A stretch of 62,140 nucleotides of DNA from Oligoflexales bacterium (lineage in GTDB: Bacteria; Bdellovibrionota_B; Oligoflexia; Oligoflexales; Bog-1112): NCBI GenBank assembly GCA_045105515.1, contig JBGCDR010000028.1, forward strand, positions 1 through 62,140, read 5' to 3'. Below the pieces are notes generated by a model. It saw only the letters and a program-made list of their open reading frames with translations, was not told the origin of the DNA and searched no databases. The translations under genes were made by a program, and so were the position numbers. Positions within the stretch are counted from its first letter, which is position 1, and each line of letters opens with the position of its first letter. Below are positions 1 through 62,140 of this stretch, in pieces.

Positions 1-105
1 TTTCAAAATGAGGTGCGTGCACCCCATGAAAATTATTTCAAAATGAGGTGCGTGCACCCCATGAAAATTATTTCAAAATGAGGTGCGTGCACCCCATGAA
101 AATTA
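1..105. repeat. Three exact 35-bp tandem repeats (TTTCAAAATGAGGTGCGTGCACCCCATGAAAATTA); probable parS centromere; may continue beyond the window edge
   Basis: Units at 1-35, 36-70 and 71-105 with no spacers. Each has an imperfect palindrome ATGAGGTGC-GT-GCACCCCAT. Lies directly downstream of parB. Confidence 0.8.
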
Positions 106-123
106 TATCAAAATTAACTTACC

Positions 124-1011
124 CTAATTTATGTTCTCTTGCCCACAAATTTTCATGTATGTTTCTTTGGATAAAAATCCAATATTTTCACAAAAACTGA
201 GAAACAAATCTGTATTACTACTATCCAAATTCAAGTCTTCGAATGCTAGATCTATCCTAGATTTCTTTCTAAGCTCAGACGGGCTAAACTCATTCTTTGC
301 TTCTCCACCTAAAAGCGCTTCTAAAACTTCGTCTTCCGATAGAGATTTTCTTGCTAAAGCCTCAAGTTTACGATAACTCAAATTTTTTTGTTCAATCACT
401 TTATGGATTTCTTTATTCCATTTTGCTATCTTTAACATTCTAGATACTGTAGTTCTGTCTTTTCCCACTCTTTTAGCGATTTCATTGATTCTTAGACCTC
501 TTTTTTCCCATTTTAAATATTCTCCTGCTTTTTCAAGAACAGTCATTTCTTCAACTATTTCATTAGCTGCAAATGCCATGTTCCTTGTGTCAATCATATT
601 GCCTTTTCTAAAAATGGCAGGAATAACCTTTCTTCCTAGGCTTTTAAAAGCAGCTATTCTCCTATGGCCTGAAATACAGACAATATTGCCCTTGTGTTCT
701 TTTATTACAATTGGGGAAAGTAATCCCTCATTGTTAATTGAATCTACCAACGCAACGAATTTTTCTGATTCCTCATCAAATTTACGTATGTTTTTAGACG
801 TATCAATACACTCTATAAGAATTTTTTCAAAATAATCTCCATCTTTTGATTGAGAAATTTGGTCTGCATGATAAATAAGACCCCTTTTTTCTTCTTCTTG
901 CATTTCTTTCATCGAGTCAAAATTCTCAACCAAGGACTCCTGTGCTTTGAAAGAATTAACTCCTTCATTAACTGATTTACCTACTCCGCTTGTGTCTAAA
1001 TTTGATGACAT
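124..1011 (-). CDS. parB: ParB/RepB/Spo0J family partition protein
   Basis: GLLSPIVI...ISGHRRIAA ParB box, HTH (EIAKRVGKDRTTVSRMLKI), follows parA. Confidence 0.92.
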   Translation of the reverse strand: MSSNLDTSGVGKSVNEGVNSFKAQESLVENFDSMKEMQEEEKRGLIYHADQISQSKDGDYFEKILIECIDTSKNIRKFDEESEKFVALVDSINNEGLLSPIVIKEHKGNIVCISGHRRIAAFKSLGRKVIPAIFRKGNMIDTRNMAFAANEIVEEMTVLEKAGEYLKWEKRGLRINEIAKRVGKDRTTVSRMLKIAKWNKEIHKVIEQKNLSYRKLEALARKSLSEDEVLEALLGGEAKNEFSPSELRKKSRIDLAFEDLNLDSSNTDLFLSFCENIGFLSKETYMKICGQENIN

Positions 1012-1023
1012 AGCAATCCCCTC

Positions 1024-1899
1024 CTAGCTCTGAATTGACGATTCAATTAGTTGTGGTTTAATAAAAGGTACGTTTTCAGATTGTGGGGTTGGCTGAGCCT
1101 TCCCTCTTCTAGGACCTCTCAAATTTGGAATAAGGTCACTTGCTACCTTTAAGTACTCTTCAGTTCCTTTAAAGCTCCTATTATGAACCCAAAGGAAAGG
1201 TTTGTTTTCTAGTGCAGAGCTAGACGCACCAGCAGTCCTTGGAATAATTCCAACAACTTTATGGTCAATTTTGGATGCGTACTTCTCTATTTCACCTTTC
1301 AATATTTGATGTGTTTTTACAGCCTTGCAGTAATCTGTAATTAAAAAACCTAAAAAATACAGTTGCTTGTTGTATTTTTTAATTCTTATCATTTCTTTGA
1401 AGAGGTTTTCGCATCCTTCAAGTGGATCAATTTCACTTTTGAGAGGGATCAAATAATAATGTGAAGCATTTAGTGCATTTTGAAACAAGAGATCTAGGGC
1501 TGGGGCACAATCTATTATTATAATTTCATGATCTAGTGTAGATCTGTCTAATAACTCTTCCAATAGCATCCCAGAATTTGGAATAGTAATTTGCTCCCTA
1601 GCAAAATCAGTCAAACTCATATCAGAAGCAAGAATATCAAGATTCTTTTGTTGAGTATGATAGATCAAATCCTCTACATTTAGGCTTTCATCAAGCAATC
1701 CTTTAGAAACAGATCTACCATCATCTTTAACCCTAGCTCTTAAACCAAACCATCTAGTTGTATTTGCTTGGCCATCAAAATCAATCAGTAAAGTCTTTTT
1801 TCCAAGGTCACAAAAACTGGCAGCCAAATTTACGGAGGATATAGTTTTACCCACTCCTCCTTTGTTGTTTGTTATTGCTATAATCGAGGGTTTGCTCAT
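1024..1899 (-). CDS. parA: ParA family partition ATPase
   Basis: Deviant Walker A KGGVGKT, DFDGQAN, IIIDCAP. Confidence 0.95.
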   Translation of the reverse strand: MSKPSIIAITNNKGGVGKTISSVNLAASFCDLGKKTLLIDFDGQANTTRWFGLRARVKDDGRSVSKGLLDESLNVEDLIYHTQQKNLDILASDMSLTDFAREQITIPNSGMLLEELLDRSTLDHEIIIIDCAPALDLLFQNALNASHYYLIPLKSEIDPLEGCENLFKEMIRIKKYNKQLYFLGFLITDYCKAVKTHQILKGEIEKYASKIDHKVVGIIPRTAGASSSALENKPFLWVHNRSFKGTEEYLKVASDLIPNLRGPRRGKAQPTPQSENVPFIKPQLIESSIQS

Positions 1900-1940
1900 A
1901 TTTTTTTTCCCTTTAAATTTTTTTTACAACTTTAATTTTG

Positions 1941-2100
1941 ATCTAAATAACTATTTAGGTCCAGCGCATAAATTTTTTGACTCAAGAGATCAGGCGAGAT
2001 ATTTCTATTTTCCTTCGTATTTTAAAGCACTTGCAATCCTAGCGGCATTATTCTAAAATATAAAGGAGGCCCCGCCTCTTATCTAAATATCTATTTAGAT
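1941..2100. promoter_or_regulatory. Two 20-bp palindromic operator-like sites between parA and rep (1941-1960, 2081-2100)
   Basis: ATCTAAATAACTATTTAGGT and ATCTAAATATCTATTTAGAT, 140 bp apart, in a divergent intergenic region. Confidence 0.6.
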
Positions 2101-2215
2101 TTTGATTTGCAAAGTAATTAGGTTTTAATAGAAGAATAAGACTTTCCATTTGTGAAAAAAATAGAGGGAGATCTTTTAATTTAAATCATATTAACGAAAG
2201 AAATAAGAAGGGAAT

Positions 2216-2253
2216 CCTGAGGCTCTAGTTTGGCGACGAGATGCACCTCATGG
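2216..2253 (+). promoter_or_regulatory. Leader stem-loop with TTTGGCGA loop upstream of rep; possible antisense-RNA target
   Basis: CCTGAGG...CCTCATGG stem enclosing TTTGGCGA, about 45 nt before the rep ATG. Confidence 0.45.
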
Positions 2254-2296
2254 ACTTGGCTCACCGCTTTCAGAACGAAAGAGGAACAGTAAAATA

Positions 2297-4450
2297 ATGT
2301 CAAATTTCAGCTTTGTAATCAAGTCTGAATCAGATAAACCTTACACCGGCGGCTACCACAGCTTTAAAAAGATTCTACGTTTAGAGGAAGACGGATCTAA
2401 GATTATAAGTTGCGAGCATACCGGCTGGCAGCATTTCAAGTCTGACTACATTTCTTCAGCTTGGCTCAACCCTGATGGGACTAGAGTTCCCTACTGCATT
2501 CCTTTAGACATCGATGTTAAAGATACTGACAAAAAGTGGCTTGATGATGAAGGGCGAATTAACTGGGAGAAGGCTGTAGCCTTCCTCCAAAAAAACTACC
2601 TTGAGATCTTTAGCTATCTTCTCTTTGTAGTTCGTAGCACGGCCGGCAAGGGAATTCACCTGGGAATTGCTATCAGTCCTATTGTTAAAGACGGTAGCGA
2701 AGGATCTATCAAAACGGCATTCCTAGCTCAGCAAGCCCAAGAAGCTTTAATCAGATTACTAAGGCATCACGGGCTAGGCGCGGATAACGCAGCTAGGGGC
2801 CTTGTCAGAGAGGTGCCTAATTTCAGACGGCATGAAGTCTCAAAATATAGTCAGGCGAAGCAGCTTAGTTACAACAAAGATATCCACGCACTCATAAAAA
2901 GAGAAGGCCGGAATGTTATCACAGAGATCCTGGCGATCACCAATAAGCTAAAAGAGTGCAGACCAAAAGCCAAAAAAGACCAAGAAGAGATCCTTCACCC
3001 ACATAAGACCACAGAAGCTAGGTTGGCTCACTTGTATGTGGATCTTTTTGACAATCTTGGGCAATCCAAATGCTACACGATGGCTGAGCTAATTAAGCTG
3101 ACTCAGATATCGAGGGCAACCCTTAGAAATATACTCGTAAGCCGCCCAAAGTCGCGGCCTAAATGGCTCAACGTGAACTATCTAAATAAGAGCGAAGGCT
3201 ATGAGCTTTGGATTAACCCTGAGTTTGGCGATATCGAGCGAGCAGTCAAGCTCATAGAGAACCCTGAGTATGCATCAACTTTTCTTAAAGACTTAAAGCT
3301 GCCAGAAGAAGTGGAAGATGGCGAGCGCAATGCATGGTTATCTAGTGCAGCAATTTACTACAAATGGCATGGGTATTCCAAACACCAAACCCTAATAGCA
3401 TTGAACCATCACACTAAACAGATACCTGGGTATGAAGATTCAAGGAACTGCAAGAGCCTGACACGGATTGTTGGTTCGGTGTACAGGAACCAGCCACAGA
3501 TGCTTGGAATCAAGTCAGGAAAAGAATTACCGCTAGCTTTAAGAAAAAAAACGGAAGTAAAAAATAACATAGAAGGCCCGTATTCTACGGGTCCTTTTGC
3601 CGCTGGAAATACCCACTACTCCCTGGCCTTCACGCGCAGGGGTAATGAGAAACATTTAGTCAACTTGGGCGAGAATCAAGAACAATCAGATACTTCAATT
3701 GTAGAAGGTGTAGAAGTGAGAGGCACTGGATACAAATTACAGCTTCGAGCAATACAGGAGCTTTTGGGGAAACTTGATGAGAAACCAAGCAAGTTGATCG
3801 TCAAGGGTCAGTCGATGCTTCAGGCTAATCCTGTGGTGGACAAGTTTGCCAAGTACTATGGCTTTGAGTTTGAGTTTGCTGAGCGTGATGCTGATGATAA
3901 GCGGCTTTTGAAAGAATTCAGGGAGAGCAATTTGGAAGCTCTCCCATCAATGGATGGAGTTGAGGTCAGGACATCAATAGATATACCGGATTTATACGAG
4001 CGCAAGGTCAGATTGGATGGGTATCTTGAGCATCAAAGGTGTTTTTATTGGCTAGGTGATTCTTGGATCGGCCGCAAACTTCAGGTCGTGGACGATGGCA
4101 CAAACATAGAATTTTTTGAAAAGGCGCAATTTATTAGAGGGTACAATCGCCTTTCTGGAAAAGGCGCAAAGACTGAAGGTGGCACAAACTCCCAGTGGCA
4201 CAAAGCTAAATCTTTAGATTCCACCTACAGACGAAAGGCGCAAAAGGTTGGTCCTTCTTTTGACCAGTTAATCTTGGCACAAATTGAGAAGGGCCAAGGG
4301 ATTATCAATACAAAATTTATATTTGGGTTCTTGAAGCTTATGGACTCATGGCCTTGGGAACAACTCGAAGCTGTCGCAAAGTATTGTGCTAGAAGGCGCA
4401 ATTATTCATACAGATTTTTCAACTCATGTTTGGAGGCTGGAGTCGAATGA
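2297..4450 (+). CDS. Putative replication protein: AEP-like primase-polymerase plus PriCT-like domain plus IS21 IstA-like C-terminal region
   Basis: PLDIDVKD and RSTAGKGIH AEP-like motifs; EDGERNAWL PriCT-like motif; FAKYYGF, RKVRLDGY...FY and LEAVAKYC...SYRFFNSCL resemble the IstA C-terminus; divergent from parAB. Confidence 0.65.
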   Translation: MSNFSFVIKSESDKPYTGGYHSFKKILRLEEDGSKIISCEHTGWQHFKSDYISSAWLNPDGTRVPYCIPLDIDVKDTDKKWLDDEGRINWEKAVAFLQKNYLEIFSYLLFVVRSTAGKGIHLGIAISPIVKDGSEGSIKTAFLAQQAQEALIRLLRHHGLGADNAARGLVREVPNFRRHEVSKYSQAKQLSYNKDIHALIKREGRNVITEILAITNKLKECRPKAKKDQEEILHPHKTTEARLAHLYVDLFDNLGQSKCYTMAELIKLTQISRATLRNILVSRPKSRPKWLNVNYLNKSEGYELWINPEFGDIERAVKLIENPEYASTFLKDLKLPEEVEDGERNAWLSSAAIYYKWHGYSKHQTLIALNHHTKQIPGYEDSRNCKSLTRIVGSVYRNQPQMLGIKSGKELPLALRKKTEVKNNIEGPYSTGPFAAGNTHYSLAFTRRGNEKHLVNLGENQEQSDTSIVEGVEVRGTGYKLQLRAIQELLGKLDEKPSKLIVKGQSMLQANPVVDKFAKYYGFEFEFAERDADDKRLLKEFRESNLEALPSMDGVEVRTSIDIPDLYERKVRLDGYLEHQRCFYWLGDSWIGRKLQVVDDGTNIEFFEKAQFIRGYNRLSGKGAKTEGGTNSQWHKAKSLDSTYRRKAQKVGPSFDQLILAQIEKGQGIINTKFIFGFLKLMDSWPWEQLEAVAKYCARRRNYSYRFFNSCLEAGVE

Positions 4451-5460
4451 CAATGGCAGAAGGAGGATTATTCAATGGGAATGAGGAAACCAGTGGAGTA
4501 TTTACCTTTGCTTCAGATGGGCAAAGTCAGTCCAAAGAAGCAAAGTATCATCGAGCGTATCGTAGAGATCCTCAAAACAAGGATCGCATCAATATTCAAA
4601 AGAAGAGGAGGAGAGCGTTGAAAAAGGAAATGGAATTAGGAAGCGTTAGTTCTATGTTTGAATCTGTGGCCCGTCCCGCGAAGTCTGAGCCACAGACCGT
4701 CGAAAAAGTGCTGAACAAATCCGACAATGGAAGCTTATCAGAAAGTGAACCTGCAGAGAAAGGCCAGAATAGAGATTTTTTAAGTGAGGTTTTCGATAAG
4801 CTTAGCAAGCTAGACGGCGGTGCATTTATAACCAACTTTCCCGCAGCCGTTTTACTTGCATATTGCGCTTATGAGGCGTCCAAGTTCGTCGTTGCTCAAA
4901 CTCTCCCTATGTATCAATCGCTAAAATTTCCAGATCCCGAACTAGCATGTTACGGCGCGATTTCACTTGCAATTGGATTTTCGGTTTTAAGTGTTATTTC
5001 AAGATCAAGTTTGGCCAAATTATTCACGGCGATAATCATAGCTTATGAAGTGATCCTCGTTTTTGCAGGCTCACAAGCAAATCAAAGCGATCTATCTTTA
5101 GAAGCCCTCAAAGCAAATCCTGAGCATTATGAGGCTTCGGAATACTATGCCATTACTAAGTCCGATTACGATCGCTACAAGGTGAATTTCGAGTCCAATA
5201 ATTCTAAGATGTTCCATAATTCTTGGTACAAGAAAACTTATTTAGATCCAGCCCAAGAAAAGATGGCAGGAGCAGTTTCAAAATTAAAATCAATCGAGGA
5301 AAAACTAGAGAGCAAATATTCACCAAGCTATTGGGAGCTAGTTTTAAAAGTTCTTTATAGGTTAAGTGCAGTAGCATTTGTGATGCTTCTTGCAAAAGAG
5401 TCTATAAAAAGAGGGGTGGGGGCTTTGAATTATAAGAAAAGTATATATATGCATGAGTAG
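4447..5460 (+). CDS. Hypothetical multi-pass membrane protein
   Basis: ATGA overlap with rep stop; several hydrophobic segments and a coiled-coil-like stretch. Confidence 0.7.
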   Translation: MTMAEGGLFNGNEETSGVFTFASDGQSQSKEAKYHRAYRRDPQNKDRINIQKKRRRALKKEMELGSVSSMFESVARPAKSEPQTVEKVLNKSDNGSLSESEPAEKGQNRDFLSEVFDKLSKLDGGAFITNFPAAVLLAYCAYEASKFVVAQTLPMYQSLKFPDPELACYGAISLAIGFSVLSVISRSSLAKLFTAIIIAYEVILVFAGSQANQSDLSLEALKANPEHYEASEYYAITKSDYDRYKVNFESNNSKMFHNSWYKKTYLDPAQEKMAGAVSKLKSIEEKLESKYSPSYWELVLKVLYRLSAVAFVMLLAKESIKRGVGALNYKKSIYMHE

Positions 5461-5513
5461 CTTTTCCGGTGTAATTTATATCATAATTTGATTGATCAAT
5501 AGGGAGATTTTTT

Positions 5514-6242
5514 ATGTTTAGAGTGTTAATAGTTCCTTTTATTATCATAAGTACAACTGTATTTGGATTAGGAAATCAAACTAACTATAGCTTCAATAAA
5601 TCTAAAAAAATATTGCGAGAGATTTATAAGGACCATCAGCAAACATTTTACTGTGGTTGTGACTACAATGAAAAGCTAGTTAATTATAAGAGTTGTTCAT
5701 ACTCTCCCAAGAATCCTAATAGCAATAGATCTAAGAGAATTGAATGGGAGCACATAGTTCCTGCTTATGATTTCGGTCGATCGTTTGTGGAATGGCGTGA
5801 GGGACACAAAGACTGCGTGAACAATAAGGGAAAGAAATTCAAAGGGCGCAACTGTGCTCGTAAAATCAGTAAGAAGTTCAGATTAATGGAGTCTGACATG
5901 TATAATCTTGTGCCTGCGATTGGTGAAATTAATGCATTTAGAAGTAATCACCCAATAACAGAAGTGCCAGATACAAAACAGAGGTTAAAGGGAAACTGTA
6001 AGACCGTATTCTCAGGAAATGCTTTGAAACCCAGGGATGAAATCAAAGGATTTGTTGCAAGAGTTTACAAATATATGAATGATGCTTATCCCGGACATGG
6101 CATTATATCTAAAAAAAATCTTAAACTTTTTGATGCGTGGGATAAGCAATTTTCTCCTACAGCTTGGGAAATAGAGCGAGCTAAAAGGATTGAAAAAATT
6201 CAAAAGAATGGCAATAAATTTATCACGGCTAAAAATAGTTGA
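5514..6242 (+). CDS. endA: Endonuclease I (EndA/Dns family), secreted
   Basis: Signal peptide; TFYCGC, RIEWEHIVPA, DMYNLVPAIGEINAFRSN. Confidence 0.92.
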   Translation: MFRVLIVPFIIISTTVFGLGNQTNYSFNKSKKILREIYKDHQQTFYCGCDYNEKLVNYKSCSYSPKNPNSNRSKRIEWEHIVPAYDFGRSFVEWREGHKDCVNNKGKKFKGRNCARKISKKFRLMESDMYNLVPAIGEINAFRSNHPITEVPDTKQRLKGNCKTVFSGNALKPRDEIKGFVARVYKYMNDAYPGHGIISKKNLKLFDAWDKQFSPTAWEIERAKRIEKIQKNGNKFITAKNS

Positions 6243-6564
6243 TATAGAAAAAGAGGGTATCTACTCATAAACTTCCTCTTAGGTGCCTTATTAGGATTTT
6301 GTGGTCGAAGAATGATAGGGAGAATTTAATGCAAAGTCAGGTTATTTGCAGAGAAATCGTGAGGTATAAAAAAGAAGAACTTGTACCTAAGTATCCAAAT
6401 TTTTCCTTTATAGACTAATATATAAGGGCATTTTTAGTATATTCCAGCTACCAAATGTTTTACATAATTTCTGATTATCAACGAATATTCCTATATTTAC
6501 TAGAAGTGTTGCAGACAAGAAAAAAGAAATATATGAAAAGACTGTATAAAAAATAAGCTAAGTA

Positions 6565-6587
6565 TTTGGCATAACTTCTTTGCCAAA
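6565..6587. promoter_or_regulatory. Palindromic operator TTTGG-N13-CCAAA upstream of the SBP gene
   Basis: TTTGGCATAACTTCTTTGCCAAA followed by a TACTAT -10-like hexamer; same geometry as the site at 9083-9109. Confidence 0.5.
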
Positions 6588-6626
6588 GTACTATTGGAAT
6601 AGTCTGTTGCTGGAGAAGGACCGACG

Positions 6627-8096
6627 ATGAGAAATTTAGCCTTATTAATGTTTATATTTGCGAATACGGCGTTTTCAATCGATCAACGAATTATCTCTCA
6701 CCTTGAGAAGAACACACCAACACTTATTATAGAGTCTTTCGATGGATTTGATCTTGACCCACTTTATTCAGAATATGGAAAAAATGTATATATTAGCGGT
6801 TTGGTGTCTGAGCCTCCTCTTAGGCTGGAGCTTAATGGAGATCTTAGCTCTAGGATTTTGAACTATTTTCACAAATTTAAAAATAAGGTTGTTTTTACTG
6901 TTTCTAAAGACGCTAAGTTCAATGACGGATCAATTATTACTGCTGCAGATGTGGCTATGACCATTAAGAGGTACGCACGTACTGTACCAACTCATGCAAC
7001 TCTATCTGCCTTGGAAGGATTTGATAAATGGTTAGAAAACGAGCATCCCTTACTACATGAATTCCAGGGAATAAAAATTGAAAGTGATAATTTAATTCTA
7101 ACATTTGTGCATGAAAATGTTTCTCCGTTTATGTGGGCAGCAGACCACCCAGTTGGAGTAGTTCCTGAGAAACAAATAGATAAACTAACAGGAGAAATTA
7201 TAGGAGGCACACCTCTTTCTTCTGGAGGATTTTGGATTAAAGATGCCTCTTACCCAATTGTTCAGTTAACTGGAAAGTCAGATATATCTATTGTGGGTAT
7301 CAATCCAAATGAGTGGCATCAATACGCAAAGTATTTCTCTAGTAATCATGTTGCAACTACTGATTCAGGGTATTTTACTCATGATAATTATAAAAAACTG
7401 GTTGATTACAGCAACATCGTTGAAGAGTTTACCCACCCTAATAATCGATTCCAATTTATCTATCTAGTAGATTCAAAGCCTCCATTTGATAACCAAAGAG
7501 TTCGGCAGTTTTTTGCATCTGAAATTCGCAGAACAATTGAACTTGAGGGAGATATGCCTCAAGGGTCAATCATTACGAAAATTACTGCTGGATATGAGCC
7601 TCTGAGTGAATTGAATCGAAGTTTTCCCCCCTTCTCAGAGAGTGAGAAAAAAGAGATCTTAGCCTACTTAAAGCAACATGAAATAACACCGACTTTTAAG
7701 GCAAAGGATAATTTTATTGCGATATTGAATAAAACCGCTGAAAGGCTCGATTTGAAGATAGGAAACAAAAATAATGAAACTTTCAATGTATCTTGTTTTT
7801 ATTCAGGTGTTGATGCGGCTGTTCCTGTAAAAAATTACGTGGATCTTTTGACCCCAATGCTCAAACCTATTGGATTCAAGGTTGCTTTGAATGACCCTAG
7901 GTTGCAAGAACTTGTTTCAAAAATATCTGTTCATAACCCTTCAGCAAGGTCTATAAGAGATATGAATCGGTATTTGTTCGAAAAATCTGTGATTACGGGT
8001 ATTAAACATAATCATATAGTTCATTATGTCTCAAAAGATACTAATATTATAAAGCGAAAGCATTGGATATTCAGCGCGGAAGACTACTTTTTCTAG
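6627..8096 (+). CDS. Orphan ABC substrate-binding protein, family 5 (OppA/DppA-like)
   Basis: Signal peptide; AKFNDGSIITAADVAMTIKR family-5 signature; PPFDNQRVRQ; no permease or ATPase nearby. Confidence 0.8.
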   Translation: MRNLALLMFIFANTAFSIDQRIISHLEKNTPTLIIESFDGFDLDPLYSEYGKNVYISGLVSEPPLRLELNGDLSSRILNYFHKFKNKVVFTVSKDAKFNDGSIITAADVAMTIKRYARTVPTHATLSALEGFDKWLENEHPLLHEFQGIKIESDNLILTFVHENVSPFMWAADHPVGVVPEKQIDKLTGEIIGGTPLSSGGFWIKDASYPIVQLTGKSDISIVGINPNEWHQYAKYFSSNHVATTDSGYFTHDNYKKLVDYSNIVEEFTHPNNRFQFIYLVDSKPPFDNQRVRQFFASEIRRTIELEGDMPQGSIITKITAGYEPLSELNRSFPPFSESEKKEILAYLKQHEITPTFKAKDNFIAILNKTAERLDLKIGNKNNETFNVSCFYSGVDAAVPVKNYVDLLTPMLKPIGFKVALNDPRLQELVSKISVHNPSARSIRDMNRYLFEKSVITGIKHNHIVHYVSKDTNIIKRKHWIFSAEDYFF

Positions 8097-8257
8097 CCGT
8101 TCCCACCCCCACATCCGTGATCTTCAGAACACTTAGCGGTGCGTTGGATTTCAACCTCACTAGGGTGATACCCTCCATCAGTTCCAGACAATGCTGATAC
8201 TGACCATCCTGCTAATAACAGTATTGCCAATAGTTTGGTTTTCAATTCTCTAAACAT
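8093..8257 (-). CDS. Small secreted peptide precursor (54 aa) with a C-terminal Cys loop and GGGNG tail
   Basis: RBS GAAGGGG before ATG 8257, 2 nt after the regulator stop; Sec-type signal MFRELKTKLLAILLLAGWSVSALS; predicted mature GTDGGYHPSEVEIQRTAKCSEDHGCGGGNG. Confidence 0.75.
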   Translation of the reverse strand: MFRELKTKLLAILLLAGWSVSALSGTDGGYHPSEVEIQRTAKCSEDHGCGGGNG

Positions 8258-8259
8258 GA

Positions 8260-9051
8260 CTACCCCTTCGATAATTTGTCGAACCAGCAATTTAAAAATA
8301 CTGGTATATTGCCTTCTTCTTCTTCCTCTTCAAGTATTTCTGTCGCTTTTGCTAAGAAGTCATTTAAGAGGTTGTTCAACCTTTTCATTCCCTTTGCAGT
8401 TGTTACATAGGAAAGGTAGTGAAGGATTGAATCGTCTCCGTTGCTAAAGAATCTTTTTTCTAACTCTGGCAGGTGGAGGTTTATGACAGACAGCGGAAAT
8501 TTTGCATATCCTCCTCCTGAGATCACTAGCTTATCGTTTACTACTCCAACATACCCCTGGTTTTCCAATTCTGTTACTTTTTCTATGGCATTTTTTCCAA
8601 TAATATCGAAGATATCATCAACATCTGTTTTGCCATTAGACGCTAAAAATAGTATTAAGAAGTTTTCAAAATCAAATAGAAGGCTAGTGGGCACAGTTAC
8701 CATACGCTGTTTGCCATATGGAGCCTTGTAGCTTCTTGGTTTATTTATTTCTAGGTAACTTTTAATTTCCGCACTGGAGTTATCAATAATATCGTTCATC
8801 GATGCAAATCCGCCAAAAAAACTTTGCAATGCTAGAACATCATCCGTGTTAATAAAATCTACCTGATCTTTTTCGTTCCAATTTGCAAGTTGAGAAATCC
8901 TTGTTCGACTAACTTGCAGCTTATCTGAAAGCCTTCTCCAACTTCTCTCCGATTTACCTCTGCTAATCTCAGTCTGCCCACGATATTCGACAAGCTTATA
9001 TTTCAACTCTTTTGCAACATCGTGTGGGATCTGGGGTTTTTTTCTAGGCAT
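8260..9051 (-). CDS. HTH transcriptional regulator (XRE-like N-terminus; overall resemblance to TIGR02147/DUF4423-type regulators)
   Basis: SWRRLSDKLQVSRTRISQLAN HTH; second wHTH-like segment; C-terminal helix-strand domain. Confidence 0.65.
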   Translation of the reverse strand: MPRKKPQIPHDVAKELKYKLVEYRGQTEISRGKSERSWRRLSDKLQVSRTRISQLANWNEKDQVDFINTDDVLALQSFFGGFASMNDIIDNSSAEIKSYLEINKPRSYKAPYGKQRMVTVPTSLLFDFENFLILFLASNGKTDVDDIFDIIGKNAIEKVTELENQGYVGVVNDKLVISGGGYAKFPLSVINLHLPELEKRFFSNGDDSILHYLSYVTTAKGMKRLNNLLNDFLAKATEILEEEEEEGNIPVFLNCWFDKLSKG

Positions 9052-9082
9052 AAACTTATTCTCAAAAAATCAATAAAACCAA

Positions 9083-9109
9083 ATTTTGGTCTTATTAAGG
9101 AACCAAAAT
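9083..9109. promoter_or_regulatory. Palindromic operator ATTTTGGT-N11-ACCAAAAT upstream of the HTH-peptide operon
   Basis: Perfect 8-bp arms about 30 bp upstream of the regulator ATG. Confidence 0.55.
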
Positions 9110-9133
9110 ACAAAAAAAAATTAGGTTTGCAAC

Positions 9134-10546
9134 TTATCTTTTGTTGATTAAAATTTCATCAATTATATTCCGCCAATCGTTATCATCCTGTTTTAAAAGG
9201 AATAATTTGAAACCTTTTCTCTTTTGGGGAGCAAAACTAGATTGGCTTATTAGGATGCACGGACCAAAAAATCCATATGATTTTGCGCTTTCTACGAAAT
9301 TACTCTCAACAGCATCCCAGTTTTCGGCTTCCGGATCTTCGTGTTCTTCTCCATATCGGTCTACAATGACGCAATCAAACCAATCTCCTTTTTCAACTGC
9401 ATCAAAAAAATCGTCGATATGAGAGAAGGTTATAGTCTTAAAACCATGGGATTTAACGCTTCTGTCAATACTTTCTCTAATCGACTTAATATCATCAATA
9501 ATTGCAATGATTGGTGTTTTTAGATATTCAGAAGTAATATTGTTGTAAATTCTCTCAATACTTTTTCTTGGGATCTTGATTTCAACAATAGTTTCTTTTT
9601 CGCTAAAAGTATTTTTAATACTGCCATTTATCAGATCTAGCGCTGCATAAGTAATCTTCAAACCTCTGCGAGCATTTGAGTTAGGATTATTCATTTTTTT
9701 CTGATCAATAAGAGCTAGTTTTTTTCTGACTCTGTTTTTTGTGGTAATTATAATAAATTTATCATTGCTACGAGTCGCTATTTCAACTCTTCCATTAATG
9801 GTAAACCTCTTTGCATTCCTTAAAACATTGCAGAGCGCTAAGGATAGCGGTTGGTCATTTACACATATGTTTGCATCGTGAAATTTGTAATCAACAATTC
9901 GATTTGAGCAGTAAGATTTGGCAAGCATTTCAATAAGCACAGATAATTTTGGCGTATATTCATTCTTGTCTCCACATTTAAGCAGTAGCGCTACAGATTC
10001 GGCTGTACGCTTTTTAAAAGCTTTAATTTTGTCGTTTACAGATAGAAGGTACCCAGTTTCATGTGAGCTCCAATCTAAGTAAAATGCTGCTTCTTTTTTC
10101 GAAAAAAATGCAATAATTCTCGCTATAGCAGCTATTATCCCGGTAAACGCCAATAAGTTGCGGATGAAATAGAGCCAAAAAAACTCATTAAAAAATTTAA
10201 GAATAATGACAATTCCATGCTCTTTATAGTTAAGAACAAGATATTTTGTAAATATAAAATGTTGTTCAGTCCACTCAGTACTAGGTCTGATAGTTACCTG
10301 TTTTTTTAGGCCATTATCGCCAGATATGTTGTAATATTTACTATCAAATTTCCCTATAATTTCAAATTCAGTAAGCTGGCTAAAGGACCGCTGTAGAGAT
10401 TCAAGGTCTAGTCCAATCTGATTGTATTTTCCTTCTTTTAAAGACGTCATTGCCATTGGGATAAACGCGCTCTTAAAAACTCCGACATAATTTCCCAATT
10501 CCCATGTCACGAGCCATCCTGATAAAAAGAAGAATATGAAGAACAA
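9134..10546 (-). CDS. Hybrid sensor histidine kinase/response regulator (degenerate HATPase); start codon uncertain
   Basis: Two TM segments flanking a periplasmic domain; H-box-like SSHE; N-box CNVLRNAKRF; C-terminal receiver IAIIDD...CVIVD. Confidence 0.75.
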   Translation of the reverse strand: MFFIFFFLSGWLVTWELGNYVGVFKSAFIPMAMTSLKEGKYNQIGLDLESLQRSFSQLTEFEIIGKFDSKYYNISGDNGLKKQVTIRPSTEWTEQHFIFTKYLVLNYKEHGIVIILKFFNEFFWLYFIRNLLAFTGIIAAIARIIAFFSKKEAAFYLDWSSHETGYLLSVNDKIKAFKKRTAESVALLLKCGDKNEYTPKLSVLIEMLAKSYCSNRIVDYKFHDANICVNDQPLSLALCNVLRNAKRFTINGRVEIATRSNDKFIIITTKNRVRKKLALIDQKKMNNPNSNARRGLKITYAALDLINGSIKNTFSEKETIVEIKIPRKSIERIYNNITSEYLKTPIIAIIDDIKSIRESIDRSVKSHGFKTITFSHIDDFFDAVEKGDWFDCVIVDRYGEEHEDPEAENWDAVESNFVESAKSYGFFGPCILISQSSFAPQKRKGFKLFLLKQDDNDWRNIIDEILINKR

Positions 10547-10554
10547 GGATATAA

Positions 10555-11124
10555 TTATATGTTTTTTGCTGTTTTTATTGCAGAGAGAACGAATTTTGAC
10601 TGCTCCTCATTGAGACTGGCGAGCTCAGGTAAAAGGTTGATCCACTTTTTATTTTGCTCAATTCTATCAACATCTTCATAAATAACTTGTCGCAGTTTAC
10701 GGCGGTCGGAATGATTTAATTCAGCATGAAAATTAAGAATATTCAGGTCGGATCTACTTATGCGGTTTTGATATCCTTTTTCATCAAAAATCCTTGCAAC
10801 CACATCAGATGGCTGCATACGCCTGATATCCGCAGTTAATAGGATGTCTTCCAAGGTGAAATTAGTCCTATTAAATATGCGCTTAAAATTGCTTTCGAAC
10901 CGTTTCCCGTATTTGCGGACAAAATTAATAATAACAGCGTGGGTAGTGGGGCACTTAGTATTTGTTTTTAATGCTAGAGCGGTTTCTTCATCATCTTGTA
11001 TCAACAGGTGCTCAAGTCGGTTTCGAGGACTTTCATCCTTTTCTGATATATCTGATTTTAAAGTGTTTTCATTTGGTTGCGATTGGATAAATTTTGCTAG
11101 ATTCATCATTGCTTTGCGTGTCAA
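10555..11124 (-). CDS. Hypothetical protein; possible degenerate XRE-type repressor
   Basis: GAGGAG RBS before TTG; NFTLEDILLTADIRRMQPSDVV resembles the C-terminal half of an XRE HTH; cI-like position divergent from the early operon. Confidence 0.45.
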   Translation of the reverse strand: MTRKAMMNLAKFIQSQPNENTLKSDISEKDESPRNRLEHLLIQDDEETALALKTNTKCPTTHAVIINFVRKYGKRFESNFKRIFNRTNFTLEDILLTADIRRMQPSDVVARIFDEKGYQNRISRSDLNILNFHAELNHSDRRKLRQVIYEDVDRIEQNKKWINLLPELASLNEEQSKFVLSAIKTAKNI

Positions 11125-11552
11125 TCTTTATCTCCTCGTAATTTTTCAAAAATAGAACAAATTTAGTTGATAAAAATAAAAAAACACTTTTAAATATATT
11201 ATTAATGACAATTTTTACCATAAACCACACCTTTTAATAAAAATAAGCTCTACAATCGTATACCCAATTAAATGGTAGTGAAACTACAAATATACTCCCT
11301 TTTGGTAAATGACTTCGGTAAAATGGTCGTCTAATAAATAAAGTAACCAAAAAAAATATTTTTTGTGTCTATTGGTTTCATGGGATCACCATAAATCGTT
11401 ACATCCCTAATAATTAAAGATAAATCTCGTCAAATCTGGAAAACTTTGCTTTGAGTTTCCCAAACTAGGAAACATTTTTCAATTTTTATGTGTTTCAATG
11501 GTTGAGTAGACACGGTTGGCTGGCGTTGTGCCTAAACTAAGGAGATTTAAAA

Positions 11553-11987
11553 ATGGAAGCTCTCAATATACTAAATGTAAACACACCCTTCTTACTAGCG
11601 CATGTTCAAAAAGATCTGAATATACCTGAACAGCCCAATCAAGAATCAAATGATGAAGAGAAAAAGGAGCAGCTAGAACTTAAGGAAGCACAAGAAGCCG
11701 ATAAAAAGAAGGCTAAAAAATCCTCTTATTGCCCTTTAAAAGAAGCTAAACGCCGGGAGCAGGAAGAAAGACGTAAAGCAAAATTGCACCAAGCATTTTT
11801 GGAAGCTCCAGAGAGAGAACGGCTTACTATCGAAATCATTCATCATAAACGCCGACTAAGCTCAAAGATTTTTTCTGGTTTGGAAAGGGCAAAAGAGAAG
11901 ATTTTAGCAAGAGAGATAAATGTTTTTACTTCGCCTTTATCAGAGCTTCAAAGCTTCTGCCAAGCACTAACTAGTTTTGGAGCATAA
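11553..11987 (+). CDS. Hypothetical protein, first gene of the early operon
   Basis: Strong AAGGAG RBS; charged helical protein. Confidence 0.7.
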   Translation: MEALNILNVNTPFLLAHVQKDLNIPEQPNQESNDEEKKEQLELKEAQEADKKKAKKSSYCPLKEAKRREQEERRKAKLHQAFLEAPERERLTIEIIHHKRRLSSKIFSGLERAKEKILAREINVFTSPLSELQSFCQALTSFGA

Positions 11988-11988
11988 G

Positions 11989-12342
11989 ATGCTGCACTAT
12001 GAATCGAGAAGCTTTTCTAACGATGAGGAAATGATTGAATATTGCAGAAAAATGAAAATGCAAAGTTATCAAGATGCCTCAAAAATCGTTGTAGAGCTTA
12101 AAAATTTGAAGCAGCACCGGATGCTGAAACTACGAAAAGAGCTGATTAGGCTAGATCGTATTCTCTCAAAGCAAAAAAAAGCGGAAGACTGTCGGCCTTT
12201 CATGGATGAGATGAAGTCTATTGGAGTTGAGATTCATGATAAGGGTGGCATGTCTTTACTACGAACGATTTGGCACTCCATTCCTGGGTTTAACTCAGTG
12301 GTGGAGTGCGCTTGGCACGGGGTAGGTTCTTGGGTTTATTAA
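11989..12342 (+). CDS. Hypothetical protein (shares a domain with 50030-50467)
   Basis: GGAG RBS; IG..I..KGGM.L and W..VG.W motifs. Confidence 0.7.
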   Translation: MLHYESRSFSNDEEMIEYCRKMKMQSYQDASKIVVELKNLKQHRMLKLRKELIRLDRILSKQKKAEDCRPFMDEMKSIGVEIHDKGGMSLLRTIWHSIPGFNSVVECAWHGVGSWVY

Positions 12343-12508
12343 AACTAACGACCTATTGGGGTCTGAATTTTTGATAAAAAAGCGTCTAAAACCTAAAACA
12401 TATCCATAATTATTAGAGGAATACGGAGTTTAGGCTGGATGCGCGAATTTAGAGTGAAATGTTTCGACTAACATGTTGTTTGATGCGGATTTTTGTCGAG
12501 TGAAAGCT

Positions 12509-15500
12509 ATGAATGTAGAGCAGACTATAAGAGAAAATTTTAGCGAAATTGAAGCGGTAGCCTCCGAGGTTGGGATTGATTTCTCCAAGGCCCAATACTT
12601 AGTGGATGGAAGGGATAAGTGGAAAAATAAGAATATACCCTTTCTAGATAAAAAAGATAAAGGTCGACTCTCACTTAATAGTAATATTCTAGGTAATAGC
12701 CTCATAATCACCTTTTGCAACAAGCGTGGTCATATGTCTGCGAGTTGGAGCTCAGGCAAAGATCAGGTCATTAGACTGATGCCTAAGCGTCGAATCAGAA
12801 CCGCAAGTCCCAAAAAAAAATGGTACAAAAAAGAGACTTTTGAGGTCTTCAATAAAAAGTACGATGAATGTGATGAGTGGACCGACTCAAGTCATTATAT
12901 GGTCAAAAAAGGCTTAGTGGGTCGAGTTAAATTCAAACGTATGAAAGACTGGGCTGGCGAATTTATCGCTGTGCCTATGTACAACGTATACGGTGAAATA
13001 AAGTCCTTTCAAAAAATATATGACAATGGTCGCAAGCGCTTTATATCGGCTCCTAAGACCGGATTATTCTATCCTACAAGTGAACTGTCACAAGAAACCG
13101 AGGTAATTGTCGTTGGGGAGGGCGTTGCTACCGTATTCGATGCTGCTGAAGCTTGGGATAAAAAAGCTGTAGGTGTTGCTGCCTTTGACTGCCAGAGTAT
13201 CCATTCGGTTGTAAAGAGACTTCGTGGGGCGTACCCAGATGCCAGGATCGTAATCGCTGCTGATAATGATATCGGCAAAAAAAGTGGTAATGCTGGGATG
13301 CTTGCAGCGCTTGAAGCCTCTTATCTTCTCAAAGTAAGTGTCAGATACCCCATAGCACTAAACGAAGGTGATCCAGTCACCGACTTTAATGACGTTAAAT
13401 CTACCTATGGCAAGGAAGAGCTTGAGAGGCAAATGAAAAAGAACGTGCTTAGGATCTCAAGAAGCGCTTTTGATTTTAATTTGCGAGCTCTTGCCTTCTC
13501 TGGTGAAGAAAAGTCCCCTAACTTCAAAAAACGCATGAGAAAAATCGTCGGGATCGCTATCCGTAATGGAATGGGAATCGATGAGATGATCGAAGCTATT
13601 GGAGTTGAAGACCCTGATGTTATAGACACCTACTATTCAATCATGAAAGGCCATGAAAAAAGAGTCGGGCGCTTCCATCAGGTCACTAAGGGCAAGTATG
13701 AGTATGCAAACTATGAGTCAATTGACCTAAAAAGAGAGGACCACGGCGGCTATACAATTACAGATGAAGCTGCTGAGCAGATAGCCCGAACTAAGGGAAT
13801 CGTGATCCTCGGAACCCCAATGGGTTCAAGCAAAACAGAAAAAGTAATCAAAAGGATATTTAACCTTTTCACCTTCGCTGCTTATTTATGCCACAGAGTA
13901 GGTTTAGCTGAGGAAGCTTCACATCGGCTTGAGATTAATTGCTACCGGAAGTTAGATGAAATGCAAATGGTGCTTGTGAAAAAAGTTGCCAGTTGTGTTA
14001 ACTCAATCAATAATGTCCTTTTTGGAGAAGGCAGTTACTTTCAAGGCTTAGAGTGTGTTGCAATTGATGAGATATCTAAGGTTCTTGACCATATTTGCGG
14101 TAAGACGGTCGAGGACCAAGAAGGTATTCTAGCTACTGTTAAGAAGATGCTAGCATCAACACCTCAAATACTTCTAGCTGATGCTGATGCGAGTGACCAT
14201 CTAATTGAGCAGATTCACGAGCTTGCTCCAGATCGTAAGATAACGGTTTTCAACCCTACTGAAGCACCTATGGACCATGTGCAAGTTAAACTTTGCTCTA
14301 ACAAAGATGCAGGCATGGAATATGTTGAGCGATTGGCACTTGAAAAAAAGAAAGTGCTAGTTGCTATGGACAGTAAGATTCAGTCTGAGAACCTTGCTAG
14401 AATATGCAAGAAAAAAGGACTTAAGGTTCTTTGCGTCACATCTGAAACCAAATCTTTCTGTAGCAAGGTTGGTTCATGGGTGATTAATCCAAGTCAAGAA
14501 AGCAAAAAATACGACGTAGTAATCTATACATCCGCTGTAGATTCAGGGGTTTCCGTTGTCTCAGATCATTTTGATGAAACAGTTGGAATCTTTAGAGGGG
14601 TTATCACCCCTGATTCCATAATTCAAATGATGGGCCGCAACAGAAAGGCTAAGCAGTGGTTTCTTGTTTGTGAGCCTTTTCGTCACACCGTTTTTGGAAA
14701 CAGTAGGACTGAGAAAGCAGATGCAGCAAAGCTTTCGTCTATAAAAACCTCTCTTGAAGCGGGAAATAAACCCGTTTCAGTGCCTAGCCTTACCGATTTA
14801 GATAAACTAATGATCTCAAGTGAGCATAGAAATCAAAAGCTAAAGCAAGATTATTTTGTGTCGCTCCAGGTTATGCTTGAGCAAAAAGGCTACAACGTCA
14901 ATCGAGTTGAACGACCCAAAGACATGCTTAAAAAAATAAAAGAGTCCCTAAAAGATGCCAACAGCGATAGGGTGCAGGAAAGCGTTGAGACTATCCTTGC
15001 TACAGAGGCTCCAGAGGAATCCGATTATATAAGGCTAAAGTCTCAATATACCATCACTGAAGAACAAGCCTGGAAAATCAAACGGTTCGAGGTCGAAAAT
15101 AGCCTTGGTAAAACAGATCTTTCCTCGGATGATGTTCTTTTCTCACTAGACAACGGTGGAAGAAGGGAGCTCATATTTGAGCTGCTTCATACTGACCAAA
15201 AAGATCTACTTGAGTACGATAAGTATGAACAGAAAAAGTTTGTCAGTGCAAAAAAGAGAAGGCACCTTTTTATAAAGGGAGAAATCCTTAAGAATCTATT
15301 TGAGGCACTTGACCTCGATATGGAAACGGGCGAAGGGACTTTTACCCATCATAAAGCACGCAAATTTATTGAGTACATCCAGTCTAATGACAAGCGGCGT
15401 GTCGTATGGAATGAACTAAACCTTGGACCTTACCTTGGAAAAAATTCAGAGCCATACTGTGCAACAACCTTTGTTAAGGCTATCTTCAAAAAGATGGGGC

Positions 15501-15847
15501 TCAAAACTGAATCACAAAAACGAACCAGAAAGAAACATTCATATCAGTCTATAATTCCCGAGTCATGGGAAACTATGATGGATTATAAAGCTTCACGATC
15601 CTTATCAGGAAAAAACGTAGCTAAGATTCCTAAGTCTGAGCTTGATAAATTAGACAGGGAACCCAAAGCGTCTGCAACACCTGAAAATGAGGAGAATTCA
15701 CTCATAAAAAATGGTGGAAATTATGGCGTTGATATTTGTATTTTGTGCAATGCCCATGTGGGCAATAAGGCTCAAATCTTAACTAATGGTAAATGTTCGG
15801 AATGCGTTAAGATGTTTAAACGACTTGGCCATAAACGCTCAGGTTGA
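12509..15847 (+). CDS. Primase-helicase replication protein (TOPRIM plus SF2 origin-binding-type helicase, C-terminal Cys4)
   Basis: VVGEGVAT, IAADND, TDFND TOPRIM motifs; PMGSSKT, VAIDE, VDSGVS, QMMGRNR helicase motifs; CILC...CSEC. Confidence 0.88.
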   Translation: MNVEQTIRENFSEIEAVASEVGIDFSKAQYLVDGRDKWKNKNIPFLDKKDKGRLSLNSNILGNSLIITFCNKRGHMSASWSSGKDQVIRLMPKRRIRTASPKKKWYKKETFEVFNKKYDECDEWTDSSHYMVKKGLVGRVKFKRMKDWAGEFIAVPMYNVYGEIKSFQKIYDNGRKRFISAPKTGLFYPTSELSQETEVIVVGEGVATVFDAAEAWDKKAVGVAAFDCQSIHSVVKRLRGAYPDARIVIAADNDIGKKSGNAGMLAALEASYLLKVSVRYPIALNEGDPVTDFNDVKSTYGKEELERQMKKNVLRISRSAFDFNLRALAFSGEEKSPNFKKRMRKIVGIAIRNGMGIDEMIEAIGVEDPDVIDTYYSIMKGHEKRVGRFHQVTKGKYEYANYESIDLKREDHGGYTITDEAAEQIARTKGIVILGTPMGSSKTEKVIKRIFNLFTFAAYLCHRVGLAEEASHRLEINCYRKLDEMQMVLVKKVASCVNSINNVLFGEGSYFQGLECVAIDEISKVLDHICGKTVEDQEGILATVKKMLASTPQILLADADASDHLIEQIHELAPDRKITVFNPTEAPMDHVQVKLCSNKDAGMEYVERLALEKKKVLVAMDSKIQSENLARICKKKGLKVLCVTSETKSFCSKVGSWVINPSQESKKYDVVIYTSAVDSGVSVVSDHFDETVGIFRGVITPDSIIQMMGRNRKAKQWFLVCEPFRHTVFGNSRTEKADAAKLSSIKTSLEAGNKPVSVPSLTDLDKLMISSEHRNQKLKQDYFVSLQVMLEQKGYNVNRVERPKDMLKKIKESLKDANSDRVQESVETILATEAPEESDYIRLKSQYTITEEQAWKIKRFEVENSLGKTDLSSDDVLFSLDNGGRRELIFELLHTDQKDLLEYDKYEQKKFVSAKKRRHLFIKGEILKNLFEALDLDMETGEGTFTHHKARKFIEYIQSNDKRRVVWNELNLGPYLGKNSEPYCATTFVKAIFKKMGLKTESQKRTRKKHSYQSIIPESWETMMDYKASRSLSGKNVAKIPKSELDKLDREPKASATPENEENSLIKNGGNYGVDICILCNAHVGNKAQILTNGKCSECVKMFKRLGHKRSG

Positions 15848-15896
15848 CAGACAAAACCAGCAATTCCTCTTTCTTAAAACTAAATAAAAACTTCAG

Positions 15897-15925
15897 AAGG
15901 CATGGCAGCGCTGTGCCTTTTTTTT
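15897..15925 (+). terminator. Rho-independent terminator after the primase-helicase gene
   Basis: AAGGCATGGC-AGC-GCTGTGCCTT stem followed by a T run. Confidence 0.8.
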
Positions 15926-16411
15926 GTATTCTGTCGATTGGGCGACATAAAATATATGGCGAATGTTTCATTTATATATGGTGCTTATGATCGAATCGTT
16001 TTTTGCTCTTAAAAAAAGTTCTAAGGGTTAATAAAGTGGAGAGTGTTATTTCGTAGATATAAAAACTTTATATATCATCGTTGTTAGCCTCTCCATAGAT
16101 TTGGGAAATGATATACACAAAATTACATTTCATTTTTCTTCACTGATATTTTTCTTTCAGTTGACATTTTCTTTTCTGATAAGTTCGAAATTACGTTTCA
16201 CGTTCTAGAAACTTAACGACCGGCGATATTCAATTTCTACAAATTTCGACAAAAAAAAATTGCAAGTTGCAGCATATTTGAGATTTGTTAAATACAGAAT
16301 TACTCAGTGATTGGCTCTACATGAACCTTCATTAGTACTACTGTTCTTCGATTTTTGGTGAAGGGTGTTAACCCTCACCTTTTTAAACTCAAATTTTTAA
16401 AGGATCTATTT

Positions 16412-16933
16412 ATGAAAATTTTATTCGCTATTCTTATGTCAATATTTGCTTTTAATGCATCACGTCTACAGGCTCAGGAATGTGAAAGTAACGCTATCAA
16501 TTTTAGACTAGATCCTTTTTCTCTAGTAGCTGATTCAGTTTCAGCAGGTATTGACCTTGAATTAACAAAACAAATTTCGCTAGGTATCGACGCTGGATAT
16601 ACCCACAACACCGAGCTCACTACAGGTACAAAAGGCAAAGCTTACAATGGTGGATTGAGACTTACTTATTATGCAGACTCGATGCGAGATGACAGCTTTA
16701 TTACTTCAGTAGGCATTAACAAATCCCAAGTTAGCTTGAAGGATGGAGATATTAAAGAACAGACTCAAGCTATCACTGGAGATATAAAGGCTGGTTATCG
16801 TTGGATTTGGGACAGAGGCTTCAATGTCCAAATGGCTGGTGGCTTTGGTCAAACTAGGTTCACAGACTCCGAGCATATTAAATCCAGACATTTAGTACCT
16901 GTAGCTGAGTTTAGTTTCGGGTATCAAATCTAA
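16412..16933 (+). CDS. Outer-membrane beta-barrel protein (DUF3575-like)
   Basis: Signal peptide, amphipathic strands, GYRWIW, C-terminal FSFGYQI. Confidence 0.75.
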   Translation: MKILFAILMSIFAFNASRLQAQECESNAINFRLDPFSLVADSVSAGIDLELTKQISLGIDAGYTHNTELTTGTKGKAYNGGLRLTYYADSMRDDSFITSVGINKSQVSLKDGDIKEQTQAITGDIKAGYRWIWDRGFNVQMAGGFGQTRFTDSEHIKSRHLVPVAEFSFGYQI

Positions 16934-16971
16934 ACTTCATCAAATAATTGTAGCAAGACTAAGGAATAACA

Positions 16972-17223
16972 ATGGAAGAACTAACAGCAATGCTCACCAC
17001 CTTTTTAATAAAAGCAATTGAGAATCATCCAACGGTAAGCTCATTAGCAGCAATCCTCATCGCTTTTGAAGGAGTAGCTCCCATGGTCGAGGCTTTGGCA
17101 CGAAAGATTGTGAGTTTCACGAAAACCAAGAAAGATGACGAGCTGGTTGAACGCCTCTTCAGCTCAAATCTCTGGGCTGCTGCAAAATCCTTTGCAGGCT
17201 GGGTTCACAGAGTAAAACGCTAA
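16972..17223 (+). CDS. Small membrane protein, holin-like
   Basis: AAGGA RBS; one hydrophobic helix; TKTKKDDE motif seen in small phage membrane proteins. Confidence 0.45.
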   Translation: MEELTAMLTTFLIKAIENHPTVSSLAAILIAFEGVAPMVEALARKIVSFTKTKKDDELVERLFSSNLWAAAKSFAGWVHRVKR

Positions 17224-17265
17224 TCCAGGAGAGCTTTTGTTCTCCCCCTTTCTTAGAGGAATGAT

Positions 17266-18135
17266 ATGAAAGAAGTTGATATTTCAATGCAAGACTACCA
17301 TGCAGATACAGCAAGGCCTTCTAAGTCAATGCTTTCTGATCTGCTTGATAGGCCCTCGACCTATTACAAAAAGTATGTAGCTCCACTCGAAGAGAGGGAA
17401 CAAAAGAAAAGTGCTAAACACTTTAGAGATGGTGATCTAGTCCACTGCAAAGTCCATGAGCCTAAGGAGTTTAGCAGTAGATATCATGTAGTTGATGTTT
17501 CATCGAGGGCGACCAAAACCTTCAAACAGACAGTCCTTGGTACAGATAAGATTTGCATCACAAGCTCTGAATATAACAATGCTTCTTACATGGCTGATGC
17601 TTTGTGGAACAATAAACAAGCTAGGGCATATCTGGAGCTAGCTGGTAAAGCTGAGAGGACTTTTTATTACACCGATCCAGAAACAGGCATCGAGCTTAAG
17701 GCAAGACCTGATTTCATAACTGATGATAGTGTCTTCGTGCTGGACACAAAAACAGCTAGATCCATAGATCCTTTTGACTTTATTCGTGATGCGGACAGTT
17801 TCAAGTATTGGCTTTCGCCTGAAATTATTAACAACGCCGTTGAGTCAGTAAGAGGAATTAAACCACAAGCATATGTTTTCCTTTGCGTAGAAAATAAGGG
17901 AGAGAAAAAACCCGACACAGCTATCTACTACGCAGATTTTGACTTCCTAGAGCTGGGTGAGATCAAGCTAAAGCAAGCCTTACAAACCCTAAAGCAATGC
18001 CGTGAAAGTGGCCACTGGCCTGCATTTGATCAACCAATACCACTAGGCTTACCTGGGTATCGCCAACGTGAACTAGAGCGATTACGAGAACAACAAGCAA
18101 GCACTTATTTGGAGGAAATACAGCATGTCAGCTAA
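17266..18135 (+). CDS. RecE-like PD-(D/E)XK exonuclease (DUF3799/exonuclease VIII)
   Basis: YHAD..SKS, LKARPD, VLDTKT, C-terminal WPAF. Confidence 0.85.
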   Translation: MKEVDISMQDYHADTARPSKSMLSDLLDRPSTYYKKYVAPLEEREQKKSAKHFRDGDLVHCKVHEPKEFSSRYHVVDVSSRATKTFKQTVLGTDKICITSSEYNNASYMADALWNNKQARAYLELAGKAERTFYYTDPETGIELKARPDFITDDSVFVLDTKTARSIDPFDFIRDADSFKYWLSPEIINNAVESVRGIKPQAYVFLCVENKGEKKPDTAIYYADFDFLELGEIKLKQALQTLKQCRESGHWPAFDQPIPLGLPGYRQRELERLREQQASTYLEEIQHVS

Positions 18136-18715
18136 CTTAGTCGTGCATAATCAGGAAGAGAATTTGGTCCTAGCAGATAAATACGCCCAGTCTGATTTCA
18201 CACCGGAGGGCTTCAAAGGCAAGCCTGCAAATGCTTTGATCGCGATTGATATCGCTAATCGCTCAGGCTCTCCAGTCCTAGAGGTGATGAATAATATTTT
18301 CATCGATCGCTCAGGGCGCATCGGTTTCCAAGCTCCCTATGTCATTTCGATGGCTAATCGTCTTGGCCCATTCTCGAGCCTAATTGATTGGGAAACCGAA
18401 AAGCTTGACAACGATATTGCAGTATCAGCCTTTGCGACTCTCAATGACAAAATTGTTAGCTCACCAAAAATCACAATAAAAATGGCAAATGATGCTGGTT
18501 GGATGAATAATTCCAAAGGAAAAAAACCCGTCTGGGTGGCTCAACCGATTCAAATGCTCAAGTATAAAGCCGCGTTAATGTTAATTAAAGCCTATTGTGC
18601 TGAGGTCATGTTCGGCCTTCAAACTGACATCGATTTACAGATTATGGAAAACGAGCAAGCACCAAAATCTAACGCGGCAGTTGAAGCAATGACAGTTAAG
18701 GTAGAGTCAGAATGA
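18125..18715 (+). CDS. RecT-like single-strand annealing protein
   Basis: FKGKPANALIAI, WVAQPIQMLKYKA...AEVMFGL; overlaps the exonuclease gene. Confidence 0.75.
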   Translation: MSANLVVHNQEENLVLADKYAQSDFTPEGFKGKPANALIAIDIANRSGSPVLEVMNNIFIDRSGRIGFQAPYVISMANRLGPFSSLIDWETEKLDNDIAVSAFATLNDKIVSSPKITIKMANDAGWMNNSKGKKPVWVAQPIQMLKYKAALMLIKAYCAEVMFGLQTDIDLQIMENEQAPKSNAAVEAMTVKVESE

Positions 18716-18978
18716 TCCCAGATGAAATCAAGACGGTGATTTTTTCAATCGTAATCATAGCATTTGTTATAGGCATAATCTGGCTTCACTTGAAAATTCC
18801 ATATAGCTGTGCTGATAGCCCTTGGTTTATAGATCATTTTGATATGAAGAGGGAGATTGAGCGTGGAAAGACTAACTCCAACACAGTTTTGGGAAGCCGT
18901 TCATGTGCTAGCGAATCTGCAGACGCAGGGAAAAAAGAAGAAATTAAAACCCAAGACCAGGTTTCCACAGGTGCATAA
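18712..18978 (+). CDS. Hypothetical protein with N-terminal TM helix
   Basis: ATGA overlap with the upstream gene. Confidence 0.5.
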   Translation: MIPDEIKTVIFSIVIIAFVIGIIWLHLKIPYSCADSPWFIDHFDMKREIERGKTNSNTVLGSRSCASESADAGKKEEIKTQDQVSTGA

Positions 18979-19010
18979 CTAAACGAAAGGAAGACTGCCT
19001 AGGAGCAACT

Positions 19011-19343
19011 ATGAAGATATCTTCAGCAAAACAGAAAGGCAGACGAGCATCGGCAGAGGTTCAGCAAGCTTTACTTGATGCTTATCCAGTATTAAAGCCT
19101 GATGACGTTAGAATTACCCCGTCCTCGGTCAATGGCCCTGATTTAATGCTATCCACTTATGCTCAATTTATTTTGCCATTTGAATTTGAAGTCAAGAACC
19201 AGGAGCGCCTGAATATATTCACCAGTTTGGAGCAGGCCAAAGGGCATGGTGATGGAATACCCCTAGTAGTCTTTAAAAAGAATCGCTCAAAGTTACATGT
19301 GGCTCTTGAGTTTGATGAGTTCTTAAAGCTGATATCGGGGTAG
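19011..19343 (+). CDS. Putative Holliday junction resolvase / PD-(D/E)XK nuclease
   Basis: SAKQKGRR, GPDL, FEVKNQE, PLVVFKKNR. Confidence 0.75.
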   Translation: MKISSAKQKGRRASAEVQQALLDAYPVLKPDDVRITPSSVNGPDLMLSTYAQFILPFEFEVKNQERLNIFTSLEQAKGHGDGIPLVVFKKNRSKLHVALEFDEFLKLISG

Positions 19344-19515
19344 TATCTTGGTCGAATAAATCTCACTGCTATCTTACTTATAAAAGTTGATCGTCAAAAA
19401 AGGCCTTATTTTCTCCATTATAATTGGCAATTAGATAATTATTTAAATATATGTATAAGAAATGTCGATAATGTTTGCAGGTACAATCAAAGGTCTATTT
19501 TCAGGAAATATTTCT

Positions 19516-21318
19516 ATGCACAGGTATTTACTTATTATTATTGCATTGGCGTTGAGCTGTTCAAAGAGCGGTAATAAAAATACAGTTAATAAGATAAATG
19601 GTACTAAAAAAGCAAATGCTGCAGCTGGAAATTCAACCATTAAACAAGGCAACTCTGATGCCCCTGAAATTGATAAAGGATCTGAAAAAGACACTCTGAA
19701 AGGAAAAGAAGCTTCCAAAGAAAATCCTGATCCAGGAAAAAATGATAATGGTGGATCAGAGCAAGAACTAAGTATAACAAACGGCATTAAACTATATGCT
19801 CAGTTTTGTGAATCTTGCCACAATAAGATTGATAAGTCAGCAAAAAAAGGTGCAACCCCAGATCGAATCCGTACAGGTTTAAAAACTCCACAAATGAGTA
19901 ACATAAATATAAGCGAATCTCAGATAAGTGATATTTCTAATGCTTTGACAAATATCGAAGATGATAATGCTGATATGAGCGTTACTGCTAGATCGAATTA
20001 TACTGAATGGTCTACATATAACAAAAATCAAATAGACTCATGGATAAATGCTGATAAGCAAAATGCGAATCCGACAACTCGCTATATTTATCTAGATGAA
20101 GATATATTCCTGCATCCAACAAATAGAAATATGGCAAGAGTTTGCTTATCAAAAGCGATAAACTCTGTCTCGCTGTCAAATCCAGGATTAATTCATCCTC
20201 GTGATGTAAGTGATAATCATGGTGTAGTGTTTGCAATTGATCTCATGGATCATTTCTCAGAATTGGCTGATTTAAGACCTGATCGAGCTAACGATCAGGA
20301 TAATGAAAACTTTAGAAAGCCCCATCGACCTGAAAATTATATTTCTGAAACTCTATGGACAAACTTAATTTCACAATCCGATTCAAATAGTCTTAAAGCA
20401 TCTTTGTTTGTCAAAAATATGTTCAGCCCGGATTCATACAAGTACCTCATAGATCATCCCCTTTCAGACAAAAGTGATAAGAGTAATAATTTTATATTTT
20501 TGGGTATCAATGATAAAAATCCTGATATAAGAATGGCTGTTGAAGATGCTATAATTTTTGGTATTCGATATATTGAAACATATGATTATCAAGTTCAAGC
20601 AAATGATGGAAATACCTATACACGACAGTATTGGCGTTCAGGAGATCCTGTTTATGGAGTGGATGCATCAACCCAAGAAGGCTTAGAGAGATTTAATAAT
20701 CAATGTGGAGCAAGAGATGTTCCTTCGGTTGATAACTCAATAGTGCGTACTCTCACATGGGATGAAAACGGTGGAGAAGTGGCAAAATTAAATGGGGCGG
20801 GTTTACCTCTATTCCTTGATAACTGTGGTAACGGTAAAGGATTTACGACTGGTTCGGAGTCATGGAGAAATTTACCAAATGGGTTAATTGCTTATTATCT
20901 TTGGGGAGCTGCAAATACGATCGAGACAAAAGGTGCTACAAGTTTAATTTACAACCCTATAAACCGTGAAACTGCCAATATGAATCTACCTTTAGGCGAT
21001 TGCTTTTACTGTCATAACTCAGGAACCATGTATAGAACTTCAGATATGGCAACAGCAAAATCTAAGGGATTATTGACTAATCAAGATGCTTTTAATTTTT
21101 GGAGCAGTCAAGAAGAAGTTGATGCTATGTACAAGAAATCATCCGACCTTTACGATAGTGCTATATCTGAAATTGTTTCAAATATGTCAGATGATCTCGA
21201 ATTGAATAAGCAATTAATCGACTATCAGACACAAGAGCCTTGTTTTATTACTTCTGGGTATTCATATGGTACGTTACCTAATGGCGAACCTGACAATTCT
21301 CCAGCGGACCAAAAATAA
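19516..21318 (+). CDS. c-type cytochrome lipoprotein with two heme motifs
   Basis: Lipobox LALSC; CESCH and CFYCH. Confidence 0.8.
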   Translation: MHRYLLIIIALALSCSKSGNKNTVNKINGTKKANAAAGNSTIKQGNSDAPEIDKGSEKDTLKGKEASKENPDPGKNDNGGSEQELSITNGIKLYAQFCESCHNKIDKSAKKGATPDRIRTGLKTPQMSNINISESQISDISNALTNIEDDNADMSVTARSNYTEWSTYNKNQIDSWINADKQNANPTTRYIYLDEDIFLHPTNRNMARVCLSKAINSVSLSNPGLIHPRDVSDNHGVVFAIDLMDHFSELADLRPDRANDQDNENFRKPHRPENYISETLWTNLISQSDSNSLKASLFVKNMFSPDSYKYLIDHPLSDKSDKSNNFIFLGINDKNPDIRMAVEDAIIFGIRYIETYDYQVQANDGNTYTRQYWRSGDPVYGVDASTQEGLERFNNQCGARDVPSVDNSIVRTLTWDENGGEVAKLNGAGLPLFLDNCGNGKGFTTGSESWRNLPNGLIAYYLWGAANTIETKGATSLIYNPINRETANMNLPLGDCFYCHNSGTMYRTSDMATAKSKGLLTNQDAFNFWSSQEEVDAMYKKSSDLYDSAISEIVSNMSDDLELNKQLIDYQTQEPCFITSGYSYGTLPNGEPDNSPADQK

Positions 21319-21359
21319 TTTTTACTCAAGAACAATGAGATTTAATTAATACCAATTTC

Positions 21360-21671
21360 TTAAGAGTCCGTAATTATCTCTTTAAAATAAGATTCAATTT
21401 CCTCTAATGATGAAGTTAATTTCATTACTTCTTGTGTCTCAGCATCTGTTACAACGATTTCGGTTTTGATGACCCACGGGTCAGCTGAAAGATCGGATTG
21501 GTCTATCCATTTAATCTGTATTAATCTTTCACCCACTAGCAAAGGTTTATAGAAATCCTCGTCTAAAAGTAACTGAGTGTGTAGAGGTCTTTTTGGGTCA
21601 TAAACAGTCTTTTCTGCGGCTTTTAGAATAATTGCAGCGAAAAAAATATATATAATCAGTACTTTATTCAT
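21360..21671 (-). CDS. Hypothetical secreted protein
   Basis: N-terminal signal-like segment. Confidence 0.6.
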   Translation of the reverse strand: MNKVLIIYIFFAAIILKAAEKTVYDPKRPLHTQLLLDEDFYKPLLVGERLIQIKWIDQSDLSADPWVIKTEIVVTDAETQEVMKLTSSLEEIESYFKEIITDS

Positions 21672-21841
21672 TATGCCAAGCCTAGAATTTAGCTATGTTA
21701 GCTACGATAAAGGGTTATTCTTAGCATATATGAATACAATAAGGAACAGCAATCTGAAGTTTAAGAAATAGGCAATTCTTGTTAGTCGAAATATGTTGAC
21801 AATTCCAATGTTAACACTAGAATAATTTTGAATAAAAAGTG

Positions 21842-22258
21842 TTATCTGCTACGCCAGCCTTTAACATCTTTTCGCAGTTTCTTCAGAATATTTACAGCGC
21901 TTACAATTAAATTATTAAGCTGTAGGTTTTCAAGATCCCTCTCTCCATTAAGCTCCTCTATCCATTCATTTATTGACCCAATAGCATTATCATATGATTG
22001 TTCCCCAATTTCGTTAAATAAACTTATCATTGTCATTTCAGATTCATAGCCCACCTCTTGCTCAAGGTTATTGACTATTGTTCTTAGTTCTGACTTGTGT
22101 ACCTCAATTTTTTCATCAAGGATCTCTTGAGGAGTTTGCATAATAAACCCAGCTAAAGAACTACTACTAGGCATACGTCTTCGACCAGAACCTGAACACA
22201 AAGAAACTTCGGATAGGGATAATAGAAAAATAGGAATCATAACTCGAGTAATCTTCAT
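21842..22258 (-). CDS. Hypothetical secreted helical protein
   Basis: GGAG RBS; signal peptide. Confidence 0.65.
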   Translation of the reverse strand: MKITRVMIPIFLLSLSEVSLCSGSGRRRMPSSSSLAGFIMQTPQEILDEKIEVHKSELRTIVNNLEQEVGYESEMTMISLFNEIGEQSYDNAIGSINEWIEELNGERDLENLQLNNLIVSAVNILKKLRKDVKGWRSR

Positions 22259-22741
22259 TTCTTGTTCTCCTGAAAAATACAGACATAGGTTTCAACAAAC
22301 AATTTTGCTTAAATTCTATATCGCTCTTACGATTTCGTGATTCTTAACATGAGGGAGTTTTTAAATGTGAAAATTTACCAATATCCACAAAAGCATTGGG
22401 TCCTACTGATTTGTCTAGGAAAATGCATTCATTTATCTCCAAGACACTTATATCAAACAATCGAATACATCTAAAACCTATATAGACGCACAAACTTACG
22501 TACTTAGTACTTATTTGGAATGATAGAGTATGGGAGGAAGCCAGGACTTAAAGAAAAATTATAGTCTAAGTTTGTAGATTTAGTTGGTGGATAAATTATC
22601 TTCAAAAAAAGAGAATAATGACATCGTATCAAGCTATAATAATTGATATTATTTATAACGGTTCTCTTTCTAATTGAAAATAGATGAAGATAACTATAGT
22701 TTATGGCCCATCGATAAACAAAATATTAAAGGTAACTTAGC

Positions 22742-23227
22742 ATGAAGTTCACATATTTATTCTCAATTTTTTTATTAGCATCATTCGCAACTAGGTCATC
22801 TTTTGCCTCAGATACCGCATATATTTCAGACGACGATGATGAGATATATTCATTTGTAGAGGAGGATGTTGAATCCTACAAGAACCTCTCACTGTCTGTA
22901 TTGGGCAGTATTCGATTTAACGGTACAATAAGCGAGTCCGCTTACGAAGCAATTAAGGCAGATCTATTATTATTTTACTCTAAGGCACTCAAACTTGAAG
23001 CAATGCTAAGCCTTTCCCCAAGCGCTGAATTATCAGGGTTGGCACAAGAATTTTTTCAATCACTTAACTCGTATCAGATTAAAATACATAATCTTTTCAA
23101 CTCAGAAACTTTGAATATTAATAAACCTGGATTGACTGATTTTAGAGTAAATATTTCGAATAATTTAAAATTTACAGTCGATATCCTAACGGATATGTTA
23201 CGGAATTGGGACCAATCTGAGATTTGA
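22742..23227 (+). CDS. Hypothetical secreted protein (paralog of 50719-51186)
   Basis: Signal peptide; shared ISDD and IK..L..FYS.A motifs. Confidence 0.65.
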   Translation: MKFTYLFSIFLLASFATRSSFASDTAYISDDDDEIYSFVEEDVESYKNLSLSVLGSIRFNGTISESAYEAIKADLLLFYSKALKLEAMLSLSPSAELSGLAQEFFQSLNSYQIKIHNLFNSETLNINKPGLTDFRVNISNNLKFTVDILTDMLRNWDQSEI

Positions 23228-23387
23228 TATTGCGAATCCCATCTCTGATGTAAAAGATAAGACTGAAAACAATCCTCACCATAACCAAAATCATGTATCT
23301 CGTTGGCACATTTGGCACACACCCTCTTTCGCGACTATTCCCAATCATGTAAACTCTCTCCCGCAGCAGTGAGATAGGAGTTGCATC

Positions 23388-23582
23388 ATGACAGAAGGTC
23401 TTGAAAAAAATCTATTTGGAGGCGCTTTCACACTATTGCTAGCCATTATGTATATGGAGTTACGTGGAATGAAAGATAAAATTGACCTCCTCGAATTCAA
23501 GTTAGAACAGCATATCGAGTTCCAGAAAGATGTGAGTGACTACTGTAATGAACTGAAAATTAGGTTTGGCAATGATAAGTAA
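23388..23582 (+). CDS. Small single-TM coiled-coil protein
   Basis: AGGAG RBS; hydrophobic N-terminal helix. Confidence 0.55.
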   Translation: MTEGLEKNLFGGAFTLLLAIMYMELRGMKDKIDLLEFKLEQHIEFQKDVSDYCNELKIRFGNDK

Positions 23583-23656
23583 ATGAACTTTGGCTAGCAA
23601 AATAGAATTGCTTTCGTTAGAGACATCATCACTCATAGCAGTCCAGGCACTTTCAG

Positions 23657-24007
23657 TTACATCTGCAGATGTTTCCTAGCCACCTTTACCAGCTCATCTA
23701 TTCCAAAAGGTTTTAGTAGTACATCGGAAAATAGCTCTGTATCAACTTTGTCTGCAAACCCAGTTATCAAGATCACCGGAAGCATCTCATCTTTTTCATG
23801 GATGGCCTTTGAAAGTTCTGCGCCATTCCATTTTGGCATAACGTAATCAGTGATGACAAGGTCTGGCTTGAATTTTTTATACATATTCCATGCAGACTTA
23901 CCATCGGATGCTTCTAAAACCTCTACATCAGAAAATTCGCTCTTTAAAGTTGAACCAATTGCATCTAAGAAGAAACATTCATCATCAACTAAAAGGACTT
24001 TCGACAT
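23657..24007 (-). CDS. Stand-alone response regulator (receiver domain)
   Basis: VLLVDD, PDLVITDYVMP, ITG, KPF. Confidence 0.92.
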   Translation of the reverse strand: MSKVLLVDDECFFLDAIGSTLKSEFSDVEVLEASDGKSAWNMYKKFKPDLVITDYVMPKWNGAELSKAIHEKDEMLPVILITGFADKVDTELFSDVLLKPFGIDELVKVARKHLQM

Positions 24008-24301
24008 ATTTTTATCCTTATAAGATATTTATACGATTAATCTATATATTTTATCATTATATCAAAATTACCTAAGACGATATATTGCCCTATATAATCC
24101 TTACTAGATTGACACATCTATTGAGTCTCGTACAAAATTCGAAAAAATATTATTTCCACTTGCAGAGATACTCAAATTTTCATACTAACAAAATGAAACT
24201 GAATTGGTTTGGATCATGTCATTTTCCTTTCGTTTTAGGGACTAGGGTTATCACATCCTCAAGTGTATCCATACCTAGTCCCTCCTTTAAATAGGTGTTT
24301 T

Positions 24302-24853
24302 ATGTTAGATATAGAAGTAACAATCGACATTAACGAAATAAAGGATATGGTCGAAAAGCGGCAAGTTCCTTACGCATTGTCACGAACATTAACCGACCTT
24401 GGAAAAGAAGCAACGAAAGCAAACATTCGTCATGCGAAAGATGAGTATACGATCAGAAGACCATGGGTACTAAAAGGCTTTCAATATACTATTGCTAGAA
24501 AAAACCTGCTTAAAACTATCGTTAAGCATAGAGATACCTACATGAGCAAGCATGAGCGTGGGGATAAAGTCAGATCTCAGAGAAGTAAGTTCATTGCAGT
24601 TCCTCAAGAAAATAGAGGCAGAAGTGTGAGAGCCTCTGTAGCCCTTAGAGATCCAAGAACTTTCTTCCAAGGTAAATCCATAATTAAGAGAAAGCCAAGG
24701 TCAAGGCAGTATCTATTGCTGTTCAAGCTGTCTGATGATGCGCAGTATGCTCCCACATTAATGATGGAAAAAATAGTTCAGGCAGTTATTGATGAAAAAG
24801 CGGATAGTTTATTCAATAAGCATTGGTTAGCAGCAATAGACAATGTTTACTAA
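24302..24853 (+). CDS. Phage protein, minor tail/gpZ-like, first gene of the virion cluster
   Basis: QVPYALSRTLTD motif typical of this phage family; directly precedes the terminase small subunit. Confidence 0.55.
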   Translation: MLDIEVTIDINEIKDMVEKRQVPYALSRTLTDLGKEATKANIRHAKDEYTIRRPWVLKGFQYTIARKNLLKTIVKHRDTYMSKHERGDKVRSQRSKFIAVPQENRGRSVRASVALRDPRTFFQGKSIIKRKPRSRQYLLLFKLSDDAQYAPTLMMEKIVQAVIDEKADSLFNKHWLAAIDNVY

Positions 24854-24866
24854 AAATAGTAAAAGC

Positions 24867-24930
24867 GGGTCCTTCTATAGAAAAACAAAAGGGGTGGGCG
24901 ATGAGGTCAGTCAGGTCGCTCGCTCTTTTA
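24867..24930 (+). other. Candidate cos packaging site (cosQ-like GGGTCCT followed by a GC-rich cosN-like segment)
   Basis: GGGTCCT at 24867-24873, GGGCGATGAGGT about 22 nt downstream, just upstream of terS, as in lambda. Confidence 0.5.
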
Positions 24931-25012
24931 AAAAAAAATTTTTTGCTACAACCCGCAAACCACTGCAGGCTGAAATATTGAATAATAACAATATGATAAA
25001 AGGATTTAGCAA

Positions 25013-25606
25013 GTGCAAAATACAGATTCAACCTCACAACTACGCAACGGTAAAGCAGTCTCCAGTATGGAATTCGCAGAAATCCTTGGAGTCAACAAAT
25101 CAACCGTAAGCAGGGCAATCAAGTCCAAGAGGCTCGAGCATTCTCTTGTCAAAGCTGACGGACAGATTAAGATCCTTGTTTACGAAGCCTGTGTAGAATG
25201 GCACCTTCGCAAGAATTTTGAAAAAGACCGCTATGCCGAGGACAGTAAAGACGTAGCTGAAAGCAAGGCGCGTCATGAATACTACAGATCCCTTTTAACT
25301 AAGCTTGAATACGATTTAAAGAGTGGTCATGTGGTGCCAGTTGAAGAGGTTCGTCAAAAGGGCATGGAAATATGCCTGAACGCACGCAGATACCTCGACG
25401 ATCGAAGAGATAGTGATGCTCTGGTCTTACCTACCTTTAAAGATGCTTTCGAAAGCCGCAAAATTCTAAGAGGTCGAGATGATGGCTTTATGGAAAGGCT
25501 GGTCAAGTTGGAAACTGTGGGTGATGAGGTAGCTCAGGAGACAGCAGAAAAAATCGCCGCTGAGGTTGAGCAGCAGGGCATCGGAGACATTGAAAATGCA
25601 GACTAA
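25013..25606 (+). CDS. Terminase small subunit (Nu1-like)
   Basis: N-terminal wHTH (EFAEILGVNKSTVSRAI) and coiled coil; precedes the large subunit. Confidence 0.8.
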   Translation: MQNTDSTSQLRNGKAVSSMEFAEILGVNKSTVSRAIKSKRLEHSLVKADGQIKILVYEACVEWHLRKNFEKDRYAEDSKDVAESKARHEYYRSLLTKLEYDLKSGHVVPVEEVRQKGMEICLNARRYLDDRRDSDALVLPTFKDAFESRKILRGRDDGFMERLVKLETVGDEVAQETAEKIAAEVEQQGIGDIENAD

Positions 25607-27575
25607 CTGCTACTGTGTTGACTGGGTGTTGAGGCTCTTGGCTCCAGAGAATATCACCGTATGGCAACATGCAGCAAAGTACATAAACCTCGATAAGAAG
25701 GTAAGTTCTTTCCCTGGTTATTACAATCCTGAGCTTAATCCCATGCTCAACGTCATTATGCACCTTCTGGGGCAAAATTCTAGGGTAGAGAAAGTCATTT
25801 TATCAAAAGGCACCCAGTGCGGCGGTACCCTCGTTGTTATGCTTTATGTCAGCTATATCGCTAACAATAGCCCAGACCCGACCATGATTGTCGTCAGTGA
25901 TGAAGATGAACGTGACGAATATTCCAAGAAACTTAGAGATGTCATGGAATGTTGTGATGGCCTCGCTAATAAGCTAGATGCTTGTAAAAACAAAAGTAAG
26001 CTGGAGCTAATCCAAATCCCTGGTTCTCAGATTCACTTCTCAACAGCTACTGTGGCACGAAGTTTGAGAGGGAAGCATGTTCGCAATTTAATTCTTTCAG
26101 AAACTTCAAATTTTGTGCGTAACTGCCAAGGCCAGGGCGACCCGTTCGCTATTGCTCTTAAAAGGCTTGATACTTACCACGGACGCAAAAAAATTTACGC
26201 AGAGAGTACTCCTACCGATGTCGAATGCAATATTGATCGGGAGTTAAAGAGGGCTGAACACAAGTTAACCATGTACTGGGCCTGTCCTCATTGCGGGCTT
26301 TACCAGTCACCTGACTTCTTCCGTGACATGAGATGGGAAGAGCTTGAAAAAGAAGACGGACAAAAGGTTCCCGTGAAAGGCTCAATCCATTTAGCTTGTC
26401 AAAATCCTACATGCGAAGTTAAGAGGATTGATGAAGAGTCAAAAATTCAGATGCTTAAGAATTTCAAGCTAGGACCAATACCATGGTTGATCGAGGAAAT
26501 AGAGAGTTCGAAACTATCGGTAAATTTGGAGGAAGCTAGAGCCCATAGAAGTGATTCTAAAAGCAAAACTAGGGTTCATCGTACCAGCTTGGATGAAGAA
26601 GACTTGATGTCTTTCGAGGACCTTGCTCACCTAAGCGAATCGGTTGGAATTTGGTACAATCCTTTGCAAACTCCTTATGGCTTCAAAGCTTGGACAGATA
26701 TAGTCAAAAACTTTCTGCTTTGTCAAAATTCACCTGAGGAGGAACAGCCTTTTTGGAATAATGATCTAGGAAGGTCTTATGATGGGACGGTTTCTCAAAC
26801 TAAAGTTAGCGATTTAGCTGCTCATATCGAAGACTATTCCATCAAACCTTTGCCCAAAGGAGTGCATCTCATAACTGCCGGAGTGGATGTAAACGGCTCT
26901 TGGCTTTCAGTTGAGATAACAGGATGGGGCCGTAGCAAAGAAAGCTGGACTATCCAGTTTATCGAGCTTGAGTACGACCCTTCAGGACCTCTTGCTTGGC
27001 AAAAGCTAGATGAGGTTTTAAAGCAGCAATTTACACACTCATCTGGTGAAAAGATGAGGATAGCAGCTGTATCAATTGATTCGGGCTATCTAACTCAGCA
27101 GGTTGCAGGCTACGTTCGCAAACATATGGGTACAGGCCGTAATATTATAGCTATTAAAGGTTCTGCTACTATAGGTAGGCCCATCATTGATAAGAATCCC
27201 AAAGAATACAAAAAAAATATCAACCTCACTTATTACACAGTTGGCGCAAATACAGCTAAAGACACCCTAGCGAAATGGTTTCAAGTTCAAAGCCCTGGTC
27301 CATGTTACTGCCACTTCGGGGCCTTCCTTCCAAGTTCTTACTTCGAGGGTTTGGCATCTGAAAAGCTTCAAGTAATCAGAAAAACCACAGGTATTAAGAG
27401 GGTTTGGGTTAAAGTACCTGGGGTTCGCAATGAACCATTAGATGTTAGGGTCTACTCACTGGCAGCCCTTGAATTCCTTCTGCAAGTTAAAAACCTAGAC
27501 GATATTTGCGCACTTGGAGAGAAAAAGTATGAAGAATCTCAAAGAAAAAACAGAAAAACAGCTCGAAAGGGTTGA
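25596..27575 (+). CDS. Terminase large subunit (lambda GpA family)
   Basis: KGTQCGGT, ESTPT, CPHCG, TAGVDV, IDSG, RNEPLDVRVY. Confidence 0.93.
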   Translation: MQTNCYCVDWVLRLLAPENITVWQHAAKYINLDKKVSSFPGYYNPELNPMLNVIMHLLGQNSRVEKVILSKGTQCGGTLVVMLYVSYIANNSPDPTMIVVSDEDERDEYSKKLRDVMECCDGLANKLDACKNKSKLELIQIPGSQIHFSTATVARSLRGKHVRNLILSETSNFVRNCQGQGDPFAIALKRLDTYHGRKKIYAESTPTDVECNIDRELKRAEHKLTMYWACPHCGLYQSPDFFRDMRWEELEKEDGQKVPVKGSIHLACQNPTCEVKRIDEESKIQMLKNFKLGPIPWLIEEIESSKLSVNLEEARAHRSDSKSKTRVHRTSLDEEDLMSFEDLAHLSESVGIWYNPLQTPYGFKAWTDIVKNFLLCQNSPEEEQPFWNNDLGRSYDGTVSQTKVSDLAAHIEDYSIKPLPKGVHLITAGVDVNGSWLSVEITGWGRSKESWTIQFIELEYDPSGPLAWQKLDEVLKQQFTHSSGEKMRIAAVSIDSGYLTQQVAGYVRKHMGTGRNIIAIKGSATIGRPIIDKNPKEYKKNINLTYYTVGANTAKDTLAKWFQVQSPGPCYCHFGAFLPSSYFEGLASEKLQVIRKTTGIKRVWVKVPGVRNEPLDVRVYSLAALEFLLQVKNLDDICALGEKKYEESQRKNRKTARKG

Positions 27576-27756
27576 GGATGCAATAGCAGCAATTGAATCG
27601 GGGGCTCAAAGCTACTTTATTGAGGAAAACGGTATGAGAAGAGAGCTTAGGAGGGGTGATTTAGAAACTCTCTATAAGCGAGAAAAAACATTGATTCTTA
27701 GGCTTAAAAGACTATCAGGCCGTTCAAGTTCTCGAATGATCCCGTCAATGCAGTGA
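27529..27756 (+). CDS. Head-tail joining protein (gpW-like)
   Basis: AIAAIESGAQSY...RRGDLETL; between terminase and portal. Confidence 0.75.
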   Translation: MKNLKEKTEKQLERVEDAIAAIESGAQSYFIEENGMRRELRRGDLETLYKREKTLILRLKRLSGRSSSRMIPSMQ

Positions 27757-27763
27757 GATTACC

Positions 27764-29263
27764 ATGACTTATGTACCTGTTGGAAAATCAAATATCTTGG
27801 TGCCGCAGAGCAGTTCATACTGGTCAACTTCACCTGAAAACCCTGTTTATCAAGGTCGAAGGATTGCATACCTTCAGAGTCCCGACGCTACTTATTTGCC
27901 GGAGTTAGGACAGCAACAAGCATCTAGCTCGGACCTTGTGCGCAATGAACCTATCAGCTCAGCAGCTATCCAGACAATGGTTCATGGAACTGTAGGCTCA
28001 GGTATGCGCCCCGAGAGTCAGATTGACCACGAGACAGCAAAAATCTCAGAGTCAGAAGCTAGCGAAACTCAAAAAAAAGCAGAATTTCTTTTTCAATACT
28101 GGTCTACTAATGAAACCTGCGACCTTGCCCGCACTCACACCTTTTGGGAACTGGAGAACCTTGCTTTTAATAGCTCTTTAGAGTTCGGAGACTGCTTTCC
28201 TATAAGGAGGTTTCAAAGAGATCGAAAACCATATGGCTTGTGTCTACAATTAGTTGAGGCTATGCGAGTTGATACTCCTCCTGAGCAGTTTAGAAATGAA
28301 AATGTAAGAGCAGGAATCAAGTTTGATAGGCTTACTGGAGAGAGAAAGTCTATTTTTGTGCGTGAGCATGATGACTATGGACTCGACTTTAGCTCTGTGA
28401 AGTACAAAGAGATAAAAGTTAAAGACAGACAAGGCAACCCTCAAGTCTTATTTATTCATGAGCCAAAAAGAGTTGGAGAAACAAGGGGTATTCCTTACCT
28501 TTCTGTCATAACAAATATTATTAAATCTCTTGGGAAATATTCAGAGGCAGAGGTCACTGCTGCACTTTTCCAGGCTTTTATTGCTTTTGTCACCAAGACA
28601 AAAGAGGGGGATGATGTTTTAGTTGATGATGGATTCGTAAGTAGTAGCGATCCAGAAAAAACTATGATACCAAGAGAACTGAAGCCGTTTACGAATATTC
28701 ATATTGGCACGGATGAAGATGTAAAAACCTTAGAAATGAATCGACCTAATAAGAATTTTGAAGCTTTTTTTGCGCCCATGATGAAGATAGTAGGGGCACA
28801 GTTACAGATTCCAGCTCAAGTCATTCTAATGGCATTTGACGCTAGTTATACAGCTTCAATGGCAGCTCTTGAACGTGCTTTTGAGGTTTTTAAAATAAAA
28901 AGGAAGAGGTTAGTTTCCCAATTTCACAGGCATGTATGGAGTTGGTTTTGGGATGAGTCGGTAGCACGAGGTTATCTCCATGCTCCAGGATACTGGTCAG
29001 ACCCTTTAATAAGAGCTGCATTTCAAGGAGCGATGTGGGTTGGAGATCCGTGCATTCAGCTTGATCGCTGGAAAGCTGCAAAAGCAGCACGGGAGTTACA
29101 TGACCTCGGCATAGTCTCGAAAAAGACTCTGACCCAAATGCTTACGGGCAACAACTACGAGAGAGTGGTTGCTCAAAGAGCAAAAGAACGCGAACTTGAG
29201 CCGAAAACCCTAGCAGGACAAGAGCTTAGTGCAAAGGAGCAGGAAGATTTTGAAAAAGAATAG
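27764..29263 (+). CDS. Portal protein, lambda family
   Basis: DLVRN, VGSGMRP, ETRGIP, ASYTAS; synteny. Confidence 0.92.
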   Translation: MTYVPVGKSNILVPQSSSYWSTSPENPVYQGRRIAYLQSPDATYLPELGQQQASSSDLVRNEPISSAAIQTMVHGTVGSGMRPESQIDHETAKISESEASETQKKAEFLFQYWSTNETCDLARTHTFWELENLAFNSSLEFGDCFPIRRFQRDRKPYGLCLQLVEAMRVDTPPEQFRNENVRAGIKFDRLTGERKSIFVREHDDYGLDFSSVKYKEIKVKDRQGNPQVLFIHEPKRVGETRGIPYLSVITNIIKSLGKYSEAEVTAALFQAFIAFVTKTKEGDDVLVDDGFVSSSDPEKTMIPRELKPFTNIHIGTDEDVKTLEMNRPNKNFEAFFAPMMKIVGAQLQIPAQVILMAFDASYTASMAALERAFEVFKIKRKRLVSQFHRHVWSWFWDESVARGYLHAPGYWSDPLIRAAFQGAMWVGDPCIQLDRWKAAKAARELHDLGIVSKKTLTQMLTGNNYERVVAQRAKERELEPKTLAGQELSAKEQEDFEKE

Positions 29264-30437
29264 ACTGATTGCTGCGGTACTAAATGAGCCATGGGCAGCA
29301 ACTTCTGAGGAAGTTCAAAAAGTTTGGACTGTAGTTAATGGTTTAGGCGATCCTCAGTCGTTGAGAGCTAAGTTAGATAAGCCTTTAGAGCAAACTAAGT
29401 ATACGAAGGTGAGAGAAGGAGTTGCCATTGTTTCTATCAATGGGCCTCTTGTACGCTACGCCGGGGTTATGAGCGATATCTCTGGAGCAACTTCATATGA
29501 TGCTATTGCAAGGGATCTCAATAAAGCTTCTGAAGATCCAAGCATACGAACAATTGTACTTGAGATTAACTCGGGAGGCGGGACGGTAACAAGCTGCAGT
29601 GAGCTTGCGTCCCACATCCAAAATGTTTCGAAAACAAATCAAGATGGTACTTCGATTGTAGCATATGTAGATGGTCAGTGCTGTTCTGCTGCATACTGGC
29701 TTGCCTCAGCATGTTCAAGAATTTATGCCTCTGACACAGCCATCATCGGTTCTATAGGGGTGCAGATGATAGCTAATGCTGATGATAAAGTTGATGGAGA
29801 AATAACATTCCTCTCCTCGCAATCACCTAATAAAAATGCTCCAGTTTCTAGTAAAGAAGGGAAAGCAGAACGCCAACGGATCGTTGATGATTTGGCAGAA
29901 GTCTTTGTAGGTGCAGTTGCTCAATACAGAGGTCTAAGCAAAGAAGAAGTTCTTAAAAACTACGGTCAAGGTTCCGTTTTTGTTAGCTCAGAAGCCTTAG
30001 AGCGAGGCTTAATCGATGAAATTTCTACGATGGAAAATCTATTAGGAGAGATTATGGAATTAAATGCTGGGGTAGTGAGGGAGAAACACCCTGAAGCTTA
30101 TCAAGAGATCTTCGAGGAAGGCGCAGCAAGCGTCAATTTTAAGAGTATCGAGGCGGAAGCAGCACACTTGGAGAAGGAAAGGATCTTAGGGATTCTAGGT
30201 CTTAAAGGAAGCGAAAAACTCACCCTAGAGCTTATAAAAAATGCTTCCTCTGTCGGTGATGCCGCAATTGCATTTCGAAAAGATGAAATTGTTAATGGTA
30301 GGGATGCGCTAAGCTTGATGCAAGAAGCAGATGACGAGCTGAACGCACCTAGCAACAATCCCCAAGCAACAAGCATTTCCGATGTGGATCAAGCTGCTAA
30401 GGATATCGCTGAAATGAAAAGAATAGGAGTATTTTAA
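29229..30437 (+). CDS. S49 prohead protease (gpC-like) with C-terminal scaffold region
   Basis: INSGGG, CSAAYWLASA, GSIGV, GLID. Confidence 0.92.
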   Translation: MQRSRKILKKNRLIAAVLNEPWAATSEEVQKVWTVVNGLGDPQSLRAKLDKPLEQTKYTKVREGVAIVSINGPLVRYAGVMSDISGATSYDAIARDLNKASEDPSIRTIVLEINSGGGTVTSCSELASHIQNVSKTNQDGTSIVAYVDGQCCSAAYWLASACSRIYASDTAIIGSIGVQMIANADDKVDGEITFLSSQSPNKNAPVSSKEGKAERQRIVDDLAEVFVGAVAQYRGLSKEEVLKNYGQGSVFVSSEALERGLIDEISTMENLLGEIMELNAGVVREKHPEAYQEIFEEGAASVNFKSIEAEAAHLEKERILGILGLKGSEKLTLELIKNASSVGDAAIAFRKDEIVNGRDALSLMQEADDELNAPSNNPQATSISDVDQAAKDIAEMKRIGVF

Positions 30438-30439
30438 TT

Positions 30440-30904
30440 ATGCATTATAGATTCGAACCAGGAATGGGCGATTTAGGAGAAACTAGTCCCAAGTTTCTAC
30501 ATGCAGGGGACTTCCCAATAGTCACGCGAAGCATAGTTGTAAAACAAGGACAAAAGCTAGCGTATGGGTCAGTAGTCGGTCGCATTGATGGTGACGATGC
30601 ACAGCATGTCTTGTGCTGCAAAATAAGTACTCCTGCTGCTACTGCGGAACAACCAAACCCACAGGCTGTCGCAGTTGCAGATGGCTCCGAGAAGCCTCAG
30701 GGGATTCTTAGCGAAGATGTTGATGCATCCGAAGGCGATAAAGAAGCTGTCATCTATCTAACAGGACAGTTTAATTACAACGCAATGAATTTTGGTGAAG
30801 GCTATGCAGATGAAAATGGAGTTCCTAGCCAAGATATTACAGACAGGCTAAGAATCTTAAATATTTACATGGAAAAAGGTGTAAAAGCTCACCCTAGAAC
30901 ATAG
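30440..30904 (+). CDS. Head decoration protein (gpD-like)
   Basis: GSVVG, DGSEKPQGIL, YLTGQFN. Confidence 0.85.
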   Translation: MHYRFEPGMGDLGETSPKFLHAGDFPIVTRSIVVKQGQKLAYGSVVGRIDGDDAQHVLCCKISTPAATAEQPNPQAVAVADGSEKPQGILSEDVDASEGDKEAVIYLTGQFNYNAMNFGEGYADENGVPSQDITDRLRILNIYMEKGVKAHPRT

Positions 30905-30950
30905 CTAACTGATATATCAAATAGCTACAAACGATAAAGAAGGAAATCTT

Positions 30951-32015
30951 ATGGATATTTACTCTACAAGCTATATGATGGGGGTGGTCCGAGCTTTCGA
31001 GCTTGATATGGACAACTACTTTCTCAAGACTTTCTTTCCATCTCAAGTTAGTCATACAACTGAGCAGATCGTATTTGACACGATCGAAAACAGCCATAGA
31101 ATTGCTAATTTTGTCCATCCGGACGCCAAAGCACCAGTGACTGAAGACCTTGGTTATTCCACTAAGTTTGTCAAACCTGCGTATATCAAGGAACTTAGGG
31201 TTCATACACCTGACAGAAATATTAAAAGGTCAGTAGGCGAGCCTATTACAGGGACTATGAGTCCTGAGCAGCGCAGTAAAATCAATATGAATCTTGCGAT
31301 CAAGGACGCGATGGAAATGGTGGAGCGTCGCAAGGAAAAAATGGCTTTTGATGCTTGCCTAGATGCAAAGGTCGAGATTAAAGGCAAAGGATTAGATACT
31401 GAAGTAGACTTTGGAAGATCGGATAAGCTTGAAATTACTCTTGGTGAGTCGGAAGGCTTTACAGATGAATTTTGGCAAAAATGGGATCATAAAGATAATG
31501 ACAACGGGTCACTCGATGCTGACCTTCATACGCAATTCTCAATATTGGCAGAGCATTTCTTTGACATAGCAAAAGTCTCGCCCACTCATACTATCATGAC
31601 AAGCGCGACCTTCAGACAAATTGTCTTAAACCCTAGAGTTAGAGAGCTTTTGGACTTTAGAAGAGGTGATGATTCAGACATTTATCTAGGGGCGCGAAAA
31701 GCTCATTATGGCATTAGGTATGCAGGGCGATTGGGAGAGTTTCCAATTTTTACCTACCGAAACGAGTACCAAGACGAAACTGGTAAAACAGTTCAGTTTT
31801 TGAAAGACGGTTATGTCATGTTCCTCAGCACACAGCTTGAAGGGGTTAGGCATTACGGAATGATCCATGATTTTGGGGCTAAATTACAGGCTCTTCCTTA
31901 CTATGCAGACTCTTGGACAGAGAAAAACCCAAGCAAACGCTTATTCCAAATCCAATGCTCACCGCTTATGGTTCCTTATCGTCCAAATTGTAGCATGAAG
32001 GTAAAAGTATTGTGA
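30951..32015 (+). CDS. Major capsid protein (lambda gpE family)
   Basis: FLKTFF, KPAYIK, VDFGR, NPS...CSPLMVP. Confidence 0.92.
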   Translation: MDIYSTSYMMGVVRAFELDMDNYFLKTFFPSQVSHTTEQIVFDTIENSHRIANFVHPDAKAPVTEDLGYSTKFVKPAYIKELRVHTPDRNIKRSVGEPITGTMSPEQRSKINMNLAIKDAMEMVERRKEKMAFDACLDAKVEIKGKGLDTEVDFGRSDKLEITLGESEGFTDEFWQKWDHKDNDNGSLDADLHTQFSILAEHFFDIAKVSPTHTIMTSATFRQIVLNPRVRELLDFRRGDDSDIYLGARKAHYGIRYAGRLGEFPIFTYRNEYQDETGKTVQFLKDGYVMFLSTQLEGVRHYGMIHDFGAKLQALPYYADSWTEKNPSKRLFQIQCSPLMVPYRPNCSMKVKVL

Positions 32016-32305
32016 TTCAGACGGAAGAGGATCTTAAAGCGTTTACAAAGGGATTTGGCGAGACTGTCATGGTCGATGGTCGCCCGGTCTCTGTGGTTTT
32101 CTCCAAGGGGTCTACTAAGGAAAGGACTATAAGAGGCACTGTGATTAGTGATTCCCGATCTTTTCTTGTCGGTATTATCTCTTGGGCAGAAGAAAATTCT
32201 AAGGTTGAGGTGGATGGGCAGCATTTTGAGATCGATGAGATTCAGGAAAAAGCAGGAATATACAGCTACTACCTAAGGAGGGTTTGGGATGAGCAGGATA
32301 GCTAG
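32012..32305 (+). CDS. Head-tail joining protein
   Basis: FGE motif; position after capsid. Confidence 0.6.
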   Translation: MIQTEEDLKAFTKGFGETVMVDGRPVSVVFSKGSTKERTIRGTVISDSRSFLVGIISWAEENSKVEVDGQHFEIDEIQEKAGIYSYYLRRVWDEQDS

Positions 32306-32702
32306 ACTTAAGTTTTTAGCAGAATCAGCCTTAAAAGAAGTTCTTCCTGGTTTTCGCTTTGCAGATTCTGAAGAGAGCGTGGGAGCTAGCAAGACCCCGT
32401 TAGTTGCTCTCTCATCTGACGCTGGCACTGATTTCGAGACTACTGATTATGGGACGATAAGAGGGAGGACTAGTCTAAAGGTAGATGTTTACCTCTGTCT
32501 AGGTCGAGACTTAGGTATAAAGACAAAAGAGGATACTGATACCCTACAGAATAAGGTTAGGAAATCAATTGTAAATGATAAGGATATTTGTAGGGAATAT
32601 TTAAAGGCTTGGTGCAGCAAAATAATGGCTATGGATATCCCTGGAGAAAATAATCTAAGGGTTTTATGCCATGACTTTGAAGTGAGTTGGCTCGATGTAT
32701 GA
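32289..32702 (+). CDS. Putative tail completion/terminator protein
   Basis: Synteny and size. Confidence 0.5.
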   Translation: MSRIARLKFLAESALKEVLPGFRFADSEESVGASKTPLVALSSDAGTDFETTDYGTIRGRTSLKVDVYLCLGRDLGIKTKEDTDTLQNKVRKSIVNDKDICREYLKAWCSKIMAMDIPGENNLRVLCHDFEVSWLDV

Positions 32703-33210
32703 GGAAATTGATCAAGAATTCTTACTTGAAGAGATTATTGATAGGCTTAATAATCTGATTCGCATTGGTCAGGTTTGCGAAGTTGGATTAGATGGAAAAG
32801 TTAAAGTTAAGATTGGTGAAATCACTACAGACTGGCTAGATGTTTTGCAGAATAGAGCGGGAAAGAGTATTAAAATATACTCCCCGCCTGAACCTGGTGA
32901 GTCAGTTCTTATTATCTCACCGATGGGTGACTTAGAGCAAGGTTACGTGCTACCTGGTCTTTTTACTGACGCAATTCCAGTACCTAAGAGTACTAGCGAG
33001 GCCCAGAAATATGTTTCAAATGGTAGCCAGCTTACCCTTACATTAAGCCCTGGTAAGTTTGGTGTGCTCAATGAAAAAGGCTCATTAATTGCATCAATTG
33101 CAGATGCTTTTGATTCTTTGAAAACTGCGACTGCAGGGGGGAATGCCATTACTCTCCAAGAGCCATTTCAAACTGCCTTAGAAAAAATTAAGTCTTTCGA
33201 CAGCAAATAA
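32695..33210 (+). CDS. Baseplate assembly protein V (spike)
   Basis: NLIRIG, TDWL...RAG, PPEPGE.V, GDLEQGYVLPG. Confidence 0.9.
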   Translation: MYEEIDQEFLLEEIIDRLNNLIRIGQVCEVGLDGKVKVKIGEITTDWLDVLQNRAGKSIKIYSPPEPGESVLIISPMGDLEQGYVLPGLFTDAIPVPKSTSEAQKYVSNGSQLTLTLSPGKFGVLNEKGSLIASIADAFDSLKTATAGGNAITLQEPFQTALEKIKSFDSK

Positions 33211-33264
33211 ACAAATATACCTTCAAAAACGAAAAATAGTTTTGCGAATATAGGAGATCTGATA

Positions 33265-33591
33265 ATGGTAAGTGGTATGTGTGAGCGTACTGGGAAACTC
33301 ATTAAAGGCAGAGAATTCCTGAGTCAATCCATTAGAAGGGTTCTTCTAACTCCTAAACGCTCCATGCTTGGAATGAGAGACTTTGGTAGCGATTTTTTGG
33401 TCTACTTAGATCAACCACAGAACGCTGAGACACTCTTAGATATTTCTTCTGAAGTTTCTATAGCATTAGAAAGTCAGATCAAAGGATTGAAGCTTATAAA
33501 TGTAAGTCTTAAATCATTGGAAAAAAATGGGGAAATGAATCTTATTGCCAAGGTTTCAGATGGATTAGAAGAGTGGACAGAAAGGATTTGA
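33265..33591 (+). CDS. Baseplate protein W / gp25 family
   Basis: GM...TG, QSI..VLLTP, RDFGS...DQP. Confidence 0.88.
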   Translation: MVSGMCERTGKLIKGREFLSQSIRRVLLTPKRSMLGMRDFGSDFLVYLDQPQNAETLLDISSEVSIALESQIKGLKLINVSLKSLEKNGEMNLIAKVSDGLEEWTERI

Positions 33592-34397
33592 CATTGAAAG
33601 TTAAGAATGCACCCGAAGTATTTGACTATGAGGATAAAGGCGTTATAGAGAAAAGGCTGCTAGAGCGTAGTGGCCTGGATAGCGAGTTATCAGAAGCAGA
33701 TCCGGCAAAGGCTATTGTATCTGCAATAGCAATGGAGTTATGTGATTTTAAATCATACGCAAACAATATTGCGCTCACCCAGTTTCGAAAATGGCACGAA
33801 GAAAGGGCTCCGAAGAGATTTGGCTATGGCGAAGACTACGAAAGCAGGATCAAAAATGACTTTAAGAATAAGTATCCTGTTGATGGAAGCAATAAAAAAG
33901 AAGTGATTGTAGATGCTAAAGTGGTCCGGGCTATTGATATTGTAAGCGAGGATGAGCAAGAAGAATCATACGGGAAGCTAATTATCTATGTCAGGTCTGC
34001 CTATCCTACGGGAGAATGTTCCTTTGCAATCATTCAGGAAATGCAGGATTTTATCAATAAGGATGACAATAAGATAAAAACCGACACTATAATCGTGCGA
34101 TCAATCAAGCCAGTTCCATTTGACTTAAACGCAACCCTAGACCTTTACCCTACTTCGCCTCCCAGTGATGTGGAGAAGATTGCTCATGCTTTTCTCAATG
34201 AGATTGAGTCAATTAGAAATATTGGCGCTCCTATAGAAATTAGCTGGCTTTACTCGATCCTGCATGGACATAAGCTGAAAATTACCGGTGTTAAGAGTGT
34301 TGACTTGTCCAAAACCAAGATTCCAAAGATAGGTCCAGGCGAATGCTTCTACCTGTCTGAGTGTTCCATTAAGCCAGGGAGTTATAGGTTTGACTGA
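33573..34397 (+). CDS. Baseplate J-like protein
   Basis: EADPA, TDTIIV, SILH..GVKSV; synteny. Confidence 0.8.
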   Translation: MDRKDLTLKVKNAPEVFDYEDKGVIEKRLLERSGLDSELSEADPAKAIVSAIAMELCDFKSYANNIALTQFRKWHEERAPKRFGYGEDYESRIKNDFKNKYPVDGSNKKEVIVDAKVVRAIDIVSEDEQEESYGKLIIYVRSAYPTGECSFAIIQEMQDFINKDDNKIKTDTIIVRSIKPVPFDLNATLDLYPTSPPSDVEKIAHAFLNEIESIRNIGAPIEISWLYSILHGHKLKITGVKSVDLSKTKIPKIGPGECFYLSECSIKPGSYRFD

Positions 34398-34932
34398 AAA
34401 GATTGAAGAAAAGATCATAGCTGCCTTCCAAGATGAACTAGGAAGCCTAGTACTCACTAAGCTTAAGGCGGAAGATGATGAAACCAGAAAAAAGTTTTTC
34501 GAATGGTTCATGTATGAATTTGGCTTAGATATTCTATTTCCCTTTATTGGAGTTAAAGCTCTTTCAGATGACGCCAAAGAGTGGGACCGGATTAGAGGCT
34601 CAAAGAAAGCTCTTAAGATGGCCCTTGAATGGATCGGTCATAAAGACTCGGAAGTGGAGACATTTGGACCTACAGCGAATTTCTATCGCTACCAGGTAGA
34701 GCTGAAAGGAGAGGAGGTTCCAGATGCCGAAGAGATTCAGAAAATCAGAGATATAGCTGGGATTTCCTCTGCTCATAGGGATGAACTTTTTAGGATTTAC
34801 AAAAAAGAATTTAACATTAAAAACCTGAAATTAGGTGAAAGAAAGCTAGGTAGTTCAATGCTATCTGATTACTCGGGAATAAAAGTAGACGGTATAAAGC
34901 TAGCACTCAAGAAGGAGCAGATATGCAGGTAG
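34390..34932 (+). CDS. Tail/baseplate protein I-like
   Basis: WDRIRGSKKALKMALEWIG. Confidence 0.75.
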   Translation: MTEKIEEKIIAAFQDELGSLVLTKLKAEDDETRKKFFEWFMYEFGLDILFPFIGVKALSDDAKEWDRIRGSKKALKMALEWIGHKDSEVETFGPTANFYRYQVELKGEEVPDAEEIQKIRDIAGISSAHRDELFRIYKKEFNIKNLKLGERKLGSSMLSDYSGIKVDGIKLALKKEQICR

Positions 34933-35828
34933 CAAATAGATTTGATGCGACTAAAAACTACGTTGGAATGGGTTTCCATCCCAGAGTACTACAGGATTCT
35001 GAGATGAATGAGCTTGTTAGTATCATTCAACATCAGCAAAAAATGATAAATTTACTCCTTTACCCTGAAGGTACTTTGATAAAAGGTGGGGTCGTAGCAA
35101 CTGAAGATGGTTTTAGGGGGAGTCAGGCTACTATTCTCGTTGATGGCTACTATCTCCATGTGCCTGAAAAATCTGTTCCTACAGAAAAAAGCGCTCTTAT
35201 TGGTATTAAGTACCGAGCTAAAACATTAACTGCAAAGATGGATGAAAGCCTCCGAGATGCGAACAAGGAAAGTATCAACTATGGTATGCCTGGAGCGGAT
35301 AGGCTTGCATATGACGTGGAATGGTCCCATGAAGGAGATGTGCTAGGCCCTGAATGGAAGTTTACTGCTACCCATGAACTGGTAGAGGGTGTGCTCAAGG
35401 CGTCGAAACCAGTTCATAATTTGCGGTTTTTATCCAATCTTTCATATGATGCAATCGTTGGCCCGGGCGGATATACAAGTATTCCCGAAGCGCTTAATTC
35501 ATTGGGAGAGAATTCAAAAGTTCTTGTGACTGGAGATGGTTCATATAGTAAGCCCATTCTGATTAAGAAAAACTACACGGAAATTCACTTTGCCAGTGGT
35601 GTTCACTGTAGGTTCAACGACGACTTCAATGGTGATGCGCTATTTAATGTTGCTGAAAACATCCACGCAAACATCAAAGGTGGAATATTCCCCTCTATAG
35701 GCAAAAATAAAAAGCTCTGTATCGCTAAAACTAAAACAGTCTTTGTCTCTGAAGTGTACTTAAGCGAAAGCGAAATCAACCTACCAGACGCAGTAGAAAA
35801 CTGTGAAATATTTGGAATAAGAGGCTAA
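34923..35828 (+). CDS. Tail/baseplate-associated protein (DUF4815-like N-terminus)
   Basis: NRFD..KNY, LQDSEMNE, LRD...NYGMPGADRL. Confidence 0.65.
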   Translation: MQVANRFDATKNYVGMGFHPRVLQDSEMNELVSIIQHQQKMINLLLYPEGTLIKGGVVATEDGFRGSQATILVDGYYLHVPEKSVPTEKSALIGIKYRAKTLTAKMDESLRDANKESINYGMPGADRLAYDVEWSHEGDVLGPEWKFTATHELVEGVLKASKPVHNLRFLSNLSYDAIVGPGGYTSIPEALNSLGENSKVLVTGDGSYSKPILIKKNYTEIHFASGVHCRFNDDFNGDALFNVAENIHANIKGGIFPSIGKNKKLCIAKTKTVFVSEVYLSESEINLPDAVENCEIFGIRG

Positions 35829-37015
35829 TGATGGAAGAGATCCACGGAATAAAAATACATGAGGATACATCCGGCCCTCGCCCCATTAGAGTCAGGGGGA
35901 CTTCTATTATCGGCTTAATCGGTGAAGCTAGTGGAGCTGATGCTAAGTATTGGCCAGTCAATACACCAGTACTGGTAAGCCAGCACCCAGATTCTTTTAG
36001 TGAAGAGAGGAAGCTTGATCCTGCTACGAATCTGTATAAGGCTCTCAAAACTATTTTTGATGAACAGCCAACTTATGTGGTGCTCATTAGAATGGAAGGT
36101 GAGATCGATGCCGCAAAGACCGTTAAGCTGTTTGAAAGGTCTGAGTCAATTACTGGTAAGACCCCGAAGATCTTATGTACAAACGGCTACACAGCCACGC
36201 TTGTTTCTGATGCGGTAGATCCTGTGCTTCAAGCATTTACGGCTACTGCTAAAAAGATAAGAGCAATCGTAGTCACTGATGTCGCAGTATCTAGCGAAAG
36301 CTTTGACTATACAGACTTTGATCAGTATGAATCTGAGCTGGAAAAGTACCTGAAGGCAAATAAGCATCATAGAATTTACCCTGCCTTTGGTAAGGTCAGG
36401 ATACAAGTAGGTAAAACTGATGTGCCAGTTCCTGCAAGTTTACTTACGTCTGCACTAATTGTCAAAAACGACAATGAACGTAGGTGGTCACAAAGTCCAT
36501 CCAATATCAGAGCTGAGTCAATACAAGCGATTGAACACCCTGTAAGCTTCTCACTAACTGACCCTAAATGCGAAGCTAATCGCTTAAATAAGCTAGGGGT
36601 AGCCTGCATTATCAAATACGAGGGAGCTTTTAAACTATGGGGCAATAAAGGTCTAGGCTGCCTTGAAGAAGATACTCGGTATCAGTTCATTAATATCATC
36701 CGTACCTACGATATTATGATTGATTCGCTGCTAAGCTCCCATATGTGGGCTATGGATCTTGGGATATCACCAACCTATATGGAAGATGTCGCAACCTCAC
36801 AAAACATTTTTTATTCTAGGCTTAAACGTGACGGTCACATTGTAAAAGCAGAATGTATACCAAGCACAGAACGCACCAGCGAAGATGAAATACTATCAGG
36901 AAATGTTTACTGGACCATTAAATGGTGCGGCATTTACCCAGCAAATACCCTTAATTTTGGTGTGATTATGGAAACAGCATACCTCAAAGATTTTATGGTA
37001 GGAGGTGATGAATGA
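35828..37015 (+). CDS. Contractile tail sheath (P2 FI-like)
   Basis: HGI...E, SIIGLIG, SPSN, ANRLN, LWGN. Confidence 0.92.
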   Translation: MMEEIHGIKIHEDTSGPRPIRVRGTSIIGLIGEASGADAKYWPVNTPVLVSQHPDSFSEERKLDPATNLYKALKTIFDEQPTYVVLIRMEGEIDAAKTVKLFERSESITGKTPKILCTNGYTATLVSDAVDPVLQAFTATAKKIRAIVVTDVAVSSESFDYTDFDQYESELEKYLKANKHHRIYPAFGKVRIQVGKTDVPVPASLLTSALIVKNDNERRWSQSPSNIRAESIQAIEHPVSFSLTDPKCEANRLNKLGVACIIKYEGAFKLWGNKGLGCLEEDTRYQFINIIRTYDIMIDSLLSSHMWAMDLGISPTYMEDVATSQNIFYSRLKRDGHIVKAECIPSTERTSEDEILSGNVYWTIKWCGIYPANTLNFGVIMETAYLKDFMVGGDE

Positions 37016-37530
37016 TACCTGGAAATGTACCAAGTACTTTTACTGATTTTAATATTAGCCTAAACGGACAGGGGTTTTTGGGGCGCTGCAATTTTATTGA
37101 GCTGCCGAAGCTTAAGAAGAAGACTGAGGAAAAAAGATATGCTGGTAGCCAAACTCCTGTGAAACAGTTCATGGGCTTTGAAGCTATGGAAACAAAGATA
37201 AGTTTTCCCTGCTTTGTCAAAGAAGTTTACCAGATGTTTGCCATTGATGGTCGAATAGCAGTCATTACTGCAAGGGGGGCTTACAAAGCAGAAGGGGGAG
37301 TAGCTCAGCCTTGCGTGGTTGTTATTGGTGGAAAGTTCGAAGAAATTGATCCTGGTAAGTGGCAATCAGGGGAAGTCAACGAGTTCACAGTTACTGTAGA
37401 CACCAGGCTTCTATCGATTACCTATGCAGGTCAGCAAGTGGTCAATATTGATGCTGATAATTCAATCTACACCATAGGTGGGGTTGTGGACTCTAACTTG
37501 GATGTTAAGCAATCTATAGGAATGATTTAG
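37012..37530 (+). CDS. Tail tube (P2 FII-like)
   Basis: LPKL, MGFE.ME, RGA, IDPGKW, IDADN...IGG. Confidence 0.9.
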   Translation: MIPGNVPSTFTDFNISLNGQGFLGRCNFIELPKLKKKTEEKRYAGSQTPVKQFMGFEAMETKISFPCFVKEVYQMFAIDGRIAVITARGAYKAEGGVAQPCVVVIGGKFEEIDPGKWQSGEVNEFTVTVDTRLLSITYAGQQVVNIDADNSIYTIGGVVDSNLDVKQSIGMI

Positions 37531-37532
37531 TT

Positions 37533-37832
37533 ATGATTAAAAAGACTATTAAATTTTCAAATGAGTATGAATTCGAAGGTAAAAAAATCACTAACTGTGA
37601 GCTTAGAAAACCTAAACTCAAGGACCGAAATCAAGCTCTAAAGGTAGCTAGAGCTAATGGGTTCGACGAGGAAGAAACGGAAGCACTCATCTATGCAAAC
37701 CTTACGGATCTACCACTTGAGTTTGTAAACGAATGCATCTACCAGGATGATTACAACAAAATCACCGGAGCCTACCTCGATTTTTTAGGTTTAGACCCGA
37801 GCAAATTAATTATGTCGCGGCTTACCTCGTAA
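37533..37832 (+). CDS. Tail assembly chaperone (P2 gpE-like)
   Basis: LRKPKLKD, ANLT, DDY; slippery T TTT TTA near the 3' end. Confidence 0.85.
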   Translation: MIKKTIKFSNEYEFEGKKITNCELRKPKLKDRNQALKVARANGFDEEETEALIYANLTDLPLEFVNECIYQDDYNKITGAYLDFLGLDPSKLIMSRLTS

Positions 37833-37933
37833 AACTTGGTCTTACTTACTCAGAAGCTTGGGAAATGGAAGAGGACGAAGCAAAAGAGTTTATCGAGAAT
37901 ATGCATAAGATCAACAAGCAGATTTACGGTTAA
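37781..37933 (+). CDS. gpE'-like -1 frameshift extension of the tail chaperone (not in the ORF track)
   Basis: -1 frame open from the slippery site to TAA 37931-37933: FRFRPEQINYVAAYLVKLGLTYSEAWEMEEDEAKEFIENMHKINKQIYG. Confidence 0.8.
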   Translation, partial: FFRFRPEQINYVAAYLVKLGLTYSEAWEMEEDEAKEFIENMHKINKQIYG

Positions 37934-37936
37934 AGC

Positions 37937-40627
37937 ATGAATAATCTTGTACAAGTCACCATAGGAGGCTCGGTAGCCTCTACCTTAAAGTCCTCCTTAT
38001 CGAGCACAGAAAGTGCTGTCAAAGCTTTTGGTAGTCAAGTTCGAGCTGCTAATCGCACGATAGGTGATATTGGTACTTATAAGAATCTTAGAACCCAGAT
38101 TTTGGGAACAGTGACTGACTTACGAAGTGCCAAGACTACTATGGCTTCTTTGTCTGGGGTTACAGGTGAACAGCAAACAAGGCTTGCTGAGCTTGAAGCG
38201 AGAATTAAACAGGAGAGAAAATCTTTAGCAGCTTCTACTGCTATCCATAGAGATCGAAAGTCATCTCTAAAGTTTCTCGGTGATGAGATTAAATCGCTAG
38301 AAGCTAAGTACAAGGCTACAAGTGCTCAGCTTGATAATAGTACTGATAAGTCCACCCAGATGCTAAGGCAATTAGAGGATGAGGCTAAGGCACTTGGTGA
38401 GCTAAGGCAAAGATACAAGGATCGCTTTCTAAGATTAAAAGAAAACAAACAGCAGCTCGATGAGCAAAAATCCAAGGTCAAGCAAAGTAACGATCAGCTT
38501 AAGGAACACAAGACACAACTAGCTCTGCTGCAGCGGGATCAGCAAAAGGCTAGCCGCTCTGTTCATACTCTTAATAGAACCTATCTACAGCAGAAGGAAA
38601 CCCTTGGTGGAGTCAAGACCAGTCTTAATAGAGCTGGTATAGCTGTAAGGTCTTTAGCATCAGAGGAGCTTAGGCTTGCAAGAGCGGCACAGCAGGCCAA
38701 TGACAGACTCAAGGTCGCTCAAAAATGGGACTCGATTAGGGCTAGAAACCGGAGGACATTTGATTCCGCTCCTGGCCAGATTATGTCAACGGCCTATGCT
38801 GCCATGCAGGTCGGAGCTCCTATCATTGCAGCAAGCTCTTTTGAGTCATCCCAGAGCGGCTTAAGAGCCCTTACAGATCCAGGTAAGGAATCTGAGGTAG
38901 CAATGCTATCTCAAAGAGCGATGGCTCTTGGTAGGGATTCTAGTCTCAAATACTCGGCTACCAAGATTATGGACTCCATGAAGTACATGAAGATGGCTGG
39001 GACTAGCACTGGCGATATCAATAAATCAATCAGTGATGTGCTTAAGATGGCCATGGCTGGAGAGGTAGAAGCTAGCTACGCCGCTGATATCGGTACTAAC
39101 ATCATGTCTGCCTTCGGTCTTGAGGGTGGTCAAAGCATGAAAGCGGTTGGTAATATCCTAACCAAAGCCTTTACCAGTCATAACCTAACCTTGCCTAAAA
39201 TAGCTGAGACCATGAAGTATGTGGGTCCCTTAGCTGGGATGCTTAAGGTCAAAGAAGGTGACGAGCTTGGGATTCTTAGCAAGATGTCAGCAATGGCTGG
39301 AATCCTTGGTAACAAGGGGATTGACTCAAGCACTGCTGGTACTGGTTTACGTAAAATTATCACTTCAATGGCAGCGCCGACCGGAGCCGCAAGAGACTAT
39401 CTTTCTCGTACTGGAATCGAAACAGTCGATGAGTCAGGAAACCTAAAGTCCCTCGATGAGCTTTTTGTACAATTGTCCACAGCAATGGAAAACGATGGGA
39501 CTGCCGAAAAAGCAGATATCCTAAAGACTCTTTTTGGTGAGGAAGCCTTATCCTCTGCTTCAGCTCTTACTGAAGCTGCAAAATCTGGAAAGCTAAAAGA
39601 ATCCATTGATCTTATCAACAATTACTCTGGTGCAATGGACCGGATTGCTCAGATCAAAATGGACAATGTGATCGGAGCTTTTGAAAACTTAAAAGCTTCT
39701 GCAGTAGGGGCATCCATTGAGATTGGGAAAACATTTCTCCCAGTAATCAGGTTTACACTAGATACCCTCAGAGTAGGTGCTAACACTATAGCTACCTTAG
39801 CAAAAACCTTCCCAACCCTAACCTTTGTGGTTGCAGCTACTGGAACTGCAATTACCGGCTTAAAGGTAGCTACCCTAAGCTACAACATAGTGAGAGCAGT
39901 ATTTAGCGGGGGATTGATGTCTGCAAGCAGAGCACTTTACTTTATGACAGGCATCCAGCTGGGAGCATCTAAGGTAACAAAAGCTCACACACTTACCACG
40001 GTGGTTCATAGTGCAGTGGTCAGAAGCCTTACCTTCACATATGGACTTTTTTGGAAGGCTGTTGCTCTTTACTCAGCAGTAACCAGTGGGTCGATTACAG
40101 TAACTGGACTCTTTTCCAAAGCACTTATGCTCTTACGTGGTGCTTTCATGACAAATCCATTAGGTCTAATTGTCGTTGGTATTGGTGCTGCAGTGACTTA
40201 CGCTTACAACAAAAGTGAGTGGTTTAGAGAAAAAATTAAAGGTCTTTGGGAGTGGTTTAAAGGCATAGGTGGCTCCATTATGGAGTTCTTTGGTCTTATT
40301 GATTCCAAAGTTGCAGGAACTATGAGCGCAGCGGCCGCAAAAGCACCCGAGCTAGTCATGAGCACAGCCTTAGCTGCAAGCTCTGTAGCTGCTGCCCCGC
40401 AAGAAGTCTACGAGCTACCAAAGCCCCAGCCTATGGAGCAACGAATAAGTCAAAAGAGTGAATACGCTATCACAATTAATATAAGTGGAGCTGATAGTAA
40501 GAAAGCTACAGAAATCAAGGATGAGGTAGAAGATCTTATCACTAAAAAGTTTGCTGAAATTGAGCGTAAACGCCGGATAGATGATCGTAGAAAGCTGATG
40601 GATCGCAGTAAGGGAGGGATGTTTTGA
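37937..40627 (+). CDS. Tail tape measure protein (TP901 family core)
   Basis: Long helical protein; ETMKYVGP, GIDSSTAGTGLR, TNPLGLIV. Confidence 0.92.
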   Translation: MNNLVQVTIGGSVASTLKSSLSSTESAVKAFGSQVRAANRTIGDIGTYKNLRTQILGTVTDLRSAKTTMASLSGVTGEQQTRLAELEARIKQERKSLAASTAIHRDRKSSLKFLGDEIKSLEAKYKATSAQLDNSTDKSTQMLRQLEDEAKALGELRQRYKDRFLRLKENKQQLDEQKSKVKQSNDQLKEHKTQLALLQRDQQKASRSVHTLNRTYLQQKETLGGVKTSLNRAGIAVRSLASEELRLARAAQQANDRLKVAQKWDSIRARNRRTFDSAPGQIMSTAYAAMQVGAPIIAASSFESSQSGLRALTDPGKESEVAMLSQRAMALGRDSSLKYSATKIMDSMKYMKMAGTSTGDINKSISDVLKMAMAGEVEASYAADIGTNIMSAFGLEGGQSMKAVGNILTKAFTSHNLTLPKIAETMKYVGPLAGMLKVKEGDELGILSKMSAMAGILGNKGIDSSTAGTGLRKIITSMAAPTGAARDYLSRTGIETVDESGNLKSLDELFVQLSTAMENDGTAEKADILKTLFGEEALSSASALTEAAKSGKLKESIDLINNYSGAMDRIAQIKMDNVIGAFENLKASAVGASIEIGKTFLPVIRFTLDTLRVGANTIATLAKTFPTLTFVVAATGTAITGLKVATLSYNIVRAVFSGGLMSASRALYFMTGIQLGASKVTKAHTLTTVVHSAVVRSLTFTYGLFWKAVALYSAVTSGSITVTGLFSKALMLLRGAFMTNPLGLIVVGIGAAVTYAYNKSEWFREKIKGLWEWFKGIGGSIMEFFGLIDSKVAGTMSAAAAKAPELVMSTALAASSVAAAPQEVYELPKPQPMEQRISQKSEYAITINISGADSKKATEIKDEVEDLITKKFAEIERKRRIDDRRKLMDRSKGGMF

Positions 40628-41028
40628 TAGGCTACCTCGCGAAATTAGGTCCTATATCCTTTACGTTCAGATCCTTTGAATTCGATGATTATGAGCGTTC
40701 TACATCTTGGGATTGGCAAAGTGTTGCATTGATTAACGAGCCCCCTCGGCTTCACTTTGGGGGCAGAAATCAAGATAGCGTATCACTTCAAGGAGTTCTC
40801 TATTTCAATGAATCTAATAGCAAAGATTTTATCAAGCTGGAAGAACTTAGAAAGCTTGGTGAAAAAGGCGAGCCTGTACCCTTTGTTTATTCCAGTGAGA
40901 GGGTTGGTCAATACCTTGGCAAATGGCTTATTAAGTCAGTCAAAGATAAAAGATCTGCTTTTAATATGGATGGCAGCCCGGCAAAGCTTGAGTTCTCCAT
41001 AGAGATTGAAAAGTACCCGGAGGATTAA
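40624..41028 (+). CDS. Tail protein, P2 gpU-like
   Basis: LG...F, W...P.L.F.G, L.G, G.W.I..V. Confidence 0.85.
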   Translation: MIGYLAKLGPISFTFRSFEFDDYERSTSWDWQSVALINEPPRLHFGGRNQDSVSLQGVLYFNESNSKDFIKLEELRKLGEKGEPVPFVYSSERVGQYLGKWLIKSVKDKRSAFNMDGSPAKLEFSIEIEKYPED

Positions 41029-41274
41029 ATGGACTACATATGCAGTGAGGGAGACCGCATAGATTTGATTTGCTTTAAGGTCTACGGGAATCACGATAAT
41101 GGGATCATTGCTAGGGTACTGACGTTAAATACAAAGGTTTTGACCGAGCTTTATATCAAATTCACTGAGCATAATCAGGGCTTCTATGATGGTGTCCTTC
41201 CTGAAGGGCTTAAGTTAATTCTTCCTGAATTGAGTGAGATTAGCCCCAAGAAACCAGTAAGGAGGCTCTTTTGA
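41029..41274 (+). CDS. Tail protein X (LysM-like)
   Basis: GDRIDLIC..YG, LPEG..L.LP. Confidence 0.88.
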   Translation: MDYICSEGDRIDLICFKVYGNHDNGIIARVLTLNTKVLTELYIKFTEHNQGFYDGVLPEGLKLILPELSEISPKKPVRRLF

Positions 41275-42236
41275 AGATAGATTATAAGATCATGGTTAAT
41301 GGCATTGATAAGACGAAAAACTTCAAACTAGTCTCAATGATTATCAAAGATGAGATGGGAGAAAAGTCTGATAGCCTTGAAATTACCGTGGATGATGAAG
41401 AATATGTAACTGAGATACCTGCGAGTAAAGTTTCAATAGTTCCCTATATTGGTCTTGAAAATGGTCTTATTAGCTGCGGAGAGTATACCTTAGATCATGT
41501 AGAAACGACTGGCTTTCCTGCAATGATGACGCTCTTCGCTACTGCAGTGCCTCTTAATACTACTATGAACACTAGGAAGGAAAAGACTTGGATCAATTTT
41601 ACCATAGCTGAAATTGTCACTGAAATTGCGCAGCAATATGATTTCCCTGCTGCCTTAGATGCTGAGATTGGTGCGATCAAGATACCTCATATCAATCAAA
41701 CAAGCTCAGATATTCATTTTTTAAGAAGATTAGCAAGTGAGTATGGAGCAATTTTTAAGTTTCATACCAAGCACCTGATCTTTGTGAAAAAAGGAAATTC
41801 AGCTTTAGGTTTGCTAAAAGAAGTCAAAATACATGGTGGAATAAAAAGGGATTGGAGGCATGTTGCAGCTCCTTTGTCTAAATATTCGGGTGTTGCTGCT
41901 AGCTATCACGATGGTAACAAAGAATTACAGACTATCCTGGTAGGGGATGAAGGTAAGGTCTACAAGCTAAAGACTATCAAAAAAGATAAGGGTGAGGCTG
42001 AACGGCTTGCGAAAGCTAGGTTTGAAGCATTTAGAAGTGGCAATGAAACCCTTAGTATTAGTCTAGATATTGGTAAGAAATTTAGCCCCTTAGAACTGAC
42101 TGCAGGTCAGAGCATTGAGCTAACAAACTTAAGAAAGGGTGTTAACGGCAAATGGTTAGTGAAAAATATAGAACATACCCTTTCAAGGGGAAGACTAGAA
42201 TCAAAGATAGAATGTGAAAGGGGATTTAAAAGGTGA
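41271..42236 (+). CDS. Late control protein D / baseplate hub
   Basis: D.MGEKSD.LEI, SDIHFL.RLA.EYG, G.W.V..IEH. Confidence 0.9.
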   Translation: MKIDYKIMVNGIDKTKNFKLVSMIIKDEMGEKSDSLEITVDDEEYVTEIPASKVSIVPYIGLENGLISCGEYTLDHVETTGFPAMMTLFATAVPLNTTMNTRKEKTWINFTIAEIVTEIAQQYDFPAALDAEIGAIKIPHINQTSSDIHFLRRLASEYGAIFKFHTKHLIFVKKGNSALGLLKEVKIHGGIKRDWRHVAAPLSKYSGVAASYHDGNKELQTILVGDEGKVYKLKTIKKDKGEAERLAKARFEAFRSGNETLSISLDIGKKFSPLELTAGQSIELTNLRKGVNGKWLVKNIEHTLSRGRLESKIECERGFKR

Positions 42237-43267
42237 AAAAGGTAGAAGAAATACCATTTAATGAGCGAGGTGTTGAGCACCAAAAAGCAGATATCATCTT
42301 CTCAGAAAGGAACCAGTCTTTTTATAGGAAGGACAACAGGGGTAATAAATATTGCTGGATGGCAGTTGATGCAAACACTGGAAACGTAGAATTTAAAGAC
42401 CTTAATGGTAAGTCTCTTCTGTTTATAAACGCTGAGAAGGGTAAATTAATTGTCCCAGGAAATCCTAGTGTTGATTTGCAAAAAGAAGCTCCTGATGACC
42501 TTATTGGCAAGATTGCCTATGAAGCAAAGAGGCTCGAAATTGCGCCACAAAAAACACTGGATCAAATTAGTAAAGATGGCCTGATGTTGCAAGCAAATCA
42601 AAAGCTTACCACTAGACAAGATGGACAGCTTCTTATCAATGGGAAGGTCTTCAAAGGCGAGAAGGGAGACAAGCCTTATGTTGAGAGGATTTATGACGGG
42701 GTGAGAATAACGGGATCTAATGGAACTGCTACGGTAAAGGATGGTCCCAAGGGTGAGAATGCTCCTGATGTAAAGCCTAGGATAGAAGCGCTGGAGCATA
42801 AACTAAATGCATTCGTGCATACTCCAGTTAAAGACTTCGATTTTAATATCCCCATCTGGGATACCAGGGATGAATGGCTTGAAGCTTATAGAATGAACGG
42901 TAATGACAGAGTTACTGCTTATGCTTACTTATCTGAAAAGAATCAAAATGGCAGAGCAGCGATGCTTTGTCTGGAGCTTCAGCAATGTAAGTCTTTTCAG
43001 AAAAATCCTACCTACCCTATAGGAAATGAAAGGCGCTATGGAGCTTATCTTGATTACCTAATAACAGGTCAATTTGATGATGGGCAGGAGTTTAATTTTA
43101 GGCAAGGAAGTATATTTTGTCCTGAAATGGGCTCAATAACTCAGACTCTTAATTTTATAGATTGGGCTCCATATGCTAAGTACAGGACTTATAGAATTAA
43201 GTTTAAAAGAGGCTTAAATAGCAAATCTTCAGTATTCAAAGGCAAATTCTCAGCAGTGGAGTTTTGA
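42233..43267 (+). CDS. Putative tail fibre / receptor-binding protein
   Basis: Collagen-like GEKGDK and GPKGEN; distal position in the tail operon. Confidence 0.45.
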   Translation: MKKVEEIPFNERGVEHQKADIIFSERNQSFYRKDNRGNKYCWMAVDANTGNVEFKDLNGKSLLFINAEKGKLIVPGNPSVDLQKEAPDDLIGKIAYEAKRLEIAPQKTLDQISKDGLMLQANQKLTTRQDGQLLINGKVFKGEKGDKPYVERIYDGVRITGSNGTATVKDGPKGENAPDVKPRIEALEHKLNAFVHTPVKDFDFNIPIWDTRDEWLEAYRMNGNDRVTAYAYLSEKNQNGRAAMLCLELQQCKSFQKNPTYPIGNERRYGAYLDYLITGQFDDGQEFNFRQGSIFCPEMGSITQTLNFIDWAPYAKYRTYRIKFKRGLNSKSSVFKGKFSAVEF

Positions 43268-43665
43268 TGAATGGAATCGTGTCGCAGGCCCTGTCTGTTT
43301 ATGACTCCAGCTATAAGCCTGCTTATGCAAAGCAATGTGATGTGAACATACCACCAAAAGCTAATTGGTGCGGGGTTTTTGCCGGATGGTTACTGACTAA
43401 GAATGGTTTTGAACTACCTCCAAGGCCGCAGGTTGCCAGGTCTTATCTGAAGGTAGGTAAGCCTGTAGAAGAACCGCAAATAGGCGATCTTGTGGTGTTC
43501 TGGAGGGTGGATCCAAAGGACTGGCGTGGGCACGTGAGCATATTTATTCGTGAAGATGAGTCAGGCATCTATTGTTTAGGTGGAAACCAACAAGGGAAAG
43601 TACAGATTGTTAAGTACAACAAGTTTAAACTATTAGGTTATAGGAGAATTCAAGATGAGTATTGA
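43264..43665 (+). CDS. TIGR02594-like NlpC/P60-CHAP peptidase, probable endolysin
   Basis: WCGVF, ARSYL.VG, GDLVVFWR, GHV, LGGNQ. Confidence 0.85.
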   Translation: MMNGIVSQALSVYDSSYKPAYAKQCDVNIPPKANWCGVFAGWLLTKNGFELPPRPQVARSYLKVGKPVEEPQIGDLVVFWRVDPKDWRGHVSIFIREDESGIYCLGGNQQGKVQIVKYNKFKLLGYRRIQDEY

Positions 43666-44194
43666 AAACATGACTAAGCTAGAAGTCAATGAAGACGGCA
43701 CCTACACAGTAAGCTGCAATAACAAATGTCAGACTGAAGTTGTTACTAAAAACGATGTTGTTCTGGGAGATATATGTCAACCAGAGTACCATGATGAAGG
43801 TGGAAGTTTTATACCTGTAGGGGGAGAATTTAAATTTACTTCGTACCAAGACACGGAAGAAAATAATTATGGCGAGCGAATACAATGTGAAATCGGCAGA
43901 ATGAGAATTGATAGGCTTTATACTTTGAATCGTCGTAGCAACCATCATCTTCTGCTAGTAAATGGCTGGCAATATCAGTGTTTGAGTAACTATAAAGATA
44001 GGTCATATGTATTTATTACACAGTACCCTAGGACCATTGTAAGTATCGACATCGATGATAATAACAAGCTCAAATTAATACAGATACAGGAAGAAAATAA
44101 ACATTGGCAAAATGGAATTGAAGGTCATTATAAAGACAATGATATTCTGAGGCTTGAATTGGAAAGGCGAGAGCTAAGAAAGAAGTCAGGTTGA
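43655..44194 (+). CDS. Hypothetical protein
   Basis: AGGAG RBS; overlaps the peptidase gene; ends the late operon. Confidence 0.6.
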   Translation: MSIENMTKLEVNEDGTYTVSCNNKCQTEVVTKNDVVLGDICQPEYHDEGGSFIPVGGEFKFTSYQDTEENNYGERIQCEIGRMRIDRLYTLNRRSNHHLLLVNGWQYQCLSNYKDRSYVFITQYPRTIVSIDIDDNNKLKLIQIQEENKHWQNGIEGHYKDNDILRLELERRELRKKSG

Positions 44195-44325
44195 TAGAGG
44201 CTTTGAAAAACTTATAAAACTGGATGTTTCTGGATGCACTATAGTACCTCAAACCTTCGGCGATGTGGGTTAAATCGAACCTCAGAGCTTTTGCCATCCG
44301 GCGACACAGGGGTAATTCTCCACCC

Positions 44326-44425
44326 TACCCCGAGGGTTTTTACCCATGTTTTTTTGCCTGAAAAAATAATGCTTGACATAGTAAAAGGGCTCTCATGAGC
44401 TGATAGAGCTATGTGAGTTGTCAAG
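44326..44425 (+). repeat. Left 100-bp inverted repeat unit (29-bp perfect arm plus CTTGACA-N40-TGTCAAG)
   Basis: 44326-44354 is the exact reverse complement of 46696-46724; the CTTGACA/TGTCAAG pair has identical offsets in both copies. Confidence 0.85.
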
Positions 44426-44617
44426 AGAAAAAATGGTAACTAAATTTAGTTAACTAAAAAAATACTAATATACTAAAAATCGTTAATAAAATCGGCGTCA
44501 TTCTTCTATTATTCAATTATAACTCAAAAATATGGATCGTGAAAGGCGGGATGTATTTAATTGGTTACTATATAAAATCATAAAAAAGTGAAAAAAAATA
44601 TTGAATGACCGGCGAAT

Positions 44618-44673
44618 AAAAAAGCCCCGCAACATAGGCGAGGCTGGAAAATAAAAAACCCGCTCAAAGCGGG
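44618..44673 (-). terminator. Two tandem intrinsic terminators for the minus-strand cluster
   Basis: A6-GCCCCGC...GCGAGGC and A6-CCCGCT-CAA-AGCGGG. Confidence 0.75.
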
Positions 44674-44752
44674 CTGGACAAATTATCAAGCTATTGCTAT
44701 GGTTTTAGGTGTTCAGAGGGAGCAAGGGCGGCAATCCTAAATCCTCTGAACA

Positions 44753-45220
44753 TCAACCCCATGTTCCGGCATTTTCCCATTCATAAGTACTCATAATATA
44801 GTTGTTTGACATGTTATAGCGAACCTCTTTCAATAGTTTGTAAATAGGGTGATTATCTTCCTGCTCATGATCCACTACTTGATACATGTAGCATGCTATA
44901 GCCTTAATCATCTCAATATCGCTATATTTGCGCCCCTTAGTTAGATTGCAGTTGTAACTGGGGTAATCCTCTGAACTGTCTTTATAACGGTGGTCAAACG
45001 ACTCTACATTGTGTAGCAATAGCCTTTCGCCTAGCTCTTGCATAGAACCTATTTCCAGGAGTTCAGGCCAAATGCTTACATAATACTCATGCTCAAGCCC
45101 TTTTCTAACTGGCCTGTTATCGCCAAGGTTCATAATTGATAGTAAGCTAGAACTGTTACCCCCAATAATAGCCATAACTACCGCGTCAATAGTTTCATTC
45201 CTTACTACAAAACAAGACAT
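44753..45220 (-). CDS. Hypothetical phage/plasmid protein
   Basis: MSCFVV, NVES...RY, KAIACYMYQ motifs; RBS AAGGGG. Confidence 0.7.
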   Translation of the reverse strand: MSCFVVRNETIDAVVMAIIGGNSSSLLSIMNLGDNRPVRKGLEHEYYVSIWPELLEIGSMQELGERLLLHNVESFDHRYKDSSEDYPSYNCNLTKGRKYSDIEMIKAIACYMYQVVDHEQEDNHPIYKLLKEVRYNMSNNYIMSTYEWENAGTWG

Positions 45221-45221
45221 A

Positions 45222-45680
45222 TTAAGCCCCTTTCTTCATTTCAAGTTCATATTCCAGGCCCTCTACAAAATCCCTTATTTCCGCTTCCCAGTAATACCTG
45301 CCGCTGACCTCGATGATTTGTTCACTTTCAATCAGATAGTCTAGGTGTTCACCTTTGCCATACTCATAATCACCGGGAGACATATTTTTTTGTAGGTCTG
45401 ATGGACTCCAAGTGTTGTAGCCCATTTTTACCTCTGGGTAACACTCATCTAGCATTAGATCATAGCTATCAGTTATACATGCAGGTTCTAAAGGCTCCTC
45501 ATCTAATAGAGTTTCAACAATATGATTAGTTCCCCACTCCACCCCATTATGGTCTTCTCTCATGAGATCGTCAGAACCACAGCGTTTACAGTGCGAACCT
45601 CTAACCCTGACATAGCAGGAATAACAAAATGGTTTAGATTTTTTGTAAGCAATCTTGTCTAAGCGTTCTAATAGTTCCAT
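45222..45680 (-). CDS. Hypothetical Zn-ribbon protein
   Basis: CYSC...CKRCGSDDLM; GGAG RBS before ATG 45680. Confidence 0.7.
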   Translation of the reverse strand: MELLERLDKIAYKKSKPFCYSCYVRVRGSHCKRCGSDDLMREDHNGVEWGTNHIVETLLDEEPLEPACITDSYDLMLDECYPEVKMGYNTWSPSDLQKNMSPGDYEYGKGEHLDYLIESEQIIEVSGRYYWEAEIRDFVEGLEYELEMKKGA

Positions 45681-45681
45681 T

Positions 45682-46176
45682 TTAAGCTCCGATATGTTGA
45701 ATATGATTTGATTTAAAACCTTTAGACCCATATTTGGTTCTGATATCTTCCATATCTAACTGCTTTCCATACCTCCTTTTTTGCGGCGCTGCTGTCCAAT
45801 ACCAAGCTATTTTCTTAGAGTGAAAACGAAAGCCAGCTTGCTTTAATGCTTCCTTGTGTTGCTTAGTGTCTCCTCTTACCCATAGCCAAGTTCCACAAAG
45901 CTCTATTTCAACACCTACAAGCCTACAAGCTAGCTCTATTGCCTCCGATAATTCCTCCGATAGATCGAGGTTAGTAAAACTGCTTCCTTCTCTTTCTATT
46001 GATTCTAGCGCTTTTAGAACGTCGTAAGCTTCGTTAATCAATTGCGTCATATGAAGGCCCGACGTGTTAACGTCTGGATGATAGCGTTTGATAAGCTGAA
46101 GATAGAGCCCTTTTAGACTTGTTTTATTTATGCTTTCCTCGATTCCGAAAACGTCCATGGCTTGATATTTGTTCAT
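45682..46176 (-). CDS. J-domain (DnaJ-like) protein of mobile elements
   Basis: RYHPD, INEAY, IELCGTWLWV.G.T..HKE.LK..GF, IR.KYGS. Confidence 0.85.
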   Translation of the reverse strand: MNKYQAMDVFGIEESINKTSLKGLYLQLIKRYHPDVNTSGLHMTQLINEAYDVLKALESIEREGSSFTNLDLSEELSEAIELACRLVGVEIELCGTWLWVRGDTKQHKEALKQAGFRFHSKKIAWYWTAAPQKRRYGKQLDMEDIRTKYGSKGFKSNHIQHIGA

Positions 46177-46188
46177 GATTGATCCTCC

Positions 46189-46479
46189 CTAGCAATTGCT
46201 TGAACAAATTAAATTAGCAGCATCAAAATTTAGTAAGCTTTGACACATGGGACATTTTGTTGGCAATTTGGTTGGTTTGTATGTTGATTCAGTAATGCTT
46301 TTGAAATCCTCCTTTTCAAGCTCTAGATTATCTCCAGGGCTTAAATTAACAGCTTTAAGCATAAAAACTGGCATTTCAAAAATTTTTGTCAAACCGTCCT
46401 TTTTAGCTGCTACAACTCCTAATACTACCCTTGAGCCCTCCACTTTTTTAGCTCGCCATTTGATAGTTGAAACAATCAT
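46189..46479 (-). CDS. Hypothetical protein with C-terminal Cys motif
   Basis: AGGAG RBS; PTKCPMC...LIC...C. Confidence 0.65.
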   Translation of the reverse strand: MIVSTIKWRAKKVEGSRVVLGVVAAKKDGLTKIFEMPVFMLKAVNLSPGDNLELEKEDFKSITESTYKPTKLPTKCPMCQSLLNFDAANLICSSNC

Positions 46480-46517
46480 TTGTTACTCCTATTTATTGAA
46501 ATGTTTAACTTATATTC

Positions 46518-46553
46518 AGAATAAAAAAGTAATATAACACTGTCAATACAGTG
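46518..46553 (-). promoter_or_regulatory. Sigma70-like promoter for the 46479-44753 cluster, with an overlapping palindrome
   Basis: Minus strand TTGACA (46546-46541), 17 bp, TATTCT; CACTGT-CAAT-ACAGTG over the -35. Confidence 0.6.
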
Positions 46554-46624
46554 ATAATTAGGCAATAACGAAATATCGTATCTAAATTAAAATCGGAATA
46601 TGAGGTGTCGTTTCAAAATAAACA

Positions 46625-46724
46625 CTTGACAAAATCCATGCCCCTACGAGGCCCTTGTGAACAAATTGGAGTGTCAAGTACTTTTATTTCGTAAGAAAAA
46701 ACATGGGTAAAAACCCTCGGGGTA
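46625..46724 (-). repeat. Right 100-bp inverted repeat unit
   Basis: Partner of 44326-44425. Confidence 0.85.
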
Positions 46725-46951
46725 AATTTAAACGCCAAAAACGGGTTTTTATTATAGTGGTTTTAAAGGTGTATTCTGTACGATTGCCGAGAAAAGCAGT
46801 ACTGTAGTACCTAAAAAAACATCGATATTTATAGGCTTCCAAGAGTCTCGGATAATAGACCAGCAAGGTAAGTGCTGGGGGTAATCTTGCCACCAAAACT
46901 CAGGAAGGTTAGGTATGATTCTGGTGACACCTGGGATTTAGCGTGTGGGAG

Positions 46952-47230
46952 TTAATGGTTGATCCTTTGGTTTAGGTCAAGCCCAGTCCTCCAATTAGGA
47001 AGCCTCTTTGCAGGAACAACTACAGGCTCTCCTGTGGATGGATTTCTACCACTGTAGGATTTGTATTCTTTGATAGAAAATGCTCCAAATCCCCTTATTT
47101 CCACTCGGCATCCACTGTTGAGCGTTGTTTTGATTGAATCAAATACCGCATTGACTACTTGTTCTGACTTTTCTATCGTTAGACCTGATTTTGCATGAAT
47201 ATTTTCGACAAGTTGTGACTTATTCATCAT
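46952..47230 (-). CDS. ihfB: Integration host factor beta / HU family protein
   Basis: MNKSQLV, RVEIRGFGAFS, GRNPSTGE. Confidence 0.85.
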   Translation of the reverse strand: MMNKSQLVENIHAKSGLTIEKSEQVVNAVFDSIKTTLNSGCRVEIRGFGAFSIKEYKSYSGRNPSTGEPVVVPAKRLPNWRTGLDLNQRINH

Positions 47231-47255
47231 TCTTCCACATAATAATATGTTTTCG

Positions 47256-47522
47256 TTAAATTTTGAACTTCAGTTTCTTTAACCCTTTTTTTACATGAAT
47301 TTCTAGAACCTCTTTCCGGCTTCCGAGGGTTGTCACAGGTACTTGCAAGCTTCTCGCTGCCTCTGAGCTATTTCCTTCGCTTTCTTTGATGGCATGTGCT
47401 ATTAATGAAGCTTCAAACATGTGAACTATTTCTTTCATACCATGACTCTTAGCAATGGCTAACGCTTCTTCATCTACGAAATTAAGAATCTTTTCAAATG
47501 ATTTGTTTTTACTAATTTTCAT
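47256..47522 (-). CDS. Fis-like HTH protein, copy 1
   Basis: FEASLIAHAIKESEGNSSEAARSLQVPVTTL. Confidence 0.8.
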   Translation of the reverse strand: MKISKNKSFEKILNFVDEEALAIAKSHGMKEIVHMFEASLIAHAIKESEGNSSEAARSLQVPVTTLGSRKEVLEIHVKKGLKKLKFKI

Positions 47523-47668
47523 TGACTGACTCTTTTTAGTGATTGATTTACATAAAACTAAAAATCGCATAGTACCCAAAATATTCATGATTGCAATACG
47601 ATACTCATTGAAAAATAACCTATACAATGCAAAAATATGGTTGTTAAGACAATTTACAGGGGATCACT

Positions 47669-49999
47669 ATGATAAAATTAACTTTTCTTGGCGGTGCAGG
47701 GGCAATCGGGGCGTCTTCTACTCTTTTACAAGTGGATGACACGTCGATTGTCGTGGACTGTGGAGTTAGGTTTACGAAACTAAACCCACTTCCAGATTTA
47801 GACTCACTCTCAAATTGTAACCTTGATGCAATTCTAGTAACTCATGCTCACTCGGATCATACAGGTGGCCTACCTGTCTTGAGTGAAGCATACCCTCAAG
47901 CACCTGTTTATATGACTCCTCCAACCATGGATTTAGTTAGAGTACTGCAAAAAGACGCTCTAAAAATCATGAACTTGGAGGAACGAGAGCAGGATGTACC
48001 TCTATATAGTGAGAAGCAGGTAACCAAGTTACTTGAGAATATTAGACCAACACACATGTATGACAAGGTTGAGATAGGCCCAGTTACAGCAACCTTCTAC
48101 CCAGCTTCGCATATCATTGGTGCATCTATGATCCACATAGATACTCCCTATGGTCACTTATTGTTTTCCGGTGATTACTCAGTGACCGCTCAAAAAACTG
48201 TTCCTGGTCTGGATATTCCAAAGATTCCAGTGGACCTGTTCATAACCGAATCGACCTATGGCGACAGACTACACTCAGACAGAAAGACAGCAGAAGCTAA
48301 ATTGGTCTCTACGGTGCAGTCCACCATAGAAGAAGGTGGAAAGATTCTGATTCCAGCTTTTGCGATTGGAAGGGCTCAGGAGGTTATCACTATCTTAAAG
48401 CAAGCTATTGCTAATAAGAAGTTGCAAGCTGTGAATATTTACGTTGATGGAATGGTACGCCCTGTTTGCAATATCTATGGAGATCATCCAAGGTATGTAA
48501 CCTCCTATATTGAAAGACAATCCCGTAAAGGGCACGCTTTCTATAGCAAGCATATCAAGCCAGTTTTTCCAAAAGACAGAAAGCTAATCTGTGGGGGTGA
48601 TCCATGTGTTATCATCTCTTCTTCTGGCATGTTGTCCGGTGGCCCTTCTGCTTTCTATGCTGAAAAGCTAGCAGATGATGAAAGAAATAATATCGTTATC
48701 ACAGGCTACCAAGATGAAGAGTCACCAGGACGAGCTTTGCTTAATTTACTTAGTGATAAAAGTGCAGATCGAACTATTAAGGTAAACGGAAAGCTCCTAC
48801 CTATCAAATGTAAGGTAAGTTCCTATAGTCTCTCAGCTCATGCAGATAGAATGCAAATGGTCGGGCTTATAGACAAACTCTCACCTAAAACAGTAGTACT
48901 TGTTCACGGGGATGAGAAAGCAAAACAAACCTTTGCAGATAGCCTACAAGGACTGGATATAGTCAGTGCTACTGAGGGTATGACTATCGAGAGGAAATAC
49001 CCACGACGAAAGATTGCATTAAAGCCTAAGTTAAATAGGACAGTCTTGATAAATCTTTCTGAGTCTGGAAAGGGCTCTTATAGCCTAGATCAGCTAATAG
49101 ATTTAGCGGTTAGTGGGGATGTTGACCCTAGTCATCGAGATGGTTTGAAAAAAGAGATTATTGCTACAAGTCTGTTTTACTTTGGTGAATCTAGCGATAT
49201 CTTGCACTCTGCAGCTAAACTTAAGGAAGACAGTCCAGAAGTCACGGAAGTAGATCAAGAAATACTCAAAGAGAACCCCAAGGGTAGACTGCTTGAATTA
49301 TGCATGAAAGCAAAGGTTCCAGCTCCCCAATGCAACCGGATTGACAAGGGAAGAGATCATCACGTTACAGTCACCTTAACAATTGATGATAAGCAAGAGA
49401 CTTCCGAAACCTTCGTATCAACTAAGCTCATGCTTGCGACACAAAGAGCTTACAAAGATATTCTTGAGAAGTTTAAAGACGAGCTTATGAAAAAGATAGA
49501 GGGTCTAAAGGTCGCTCCAGCGGGTTCTTTTCAGTCTCCATTGGCCGAATTGCATGAGCTATGCCAACGTAGCAATATTAAAATGCCAGTCGTGAAAGTG
49601 CTTCCCTCTACTCCAGATAGATTTTCTCTTGAGGTCTCCCTTTTTATTGGTTCTCACAAGATTGGGTCACATATTGCTCATGGATCATCTAAGAAAGAGG
49701 CTAAATTAGAAGCCTACAAGCATTTGTTAGCCGAGTACGGCGACACACTAAGAAAGAAAATCGTGTCTGGCAATGCCAATCTGTTCAAGGATTACAAAAG
49801 CGAGCTTTTCATGCTATGCAGTCAGAGGAGGGTTTCGCCGCCGCAGTTCTTTGTCAAAACTGCTGAGAATGGATTTGAGGTATCAGGCCAGCTTAATCTT
49901 GGAGGTGAGCAAATCACTACCGAAGGCTTCCCTTGCTCCACACATAAGCAGGGCCAACAGCTCGTTTCTGAGGATATACTATCGCAAATCCATACATGA
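47669..49999 (+). CDS. MBL/beta-CASP ribonuclease fused to three C-terminal dsRNA-binding motifs
   Basis: VDCG, HAHSDH, SGD, ESTYG, SAHAD, VHG; three dsRBM-like repeats (NPKGRLLELC, SPLAELHELCQ...SKKEAK, DYKSELFMLCS). Confidence 0.88.
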   Translation: MIKLTFLGGAGAIGASSTLLQVDDTSIVVDCGVRFTKLNPLPDLDSLSNCNLDAILVTHAHSDHTGGLPVLSEAYPQAPVYMTPPTMDLVRVLQKDALKIMNLEEREQDVPLYSEKQVTKLLENIRPTHMYDKVEIGPVTATFYPASHIIGASMIHIDTPYGHLLFSGDYSVTAQKTVPGLDIPKIPVDLFITESTYGDRLHSDRKTAEAKLVSTVQSTIEEGGKILIPAFAIGRAQEVITILKQAIANKKLQAVNIYVDGMVRPVCNIYGDHPRYVTSYIERQSRKGHAFYSKHIKPVFPKDRKLICGGDPCVIISSSGMLSGGPSAFYAEKLADDERNNIVITGYQDEESPGRALLNLLSDKSADRTIKVNGKLLPIKCKVSSYSLSAHADRMQMVGLIDKLSPKTVVLVHGDEKAKQTFADSLQGLDIVSATEGMTIERKYPRRKIALKPKLNRTVLINLSESGKGSYSLDQLIDLAVSGDVDPSHRDGLKKEIIATSLFYFGESSDILHSAAKLKEDSPEVTEVDQEILKENPKGRLLELCMKAKVPAPQCNRIDKGRDHHVTVTLTIDDKQETSETFVSTKLMLATQRAYKDILEKFKDELMKKIEGLKVAPAGSFQSPLAELHELCQRSNIKMPVVKVLPSTPDRFSLEVSLFIGSHKIGSHIAHGSSKKEAKLEAYKHLLAEYGDTLRKKIVSGNANLFKDYKSELFMLCSQRRVSPPQFFVKTAENGFEVSGQLNLGGEQITTEGFPCSTHKQGQQLVSEDILSQIHT

Positions 50000-50029
50000 A
50001 CTGGCGTACTAAAATAGAAAGGAATTATT

Positions 50030-50467
50030 ATGCAGATTCATACCAATGATGGGCCAATCGAAATACTAGGGTTCAAAAGAAATGAAAAAATCAGGGCTGA
50101 AGTTTCAAAAAGCTATCAAGCTGATGATGAAATGGATCAGTTAAAAATGGATGCTATCATGTCTATTGCAAAACTTATGGATGATGCGTTTCAGTATGAT
50201 AGCGCTGAAGATTGGCAAGCCTTCTCAGACCAGGATGGTGAAAAGCTCAAGGAAATTGGACAAAACCTCTACTCTAAAGGCGGTATGCCGTTAATGCTCA
50301 GGACTGTTGACGAATTATGGACCTGTATAAATCTTGGGATTGAGAAGAAAGTTCCAGGCATAAAACCACTAGAACACTATGAAATGTGCGTAAAAGAGCT
50401 TGATTGGATTTGGAATAGGATAGGCAACCTCGAAGGTGAGCCGATCAAAGATTACTGGATTTGCTAA
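50030..50467 (+). CDS. Hypothetical protein (shares a domain with 11989-12342)
   Basis: AAGGA RBS; IGQNLYSKGGMPLM, WNRIG. Confidence 0.7.
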   Translation: MQIHTNDGPIEILGFKRNEKIRAEVSKSYQADDEMDQLKMDAIMSIAKLMDDAFQYDSAEDWQAFSDQDGEKLKEIGQNLYSKGGMPLMLRTVDELWTCINLGIEKKVPGIKPLEHYEMCVKELDWIWNRIGNLEGEPIKDYWIC

Positions 50468-50478
50468 GGAGGTTTGCA

Positions 50479-50679
50479 ATGGGAGAAGAACCTACTTACG
50501 AAACGGGCCAGGAAAGGACTGAGAGGCTTAAGCGTGAGCAGAAGGAGCGAAAGAAAGAATCTACACTCCAAGCCAAAGCCATGAAGAAAATGCGCGAGCA
50601 GAAGGCTTATGAGGACGAAATGCAAGCGAAGTTTGCTAAACTGAATGGCATGATTAAGAAAGGGTCTGATCTAGCCTAA
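50479..50679 (+). CDS. Small charged helical protein
   Basis: AAGGAGG RBS before ATG 50479. Confidence 0.6.
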   Translation: MGEEPTYETGQERTERLKREQKERKKESTLQAKAMKKMREQKAYEDEMQAKFAKLNGMIKKGSDLA

Positions 50680-50718
50680 CAGGAATAAAAGGCCAAGCGG
50701 TGGGACCAAGTATAAATA

Positions 50719-51186
50719 TCAGTTATTCTCTAAATCAAGGTGACTTTCGATGATCTCAAGCATAATATCTAAGTCATCTACGATAGCATCCCGGTAGATT
50801 TTCAAATCAATTCTATTGCAGAAAAAACCTCTTCGAAATGAGAACAGTTTATTATTAATTGACTCTTGTAAGTTTGAAATATTATTGAATTGGTCGCGTG
50901 ATAGTTCCTGCAACAATAAATATCCTGCTGTAGAGTAGAAATTTTCTAGCTGTTCCTTGATCACGGATTGTTGTGAAACTTCAATCCCATCATTTTGAAT
51001 AATATGATCTAGGGTTTTAAATGAACTTACTCGATAAGCTAGAATATCATTTTCACTCATTACTGAGCATTCAGAAAGGAAGCTACTATCTGATATAGAG
51101 ACTTCATCGTCACTAATTAAGGCACTTGAGTAACCGGTAGAGTTTAATATTATCCATGTAAATAATAAGCCTATAAATCTATTCAT
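50719..51186 (-). CDS. Hypothetical secreted protein (paralog of 22742-23227)
   Basis: GAGG RBS; signal peptide. Confidence 0.65.
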   Translation of the reverse strand: MNRFIGLLFTWIILNSTGYSSALISDDEVSISDSSFLSECSVMSENDILAYRVSSFKTLDHIIQNDGIEVSQQSVIKEQLENFYSTAGYLLLQELSRDQFNNISNLQESINNKLFSFRRGFFCNRIDLKIYRDAIVDDLDIMLEIIESHLDLENN

Positions 51187-51219
51187 TTGATTTGAACCTC
51201 TTGTAAAGAGATTATAATA

Positions 51220-51531
51220 TTAAATATCGACAGCTACCCGAATATCATTTTCGATTTGTGTTAACAGGTCAACTAAAATATTTTCACCTTTAATGTAATC
51301 AAAGTGATTTTTGCCATCGTTATAAAATGATATGCATTTTTTAGCGAGATCAATTTGTTTTTGATTACCAAGACATGATAACTTTCTCAGTGATTTATAC
51401 ATGCTTATCGTTTCGAATCTGTTCTTAGAAATAAGAGCTTTTAATAATGAGCTGTGTATTTCGTTGAGGAGTTTAAACTTCATAATGTTTTGTTCAAATT
51501 GTTTTTGTTTATAGCTGGTTCGTAAAAACAA
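51220..51531 (-). CDS. Hypothetical protein, start uncertain
   Basis: 103-aa ORF; the frame stays open upstream through a hydrophobic stretch. Confidence 0.4.
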   Translation of the reverse strand: MFLRTSYKQKQFEQNIMKFKLLNEIHSSLLKALISKNRFETISMYKSLRKLSCLGNQKQIDLAKKCISFYNDGKNHFDYIKGENILVDLLTQIENDIRVAVDI

Positions 51532-51614
51532 GCATAGATTTATTGCTGTTCCTAATGCAATAATATTGATGGTATTGACTGAAATAACAGGCTGTTTGAT
51601 TCCATTCTTAAATC

Positions 51615-51878
51615 CTATTTTAGTTTTATAAATTTTTCCATTTTTTCAACTAGAACCTTGAGGGTAAGTTTTCTGCTCCCAAGTGTTGTAACTGGTGTTT
51701 TTAAACTTCTAGAAGCTGATGAGTTGTTTCCGTCTTGTTCATGGATTGCAAGGGCAATAAGAGCTGATTCAAATAATTGGACAGTTTCTTTCATTCCGTA
51801 TTGCTTAGCAATAGCAAGCGCTTCCTCATTGACGAAATTAAAGATTTTGTTAGCAGATTTTTTTTTCGTAATTTTCAT
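51615..51878 (-). CDS. Fis-like HTH protein, copy 2
   Basis: FESALIALAIHEQDGNNSSASRSLKTPVTTLGSRK; GAGGA RBS. Confidence 0.8.
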   Translation of the reverse strand: MKITKKKSANKIFNFVNEEALAIAKQYGMKETVQLFESALIALAIHEQDGNNSSASRSLKTPVTTLGSRKLTLKVLVEKMEKFIKLK

Positions 51879-52248
51879 AAAAATCCTCTTAATGTTTGAG
51901 CATGGCAAAATATTAAATGTGCGAAAAATAGTCAATATGAAATGAGGTGTGTTCTCGAAGCTAGTGATGAAACAAATATTACCAAAACATTTTGGATGGG
52001 AATTATTTTAATTGGAACATATTAATAATGCGTTCACTTGTTCGAGGTTTTTTGAACACTAAGCAGTATGGTGAGCCAAATGTTAGACAAAATACTTCCA
52101 ATGAATATTTTCAACTCTATTCATAGCTGAAAAACATGGTCAAATAAAGTGCAAACTGATATTCGTAATGGCGATTATGGTTTTTTGAACACTTTGAAGC
52201 TAAACAATAATTAATTATTTGTTGTGTCTTAGAACAAAAATAGAATGT

Positions 52249-53205
52249 TTAAGATCGTTGCAGGTCTCTCAAATCTGCAATGCTCGGAACCCATGTTTGG
52301 CCCTTTTTTGCTGAAGAATCAATTTTGGGATGTTCTTCCTCAACTTTTCCTGCACCTTGAAATAGTCGGGAAAATGATCCTTCAGCTTCACCAAACGACA
52401 GAGCTTTTATCTGAGTTAAATGAGAGATATCTTTCAATGACGACTCTAGAATCTCGATTGTTGTAAATAAAAGGTCACTGTTAAGGTTCTCCAAGAACCA
52501 TCCATACATTGACTCATTTTCCGGAATTTCCAGATTATCACTCAAGTTTCTTTGAATTCCTGTCGACAACTCAATCGCCACAACGTTTCCTTTATGCTTT
52601 TCTCTATTCTTAGGTGGTAACGAAGCATCTATTTTTCCACGTAATTGATGCATATTCGCATGAATTAAAGCACTACGAAGTTCAGATATCGCCTTAAAAC
52701 GCTGTTCAATGCGAGGAAATTTTTTCTTAATATCCTCAATCACAACCGAAAGATCTCTTTGCTCAGTAAATTTCCCCCTTTTATTTTTAGAATTTTTTTC
52801 GGAATTAGGTTTGAATGGATTAACGCCAACCCGGTCTGCAAAAAAACGAAGATGAGTTTCCCATAAGCAAGCGATGGCACAAGCTTGAGTATACACATAC
52901 ATTTTCCCTTTAAGAATCGAATCAATGTTTAAGTCAATCCTTTCTTTTAGACCTTTTCCCCCACGAATCTTGAAAATCTCTGTAACTAAACGATCTGCAG
53001 CAGCACTTATTTGGAGGTCATTATGAACCCCTGAGAACTGGAACTCTTTTTCAAATATTTCAAGTATTAAGCCTCGAACAGCATCTTCTTCTAGAATGTA
53101 CTCAACATTATTGGAGGGTGGAGACATAAGTGTTTTCCAGGAGTATTTCTGTGTTTTTAGAAAATTTTTTAACCGTTTTAAAATAGTCATTTTGGAGCAG
53201 CTCAC
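52249..53205 (-). CDS. Hypothetical protein with HEPN-like RxxxxH motif (start may be 53127)
   Basis: WETHLR upstream helix and ELRSALIH. Confidence 0.5.
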   Translation of the reverse strand: MSCSKMTILKRLKNFLKTQKYSWKTLMSPPSNNVEYILEEDAVRGLILEIFEKEFQFSGVHNDLQISAAADRLVTEIFKIRGGKGLKERIDLNIDSILKGKMYVYTQACAIACLWETHLRFFADRVGVNPFKPNSEKNSKNKRGKFTEQRDLSVVIEDIKKKFPRIEQRFKAISELRSALIHANMHQLRGKIDASLPPKNREKHKGNVVAIELSTGIQRNLSDNLEIPENESMYGWFLENLNSDLLFTTIEILESSLKDISHLTQIKALSFGEAEGSFSRLFQGAGKVEEEHPKIDSSAKKGQTWVPSIADLRDLQRS

Positions 53206-53235
53206 CGAATTATTTTTTGTTCTTAAGTACTCATA

Positions 53236-53291
53236 TTAAGCATCATAACTTTTGGTAAAACCACCAAATTGAAATTCTCAACTTGCCTCCC
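53236..53291 (+). repeat. 56-bp recombination-site-like repeat, copy 1
   Basis: TTAAGCA...TTTGGT-AAAACC-ACCAAA...TTCTCAACTTGCCTCCC. Confidence 0.8.
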
Positions 53292-53364
53292 TCAAAAAAA
53301 ATAGAAAATAATGTCAAACTCTTCGTGTGAGGAGAATTGATCTGTTAGATTTTAAAATACAGAT

Positions 53365-54402
53365 CTAACTTAAATCGTTAATACATTCACTTATTTTATT
53401 AAATCCATTAGAGTATTCTCGTGTAGGTTCACCAAGAATTGGGATAAGATTGGATTTAGCAGCACCAACACCATCTATTTTTTTTCCATCTGAAAAGTCA
53501 ACCAAGTACCATTCCTTGATTCGTGATTTTATTTCCTGTAACAAGTCATTTGCATCTTTATCTTTCCCACCGTATCCACATACAATCAGTTTAATCTTTT
53601 CTGAATCTTTACTAAGACAGCTGAGTCTATCTTTATGAATTTTTGGCATTAAGAATTCATATTTAGATGGTAGAGGCAACACCATAGCAGGTATTAACAA
53701 TTCGGAAACCTTGTTATGACTTTTTATTTCCCCTCCAAAATTTCCTTCTATCACCCTGATATAATCATCAAGATTACTGTCCCAATCTGTATGAGAGATT
53801 AGTTGAATCACTTTTGAAAAAGGCAAATTAGGACTTGGGCCATTCAAATATTTACGCCCCCAATTTACGCAACCATGAAGCTTGAAATAGTTAATTTTAT
53901 TATTGATATTCAGGTAATTATCAACATTATCTAGCTGCTGGCTGGTGATATTTTCAATCGCTTTATCAAGAAAGGTATCATAGTTTAGGTTTAATAGGAC
54001 AATTGAATCAGTATTAGGCTTCTGAATTAGCTTTTGGAGGAAAAATGTATATGCAGAGACTGGATTTGAATCCTTCTGAAAATAAAGTTTACCTATACGA
54101 CGGAAAAGTCCATGAAGATACAATAATAGAGACAGCCTTTGAACTCTGATTTCGTGAATTTTGCTCGACCATTTCTCTTCCATGAAACTCTCTAGGTTAA
54201 AGCCAGGTTCTTTTGAATCAAACCTAGCTTCTGATACCAAACCAGAGCACATAGGAAAATTGTTTTGCACCTGAGAGAATCGAGTATCAAATATTTCATG
54301 GACCAAGGGAGGCTTCCATATTTTATGATTCCCATTGAGAGTAGACACACCTGGTATGTAGCAATCCATTGATGCCCCCGCTCCAAACAAAATCCAATAC
54401 AT
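53365..54402 (-). CDS. SIR2-like domain protein, probable defence NADase
   Basis: ILFGAGAS, LNLNYD, FKLHG, CGYG. Confidence 0.82.
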   Translation of the reverse strand: MYWILFGAGASMDCYIPGVSTLNGNHKIWKPPLVHEIFDTRFSQVQNNFPMCSGLVSEARFDSKEPGFNLESFMEEKWSSKIHEIRVQRLSLLLYLHGLFRRIGKLYFQKDSNPVSAYTFFLQKLIQKPNTDSIVLLNLNYDTFLDKAIENITSQQLDNVDNYLNINNKINYFKLHGCVNWGRKYLNGPSPNLPFSKVIQLISHTDWDSNLDDYIRVIEGNFGGEIKSHNKVSELLIPAMVLPLPSKYEFLMPKIHKDRLSCLSKDSEKIKLIVCGYGGKDKDANDLLQEIKSRIKEWYLVDFSDGKKIDGVGAAKSNLIPILGEPTREYSNGFNKISECINDLS

Positions 54403-54488
54403 CCCTAAACCTCAATTAACTGTTGATAATCTGTAGCCTGAAATTGCGATAATTTTGAGCTTTTAACTTTATACAGAATCTAAATTTG

Positions 54489-54848
54489 CTATGCAGCCGA
54501 TTTATCTCTATTTGATAGCCAAACAGGATTAGTCACCTCACCTTCATTTTGGAAGAGTTCCAAGAAAAAGTTCCTGAAACAGGACCAACCTAGGCTGCTA
54601 AGCTTCTTAGTTCCTTTTTTGTAATCTGAGAGTTGGCCTTGCCTTAAACCAAGGTAAGCAGCTATTTCTTTACCCTTGAGTCCGCTAATGTTGCAGAAAA
54701 AAGTTAAGTATTCAGGTGTTAGTTCATTGATAACTGCTTCATTACTAGCAATATCAATCCCAATCTTTCTCTGCTGTTTAATTATACTAGAAACATCATA
54801 CCCTTTAGAAGTCTGACAGCCTTCAATATCTACTCGATAGTTGGCCCA
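54489..54848 (-). pseudogene. 5'-truncated XRE-HTH (MqsA/HigA-like) antitoxin fragment
   Basis: Manual translation ...LTPEYLTFFCNISGLKGKEIAAYLGLRQGQLSDYKKG...NRDKSAA*; no start codon; 5' end cut at the adjacent IR element. Confidence 0.65.
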
Positions 54849-54851
54849 GAT

Positions 54852-55323
54852 TGAGCATCGAGCCTCTGAGCTGCCAAATTTAATCTAACCCATCAATATT
54901 ATGACTGTATTAAGCCAAAACAGGTTGCTTTTTCCCCATGTAATCTTCTGTAATTATGAGAAAAAATATTTCATGAAGATTGCTCGATTTGAGAAGTGGC
55001 AGAAAAATCAATTCTGACCGTTTAGCTTGTATAGTTTTTCGGAACGACTTTTCTGGTGATTTTTAACTTAATTGATAGTGTCGGCAGTCAGTATTTTTGA
55101 GAACCAGGAAAACGATCGTTATTCTTGCAGTCCAGAGAGGCATGCTTCGAGCAATAATATACGAATATTCGTTAATAAGATTGAAATCTAACTCTTGAAG
55201 CGGGTGAAAATTGTTTCATATTCACAGTAGGTTACGCACGTTAATTCAAAGCTTTTTACGTTGAATATTTCATATATTACAGCATCTTATCTAAATTTTG
55301 GCAGCTCAGAGGCTCTATGCTCA
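54852..55323. mobile_element. Degenerate IS/MITE with 27-bp terminal inverted repeats (IS5-like remnant)
   Basis: 54852-54878 and 55297-55323 match 26/27 as inverted repeats; interior has decayed LYKL and NYRRL...EK fragments resembling an IS5-type transposase C-terminus. Confidence 0.55.
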
Positions 55324-55333
55324 TTTTACCCCA

Positions 55334-55389
55334 TTAAGCAGCACAATTTTTGGTAAAACTCCCAAACACTAAAATCCAATTTTCCTCCC
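55334..55389 (+). repeat. 56-bp recombination-site-like repeat, copy 2
   Basis: Ungapped alignment to copies 1 and 3; TTTGGT-AAAACT-CCCAAA; similarity to copy 1 extends about 30 bp further. Confidence 0.75.
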
Positions 55390-55502
55390 TTGAGAAAATG
55401 TTGAAAATAATATCAAACCCCATGCCCATATTTCAATACCCATTATCAAAAAAACTCTTCATAATTTGGTTGGCCCATGATTAGAGTCGAATCATTCAAT
55501 AC

Positions 55503-55847
55503 GGGGTATTTTGAGCGAAGCTGCTCTCAGACGCAGGATAAGCCATAAGTATCAAAGATAACGAATGTTCTAGGTTAAAATCCACTTTGTGTTGCAATAA
55601 TTGGATTCTCAATAACGAAGGTTAATAAGAAAATTTTTTCACTGCATTTTAGCTACGAAAAGTTCCCCTTTCCCTTTCTCATAAACCATTCTCAAAACAT
55701 TTTTCTCAGTCGATGCAAAATAGTTGAGTTTTGAGAAAATAATTTGCCCCTATTGCGAACATTTTCGAGCGATGCTTTGTTATCACATTGATTACAACTT
55801 GTTACGCCCTATCCTGCGTCTGAGAGCAGCTTCGCTCAAAATACCCC
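55503..55847. mobile_element. Tn3-family-like miniature element (345 bp) with 38-bp perfect terminal IRs
   Basis: GGGGTATTTTGAGCGAAGCTGCTCTCAGACGCAGGATA at 55503-55540, exact inverse at 55810-55847; no ORF. Confidence 0.8.
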
Positions 55848-55864
55848 GAGTAAGCAAACAATAA

Positions 55865-57787
55865 TTATATCCTGGCCCAGCCGCCTTCACCATTGCTTTC
55901 ATTTTGTGATGTGACTGATCTTATTTCATTTTTGATTTCTTGGTTCAATTTACGCTGAATTGAGTGAACATTATCATTATCATTATCATTATCATTACTG
56001 ATAACTTGATCTTTGTTTTTCGATCCGTAGAGAATGAGAGAAAGTCTTGAAACTATTTCCGTCAAACTGATTGCAATAAGATCTAATCGTTCAGCTTCGG
56101 ATGAGTTATTTTTAGCAGCACTTTCGTTTCTTTGTGTGCCTTCATCAAGCCTACTCATTGAATCAGCGATCTGAGAAACACCTAAAGATTGCTCTTTTGA
56201 TGCTGCAAGAATTTGTTCTCCATTAGACTTTAATAGGTCTGATGATTCTGATATTTTTTCAAAAAGTGCACTTGTTTTGTTGACTATATCAAGACATAAA
56301 GAAACTTTTTTATCATTATTGTTTGTGAGCACTTGAGCTTCTTTTATTGAGTTTTTTACAATTGATCCTATTTCAGAGGAAGCTTTTCCGCTTGACTTTG
56401 CTAAAGAGCTAACTTCTTGAGCAACTACTGAAAAACCTCTACCGTGCTCTCCTGCTCTTTCGGCTTCGACTGAAGCGTTAAATGACAAGAGTCTTGTTTG
56501 GAATACGATTTCGTCAATTATTTGGGTTTTTTCGCCTATTTTCCCAATAATATCAACTAGTTTTTTTATCTCTTGATTACTTTTTGAGAGTTGATCAACT
56601 GAATCGAGTAATTCACTATTAAGTTGACAACCTCCTTGAGTTGTTTCATATATTAGGTTAGATACCTCTTGTGATTTTTCTGATGTATTCAGATTGTTTT
56701 TGACCATTGCAGCGACTTGTTCTACTGAAGAAGCAACCAACGTTATGGAGTCAGACTGCTCGGAATTTAGATCTGCCAATGACTTGCTTGATTTAGAGAG
56801 TTCACGTGAAGATTTTCTGATACTTTCAGATGATTCTACTAGTTTTAGAGCTTCAATTTCAATAGATCTTGATATCTTCTTAACCATAAATACTACAACT
56901 AGTATCATTAATAACGCTAGCATTAAAAAAGTCAGACTTGAAACCAGAAGACCGTAGTTTACTTCCGCTATTAAAGCGGTTTCATCGGAAAAATAGATAA
57001 ACTTGTAGTCTTTTAGAAAAATATCATTTGTATCCAAATCAATTATTTTTTTTACCCAATCTTTTGTCAATATTGATTCACTATTGCTAGAATCTTCTTG
57101 ACCACTAATATTACTATTTTTAATAAACTTTTCGATTGCTCTTGAATCGTCCTCTGAAGTAAAAGTATTATCATCATTGGAGAAATATGAAGGGTTTCCT
57201 ATCTTTTTATAAAATAAATTTGTAACAGTTTCTATTGGAAAAATTAATATGTATACATATGAGATTTCTTCGTCTTCATTTTCACCAGGTAGGAGGGATG
57301 CAAAATACGATCCCTCATTTGTGCTCACTTGAATAACTGATTTCTGTTCGTTTTCTAGAGATTTTCTTAGTTGTTTCTTTATAGAATTAACGTCAACTAT
57401 TGCTTCCTCTTTTTTTAAACTGTAACTTGTTATTATCGAATTGGTTTGACCAGAAAAGACACTGATTTGCCTTAATCCGTATGAACTATTCAATAAATTT
57501 GCTACTCCAAAAACACCCATTCCAAATTCATTACTTCTTTCTTCTCTGTTATCATTTTCTAACGATAAAATGATTTTTTCTGACACAGCGTTGCTAAAGC
57601 TAATAGATATTTCGTTCGAAATAGAATCAATGACTTGACCAAGAGAAACTAGTTTCTCGTTTTTCAATTTTTCCTCAAAAATAACTTTAATTTTGTTATT
57701 TAAGGTATAAATCGTTGTCATCGACACTAAAATTAATGCCAATGCAGTTGCTACTATTAGGAACACTAATTTTTTACTCAACGACAT
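55865..57787 (-). CDS. Methyl-accepting chemotaxis protein
   Basis: Two TMs; IVFQTRLLSFNASVEAERAGEHGRGFSVVAQEV hairpin. Confidence 0.95.
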   Translation of the reverse strand: MSLSKKLVFLIVATALALILVSMTTIYTLNNKIKVIFEEKLKNEKLVSLGQVIDSISNEISISFSNAVSEKIILSLENDNREERSNEFGMGVFGVANLLNSSYGLRQISVFSGQTNSIITSYSLKKEEAIVDVNSIKKQLRKSLENEQKSVIQVSTNEGSYFASLLPGENEDEEISYVYILIFPIETVTNLFYKKIGNPSYFSNDDNTFTSEDDSRAIEKFIKNSNISGQEDSSNSESILTKDWVKKIIDLDTNDIFLKDYKFIYFSDETALIAEVNYGLLVSSLTFLMLALLMILVVVFMVKKISRSIEIEALKLVESSESIRKSSRELSKSSKSLADLNSEQSDSITLVASSVEQVAAMVKNNLNTSEKSQEVSNLIYETTQGGCQLNSELLDSVDQLSKSNQEIKKLVDIIGKIGEKTQIIDEIVFQTRLLSFNASVEAERAGEHGRGFSVVAQEVSSLAKSSGKASSEIGSIVKNSIKEAQVLTNNNDKKVSLCLDIVNKTSALFEKISESSDLLKSNGEQILAASKEQSLGVSQIADSMSRLDEGTQRNESAAKNNSSEAERLDLIAISLTEIVSRLSLILYGSKNKDQVISNDNDNDNDNVHSIQRKLNQEIKNEIRSVTSQNESNGEGGWARI

Positions 57788-57808
57788 AATTTTATTCTTT
57801 ATGTTAAA

Positions 57809-58348
57809 CTATTTGATACAGTTATTTTTGATTCCAGTGTAACCGTCTAAAACTACGAATATATTGTCTTTTTTAAAGCCAAGTTCCTTTAGCGAACATG
57901 CGGCCCAGGAGCTTCGAAAGCATTTGAGGCCGTTACAAAATAATATTAAATTTTTTCCTTTTATTTCATCTAAAGACATACTTGTATTGCCAAAATATTT
58001 TCCTAGCTTTTTCTTCAAATTTGCCTCATCAAATTTGTGATTGCTTGCATCATGGTGATCAGAGAGGATTTTAACGGTACCTTTGAAACTCCCTGTTGAT
58101 TTACGTGAAGCTTTGTCTCTGGAGTCAATTAAAGCCCAGTTAGTTTCTTCATATTTTTTTATAGTCGAACAATCTTTATCTGATAAAATAGGTTGTGCAA
58201 ACTTCTTTATATCATCTATATATTTTGTTGTTTCATCTTTATTTTTTGCGTACTTATTTATATTGCTGCAAAAATCCATGGCGCCTGAAATTGTACTATT
58301 GAGAAAGATTAAAAAAAACAATGTTGAATAAAAAATATTGGTTATCAT
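57809..58348 (-). CDS. Secreted rhodanese-like protein
   Basis: Signal peptide; LIDSR, LFCNGLKCFRS, DGY. Confidence 0.8.
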   Translation of the reverse strand: MITNIFYSTLFFLIFLNSTISGAMDFCSNINKYAKNKDETTKYIDDIKKFAQPILSDKDCSTIKKYEETNWALIDSRDKASRKSTGSFKGTVKILSDHHDASNHKFDEANLKKKLGKYFGNTSMSLDEIKGKNLILFCNGLKCFRSSWAACSLKELGFKKDNIFVVLDGYTGIKNNCIK

Positions 58349-58548
58349 CGTTATACCTTTACTTCCGGGATTAATGATTTGATATAGTGATTATAACATT
58401 AAAGAATAAATTTTGGCTTGGCATTAGCCATCATCTTCGTTTGGAATCAATGACTGCCATCCATTCAGAATACATAACTACTTTTATTGGGAAATGTATC
58501 CTATATAGAATTTAAGATAAATTCGAGATAGTTTTGTAAATACTGATC

Positions 58549-58604
58549 TTAAGCACCACAATTTTTGGTGAAAGTACCAAATAGAAATTCTCAACTTGCT
58601 TCCC
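58549..58604 (+). repeat. 56-bp recombination-site-like repeat, copy 3 (recombinase-proximal)
   Basis: TTTGGT-GAAAGT-ACCAAA core; about 200 bp upstream of the recombinase. Confidence 0.8.
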
Positions 58605-58643
58605 GACCTAGCTAGCACCAAATTTAGCGAGAATGCCTTTACC

Positions 58644-58675
58644 AAATCCCAACTTCTTAACAATAGTTGAGATTT
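58644..58675. promoter_or_regulatory. Palindrome AAATCCCAACT-N10-AGTTGAGATTT upstream of the recombinase
   Basis: 11-bp arms with one mismatch; the arm motif recurs in the 56-bp repeats, near 58737 and at 59941. Confidence 0.55.
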
Positions 58676-58811
58676 AAACGTAAGTGTCTAATATCACTAA
58701 TTTCACAATTTGCTGCTCGGCGTGCTTTAAAAAATAATCCCAACTAACTATAATAAAATGAATAAAAGATAGGATTAAGCTAAAACTTGTCAAAGACCAA
58801 AGTGAGCATTG

Positions 58812-59411
58812 ATGAAAAACCAAAACCACCCCCCGCCAGGTTCCAAGATCGCAGTCAGCCCCATTCGCTTCAAAAAAGACATCAAAGCAATCAAAAAAAT
58901 TCTCAAAGACGAACCACGCAATCTTGCAATGTTCACGCTGGGTATCAACACAGCTCTGAGAGCATCGGATTTACTTAAGCTCACCTATGGGCAACTTGCC
59001 TCTGTAAAGGAAGGGGAATTCTTCAACATCAATGAAAAGAAAACTGCGAAGAAAAGGTTTGTTACGATCAACCAAAGTTCCTGTGAAGTGATTAAAAAGT
59101 ATTTAAAATACAGGCCCAAGACATCTTTAGATTCCCCATTTTTTCTCTCGCAAAAGTGGGTTCATGGAAGGCAGATAACAACCTCAAGTCTGAATCAGCT
59201 TGTAAAGAAGTGGTGTCATGAGATCAATCTCGATGGGAACTATGGTTCGCATACGCTTAGGAAAACTTTCGGTTACCATCAGAGGGTTAATTTTAAGGTG
59301 GATATTCCTACTCTAATGGTGGCTTTTAACCACTCTACCCAGGCTCAGACCCTTGCTTATCTAGGGATTCAGGATGAGGATGTGTATAATGTTTTTATGA
59401 ATAATTTATAG
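58812..59411 (+). CDS. Small tyrosine recombinase (catalytic-domain-only type)
   Basis: GINTALRASDL (R), EKKT (K), HTLRKT (HxxR), NHS (H), TLAYLG (Y); N-terminal VSPIR. Confidence 0.92.
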   Translation: MKNQNHPPPGSKIAVSPIRFKKDIKAIKKILKDEPRNLAMFTLGINTALRASDLLKLTYGQLASVKEGEFFNINEKKTAKKRFVTINQSSCEVIKKYLKYRPKTSLDSPFFLSQKWVHGRQITTSSLNQLVKKWCHEINLDGNYGSHTLRKTFGYHQRVNFKVDIPTLMVAFNHSTQAQTLAYLGIQDEDVYNVFMNNL

Positions 59412-59444
59412 TATTTTAGACAAAAATATTCAACTAAAAGTCAT

Positions 59445-59852
59445 TTGGAGAGCCATTTTTTGTCAAAACATGAGACCCCTCTTACCAGGAGATACTGGCG
59501 AGAAGTTAAGGGCACATTAATAGAAGAATTTATAGCCGTAAAATCAAAGAAGCTCCATGGTAAGAGAATACATGGTAAGAGGTTAATTGATGGAATCATA
59601 ATTTGTGGCGGAAAACATAAAATTGCAACCAAAAGTGACGTTGAGCTTGAGAAAAATGACATAATTGTTGTCCAAACTAAAGCGAAGCCTCTTGGTATGA
59701 ACTTACTCGGTCAAGCCCTATTTTCAAAGCATCTTATGGAACGTTTTAAACCAAAATCAATACATTGCGTAGCTATATGCACTAAGGGTGACATTATATT
59801 GGAAGAACTAGCGAGTAGGTACGATATAGAAGTTGTTGTCTATGAGAATTAG
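59445..59852 (+). CDS. Hypothetical protein, possibly PD-(D/E)XK-like
   Basis: RLIDGII, VVQTK, LLGQAL; small internal duplication HGKRIHGKRL. Confidence 0.6.
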   Translation: MESHFLSKHETPLTRRYWREVKGTLIEEFIAVKSKKLHGKRIHGKRLIDGIIICGGKHKIATKSDVELEKNDIIVVQTKAKPLGMNLLGQALFSKHLMERFKPKSIHCVAICTKGDIILEELASRYDIEVVVYEN

Positions 59853-60413
59853 AATTAGACCATTAACTGCGATTCAAAGACCAAATCTATATATCAAAGA
59901 AAGAAGCGATGGAATCACTTAAGAACCTATGTGTTAATTAAAATCTCAACTTTCTTGCTAAAGATAGGATTCTCATCTGAATCTATCAATCTATATCTGG
60001 CTGGCTTAGTGAACTTAAAACTTTGTACAAAAAACACTTGTTTTATGAACACAAGACAATGAAATAACTAATTAATTTTGATTGAATGAAATGACTACAT
60101 TAACATTGCACTCAGTCCGAATGCCCTAGCCATTACAGTACTTTAACACCACCCCGCGGTCACATTTGGCAATTCACTGCTGTCACAGGATTTTTTACTT
60201 TCACTTGCCTATTATCATTGATTTTTTAAGGTTTTTATAGCCGGCCATACATTTACTGTTTTCTATTTTTTTATCGCCGGAAGGGGTGAGAAAGAATCCC
60301 AGCCAAAACTCAAAATCAAGCAAAAATCCTTAGCTCTTCACGTTTTGGAACGAATCTTTGCCATATACCACTGTGATAAAATTTATCAACTACTTAGTTT
60401 AAAGGGATCTAAT

Positions 60414-60824
60414 ATGTTTAATTTTTTCATTGTTACTAGTGCTTTTATTTTAACGTCATGCTCTACCATGTTTAATAGTGGAACCCAGTCAATGCAAATT
60501 GTTACATCCGATGGAGAAAAACATAAAGCAGATATTCGGACTCCTAGCGGATCTTATTCAACCGAAGTACCGACAACTGTGACAGCTTCCCCTTCCAGTT
60601 TTAATGATGTTGAAATCTCGATACAGTCATCAGATTGTTATAATCCTACAAGCATAAAAGTAGGTAAAACTATAGCAGCATCTTATTGGGCAAATATATT
60701 CAATGGATATGGCTTTTTAATAGATCCGCTAACCGGTGCAATGTGGAATTACGATAATATTTCAACTTTGACAGTTTCTAAAAAAGATGGGTGTAAAGAA
60801 AAAGATAAGAAGAAAAAAGAGTAA
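60414..60824 (+). CDS. Hypothetical lipoprotein
   Basis: Lipobox LTSC; YWANI...GFLIDPLTGAMW motif. Confidence 0.8.
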   Translation: MFNFFIVTSAFILTSCSTMFNSGTQSMQIVTSDGEKHKADIRTPSGSYSTEVPTTVTASPSSFNDVEISIQSSDCYNPTSIKVGKTIAASYWANIFNGYGFLIDPLTGAMWNYDNISTLTVSKKDGCKEKDKKKKE

Positions 60825-61367
60825 GTGAATATAGAAATTATTATTCTTTCAAAAAATAATAGTCAGTTTTTGTTTACTAATATGCAAATTATACGTTCAA
60901 ATAACATCTCTATTTTGAACTTAGTCTTGAACACCTTTTTTCAAAAAATGCCAAAATTAGGAATTCAGTCTATAGCAGTCTTAGTCCTGATTTCGTGTTC
61001 ACTAAATATCGTTAGTTGGTTTTAGGTATTTTGAACGTCATAGCAAGCCAAGAATGTATAGCAGCCAATTGAATATTTTTTGCTGAGTCGGAGACGATTT
61101 TGTAGGCCCTAGGGTTATGGACATTACCTGACTGAAAATACTCTTAACTGGTTTTAAGAAAAAAATTTAGGTCTCCATAAACCAAGATCAAAATGCATGT
61201 CATCAAATTCAAACATAACCTTGCCAATACTTTAATATAATTGACAAATAAATATCATGCTAAGAATTATATACGCAATATATAAGTGTTTACAATTTGG
61301 TCTGCCCACTACTAGAACAGTGCGTAATTTGGTTTCCGAGAATTTGAATTATTTTAAAGGCATTAGT

Positions 61368-61985
61368 ATGTTATTTCTACGATCCGTAAGCATTTTTTTG
61401 ATGATTTTCTTCATAAACAGCTGTTTGATTGCGGCTGCAACGACTCAAAATACAACAGCTTTGTTAAGGGGTATAAGTAATGAAAATAAAAGAATCGTGG
61501 AGACTTATGAGACCAATCAAGTCCCAATAAACTCGACTCATTTTTCTATCTTGCTTCGGAGTCTCCAAGGTTGTTTGGTAAATCAAAATAGACACCAAAA
61601 TCACGAAATTCATATTAATTCAGAGAATATTCTTATTCATCAACTAACAGAGACTGATGAAGTTGGAACACCATTTGTTTTAAACCACCTATTAACAATA
61701 GGAATCAGCGAAAATAATGATGGAAATGCTTATATAGGGGACTCTTCGTTGATGGCATCAATATTAATGTTCAATATAGCCACAATAGAGCATAGATCTA
61801 ACCCATATGATAGAGCGAAGTTGGAAAAGGTGCTGAGAATAAACCGTTTGAACAAGAATTTATTAGAACAACTGGCTTCTGAGACAGTAACAGATATAGA
61901 CTTAGTAAACTTGTTAATACAACTTGTTAATAATAATATAGCTCTTTTAGAGCTTAGTAGGGAGGGAAATGCTCCGCAAGCTTGA
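61368..61985 (+). CDS. Hypothetical secreted protein
   Basis: Signal-like N-terminus after an AAGG RBS. Confidence 0.6.
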   Translation: MLFLRSVSIFLMIFFINSCLIAAATTQNTTALLRGISNENKRIVETYETNQVPINSTHFSILLRSLQGCLVNQNRHQNHEIHINSENILIHQLTETDEVGTPFVLNHLLTIGISENNDGNAYIGDSSLMASILMFNIATIEHRSNPYDRAKLEKVLRINRLNKNLLEQLASETVTDIDLVNLLIQLVNNNIALLELSREGNAPQA

Positions 61986-61997
61986 CCTATTTGCTGA

Positions 61998-62140
61998 TCA
62001 GAGGATGCCAAATTTTTTCTTTATAAGGTCTTGGACGAGGGCGCAAGTCCAGCAAGCGGTGAGGTAACCTTGCTCTTCAGGAGAGTTTTCGAGGATATCG
62101 GCGAGCTGTCGCCGCATTGAATGGCTTAGCTTTCTAGGTC
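61998..62140 (-). mobile_element. IS630-family transposase N-terminal HTH fragment (truncated; runs off the window)
   Basis: Manual translation PRKLSHSMRRQLADILENSPEEQGYLTACWTCALVQDLIKKKFGIL*; abrupt GC rise. Confidence 0.75.

Follow-up and report, generated by a model that had tools for sequence, protein, structure and literature searches.

A composite signalling block beside the replication operon of an Oligoflexales phage-plasmid and its possible role in peptide sensing

Hybrid sensor kinases that depend on a binding protein are known in the pairs LuxP–LuxQ, TorT–TorS and Vibrio CBP–ChiS. The locus described here is carried by a plasmid-like prophage of an uncultured bacterium of the Oligoflexales (Bdellovibrionota), a predatory lineage, and it resembles these pairs in that a transporter-less periplasmic substrate-binding protein (SBP) is encoded together with a membrane hybrid kinase; as with CBP, the SBP belongs to family 5 (cluster C). 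The likeness noted here is one of gene make-up. Unlike in those systems, the genes lie on a phage-plasmid, the ATP-lid motifs of the kinase are degenerate, and the likely ligand, judging from the gene arrangement, would be an exported peptide encoded at the same locus.

The enterococcal plasmids pCF10 and pAD1 carry pheromone modules (PrgZ/TraC, PrgX/TraA and PrgQ) in which the SBP feeds the Opp permease of the host and the receptor is cytoplasmic; PrgZ of pCF10 is a plasmid-borne OppA homologue that serves this permease. The present locus likewise combines, on a mobile element, an orphan OppA-like protein, an HTH regulator and a small peptide, but the enterococcal systems are Gram-positive, and the SBP clade of the present locus goes with kinases. 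PMC10075063 counts TraA and PrgX as RRNPP receptors. With arbitrium (AimR–AimP–AimX) and the other RRNPP(A) systems of Bacillota and their phages, as presented in the available text of PMC10075063 and PMC9765709, the locus shares a temperate element and a regulator of about 260 residues followed by a small gene for a Sec-type propeptide. The logic may also be shared, the level of a self-made peptide informing the element. On the contrary, the host is here a diderm, the block includes an SBP and a membrane kinase, and the peptide has a Gly-rich C-terminal motif that is common to chromosomal cassettes of the host.

Judged by its RepA, the closest characterised relative of the element is VP882, in which a cytoplasmic transcription factor senses a small molecule of the host (quorum eavesdropping, VqmA-Phi/Qtip). 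In the VP882 record gp56 bears the annotation of a LuxR-family regulator, and repA has the quorum receptor and cI/cII/Q genes on its two sides, in the stretch from telN to the early genes. Both plasmid-prophages have sensory genes in this neighbourhood of repA; those of the present element encode a kinase, an SBP and an exported peptide, and no protelomerase is detected on it. The original prediction did not recognise this architecture as described, and our literature search likewise turned up no description. The composite block is known from two instances only, both in one assembly; searches of phage records, IMG/VR, and metagenome and genome collections brought up no close relative.

The gene block and its setting

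The window (the whole 62,140-nucleotide stretch analysed) carries a myovirus-type phage-plasmid, with genes for ParA/ParB and RepA and with virion genes for terminase, portal, capsid, sheath, tape measure and baseplate. Its RepA matches phrog_4913 (2.9e-111) and is closest to VP882, phiHAP-1 and N15 (in tblastn, VP882 comes first with 28.6% identity and 1e-85, then phiHAP-1, PY54 and N15). The block lies between the par/717-aa genes and repA. As predicted, it adjoins a divergent replication operon: its 189-aa gene (10555..11124, minus strand) faces, across an AT-rich intergenic region (11125..11552), the early operon (11553..15847, plus strand), which consists of a 144-aa ORF, a 121-aa ORF and the RepA primase-helicase (12473–15847). 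The two early ORFs have no family match. The intergenic region, presumably a control region given its position, contains short repeats at chance level only, and fewer promoter-like sequences than its shuffles. Elsewhere, the element carries other host-type sensory genes, for a methyl-accepting chemotaxis protein (MCP) and a lone receiver, as well as genes for a SIR2-like protein and endonuclease I.

All five ORFs of the predicted block are found, and another contig of this assembly (G000:C329) has the whole block again, with about 84% protein identity. Between the two copies dS is 0.7–1.3 and dN/dS 0.05–0.15 across the five genes (0.115 for the SBP; 0.134 for the peptide gene, with Sd 17.5 and Nd 11.5). 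All five genes, including the 54-codon peptide gene, are under purifying selection.

The SBP (6627..8096, plus strand, 489 aa, with an N-terminal signal-like segment) matches Pfam SBP_bac_5 with 34 bits (cut-off 32.4; E 2.3e-8). The profile of its clade, compared with the PDB, retrieves OppA (9.8e-14), AapF, OppA3 and MppA; the clade is closest to peptide binders. The SBP is indeed an orphan: no ABC permease or ATPase is found among the scanned window ORFs of at least 100 aa.

The kinase (9134..10546, minus strand, 470 aa) has a strong hydrophobic segment (residues 123–150) and a short periplasmic loop. It has only weak Pfam and NCBIfam matches itself; its paralogues match HATPase_c (1e-9 to 1e-12) and Response_reg. 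H162 (H-box), N240/N244 (N-box) and, in the receiver, D351, D352, D396, S434 and K452 are invariant in the kinase alignment; the receiver is intact. In the HATPase-like domain of both phage copies the G1 motif 'NTGK' is absent and GLKI replaces GLGL, which makes G2 degenerate; the phage kinase may therefore be unable to autophosphorylate. Neither an Hpt domain nor a DNA-binding response regulator was identified on the element in family searches of the window ORFs. The stand-alone receiver protein (23657..24007, minus strand, 116 aa, Pfam Response_reg 1e-20) could, speculatively, be a phosphorelay partner of the kinase.

The 263-aa cytoplasmic regulator (8260..9051, minus strand) has an N-terminal XRE-type HTH, a central winged helix and a helical C-terminus. 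It belongs to an uncharacterised Bdellovibrionota family; a search with the family profile gives 790 representatives at E<=1e-3. The protein alone has no Pfam or NCBIfam match. In its AF2 model (pLDDT 74.5) the winged helix is MarR/ArsR-like (best match 4g6q_B, Z 9.1). Pfam, AF2 and structure comparison reveal neither a TPR nor any other domain known to bind peptides, and the protein has no hydrophobic segment; the original prediction was right to set the architecture apart from AimR/AimP. The Bdellovibrionota DUF4423/TIGR02147 HTH proteins, themselves functionally uncharacterised, are similar in length and architecture and in having an exported protein or lipoprotein encoded next (Atlas feature neighbours, 0.92–0.93). 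However, neither the window protein nor any of the 114 family representatives scanned, about 24 of which match HTH_3/HTH_31, matches Pfam DUF4423, and the hhalign probability is 2.5%.

The 189-aa protein, the product of the operon's first gene, had been called repressor-like; what stands of this description is that it resembles XRE HTH proteins weakly and by transitive matches. Its homologues precede the SBP gene at three other loci (G000:C23, G000:C128 and G010:C119; phmmer 1e-10 to 1e-12) and have weak similarity to small proteins encoded on G001:C36 and G003:C2, which in turn match Pfam HTH_3 (2e-6 and 6e-7). Its Atlas neighbours are HTH_3 clusters (0.88–0.89, a lead only), and its AF2 model, all-helical, is poor (pLDDT 51). 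It is probably a divergent XRE-like regulator that travels with SBP–kinase modules.

The peptide gene (8093..8257, minus strand) encodes 54 residues from its ATG; a longer TTG-started frame extends to 8290. The ATG follows the TAG with which the 263-aa gene ends by 2 nt and has the Shine–Dalgarno sequence GAAGGGG before it; regulator and mini-protein are translationally coupled. The stop codons of the peptide and SBP genes overlap in CTAG (8093–8096), as originally noted. The pre-peptide has a signal-like N-terminus, an acidic middle and a Gly-rich C-terminal tail (..EDHGCGGGNG). Of the claim that it is secreted, what holds is a basic N-terminus followed by a hydrophobic stretch, which a heuristic calls signal-peptide-like. 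The CSEDHGC loop put forward as a feature is not conserved, its first Cys being missing in the second copy. A six-frame scan of the 6.29-Mb genome yields only 10 ORFs of 35–120 aa with a signal and a Gly-rich tail, the present peptide among them; four are at these modules, four belong to a pilin-like family and two look spurious.

Two cassettes native to the host lineage

The block appears to be a composite signalling island that joins two cassettes native to the host lineage. The first consists of an XRE-HTH/winged-helix regulator followed immediately by an exported mini-peptide, which has a Sec-type signal and ends in a Gly-rich tail. The second comprises an OppA-like SBP that has no transporter, a hybrid histidine kinase with two membrane passes and a small XRE-like protein.

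A regulator followed by a signal-peptide mini-protein is found at about 27 of 36 homologous loci. Within the host family, a signal-type ORF of 49–84 aa with a Gly-rich end directly follows the regulator at 9/16 loci; among more distant loci, 18 of 20 have a signal-type protein of 67–151 aa, which starts between 4 nt before and 31 nt after the regulator stop. The heuristic signal call is positive for 22/35 of the ORFs that follow the regulator, compared to 11/202 of the other ORFs used as controls. The regulator family is paralogous in the host class (53/131 genomes, up to 17 copies). One chromosomal cassette of the host itself, G000:C120, encodes a peptide that ends in ..SCEDHGGGGSN and resembles the phage tail ..CSEDHGCGGGNG, despite a regulator that is only 29% identical to that of the phage.

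The idea that the SBP is an accessory receptor of the kinase is backed by synteny: SBP and kinase genes are neighbours at 18 of 24 loci, that is 8/8 within the family and 10/16 further loci, at which flanks of only 1.5 kb were covered. In the genome of the host, only four relatives of the SBP were matched, every one beside a kinase. Nor do these loci generally lack a small exported ORF, which would have told against the original prediction: one lies directly upstream of 12 of the 22 SBP genes, compared to 8 of 88 other ORFs at these loci. Among these loci are G000:C128 (tail ..TTGGGGGGTGGVCSSE), G001:C36 and G003:C2, which have no 263-aa regulator; the peptide-type gene thus also travels alone with the SBP–kinase pair. 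It is attached to the regulator in the window and lies upstream of the SBP elsewhere. Conversely, two genomes (G007 and G009) have cassettes with regulator and Gly-tail peptide and no SBP or kinase of the window clade, which shows that the peptide does not depend on such an SBP everywhere. These cassettes and the 10/22 SBP loci that have no exported ORF upstream indicate that neither peptide nor SBP is obligatory for the other. Across the class, many of the small ORFs near the SBP have lipoprotein-type signals, more in keeping with accessory proteins that are tethered than with pheromones that diffuse.

The original prediction had allowed for a captured host module, should the homologues be mostly chromosomal, and most of them do lie in non-phage contexts. 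The regulator cassette is found beside uvrA and a glutamate symporter gene (G000:C120 and G010:C57), and the SBP–kinase pair on a 779-kb contig of a relative (G003).

A possible peptide circuit and the competing explanations

We tentatively consider, at somewhat less than even chances, that the block is a circuit like the one originally proposed, in which peptide, SBP and kinase/regulator act in turn on the early/replication region of the element. That a self-made exported peptide is sensed through the binding protein and the kinase is plausible from the gene arrangement; a role in lysis–lysogeny, or in gauging lysogen density as first put forward, is conjectured from position, the block lying divergently to the RepA operon on an element that resembles VP882. 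Transcription of the leftward operon (189-aa gene, kinase, 263-aa regulator, peptide) would start in the region that it shares with the RepA operon. The peptide would be exported and lose its signal, leaving about 29–32 residues, perhaps cut back further to the Gly-rich tail, and it may either leave the cell as a quorum signal or act in the periplasm only. The periplasmic SBP would bind it and dock on the periplasmic loop of the kinase, which would change how His162 and Asp396 are phosphorylated, and the signal would pass to the XRE-type regulators and on to the divergent promoter region.

It may also be, with lower probability, that the block is accessory 'moron' cargo, a host-type sensory block which alters the physiology or envelope sensing of the lysogen and plays no part in lysis–lysogeny or replication; the peptide would then not signal to a population but be the built-in periplasmic partner in a three-component system. 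The ordinary chromosomal contexts of the homologous cassettes, the many copies of the regulator family and the lipoprotein-type signals upstream of related SBP genes are as expected of such cargo, and the presence of the MCP, receiver, SIR2-like and endonuclease I genes makes it common on this element. On the contrary, the block is kept in the same place on two elements about 1 dS apart, under purifying selection; it is operonic and divergent from the early/replication region, in the interval that houses the decision genes in VP882; and family searches of the window ORFs give no further repressor candidate near repA.

A less likely mechanism follows the enterococcal precedent of PrgZ: the orphan SBP would pass the processed peptide to an Opp-type permease of the host, the 263-aa regulator would be the true receptor inside the cell, and the kinase would be a separate input. 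The affinity of the SBP to OppA and MppA agrees with this, as do the order and translational coupling of regulator and propeptide, which hold family-wide, even in genomes that lack the SBP–kinase clade. Four of the five features that the available text of PMC10075063 gives as the RRNPP signature are found here (small propeptide, Sec-type signal, receptor of 250–500 aa, adjacent genes). However, the regulator has no recognisable peptide-binding domain, the SBP clade is tied to kinases and not to permeases, and the partner encoded downstream in distant family members is a protein or lipoprotein of 100–150 aa, whose re-import is unlikely.

Some metallophores are sensed or retrieved by family-5 SBPs, and the usual substrates of YcaO enzymes have Gly-rich tails beside Cys, Ser or Thr. 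The tail of the window peptide, rich in Gly and containing Cys, His, Asp and Glu, could by analogy bind metal or form the core peptide of a ribosomal natural product, and would then be sensed or retrieved by the SBP–kinase pair. At 13/16 distant and 4/8 family loci, the SBP and kinase genes have between them a gene for a cytoplasmic protein, conserved and about 300 aa long; 4/14 members of its family match Pfam YcaO (best 3.7e-7), and two E..E(R) motifs are invariant. We nevertheless consider this explanation the least probable, and very unlikely, since the gene is absent from both phage copies, the YcaO link is weak (10/14 members have no match, the host's own member none to PF02624 at E<=1, and the PDB profile gives McbD/MusD at E 0.65–0.89), Sec or lipoprotein signals are unusual on such precursors, and a single tail Cys is common to the two phage copies.

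Returning to the peptide circuit, this type, which so far has no described counterpart among the viruses of diderm bacteria, would, if real, tie the behaviour of the element to the level of the peptide that it encodes, and perhaps also to that of the very similar peptide of its host.

The five-gene block and its diverged copy

The gene of the solute-binding protein (SBP, 489 aa, family 5, OppA-like and orphan) lies on the + strand at 6627–8096. The other four genes are on the − strand: a 54-aa peptide ORF (8093–8257), a 263-aa soluble regulator that has no Pfam or NCBIfam match (8260–9051), a 470-aa membrane protein that weakly matches kinase and receiver families (9134–10546) and a 189-aa protein without any match (10555–11124). 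The gaps between the 189-aa gene, the kinase, the regulator and the peptide are 8, 82 and 2 nt, so that these four genes look like one operon. The ATG of the peptide, 2 nt past the TAG of the regulator gene, is preceded by GAAGGGG, and the stop codons of the peptide and of the SBP share the sequence CTAG. The operon is divergent from that of the 144-aa, 121-aa and RepA genes across 11125–11552; a search for operators and promoters in this interval returned only short repeats at chance level, and fewer promoter-like sites than in shuffled sequences.

The whole block occurs once more, in diverged form, on C329, another contig of the same assembly, with flanking genes homologous to the 717-aa and 344-aa genes of the window. 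The synonymous divergence between the two copies is 0.7–1.3, and dN/dS runs from 0.050 (189-aa gene) through 0.067 (regulator), 0.115 (SBP) and 0.134 (peptide; Sd 17.5, Nd 11.5) to 0.147 (kinase). The block is no chance reading, and its original description as a unit of five genes is confirmed.

The peptide has a basic and hydrophobic N-terminus, which fits our in-house signal heuristic, an acidic middle and a tail that ends in ..AKCSEDHGCGGGNG; it has no lipobox. The signal part and the last ten residues are identical in the window and on C329, while the middle differs. A CSEDHGC disulfide loop is rejected as a conserved feature of the peptide, since its first cysteine is missing in C329. The last eight residues, HGCGGGNG, amount to approximately 657 Da (hand calculation), and we speculate that a trimmed tail of this size might in principle be small enough for porins. 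When all six frames of the complete 6.29-Mb assembly are scanned, ten ORFs combine a signal with a Gly-rich tail. Four are at the modules described here, four belong to a pilin-like family and two look spurious. The members of the pilin-like family (..AAGWNLKEQRF..MWIK..GGG..), encoded on contigs C64, C131, C350 and C439 of the same genome, are small membrane proteins that look like conjugative pilins and are unrelated to the block.

No close relative of the composite block was found by blastn against phages, in IMG/VR (queried with the SBP and RepA) or in the genome contig collection, and a word-indexed search of 5.8 billion proteins returned the two own copies only. Metagenome contigs gave one distant SBP fragment (L091, 32% identity).

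Two cassettes of the host lineage

Relatives of the 263-aa regulator occur in 10 of the 16 genomes of the bacterial family and, according to a 15-sequence profile, in 53 of 131 genomes of the class, with up to 17 copies per genome. Against 1.84 billion representative proteins, the profile retrieves 790 sequences at E ≤ 1e-3 and 399 at E ≤ 1e-10; the Atlas neighbours are overwhelmingly from Bdellovibrionota. XRE-type HTH models match the N-terminus of approximately 24 of the 114 family representatives that were scanned. The AF2 model of the regulator (pLDDT 74.5) consists of N-terminal HTH helices, a winged helix at about 120–200 and long C-terminal helices. The winged helix is MarR/ArsR-like, its best fold match being 4g6q_B (Z 9.1). 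A PDB profile search with the regulator gave nothing below E 0.1, and Foldseek nothing at E ≤ 1e-3.

We rejected the identification of the regulator as a DUF4423 (TIGR02147) protein: PF14394 matches neither the window protein nor 10 of its relatives, none of the 114 family representatives match it, the hhalign probability is 2.5%, and a PF14394 search of the own genome picks 12 other loci, not that of the regulator. Four of the eight own-genome PF14394 proteins that we examined (contigs C341, C330, C303 and C266; loci L069, L070, L071 and L073) immediately precede lipoprotein-type genes of approximately 145–160 aa, which would extend to the DUF4423 family the logic of a regulator followed by an exported protein.

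Directly 3′ of the regulator, a signal-type ORF of 49–84 aa with a Gly-rich end is present in 9 of 16 family loci, and a signal-type protein of 67–151 aa, whose start lies −4 to +31 nt from the regulator stop, in 18 of 20 more distant loci; by a crude signal heuristic, 22 of 35 neighbours of regulator-family genes are positive versus 11 of 202 other long ORFs from the same loci, and these counts are not independent, many of the loci being orthologues. One such cassette, on contig C120 of the own genome, adjoins uvrA and a glutamate symporter, as does its orthologue in a congener. The end of its peptide (..SCEDHGGGGSN) is very like the phage tail, and the two regulators are only 29% identical. 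Judging from these neighbourhoods, the regulator–peptide pair is a cassette of the host lineage. The closest non-phage relative of the regulator (33% identity) is at L024, on contig C57 of the related genome G010 (419–2273), and contains a TAG in frame. The next gene encodes a soluble protein of 369 aa with HATPase_c and receiver domains and converges on a second cassette of a regulator and a Gly-tail peptide.

The SBP belongs to family 5 (cluster C), with a PF00496 score of 34 bits for a curated cut-off of 32.4, over residues 88–163 only. The profile of its clade matches solved peptide binders, the nearest being OppA (9.8e-14), OppA3, MppA (1.4e-9) and AapF. No ABC permease or ATPase was found among the window ORFs scanned, and the loci homologous to that of the SBP contain kinases, not permeases. 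Within the own genome, the SBP has no more than four relatives, each with a kinase of the same subfamily, and the pairing recurs in the related genomes G001, G003 (on a 779-kb contig), G010 and G013. The clade is present in 20 of 131 genomes; the SBP–kinase synteny holds in all 8 family loci and in 10 of 16 further loci, for which only 1.5-kb flanks were considered.

Clear HATPase_c and receiver domains are recognised in the paralogous kinases; the Pfam matches of the window kinase are below the cut-offs. In the alignment, the H-box His162, N240/N244, DD351/352, D396, S434 and K452 do not vary. The two phage copies are degenerate in that the G1 motif is absent and GLKI replaces GLGL in G2. The kinase is a membrane protein with a periplasmic segment (about residues 25–122), its first membrane pass being placed from the alignment only. 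Homologues of the 189-aa protein are encoded upstream of the SBP in three loci and are weakly related to small proteins matching Pfam HTH_3 in two other loci. The AF2 model of the 189-aa protein is too poor for a fold search (pLDDT 51), and a PDB profile search with it gave nothing.

Just upstream of 12 of the 22 SBP genes of the clade, there is an ORF of 60–118 aa with a signal or lipoprotein signal (8 of 88 for other ORFs in the same loci). On contig C128 of the own genome, this exported ORF ends in ..TTGGGGGGTGGVCSSE; others in the host family end in ..NGSGGGSVVCVKFCPPDIRKRG and ..NGGGNTEGTCVKYCPPKSASGV. The SBP–kinase pair is, from its genomic distribution, a second cassette of the host lineage, and we read the block of the window as a fusion of the two.

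Across the class, the SBP is found in a four-gene unit that comprises a small exported or lipoprotein ORF, the family-5 SBP, a cytoplasmic protein of approximately 300 aa and the hybrid kinase (loci L098–L115, L007:9954–10847, L088:2477–3433 and L090:6628–7527). The conserved 300-aa gene follows the SBP in 13 of 16 further loci, and the kinase then follows in 10 of 16; both the window and C329 are devoid of it. E..E(R) motifs are invariant throughout the 300-aa family. Pfam YcaO is weakly matched by 4 of 14 members (best 3.7e-7), which is a weak lead to the identity of the family; it could be a peptide-modifying enzyme. The C128 locus (L007, 1609–6435 and 12495–12656) is the third Gly-tail-peptide/SBP/kinase locus of the genome. 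It is divergent from a 1608-aa gene combining DUF3854 and a family-A polymerase, and it adjoins a homologue of the 344-aa membrane protein of the window, surroundings that suggest another mobile element with the same layout.

The phage-plasmid and the position of the block

The window is a whole contig (C28, 62,140 bp) and represents the genome of a tailed phage which also has plasmid functions. It encodes ParB (124–1011), ParA (1024–1899), a RepA primase-helicase (12473–15847; phrog_4913, 2.9e-111), ExoVIII/RecT and RusA, the small and large terminase subunits, portal, protease, decoration and major head proteins, sheath, tape measure and baseplate. In tblastn searches, the closest matches of RepA come from the plasmid-prophages VP882 (28.6% identity, 1e-85), phiHAP-1, PY54, phiKO2 and N15. 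RepA, the partition genes and the phage structural module of the N15/VP882-type telomere phage-plasmids are therefore all present, whereas the protelomerase and the hairpin telomeres of this type were not found in the window. At the position where the relatives carry telN, the element has a 717-aa protein (2297–4450) without any Pfam, PHROG or NCBIfam match and with no phage counterpart by tblastn; C329 encodes a homologous C-terminus. Neither inverted nor direct terminal repeats are seen at the ends of the contig, which may be incomplete. This gene content supports a phage-plasmid, while a linear telomere phage is not borne out by the searches for a protelomerase and terminal repeats. At the very start of the contig, adjoining parB, there are 3.3 repeats of a 35-bp unit (TTTCAAAATGAGGTGCGTGCACCCCATGAAAATTA; 1–114). 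This array is likely to be a partition site or an iteron array, and it may be that the contig is broken within it. Rfam and tRNA scans of the window gave no match.

A serious alternative to a regulatory role is that the block is a "moron", that is, accessory cargo of host type. Such cargo is common on this element: it carries a methyl-accepting chemotaxis protein (55865–57787, 9e-30), a stand-alone receiver domain (23657–24007, 1e-20), a Fis-type HTH protein (47256–47627), a SIR2-like protein (53365–54402) and endonuclease I. A further gene of host type (47669–49999) encodes an RNase of the beta-CASP/metallo-beta-lactamase type with a fused dsRNA-binding motif. The location of the block allows another reading, by analogy. 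In VP882, the order is Q/cII (−), cI (+), repA (+), vqmA-Phi (−), qtip, telN, parA, so that decision and sensory genes lie on both sides of repA, in the stretch from the partition/telomere genes to the early genes. In the window, the block fills the interval from the par and 717-aa genes to repA, its first gene is divergent from the repA operon, and the family scans of the window found no other repressor candidate near repA. A function in the lysis–lysogeny decision may be proposed by this analogy of position only, VP882 being a relative whose RepA is 28.6% identical.

A putative peptide–SBP–kinase circuit

An exported mini-protein with a Gly/Cys tail is found beside the regulator and also, independently of it, beside the SBP and the kinase. 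In the simplest model, the SBP would have the peptide as its cognate ligand or partner and would control the kinase, and the XRE-type regulators would be the transcriptional ends of the circuit. Deduced from gene neighbourhoods and backed by the comparison of loci, such a circuit is plausible. The original proposal of peptide sensing is partly supported, and the circuit is composed of host cassettes that were captured or are shared. A simple dependence between the peptide and the SBP is at odds with two genomes that have regulator–peptide cassettes but not the SBP–kinase clade, and with the 10 of 22 SBP loci that have no detectable exported ORF upstream. In addition, many of the small upstream ORFs of the class look lipid-anchored, which is easier to reconcile with a built-in accessory protein than with a free pheromone.

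LuxPQ, TorTS and CBP-ChiS are hybrid kinases that depend on a binding protein. Having an SBP without permease or ATPase next to a membrane hybrid kinase, the block probably works most like these systems, while the layout of the regulator–propeptide pair is like that of RRNPP/arbitrium. The RRNPP(A) signature, as set out in PMC10075063, is a propeptide of 10–100 aa adjoining the receptor gene, Sec export, and a receptor of 250–500 aa with peptide-binding TPRs. The 54-aa ORF directly beside the 263-aa regulator resembles it, both lengths being in range, but the regulator has no TPR (by Pfam; the AF2 model is HTH, winged helix and helices, and the fold matches are of MarR/ArsR type only), so that on this description it is not a member of the RRNPP family. 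A literature search, mostly at the level of titles and abstracts, returned no description of such a block in diderm phages or Bdellovibrionota.

To our knowledge, phage communication by a self-made peptide is known only from phages of Bacillota, with cytoplasmic TPR receptors; phages of diderm hosts are known to listen to small molecules of the host, as VP882 does. We consider it unlikely that the element is the first virus of a double-membraned bacterium to make and sense its own peptide, by means of a Sec-exported pro-peptide that would be trimmed to its Gly-rich tail and read by a periplasmic SBP and a hybrid kinase, setting repressor-type regulators beside the replication operon. The host chromosome encodes a nearly identical tail, so that on this unlikely reading the element might listen to the peptide of its host as well. 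The block is a testable candidate case of a diderm phage-plasmid that senses a peptide via a periplasmic binding protein and a membrane kinase, and its small parts can be studied in vitro or in E. coli despite the uncultured host.

Throughout this class of bacteria, which are mostly uncultured and of predatory lineage, two uncharacterised gene partnerships are conserved: that of the regulator with an exported mini-protein, and that of an exported mini-protein with the SBP, the 300-aa protein and the kinase. Both point to candidate stimuli of transporter-less binding proteins and of their kinases. On the unlikely reading of a self-made signal, the exported peptide with its SBP, (YcaO-like) protein and kinase on the one hand, and the regulator with its exported mini-protein on the other, would be two undescribed families of peptide signalling in Bdellovibrionota.

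Follow-up and report, generated by a model that had tools for sequence, protein, structure and literature searches.

Archaeal aCPSF1 (FttA) and CPSF73 (2xr1, 2ycb, 3af5, 9bct, 2i7t) are built on a common core of MBL, beta-CASP and RMMBL domains, and the beta-CASP core of the solved relatives accepts single-stranded RNA as its sole substrate. In aCPSF1 this core is accompanied by two N-terminal KH domains binding single-stranded RNA, while the bacterial stand-alone enzyme TTHA0252 of Thermus thermophilus (431 aa; 2dkf, 3iek) is a bare core without appended RNA-binding domains. In type VII CRISPR-Cas, an accessory module delivers Cas14 (8yhd, 9j9e), a homologous beta-CASP nuclease that relies on guide RNA, to the target RNA. 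A different fold, the dsRBD, is common to RNase III, TRBP, Loquacious and R2D2, and its canonical RNA-contact motifs are a GPxH loop and KKxAK at the start of helix 2. The closest known analogue of how the protein described here might work is the RNase J of land-plant chloroplasts, a beta-CASP RNase with a C-terminal GT1 domain that binds dsRNA (PMC12825314).

The window, a stretch of 62,140 nucleotides that makes up a whole contig of a draft assembly of an Oligoflexales bacterium, contains a gene (47669..49999, + strand; 776 aa plus stop) that joins an MBL/beta-CASP/RMMBL core with all its motifs to a winged-helix-like domain and three dsRBDs. The reading frame starts with an ATG exactly at 47669, with GGGGA 7 nt upstream, and the full-length AF2 model of the product has a mean pLDDT of 88.6 and a pTM of 0.64. 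As in aCPSF1, the core is fused to RNA-binding domains; unlike aCPSF1, the protein lacks KH domains, bears the winged-helix-like domain and the three dsRBDs at its C-terminus, and is bacterial and encoded on a mobile element. In comparison with chloroplast RNase J the design is convergent, since the plant enzyme belongs to the RNase J branch and uses a GT1 (trihelix) binder that is not homologous to the C-terminal arm described here, whereas the window's protein combines a core of the CPSF73 branch with dsRBDs.

The catalytic core (residues 1-440; 47669..48988, +) matches Lactamase_B at residues 14-180 (54 bits), Beta-Casp PF10996 at 236-357 (83.1 bits, E 2.9e-23; cut-off 27.7) and RMMBL PF07521 at 377-427 (52.5 bits; cut-off 21.6) in Pfam. 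The MBL motifs are D30, H59-x-H61-x-D63-H64, H148 and D169, and the beta-CASP motifs A, B and C are E194, H391 and H413, following motif definitions reportedly due to Callebaut et al. in 2002. The sequence-only reading had taken these motifs to be intact, and indeed all ten metal-binding and catalytic residues are present and invariant across 141 aligned family sequences. This is a complete MBL/beta-CASP/RMMBL core of the CPSF73/aCPSF branch, and its closest relatives among solved proteins are archaeal aCPSF1 and CPSF73: a sequence search of the PDB returned aCPSF1 (2xr1_A, E 4.4e-65), CPSF73 (2i7t_A, 7.1e-57) and TTHA0252 (1.6e-43), as well as FttA, Cas14 (E 7.2e-53) and IntS11. In line with this, Foldseek matches the core to the aCPSF1 of P. 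horikoshii (3af5, E 1.9e-40, rmsd 2.3 A, 471 columns), the aCPSF1 and CPSF73 structures superpose at an rmsd of 2.3-3.1 A over about 460 columns, and TTHA0252 reaches a TM score by target of 0.88.

The best NCBIfam match of the protein is likewise aCPSF1 (E 1.1e-96). An identity as aCPSF1 proper (TIGR03675) was nevertheless rejected, at 324.5 bits versus a cut-off of 580.2; the match is limited to profile positions 175-613, which indicates that the KH region is absent. Identity with RNase J was also discarded (TIGR00649, 58.2 bits versus 400; NF047419, 48.1 versus 820), as was identity with Cas14 (NF045584, 256.2 bits versus 800), the window having neither a CRISPR-like array (three short tandem repeats were all that TRF detected) nor any Cas7 or Cas5 among its ORFs named by Pfam, PHROGs and PADLOC scans.

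The region between the core and the repeats (residues 441-536), earlier read as a linker, turned out to hold a further domain. In the AF2 models, residues 457-514 (49037..49210, +; H-E-H-H-E-E by DSSP) form an alpha-beta-alpha-alpha-beta-beta unit that is conserved throughout the family alignment and that we call winged-helix-like from its topology alone; matches of the arm to wHTH regulators in Foldseek are weak (ranks 31 and 47, prob 0.5-0.6), and the family-conserved wing motif 'GLVRRDD' is degenerate in the window's protein. Three dsRBDs follow, at residues 537-612 (49277..49504, +), 624-700 (49538..49768, +) and 709-775 (49793..49993, +). Pfam dsrm matches the whole protein at E 1.9e-15 and, piece by piece, scores 23.1 bits on 537-601, at the cut-off of 23, 35.3 bits on 627-689 (E 1.8e-8), above it, and 14.0 bits on 709-773, below it. 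The alpha-beta-beta-beta-alpha fold that the sequence-only reading expected of the three repeats is adopted by all of them, the third with a pLDDT of about 90, in both AF2 models (residues 441-776, mean pLDDT 80.4, and full length), and Foldseek agrees. The segments 519-523, 615-621 and 701-705 have a pLDDT below 50 in the full-length model.

Compared with the PDB, the arm gave 23 Foldseek matches at E <= 1e-3, headed by TARBP2 (TRBP; 7zpk_C, E 6.6e-10, 259 columns) and including Loqs-PB (Loquacious), R2D2, DCL3, MLE, DGCR8, PKR and Aquifex RNase III; the leading hits are multi-dsRBD proteins that bind dsRNA as partners of Dicer or Drosha. In bacteria such domains had been assigned classically to RNase III, but they also occur fused to RNB (RNase II/R) domains, as in 8 of 35 search matches.

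These findings point, in our view with fair but far from full likelihood, toward a stand-alone RNase of CPSF73/aCPSF1 type that is tethered to duplex or structured RNA and whose gene a phage-plasmid of the N15/VP882 type took up as accessory cargo. In this model, the core is joined through short flexible linkers to an RNA-targeting arm composed of the winged-helix-like domain and the three dsRBDs. The arm would bind A-form duplex, in the window's copy probably mainly through dsRBD2, and would thereby hold the enzyme at long duplexes of sense and antisense RNA or at RNAs with strong structure. Once there, the core would cut the single-stranded flank or 5' end beside the duplex, and could subsequently trim in the 5'->3' direction. 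The earlier suggestion that the nuclease is recruited to structured or sense-antisense RNA fits the predicted folds and motifs. As for its physiological role, the enzyme would probably tune the turnover of transcripts, from the element or from the host, that are structured or paired with antisense RNA; RNA turnover here names a type of function and not an established pathway.

In this regard, RNase III cuts both strands of a duplex with its own catalytic domain, whereas the core of the window's protein is, by analogy with its relatives, of the single-strand-specific metallo-nuclease type, and targeting would rely on protein domains rather than on a guide RNA as in Cas14. If three dsRBDs direct a CPSF73-type enzyme in this way, bacteria would have a further means, next to RNase III, of removing or processing duplex RNA; the host encodes RNase III in a gene of its own.

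The combination of beta-CASP core, winged helix and three dsRBDs defines an orthologous bacterial family with at least 186 protein clusters in our sample. By precomputed Pfam annotation, dsrm is present in 105 of the 120 proteins most closely related to the core; a custom HMM detects the C-terminal module in 186 of 191 proteins with a near-full family core; and dsrm and beta-CASP domains are both found in 86 of 88 proteins retrieved by the C-terminal profile. The window's protein aligns colinearly over its full length with 140 members (34-80% identity, domain order conserved), and its core is 51-71% identical to family members outside the genus. Members are named in databases 'MBL fold metallo-hydrolase' or 'Cft2 family RNA processing exonuclease/dsRNA-specific ribonuclease' and occur in Planctomycetota, Myxococcota, Deltaproteobacteria and further uncultured lineages. 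The family is apparently unstudied, and our literature search found no description of a beta-CASP enzyme with three dsRBDs. It is spread over many uncultured lineages and offers a testable case of a single-strand-specific nuclease that would face double-stranded substrates.

The fusion noticed on the phage-plasmid is real, but not special to that element, as the family is mostly chromosomal, with many members on contigs of 1-9 Mb amid ordinary chromosomal genes. A common chromosomal housekeeping form, the outcome that would have spoken against the sequence-only reading, describes these members in part only, since their distribution is patchy and not universal: in the host's phylum the C-terminal module matches 4 of 131 genomes at E <= 1e-10, and the full module is present in only 2 of these, both within the window's genus, and in another phylum (that of genome G131) the C-terminal module was found in 0 of 301 genomes.

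In the family tree, the window's protein falls among the other members on a long branch, within a clade (P0130,(P0001,P0002,P0038)) with a support of 1.0; the sister copy P0038 lies on a 15-kb contig. Against the orthologue of genome G012 it shows no indel across 776 aa, with a dN of 0.06 in the core and of 0.15-0.32 in the arm at saturated dS. The window's copy, including all three dsRBDs, is under purifying selection, and its RNA-binding motifs are reshuffled relative to the family. We regard the gene as a probable diverged copy from the mostly chromosomal family, captured as a moron-like accessory gene.

The element itself combines ParB (124-1011), ParA (1024-1899) and RepA (12473-15847) with complete head and tail modules, in which terminase, portal, protease, capsid, sheath, tube, tape measure and baseplate genes were identified. 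Its RepA is 23-29% identical to the RepA proteins of VP882, phiHAP-1, PY54 and phiKO2 over 80-82% of its length. Partition, replication and a complete virion module thus lie on one replicon, as in phage-plasmids of the N15/VP882 kind. No protelomerase was recognised among the ORFs of the window, including a targeted search of the ORF at 2297-4450; the contig starts inside a tandem repeat, and a terminal overlap was not found. As the phage-plasmid copy and its rearranged RNA-binding motifs illustrate, such enzymes can be acquired by mobile elements; the gene is compact and intact and lends itself to expression and assay.

Upstream of the nuclease gene, a small Fis-type HTH protein (47256..47522, -; Pfam HTH_8, E 8.1e-6) is divergently transcribed; its start at 47522 was inferred from a paralogue at 51615-51935 (-) with 62% identity. 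The intergenic region between both genes (47523..47668) contains promoter-like hexamers at 47608-47636 and 47644-47673, which are consensus matches only, promoter-like sites numbering 20 versus 17.2 expected in shuffles. Downstream, ORF145 (50030..50467, +) begins 30 nt past the nuclease stop with AAGGA upstream, and the K/E/R-rich ORF66 (50479..50679, +) follows behind a strong RBS (AAGGAGG); the nuclease is likely co-transcribed with these two small ORFs. Neither could be assigned to a family (Pfam at E <= 1; ESM Atlas, no score >= 0.8), and the nearest structural matches of ORF66 are long helices. ORF145 is not present at the orthologous locus of G012, whereas a counterpart of ORF66 (56% aa identity) lies directly downstream of the nuclease there too. 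A predicted complex of the nuclease with ORF66 scored 0.00 (mark 0.32), which is no evidence either way. Rfam gave 0 matches in the whole window.

The gene belongs to the accessory part of a phage-plasmid, and a gene for a SIR2_2 protein (weak Aga_SIR2 matches, best E 6.3e-8) lies about 3.4 kb away. This setting raises the idea of a defence or counter-defence effector. Such an effector might destroy duplex RNA that invading phages form as replication intermediates or by convergent transcription or, conversely, RNAs of host immunity, for instance crRNA precursors, retron ncRNA or antitoxin RNAs. The long, fast-evolving branch with its reshuffled motifs agrees with this idea, as do the integrases (L013, L019), the type I R-M system (L014) and the BrnT toxin (L017) that adjoin some chromosomal relatives, and the related Cas14 is an immune nuclease. 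However, in PADLOC-DB 2.0 the best match of the nuclease is LmuA at E 0.0015 over residues 23-73 only, that is, weak noise from the MBL N-terminus, and neither ORF145 nor ORF66 (scanned as a longer 72-aa frame) gave any match; the window also lacks a CRISPR array.

The family neighbourhoods point away from defence as well. We called ORFs at 31 metagenome loci with the family gene and clustered 138 neighbours: no neighbour family was common to three or more of the 31 loci, and neighbours recurred only at near-duplicate loci, apart from two chance pairs (sulfatase, integrase). These loci reveal no operon partner for the family, in line with a stand-alone gene. At 29 loci, 128 neighbours were scanned, and most proved to be housekeeping or metabolic genes (Dus, SurA, Mfd, hem genes, hisD, RF3, KsgA). 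Moreover, searches of 72,556 plasmids and 50,697 phage records returned no full-length copy; pattern scans of a viral contig collection yielded no full-length relative and only one weak single-domain match; and a single C-terminal sequence searched against viral and genome contigs hit only one weak, unrelated locus (L005), without a family-HMM match. Defence, anti-defence and action against RNA phages, all raised by the sequence-only reading, are possible roles but find no support in these data, and we hold a defence or counter-defence effector to be unlikely.

A bolder version of the same idea, to which we give only a small chance, is that this fast-evolving copy is a weapon in RNA-level conflict, guided by protein domains, recognising long duplexes and destroying the transcripts attached to them. 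Its targets might be structured RNAs of host immunity or duplexes such as those that a competing phage produces by transcribing convergently or by replicating RNA, and the conserved 66-aa K/E-rich ORF downstream could be a regulator of the nuclease. If this were so, bacteria would possess a nuclease that is triggered by dsRNA and is no relative of RNase III.

The motifs of the arm bear on whether it binds duplex RNA at all. dsRBD1 retains the family N-terminal 'NPKGxLLExC', but its helix 2 starts with 'STKLML' and a single lysine. dsRBD2 is the most canonical of the three repeats here, starting helix 2 with 'SSKKEAKLEA' (KKxAK-type), and KKEAK occurs at this position in only 24 of 140 relatives. 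dsRBD3 lacks both the GPxH loop present in 117 of 140 relatives and the dibasic helix 2 start present in 135 of 140. GPxH is found in none of the window's three dsRBDs and KKEAK in dsRBD2 only, and the net charges of dsRBD1, 2 and 3 are +2, +1 and -2. In the window's clade, dsRBD1 and dsRBD3 have lost the canonical RNA-contact motifs, and this loss, together with the negative charge of dsRBD3, suggests that the arm may have a reduced affinity for RNA or a different ligand.

The dsRBD folds of this clade could even have become protein-protein or dimerisation modules (type-B) that no longer bind dsRNA, leaving a general single-strand RNase; in TRBP-type proteins, for comparison, the third dsRBD serves to bind proteins. 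The canonical KKEAK gained by dsRBD2 looks like compensation rather than loss, however, and all three dsRBDs are under purifying selection without indels, so that we find this explanation improbable.

Tethering to duplex RNA also has to be weighed against a role as a transcription-termination or 'torpedo' factor, which would cleave the transcript while it is being made and pursue RNA polymerase; in this case the site of action might be hairpin-rich terminators of the element. Among the best matches of the core, by sequence and by structure, are aCPSF1 and the FttA of a pre-termination complex (9bct_J), and RNase J1 and aCPSF1/FttA are taken as models for such action. One review (PMC8501993) makes the case that cutting nascent RNA and chasing RNA polymerase is a general behaviour of beta-CASP enzymes. 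The N-terminal KH domains of aCPSF1/FttA are absent from the window's protein, however, and nothing in the present evidence links it to RNA polymerase, which makes such a role very unlikely. Finally, a DNA nuclease of the SNM1/Artemis kind, acting in recombination or DNA degradation, is scarcely credible: beta-CASP enzymes do include DNA nucleases, and there is a weak NCBIfam match to a ligase-associated exonuclease (78.9 bits versus a cut-off of 325), but the RMMBL RNA-specificity domain is present, motif C is a histidine (H413), said to have been described by Callebaut et al. in 2002 as a mark of the RNA-acting branch, the PDB relatives listed above are RNA-processing nucleases or subunits of such complexes, and the appended domains are of a putative dsRNA-binding type.

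The nuclease gene is a single ATG-initiated open reading frame at 47669..49999 (+), preceded by GGGGA 7 nt upstream, as given by ORF calling. Its 776-aa product matches the Pfam families Lactamase_B (residues 14-180), Beta-Casp (236-357, 83.1 bits), RMMBL (377-427) and dsrm (E 1.9e-15). The intact catalytic motifs reported by the sequence-only reading are confirmed: D30, H59, H61, D63, H64, H148, D169, E194, H391 and H413, which make up MBL motifs 1-4 and motifs A-C of beta-CASP, are all present and invariant across 141 aligned sequences. The core (residues 1-440) is best matched in NCBIfam by aCPSF1 (E 1.1e-96) and Cas14 (E 5.6e-76); both scores lie far under the equivalog cut-offs, and neither assignment was retained. 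RNase J models score lower still, and this identity was likewise discarded. The best PDB sequences are those of aCPSF1 (2xr1_A, 4.4e-65; 2ycb; 3af5), FttA (9bct_J), CPSF73 (2i7t_A, 7.1e-57), Cas14 (8yhd_H), IntS11 and Ysh1, together with bacterial TTHA0252 (1.6e-43), and the model of the whole protein can be overlaid on aCPSF1 from P. horikoshii with an rmsd of 2.3 Å over 471 columns. Unlike aCPSF1, however, the window's nuclease has no KH domains.

Scanned singly against dsrm, the C-terminal repeats score 23.1, 35.3 and 14.0 bits (cut-off 23), by which two would be credible and the third weak. Both the model of residues 441-776 (mean pLDDT 80.4, 13-row family alignment) and the full-length model (mean pLDDT 88.6, pTM 0.64, 141-row alignment) show an alpha-beta-beta-beta-alpha order at 537-612, 624-700 and 709-775, with pLDDT below 50 in the short stretches separating the repeats (519-523, 615-621 and 701-705). 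The models settle the fold of all three repeats as that of dsRBDs, as had been proposed. Foldseek returned 23 PDB matches to the C-terminal model at E ≤ 1e-3, headed by TARBP2 in a Dicer complex (7zpk_C, E 6.6e-10, 259 columns), with Loquacious-PB, R2D2, DCL3, MLE, DGCR8 and PKR among the other top matches and Aquifex RNase III just below the threshold. The linker described before the repeats does not hold up: in both models residues 457-514, between the core and the first dsRBD, form a domain of alpha-beta-alpha-alpha-beta-beta order, so the 441-536 stretch is not a plain linker. The domain may be winged-helix-like, a name taken from its topology only.

Domains of the dsRBD type recognize A-form duplex irrespective of its sequence. 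With three of them on a flexible arm, the enzyme would be kept at long duplexes or structured RNAs, and a core positioned in this way would cut the single strand adjacent to the duplex. Solved relatives of the core take single-stranded RNA, on which they work both as endonucleases and as 5'-3' exonucleases; this is established for CPSF73, aCPSF1, TTHA0252 and RNase J, with support from PMC3553952 and PMC8501993. We favor a model in which the arm probably tethers a single-strand RNase core to duplex or structured RNA, for which plant chloroplast RNase J is the nearest functional parallel in print.

The beta-CASP and dsRBD fusion defines a family. When residues 441-776 were used to query 1.84 billion representatives in a full HMMER search, 36 matches were obtained at E ≤ 1e-3, 35 of which were scanned with Pfam (P0002, whose domains were already on record, was left out): 12 combine beta-CASP with dsrm, 8 combine RNB (RNase II/R) with dsrm, 12 carry dsrm alone and 3 no family. 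Among longer proteins, the profile of the C-terminal part, A2, recovered 88 clusters at E ≤ 1e-5, all 88 with beta-CASP domains and 86 with precomputed dsrm. When the core alone was used, 3579 proteins were found at E ≤ 1e-40 among 8000 candidates scored; dsrm occurs in 105 of the best 120 of these, whose identity to the window's core is 51-59%, except for P0002 (90%), P0130 (71%) and P0131 (63%). With our own HMMs, the C-terminal module was detected in 186 of 191 collected proteins with a near-full family core; of the five exceptions, four do not match the module at all, their tails appearing truncated or frameshifted, and the fifth, P0218, matches only its start. As a separate observation, the eight RNB fusions (P0007, P0008, P0017, P0019, P0026, P0029, P0032 and P0035) constitute a second unexpected architecture, an exoribonuclease followed by two or three dsRBDs resembling those of the window's nuclease.

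Family members with a source name on record come from Thermoguttaceae, Pirellulaceae, Planctomycetes/Planctomycetota, Polyangiaceae, Deltaproteobacteria, Eisenbacteria, Tectomicrobia, Latescibacteria, Marinimicrobia, Chitinivibrionales, Pseudobdellovibrionaceae and Oligoflexales. Several lie on very long contigs (1.37, 1.42, 1.81, 3.98, 4.29, 6.42, 8.0 and 9.1 Mb) and are chromosomal. No match covers at least 80% of the nuclease among 72,556 plasmid records (410 match the core) or 50,697 phage records (27 match); a pattern scan of IMG/VR found nothing with a single sequence and one weak single-domain match with a profile. The C-terminal part occurs in 2 of 95 genomes of the host's order, the host genome (G000) and G012, both of one genus. 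Of 131 genomes in the host's phylum, four match at E ≤ 1e-10. The complete module at close similarity is confined to G000 and G012; in G103 the three dsRBDs are found on a 770-aa frame, and G062 contains fragments. None of 301 sampled genomes from the phylum of G131 (record titled Verrucomicrobiota) matches at E ≤ 1e-30. From these counts, the family is sizeable but patchy. Thus, of the possibility that this is a common chromosomal housekeeping form, the chromosomal part stands, but within the lineage of the host the nuclease does not serve as a housekeeping gene. The host genome encodes a separate RNase III, as well as a second beta-CASP protein without dsRBDs (contig C13:2733-4022 (-), 466-aa ORF), 28% identical to the window's core.

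A family gene was present in 31 of 46 metagenome loci fetched. When the 138 neighbors from these 31 loci were clustered, none was common to at least three loci; sharing was limited to near-duplicate loci, one sulfatase pair and one integrase pair. Pfam annotation of 128 neighbors from 29 loci (L042 and L044 were dropped as near-duplicates of L040 and L043) revealed mostly ordinary chromosomal genes (Dus, SurA-type PPIases, Mfd, hemA/hemL/hemB, hisD, RF3, KsgA, sulfatases and transporters), mobile or conflict genes being a minority: integrases (L013, L019), type I R-M (L014), BrnT (L017) and a transposase-type integrase (L026). A role in defense or counter-defense is unlikely.

In a FastTree phylogeny of the core (141 sequences, rooted on the host's other beta-CASP protein), the window's protein (P0001) is nested within the family, in a clade (P0130,(P0001,P0002,P0038)) with support 1.0 and long branches (0.17 + 0.29 + 0.23). 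It aligns with the G012 orthologue without indels over 776 aa; amino-acid identity is 0.90 for the core, 0.57 for residues 441-536 and, for the three dsRBDs in turn, 0.64, 0.75 and 0.74. With dN of 0.06 to 0.32 and dS saturated, purifying selection acts on every part of the nuclease, the arm evolving faster. GPxH is found in dsRBD3 of 117 of 140 other members and a dibasic helix 2 start in 135; the window's dsRBD3 has neither. Its dsRBD2 reads SSKKEAKLEA at the start of helix 2, where only 24 of the 140 have [KR]K, and the family wing motif GLVRRDD is degenerate in the window's copy. The RNA-contact motifs have been rearranged in the window's clade. That the dsRBDs do not bind RNA at all is quite improbable, and a function as a termination factor is very doubtful. 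Action as a DNA nuclease can practically be dismissed.

The family appears to be unstudied. Full-text searches, in a collection with a minority of the subscription journals, found no paper on a bacterial beta-CASP and dsRBD protein. Excerpts of a HEPN survey (PMC3710099) list other dsRBD fusions, such as HEPN-RNase III-dsRBD, and not this one. In databases these proteins bear automatic names only: 'MBL fold metallo-hydrolase', 'Cft2 family RNA processing exonuclease/dsRNA-specific ribonuclease' and 'putative dsRNA-binding protein'. The window's gene is a diverged, mobile member of this family.

The 62,140-base contig, which the window spans in full and which comes from a 6.29-Mb draft genome, was earlier read as a phage-plasmid, and its gene content agrees: ParA and ParB, an exonuclease/RecT/RusA set, a lambda-like head module, a P2-like contractile tail and a RepA (12473-15847, +) that is related to 'CyRepA1' plasmid replication proteins and, by sequence comparison, shares 23-29% identity, across 80-82% of its length, with the RepA proteins of VP882, phiHAP-1, PY54 and phiKO2. 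These four plasmid-prophages are linear. The contig showed no terminal overlap, and no protelomerase was recognized on it. It starts within a 35-nt tandem repeat of 3.3 copies (1-114, 98% matches) adjoining parB (124-1011, -); the repeat resembles a centromere or an iteron array and may be the point at which the contig broke. Two ORFs beside parA (717 and 344 aa; 2297-5460, +) gave no family.

The nuclease gene belongs to the accessory region beyond the tail genes. On the same strand, ORF145 follows after 30 nt and ORF66, with the RBS AAGGAGG, after another 12 nt (both within 50030-50679, +). In G012, ORF145 is missing and an ORF66 homologue (56% identity; L007 2527-2721) directly follows the nuclease; each of the two genomes of the genus has ORF66, rich in K/E/R, behind the nuclease gene, and ORF145 is found in the window only. 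A small Fis-type HTH gene (47256-47522, -) diverges from the nuclease gene; together with a paralogue (51615-51935, -; 62% identity) it encloses the nuclease operon along with three unknown genes that follow it, and G012 has one homologue (L067). Homologues of window 43288-46176 lie on another contig of the fragmented G012 assembly, so a related element is probably present there. Upstream of the HU gene, about 100 intergenic nt (46624-46729) have two matches in opposite orientation on G012 contig C334 (79% identity) and may be a small repeated element.

The element additionally encodes a methyl-accepting chemotaxis protein (55865-57787, -), a stand-alone receiver domain (23657-24007, -) and a 470-aa protein whose GHKL/receiver matches are faint (9134-10546, -), signaling genes being unusual cargo for a phage-plasmid. 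Finally, a 345-aa SIR2_2-domain protein that weakly matches Aga_SIR2 in PADLOC (best E 6.3e-8) adjoins a 318-aa protein without family within 52249-54402 (-), a possible defense gene pair.
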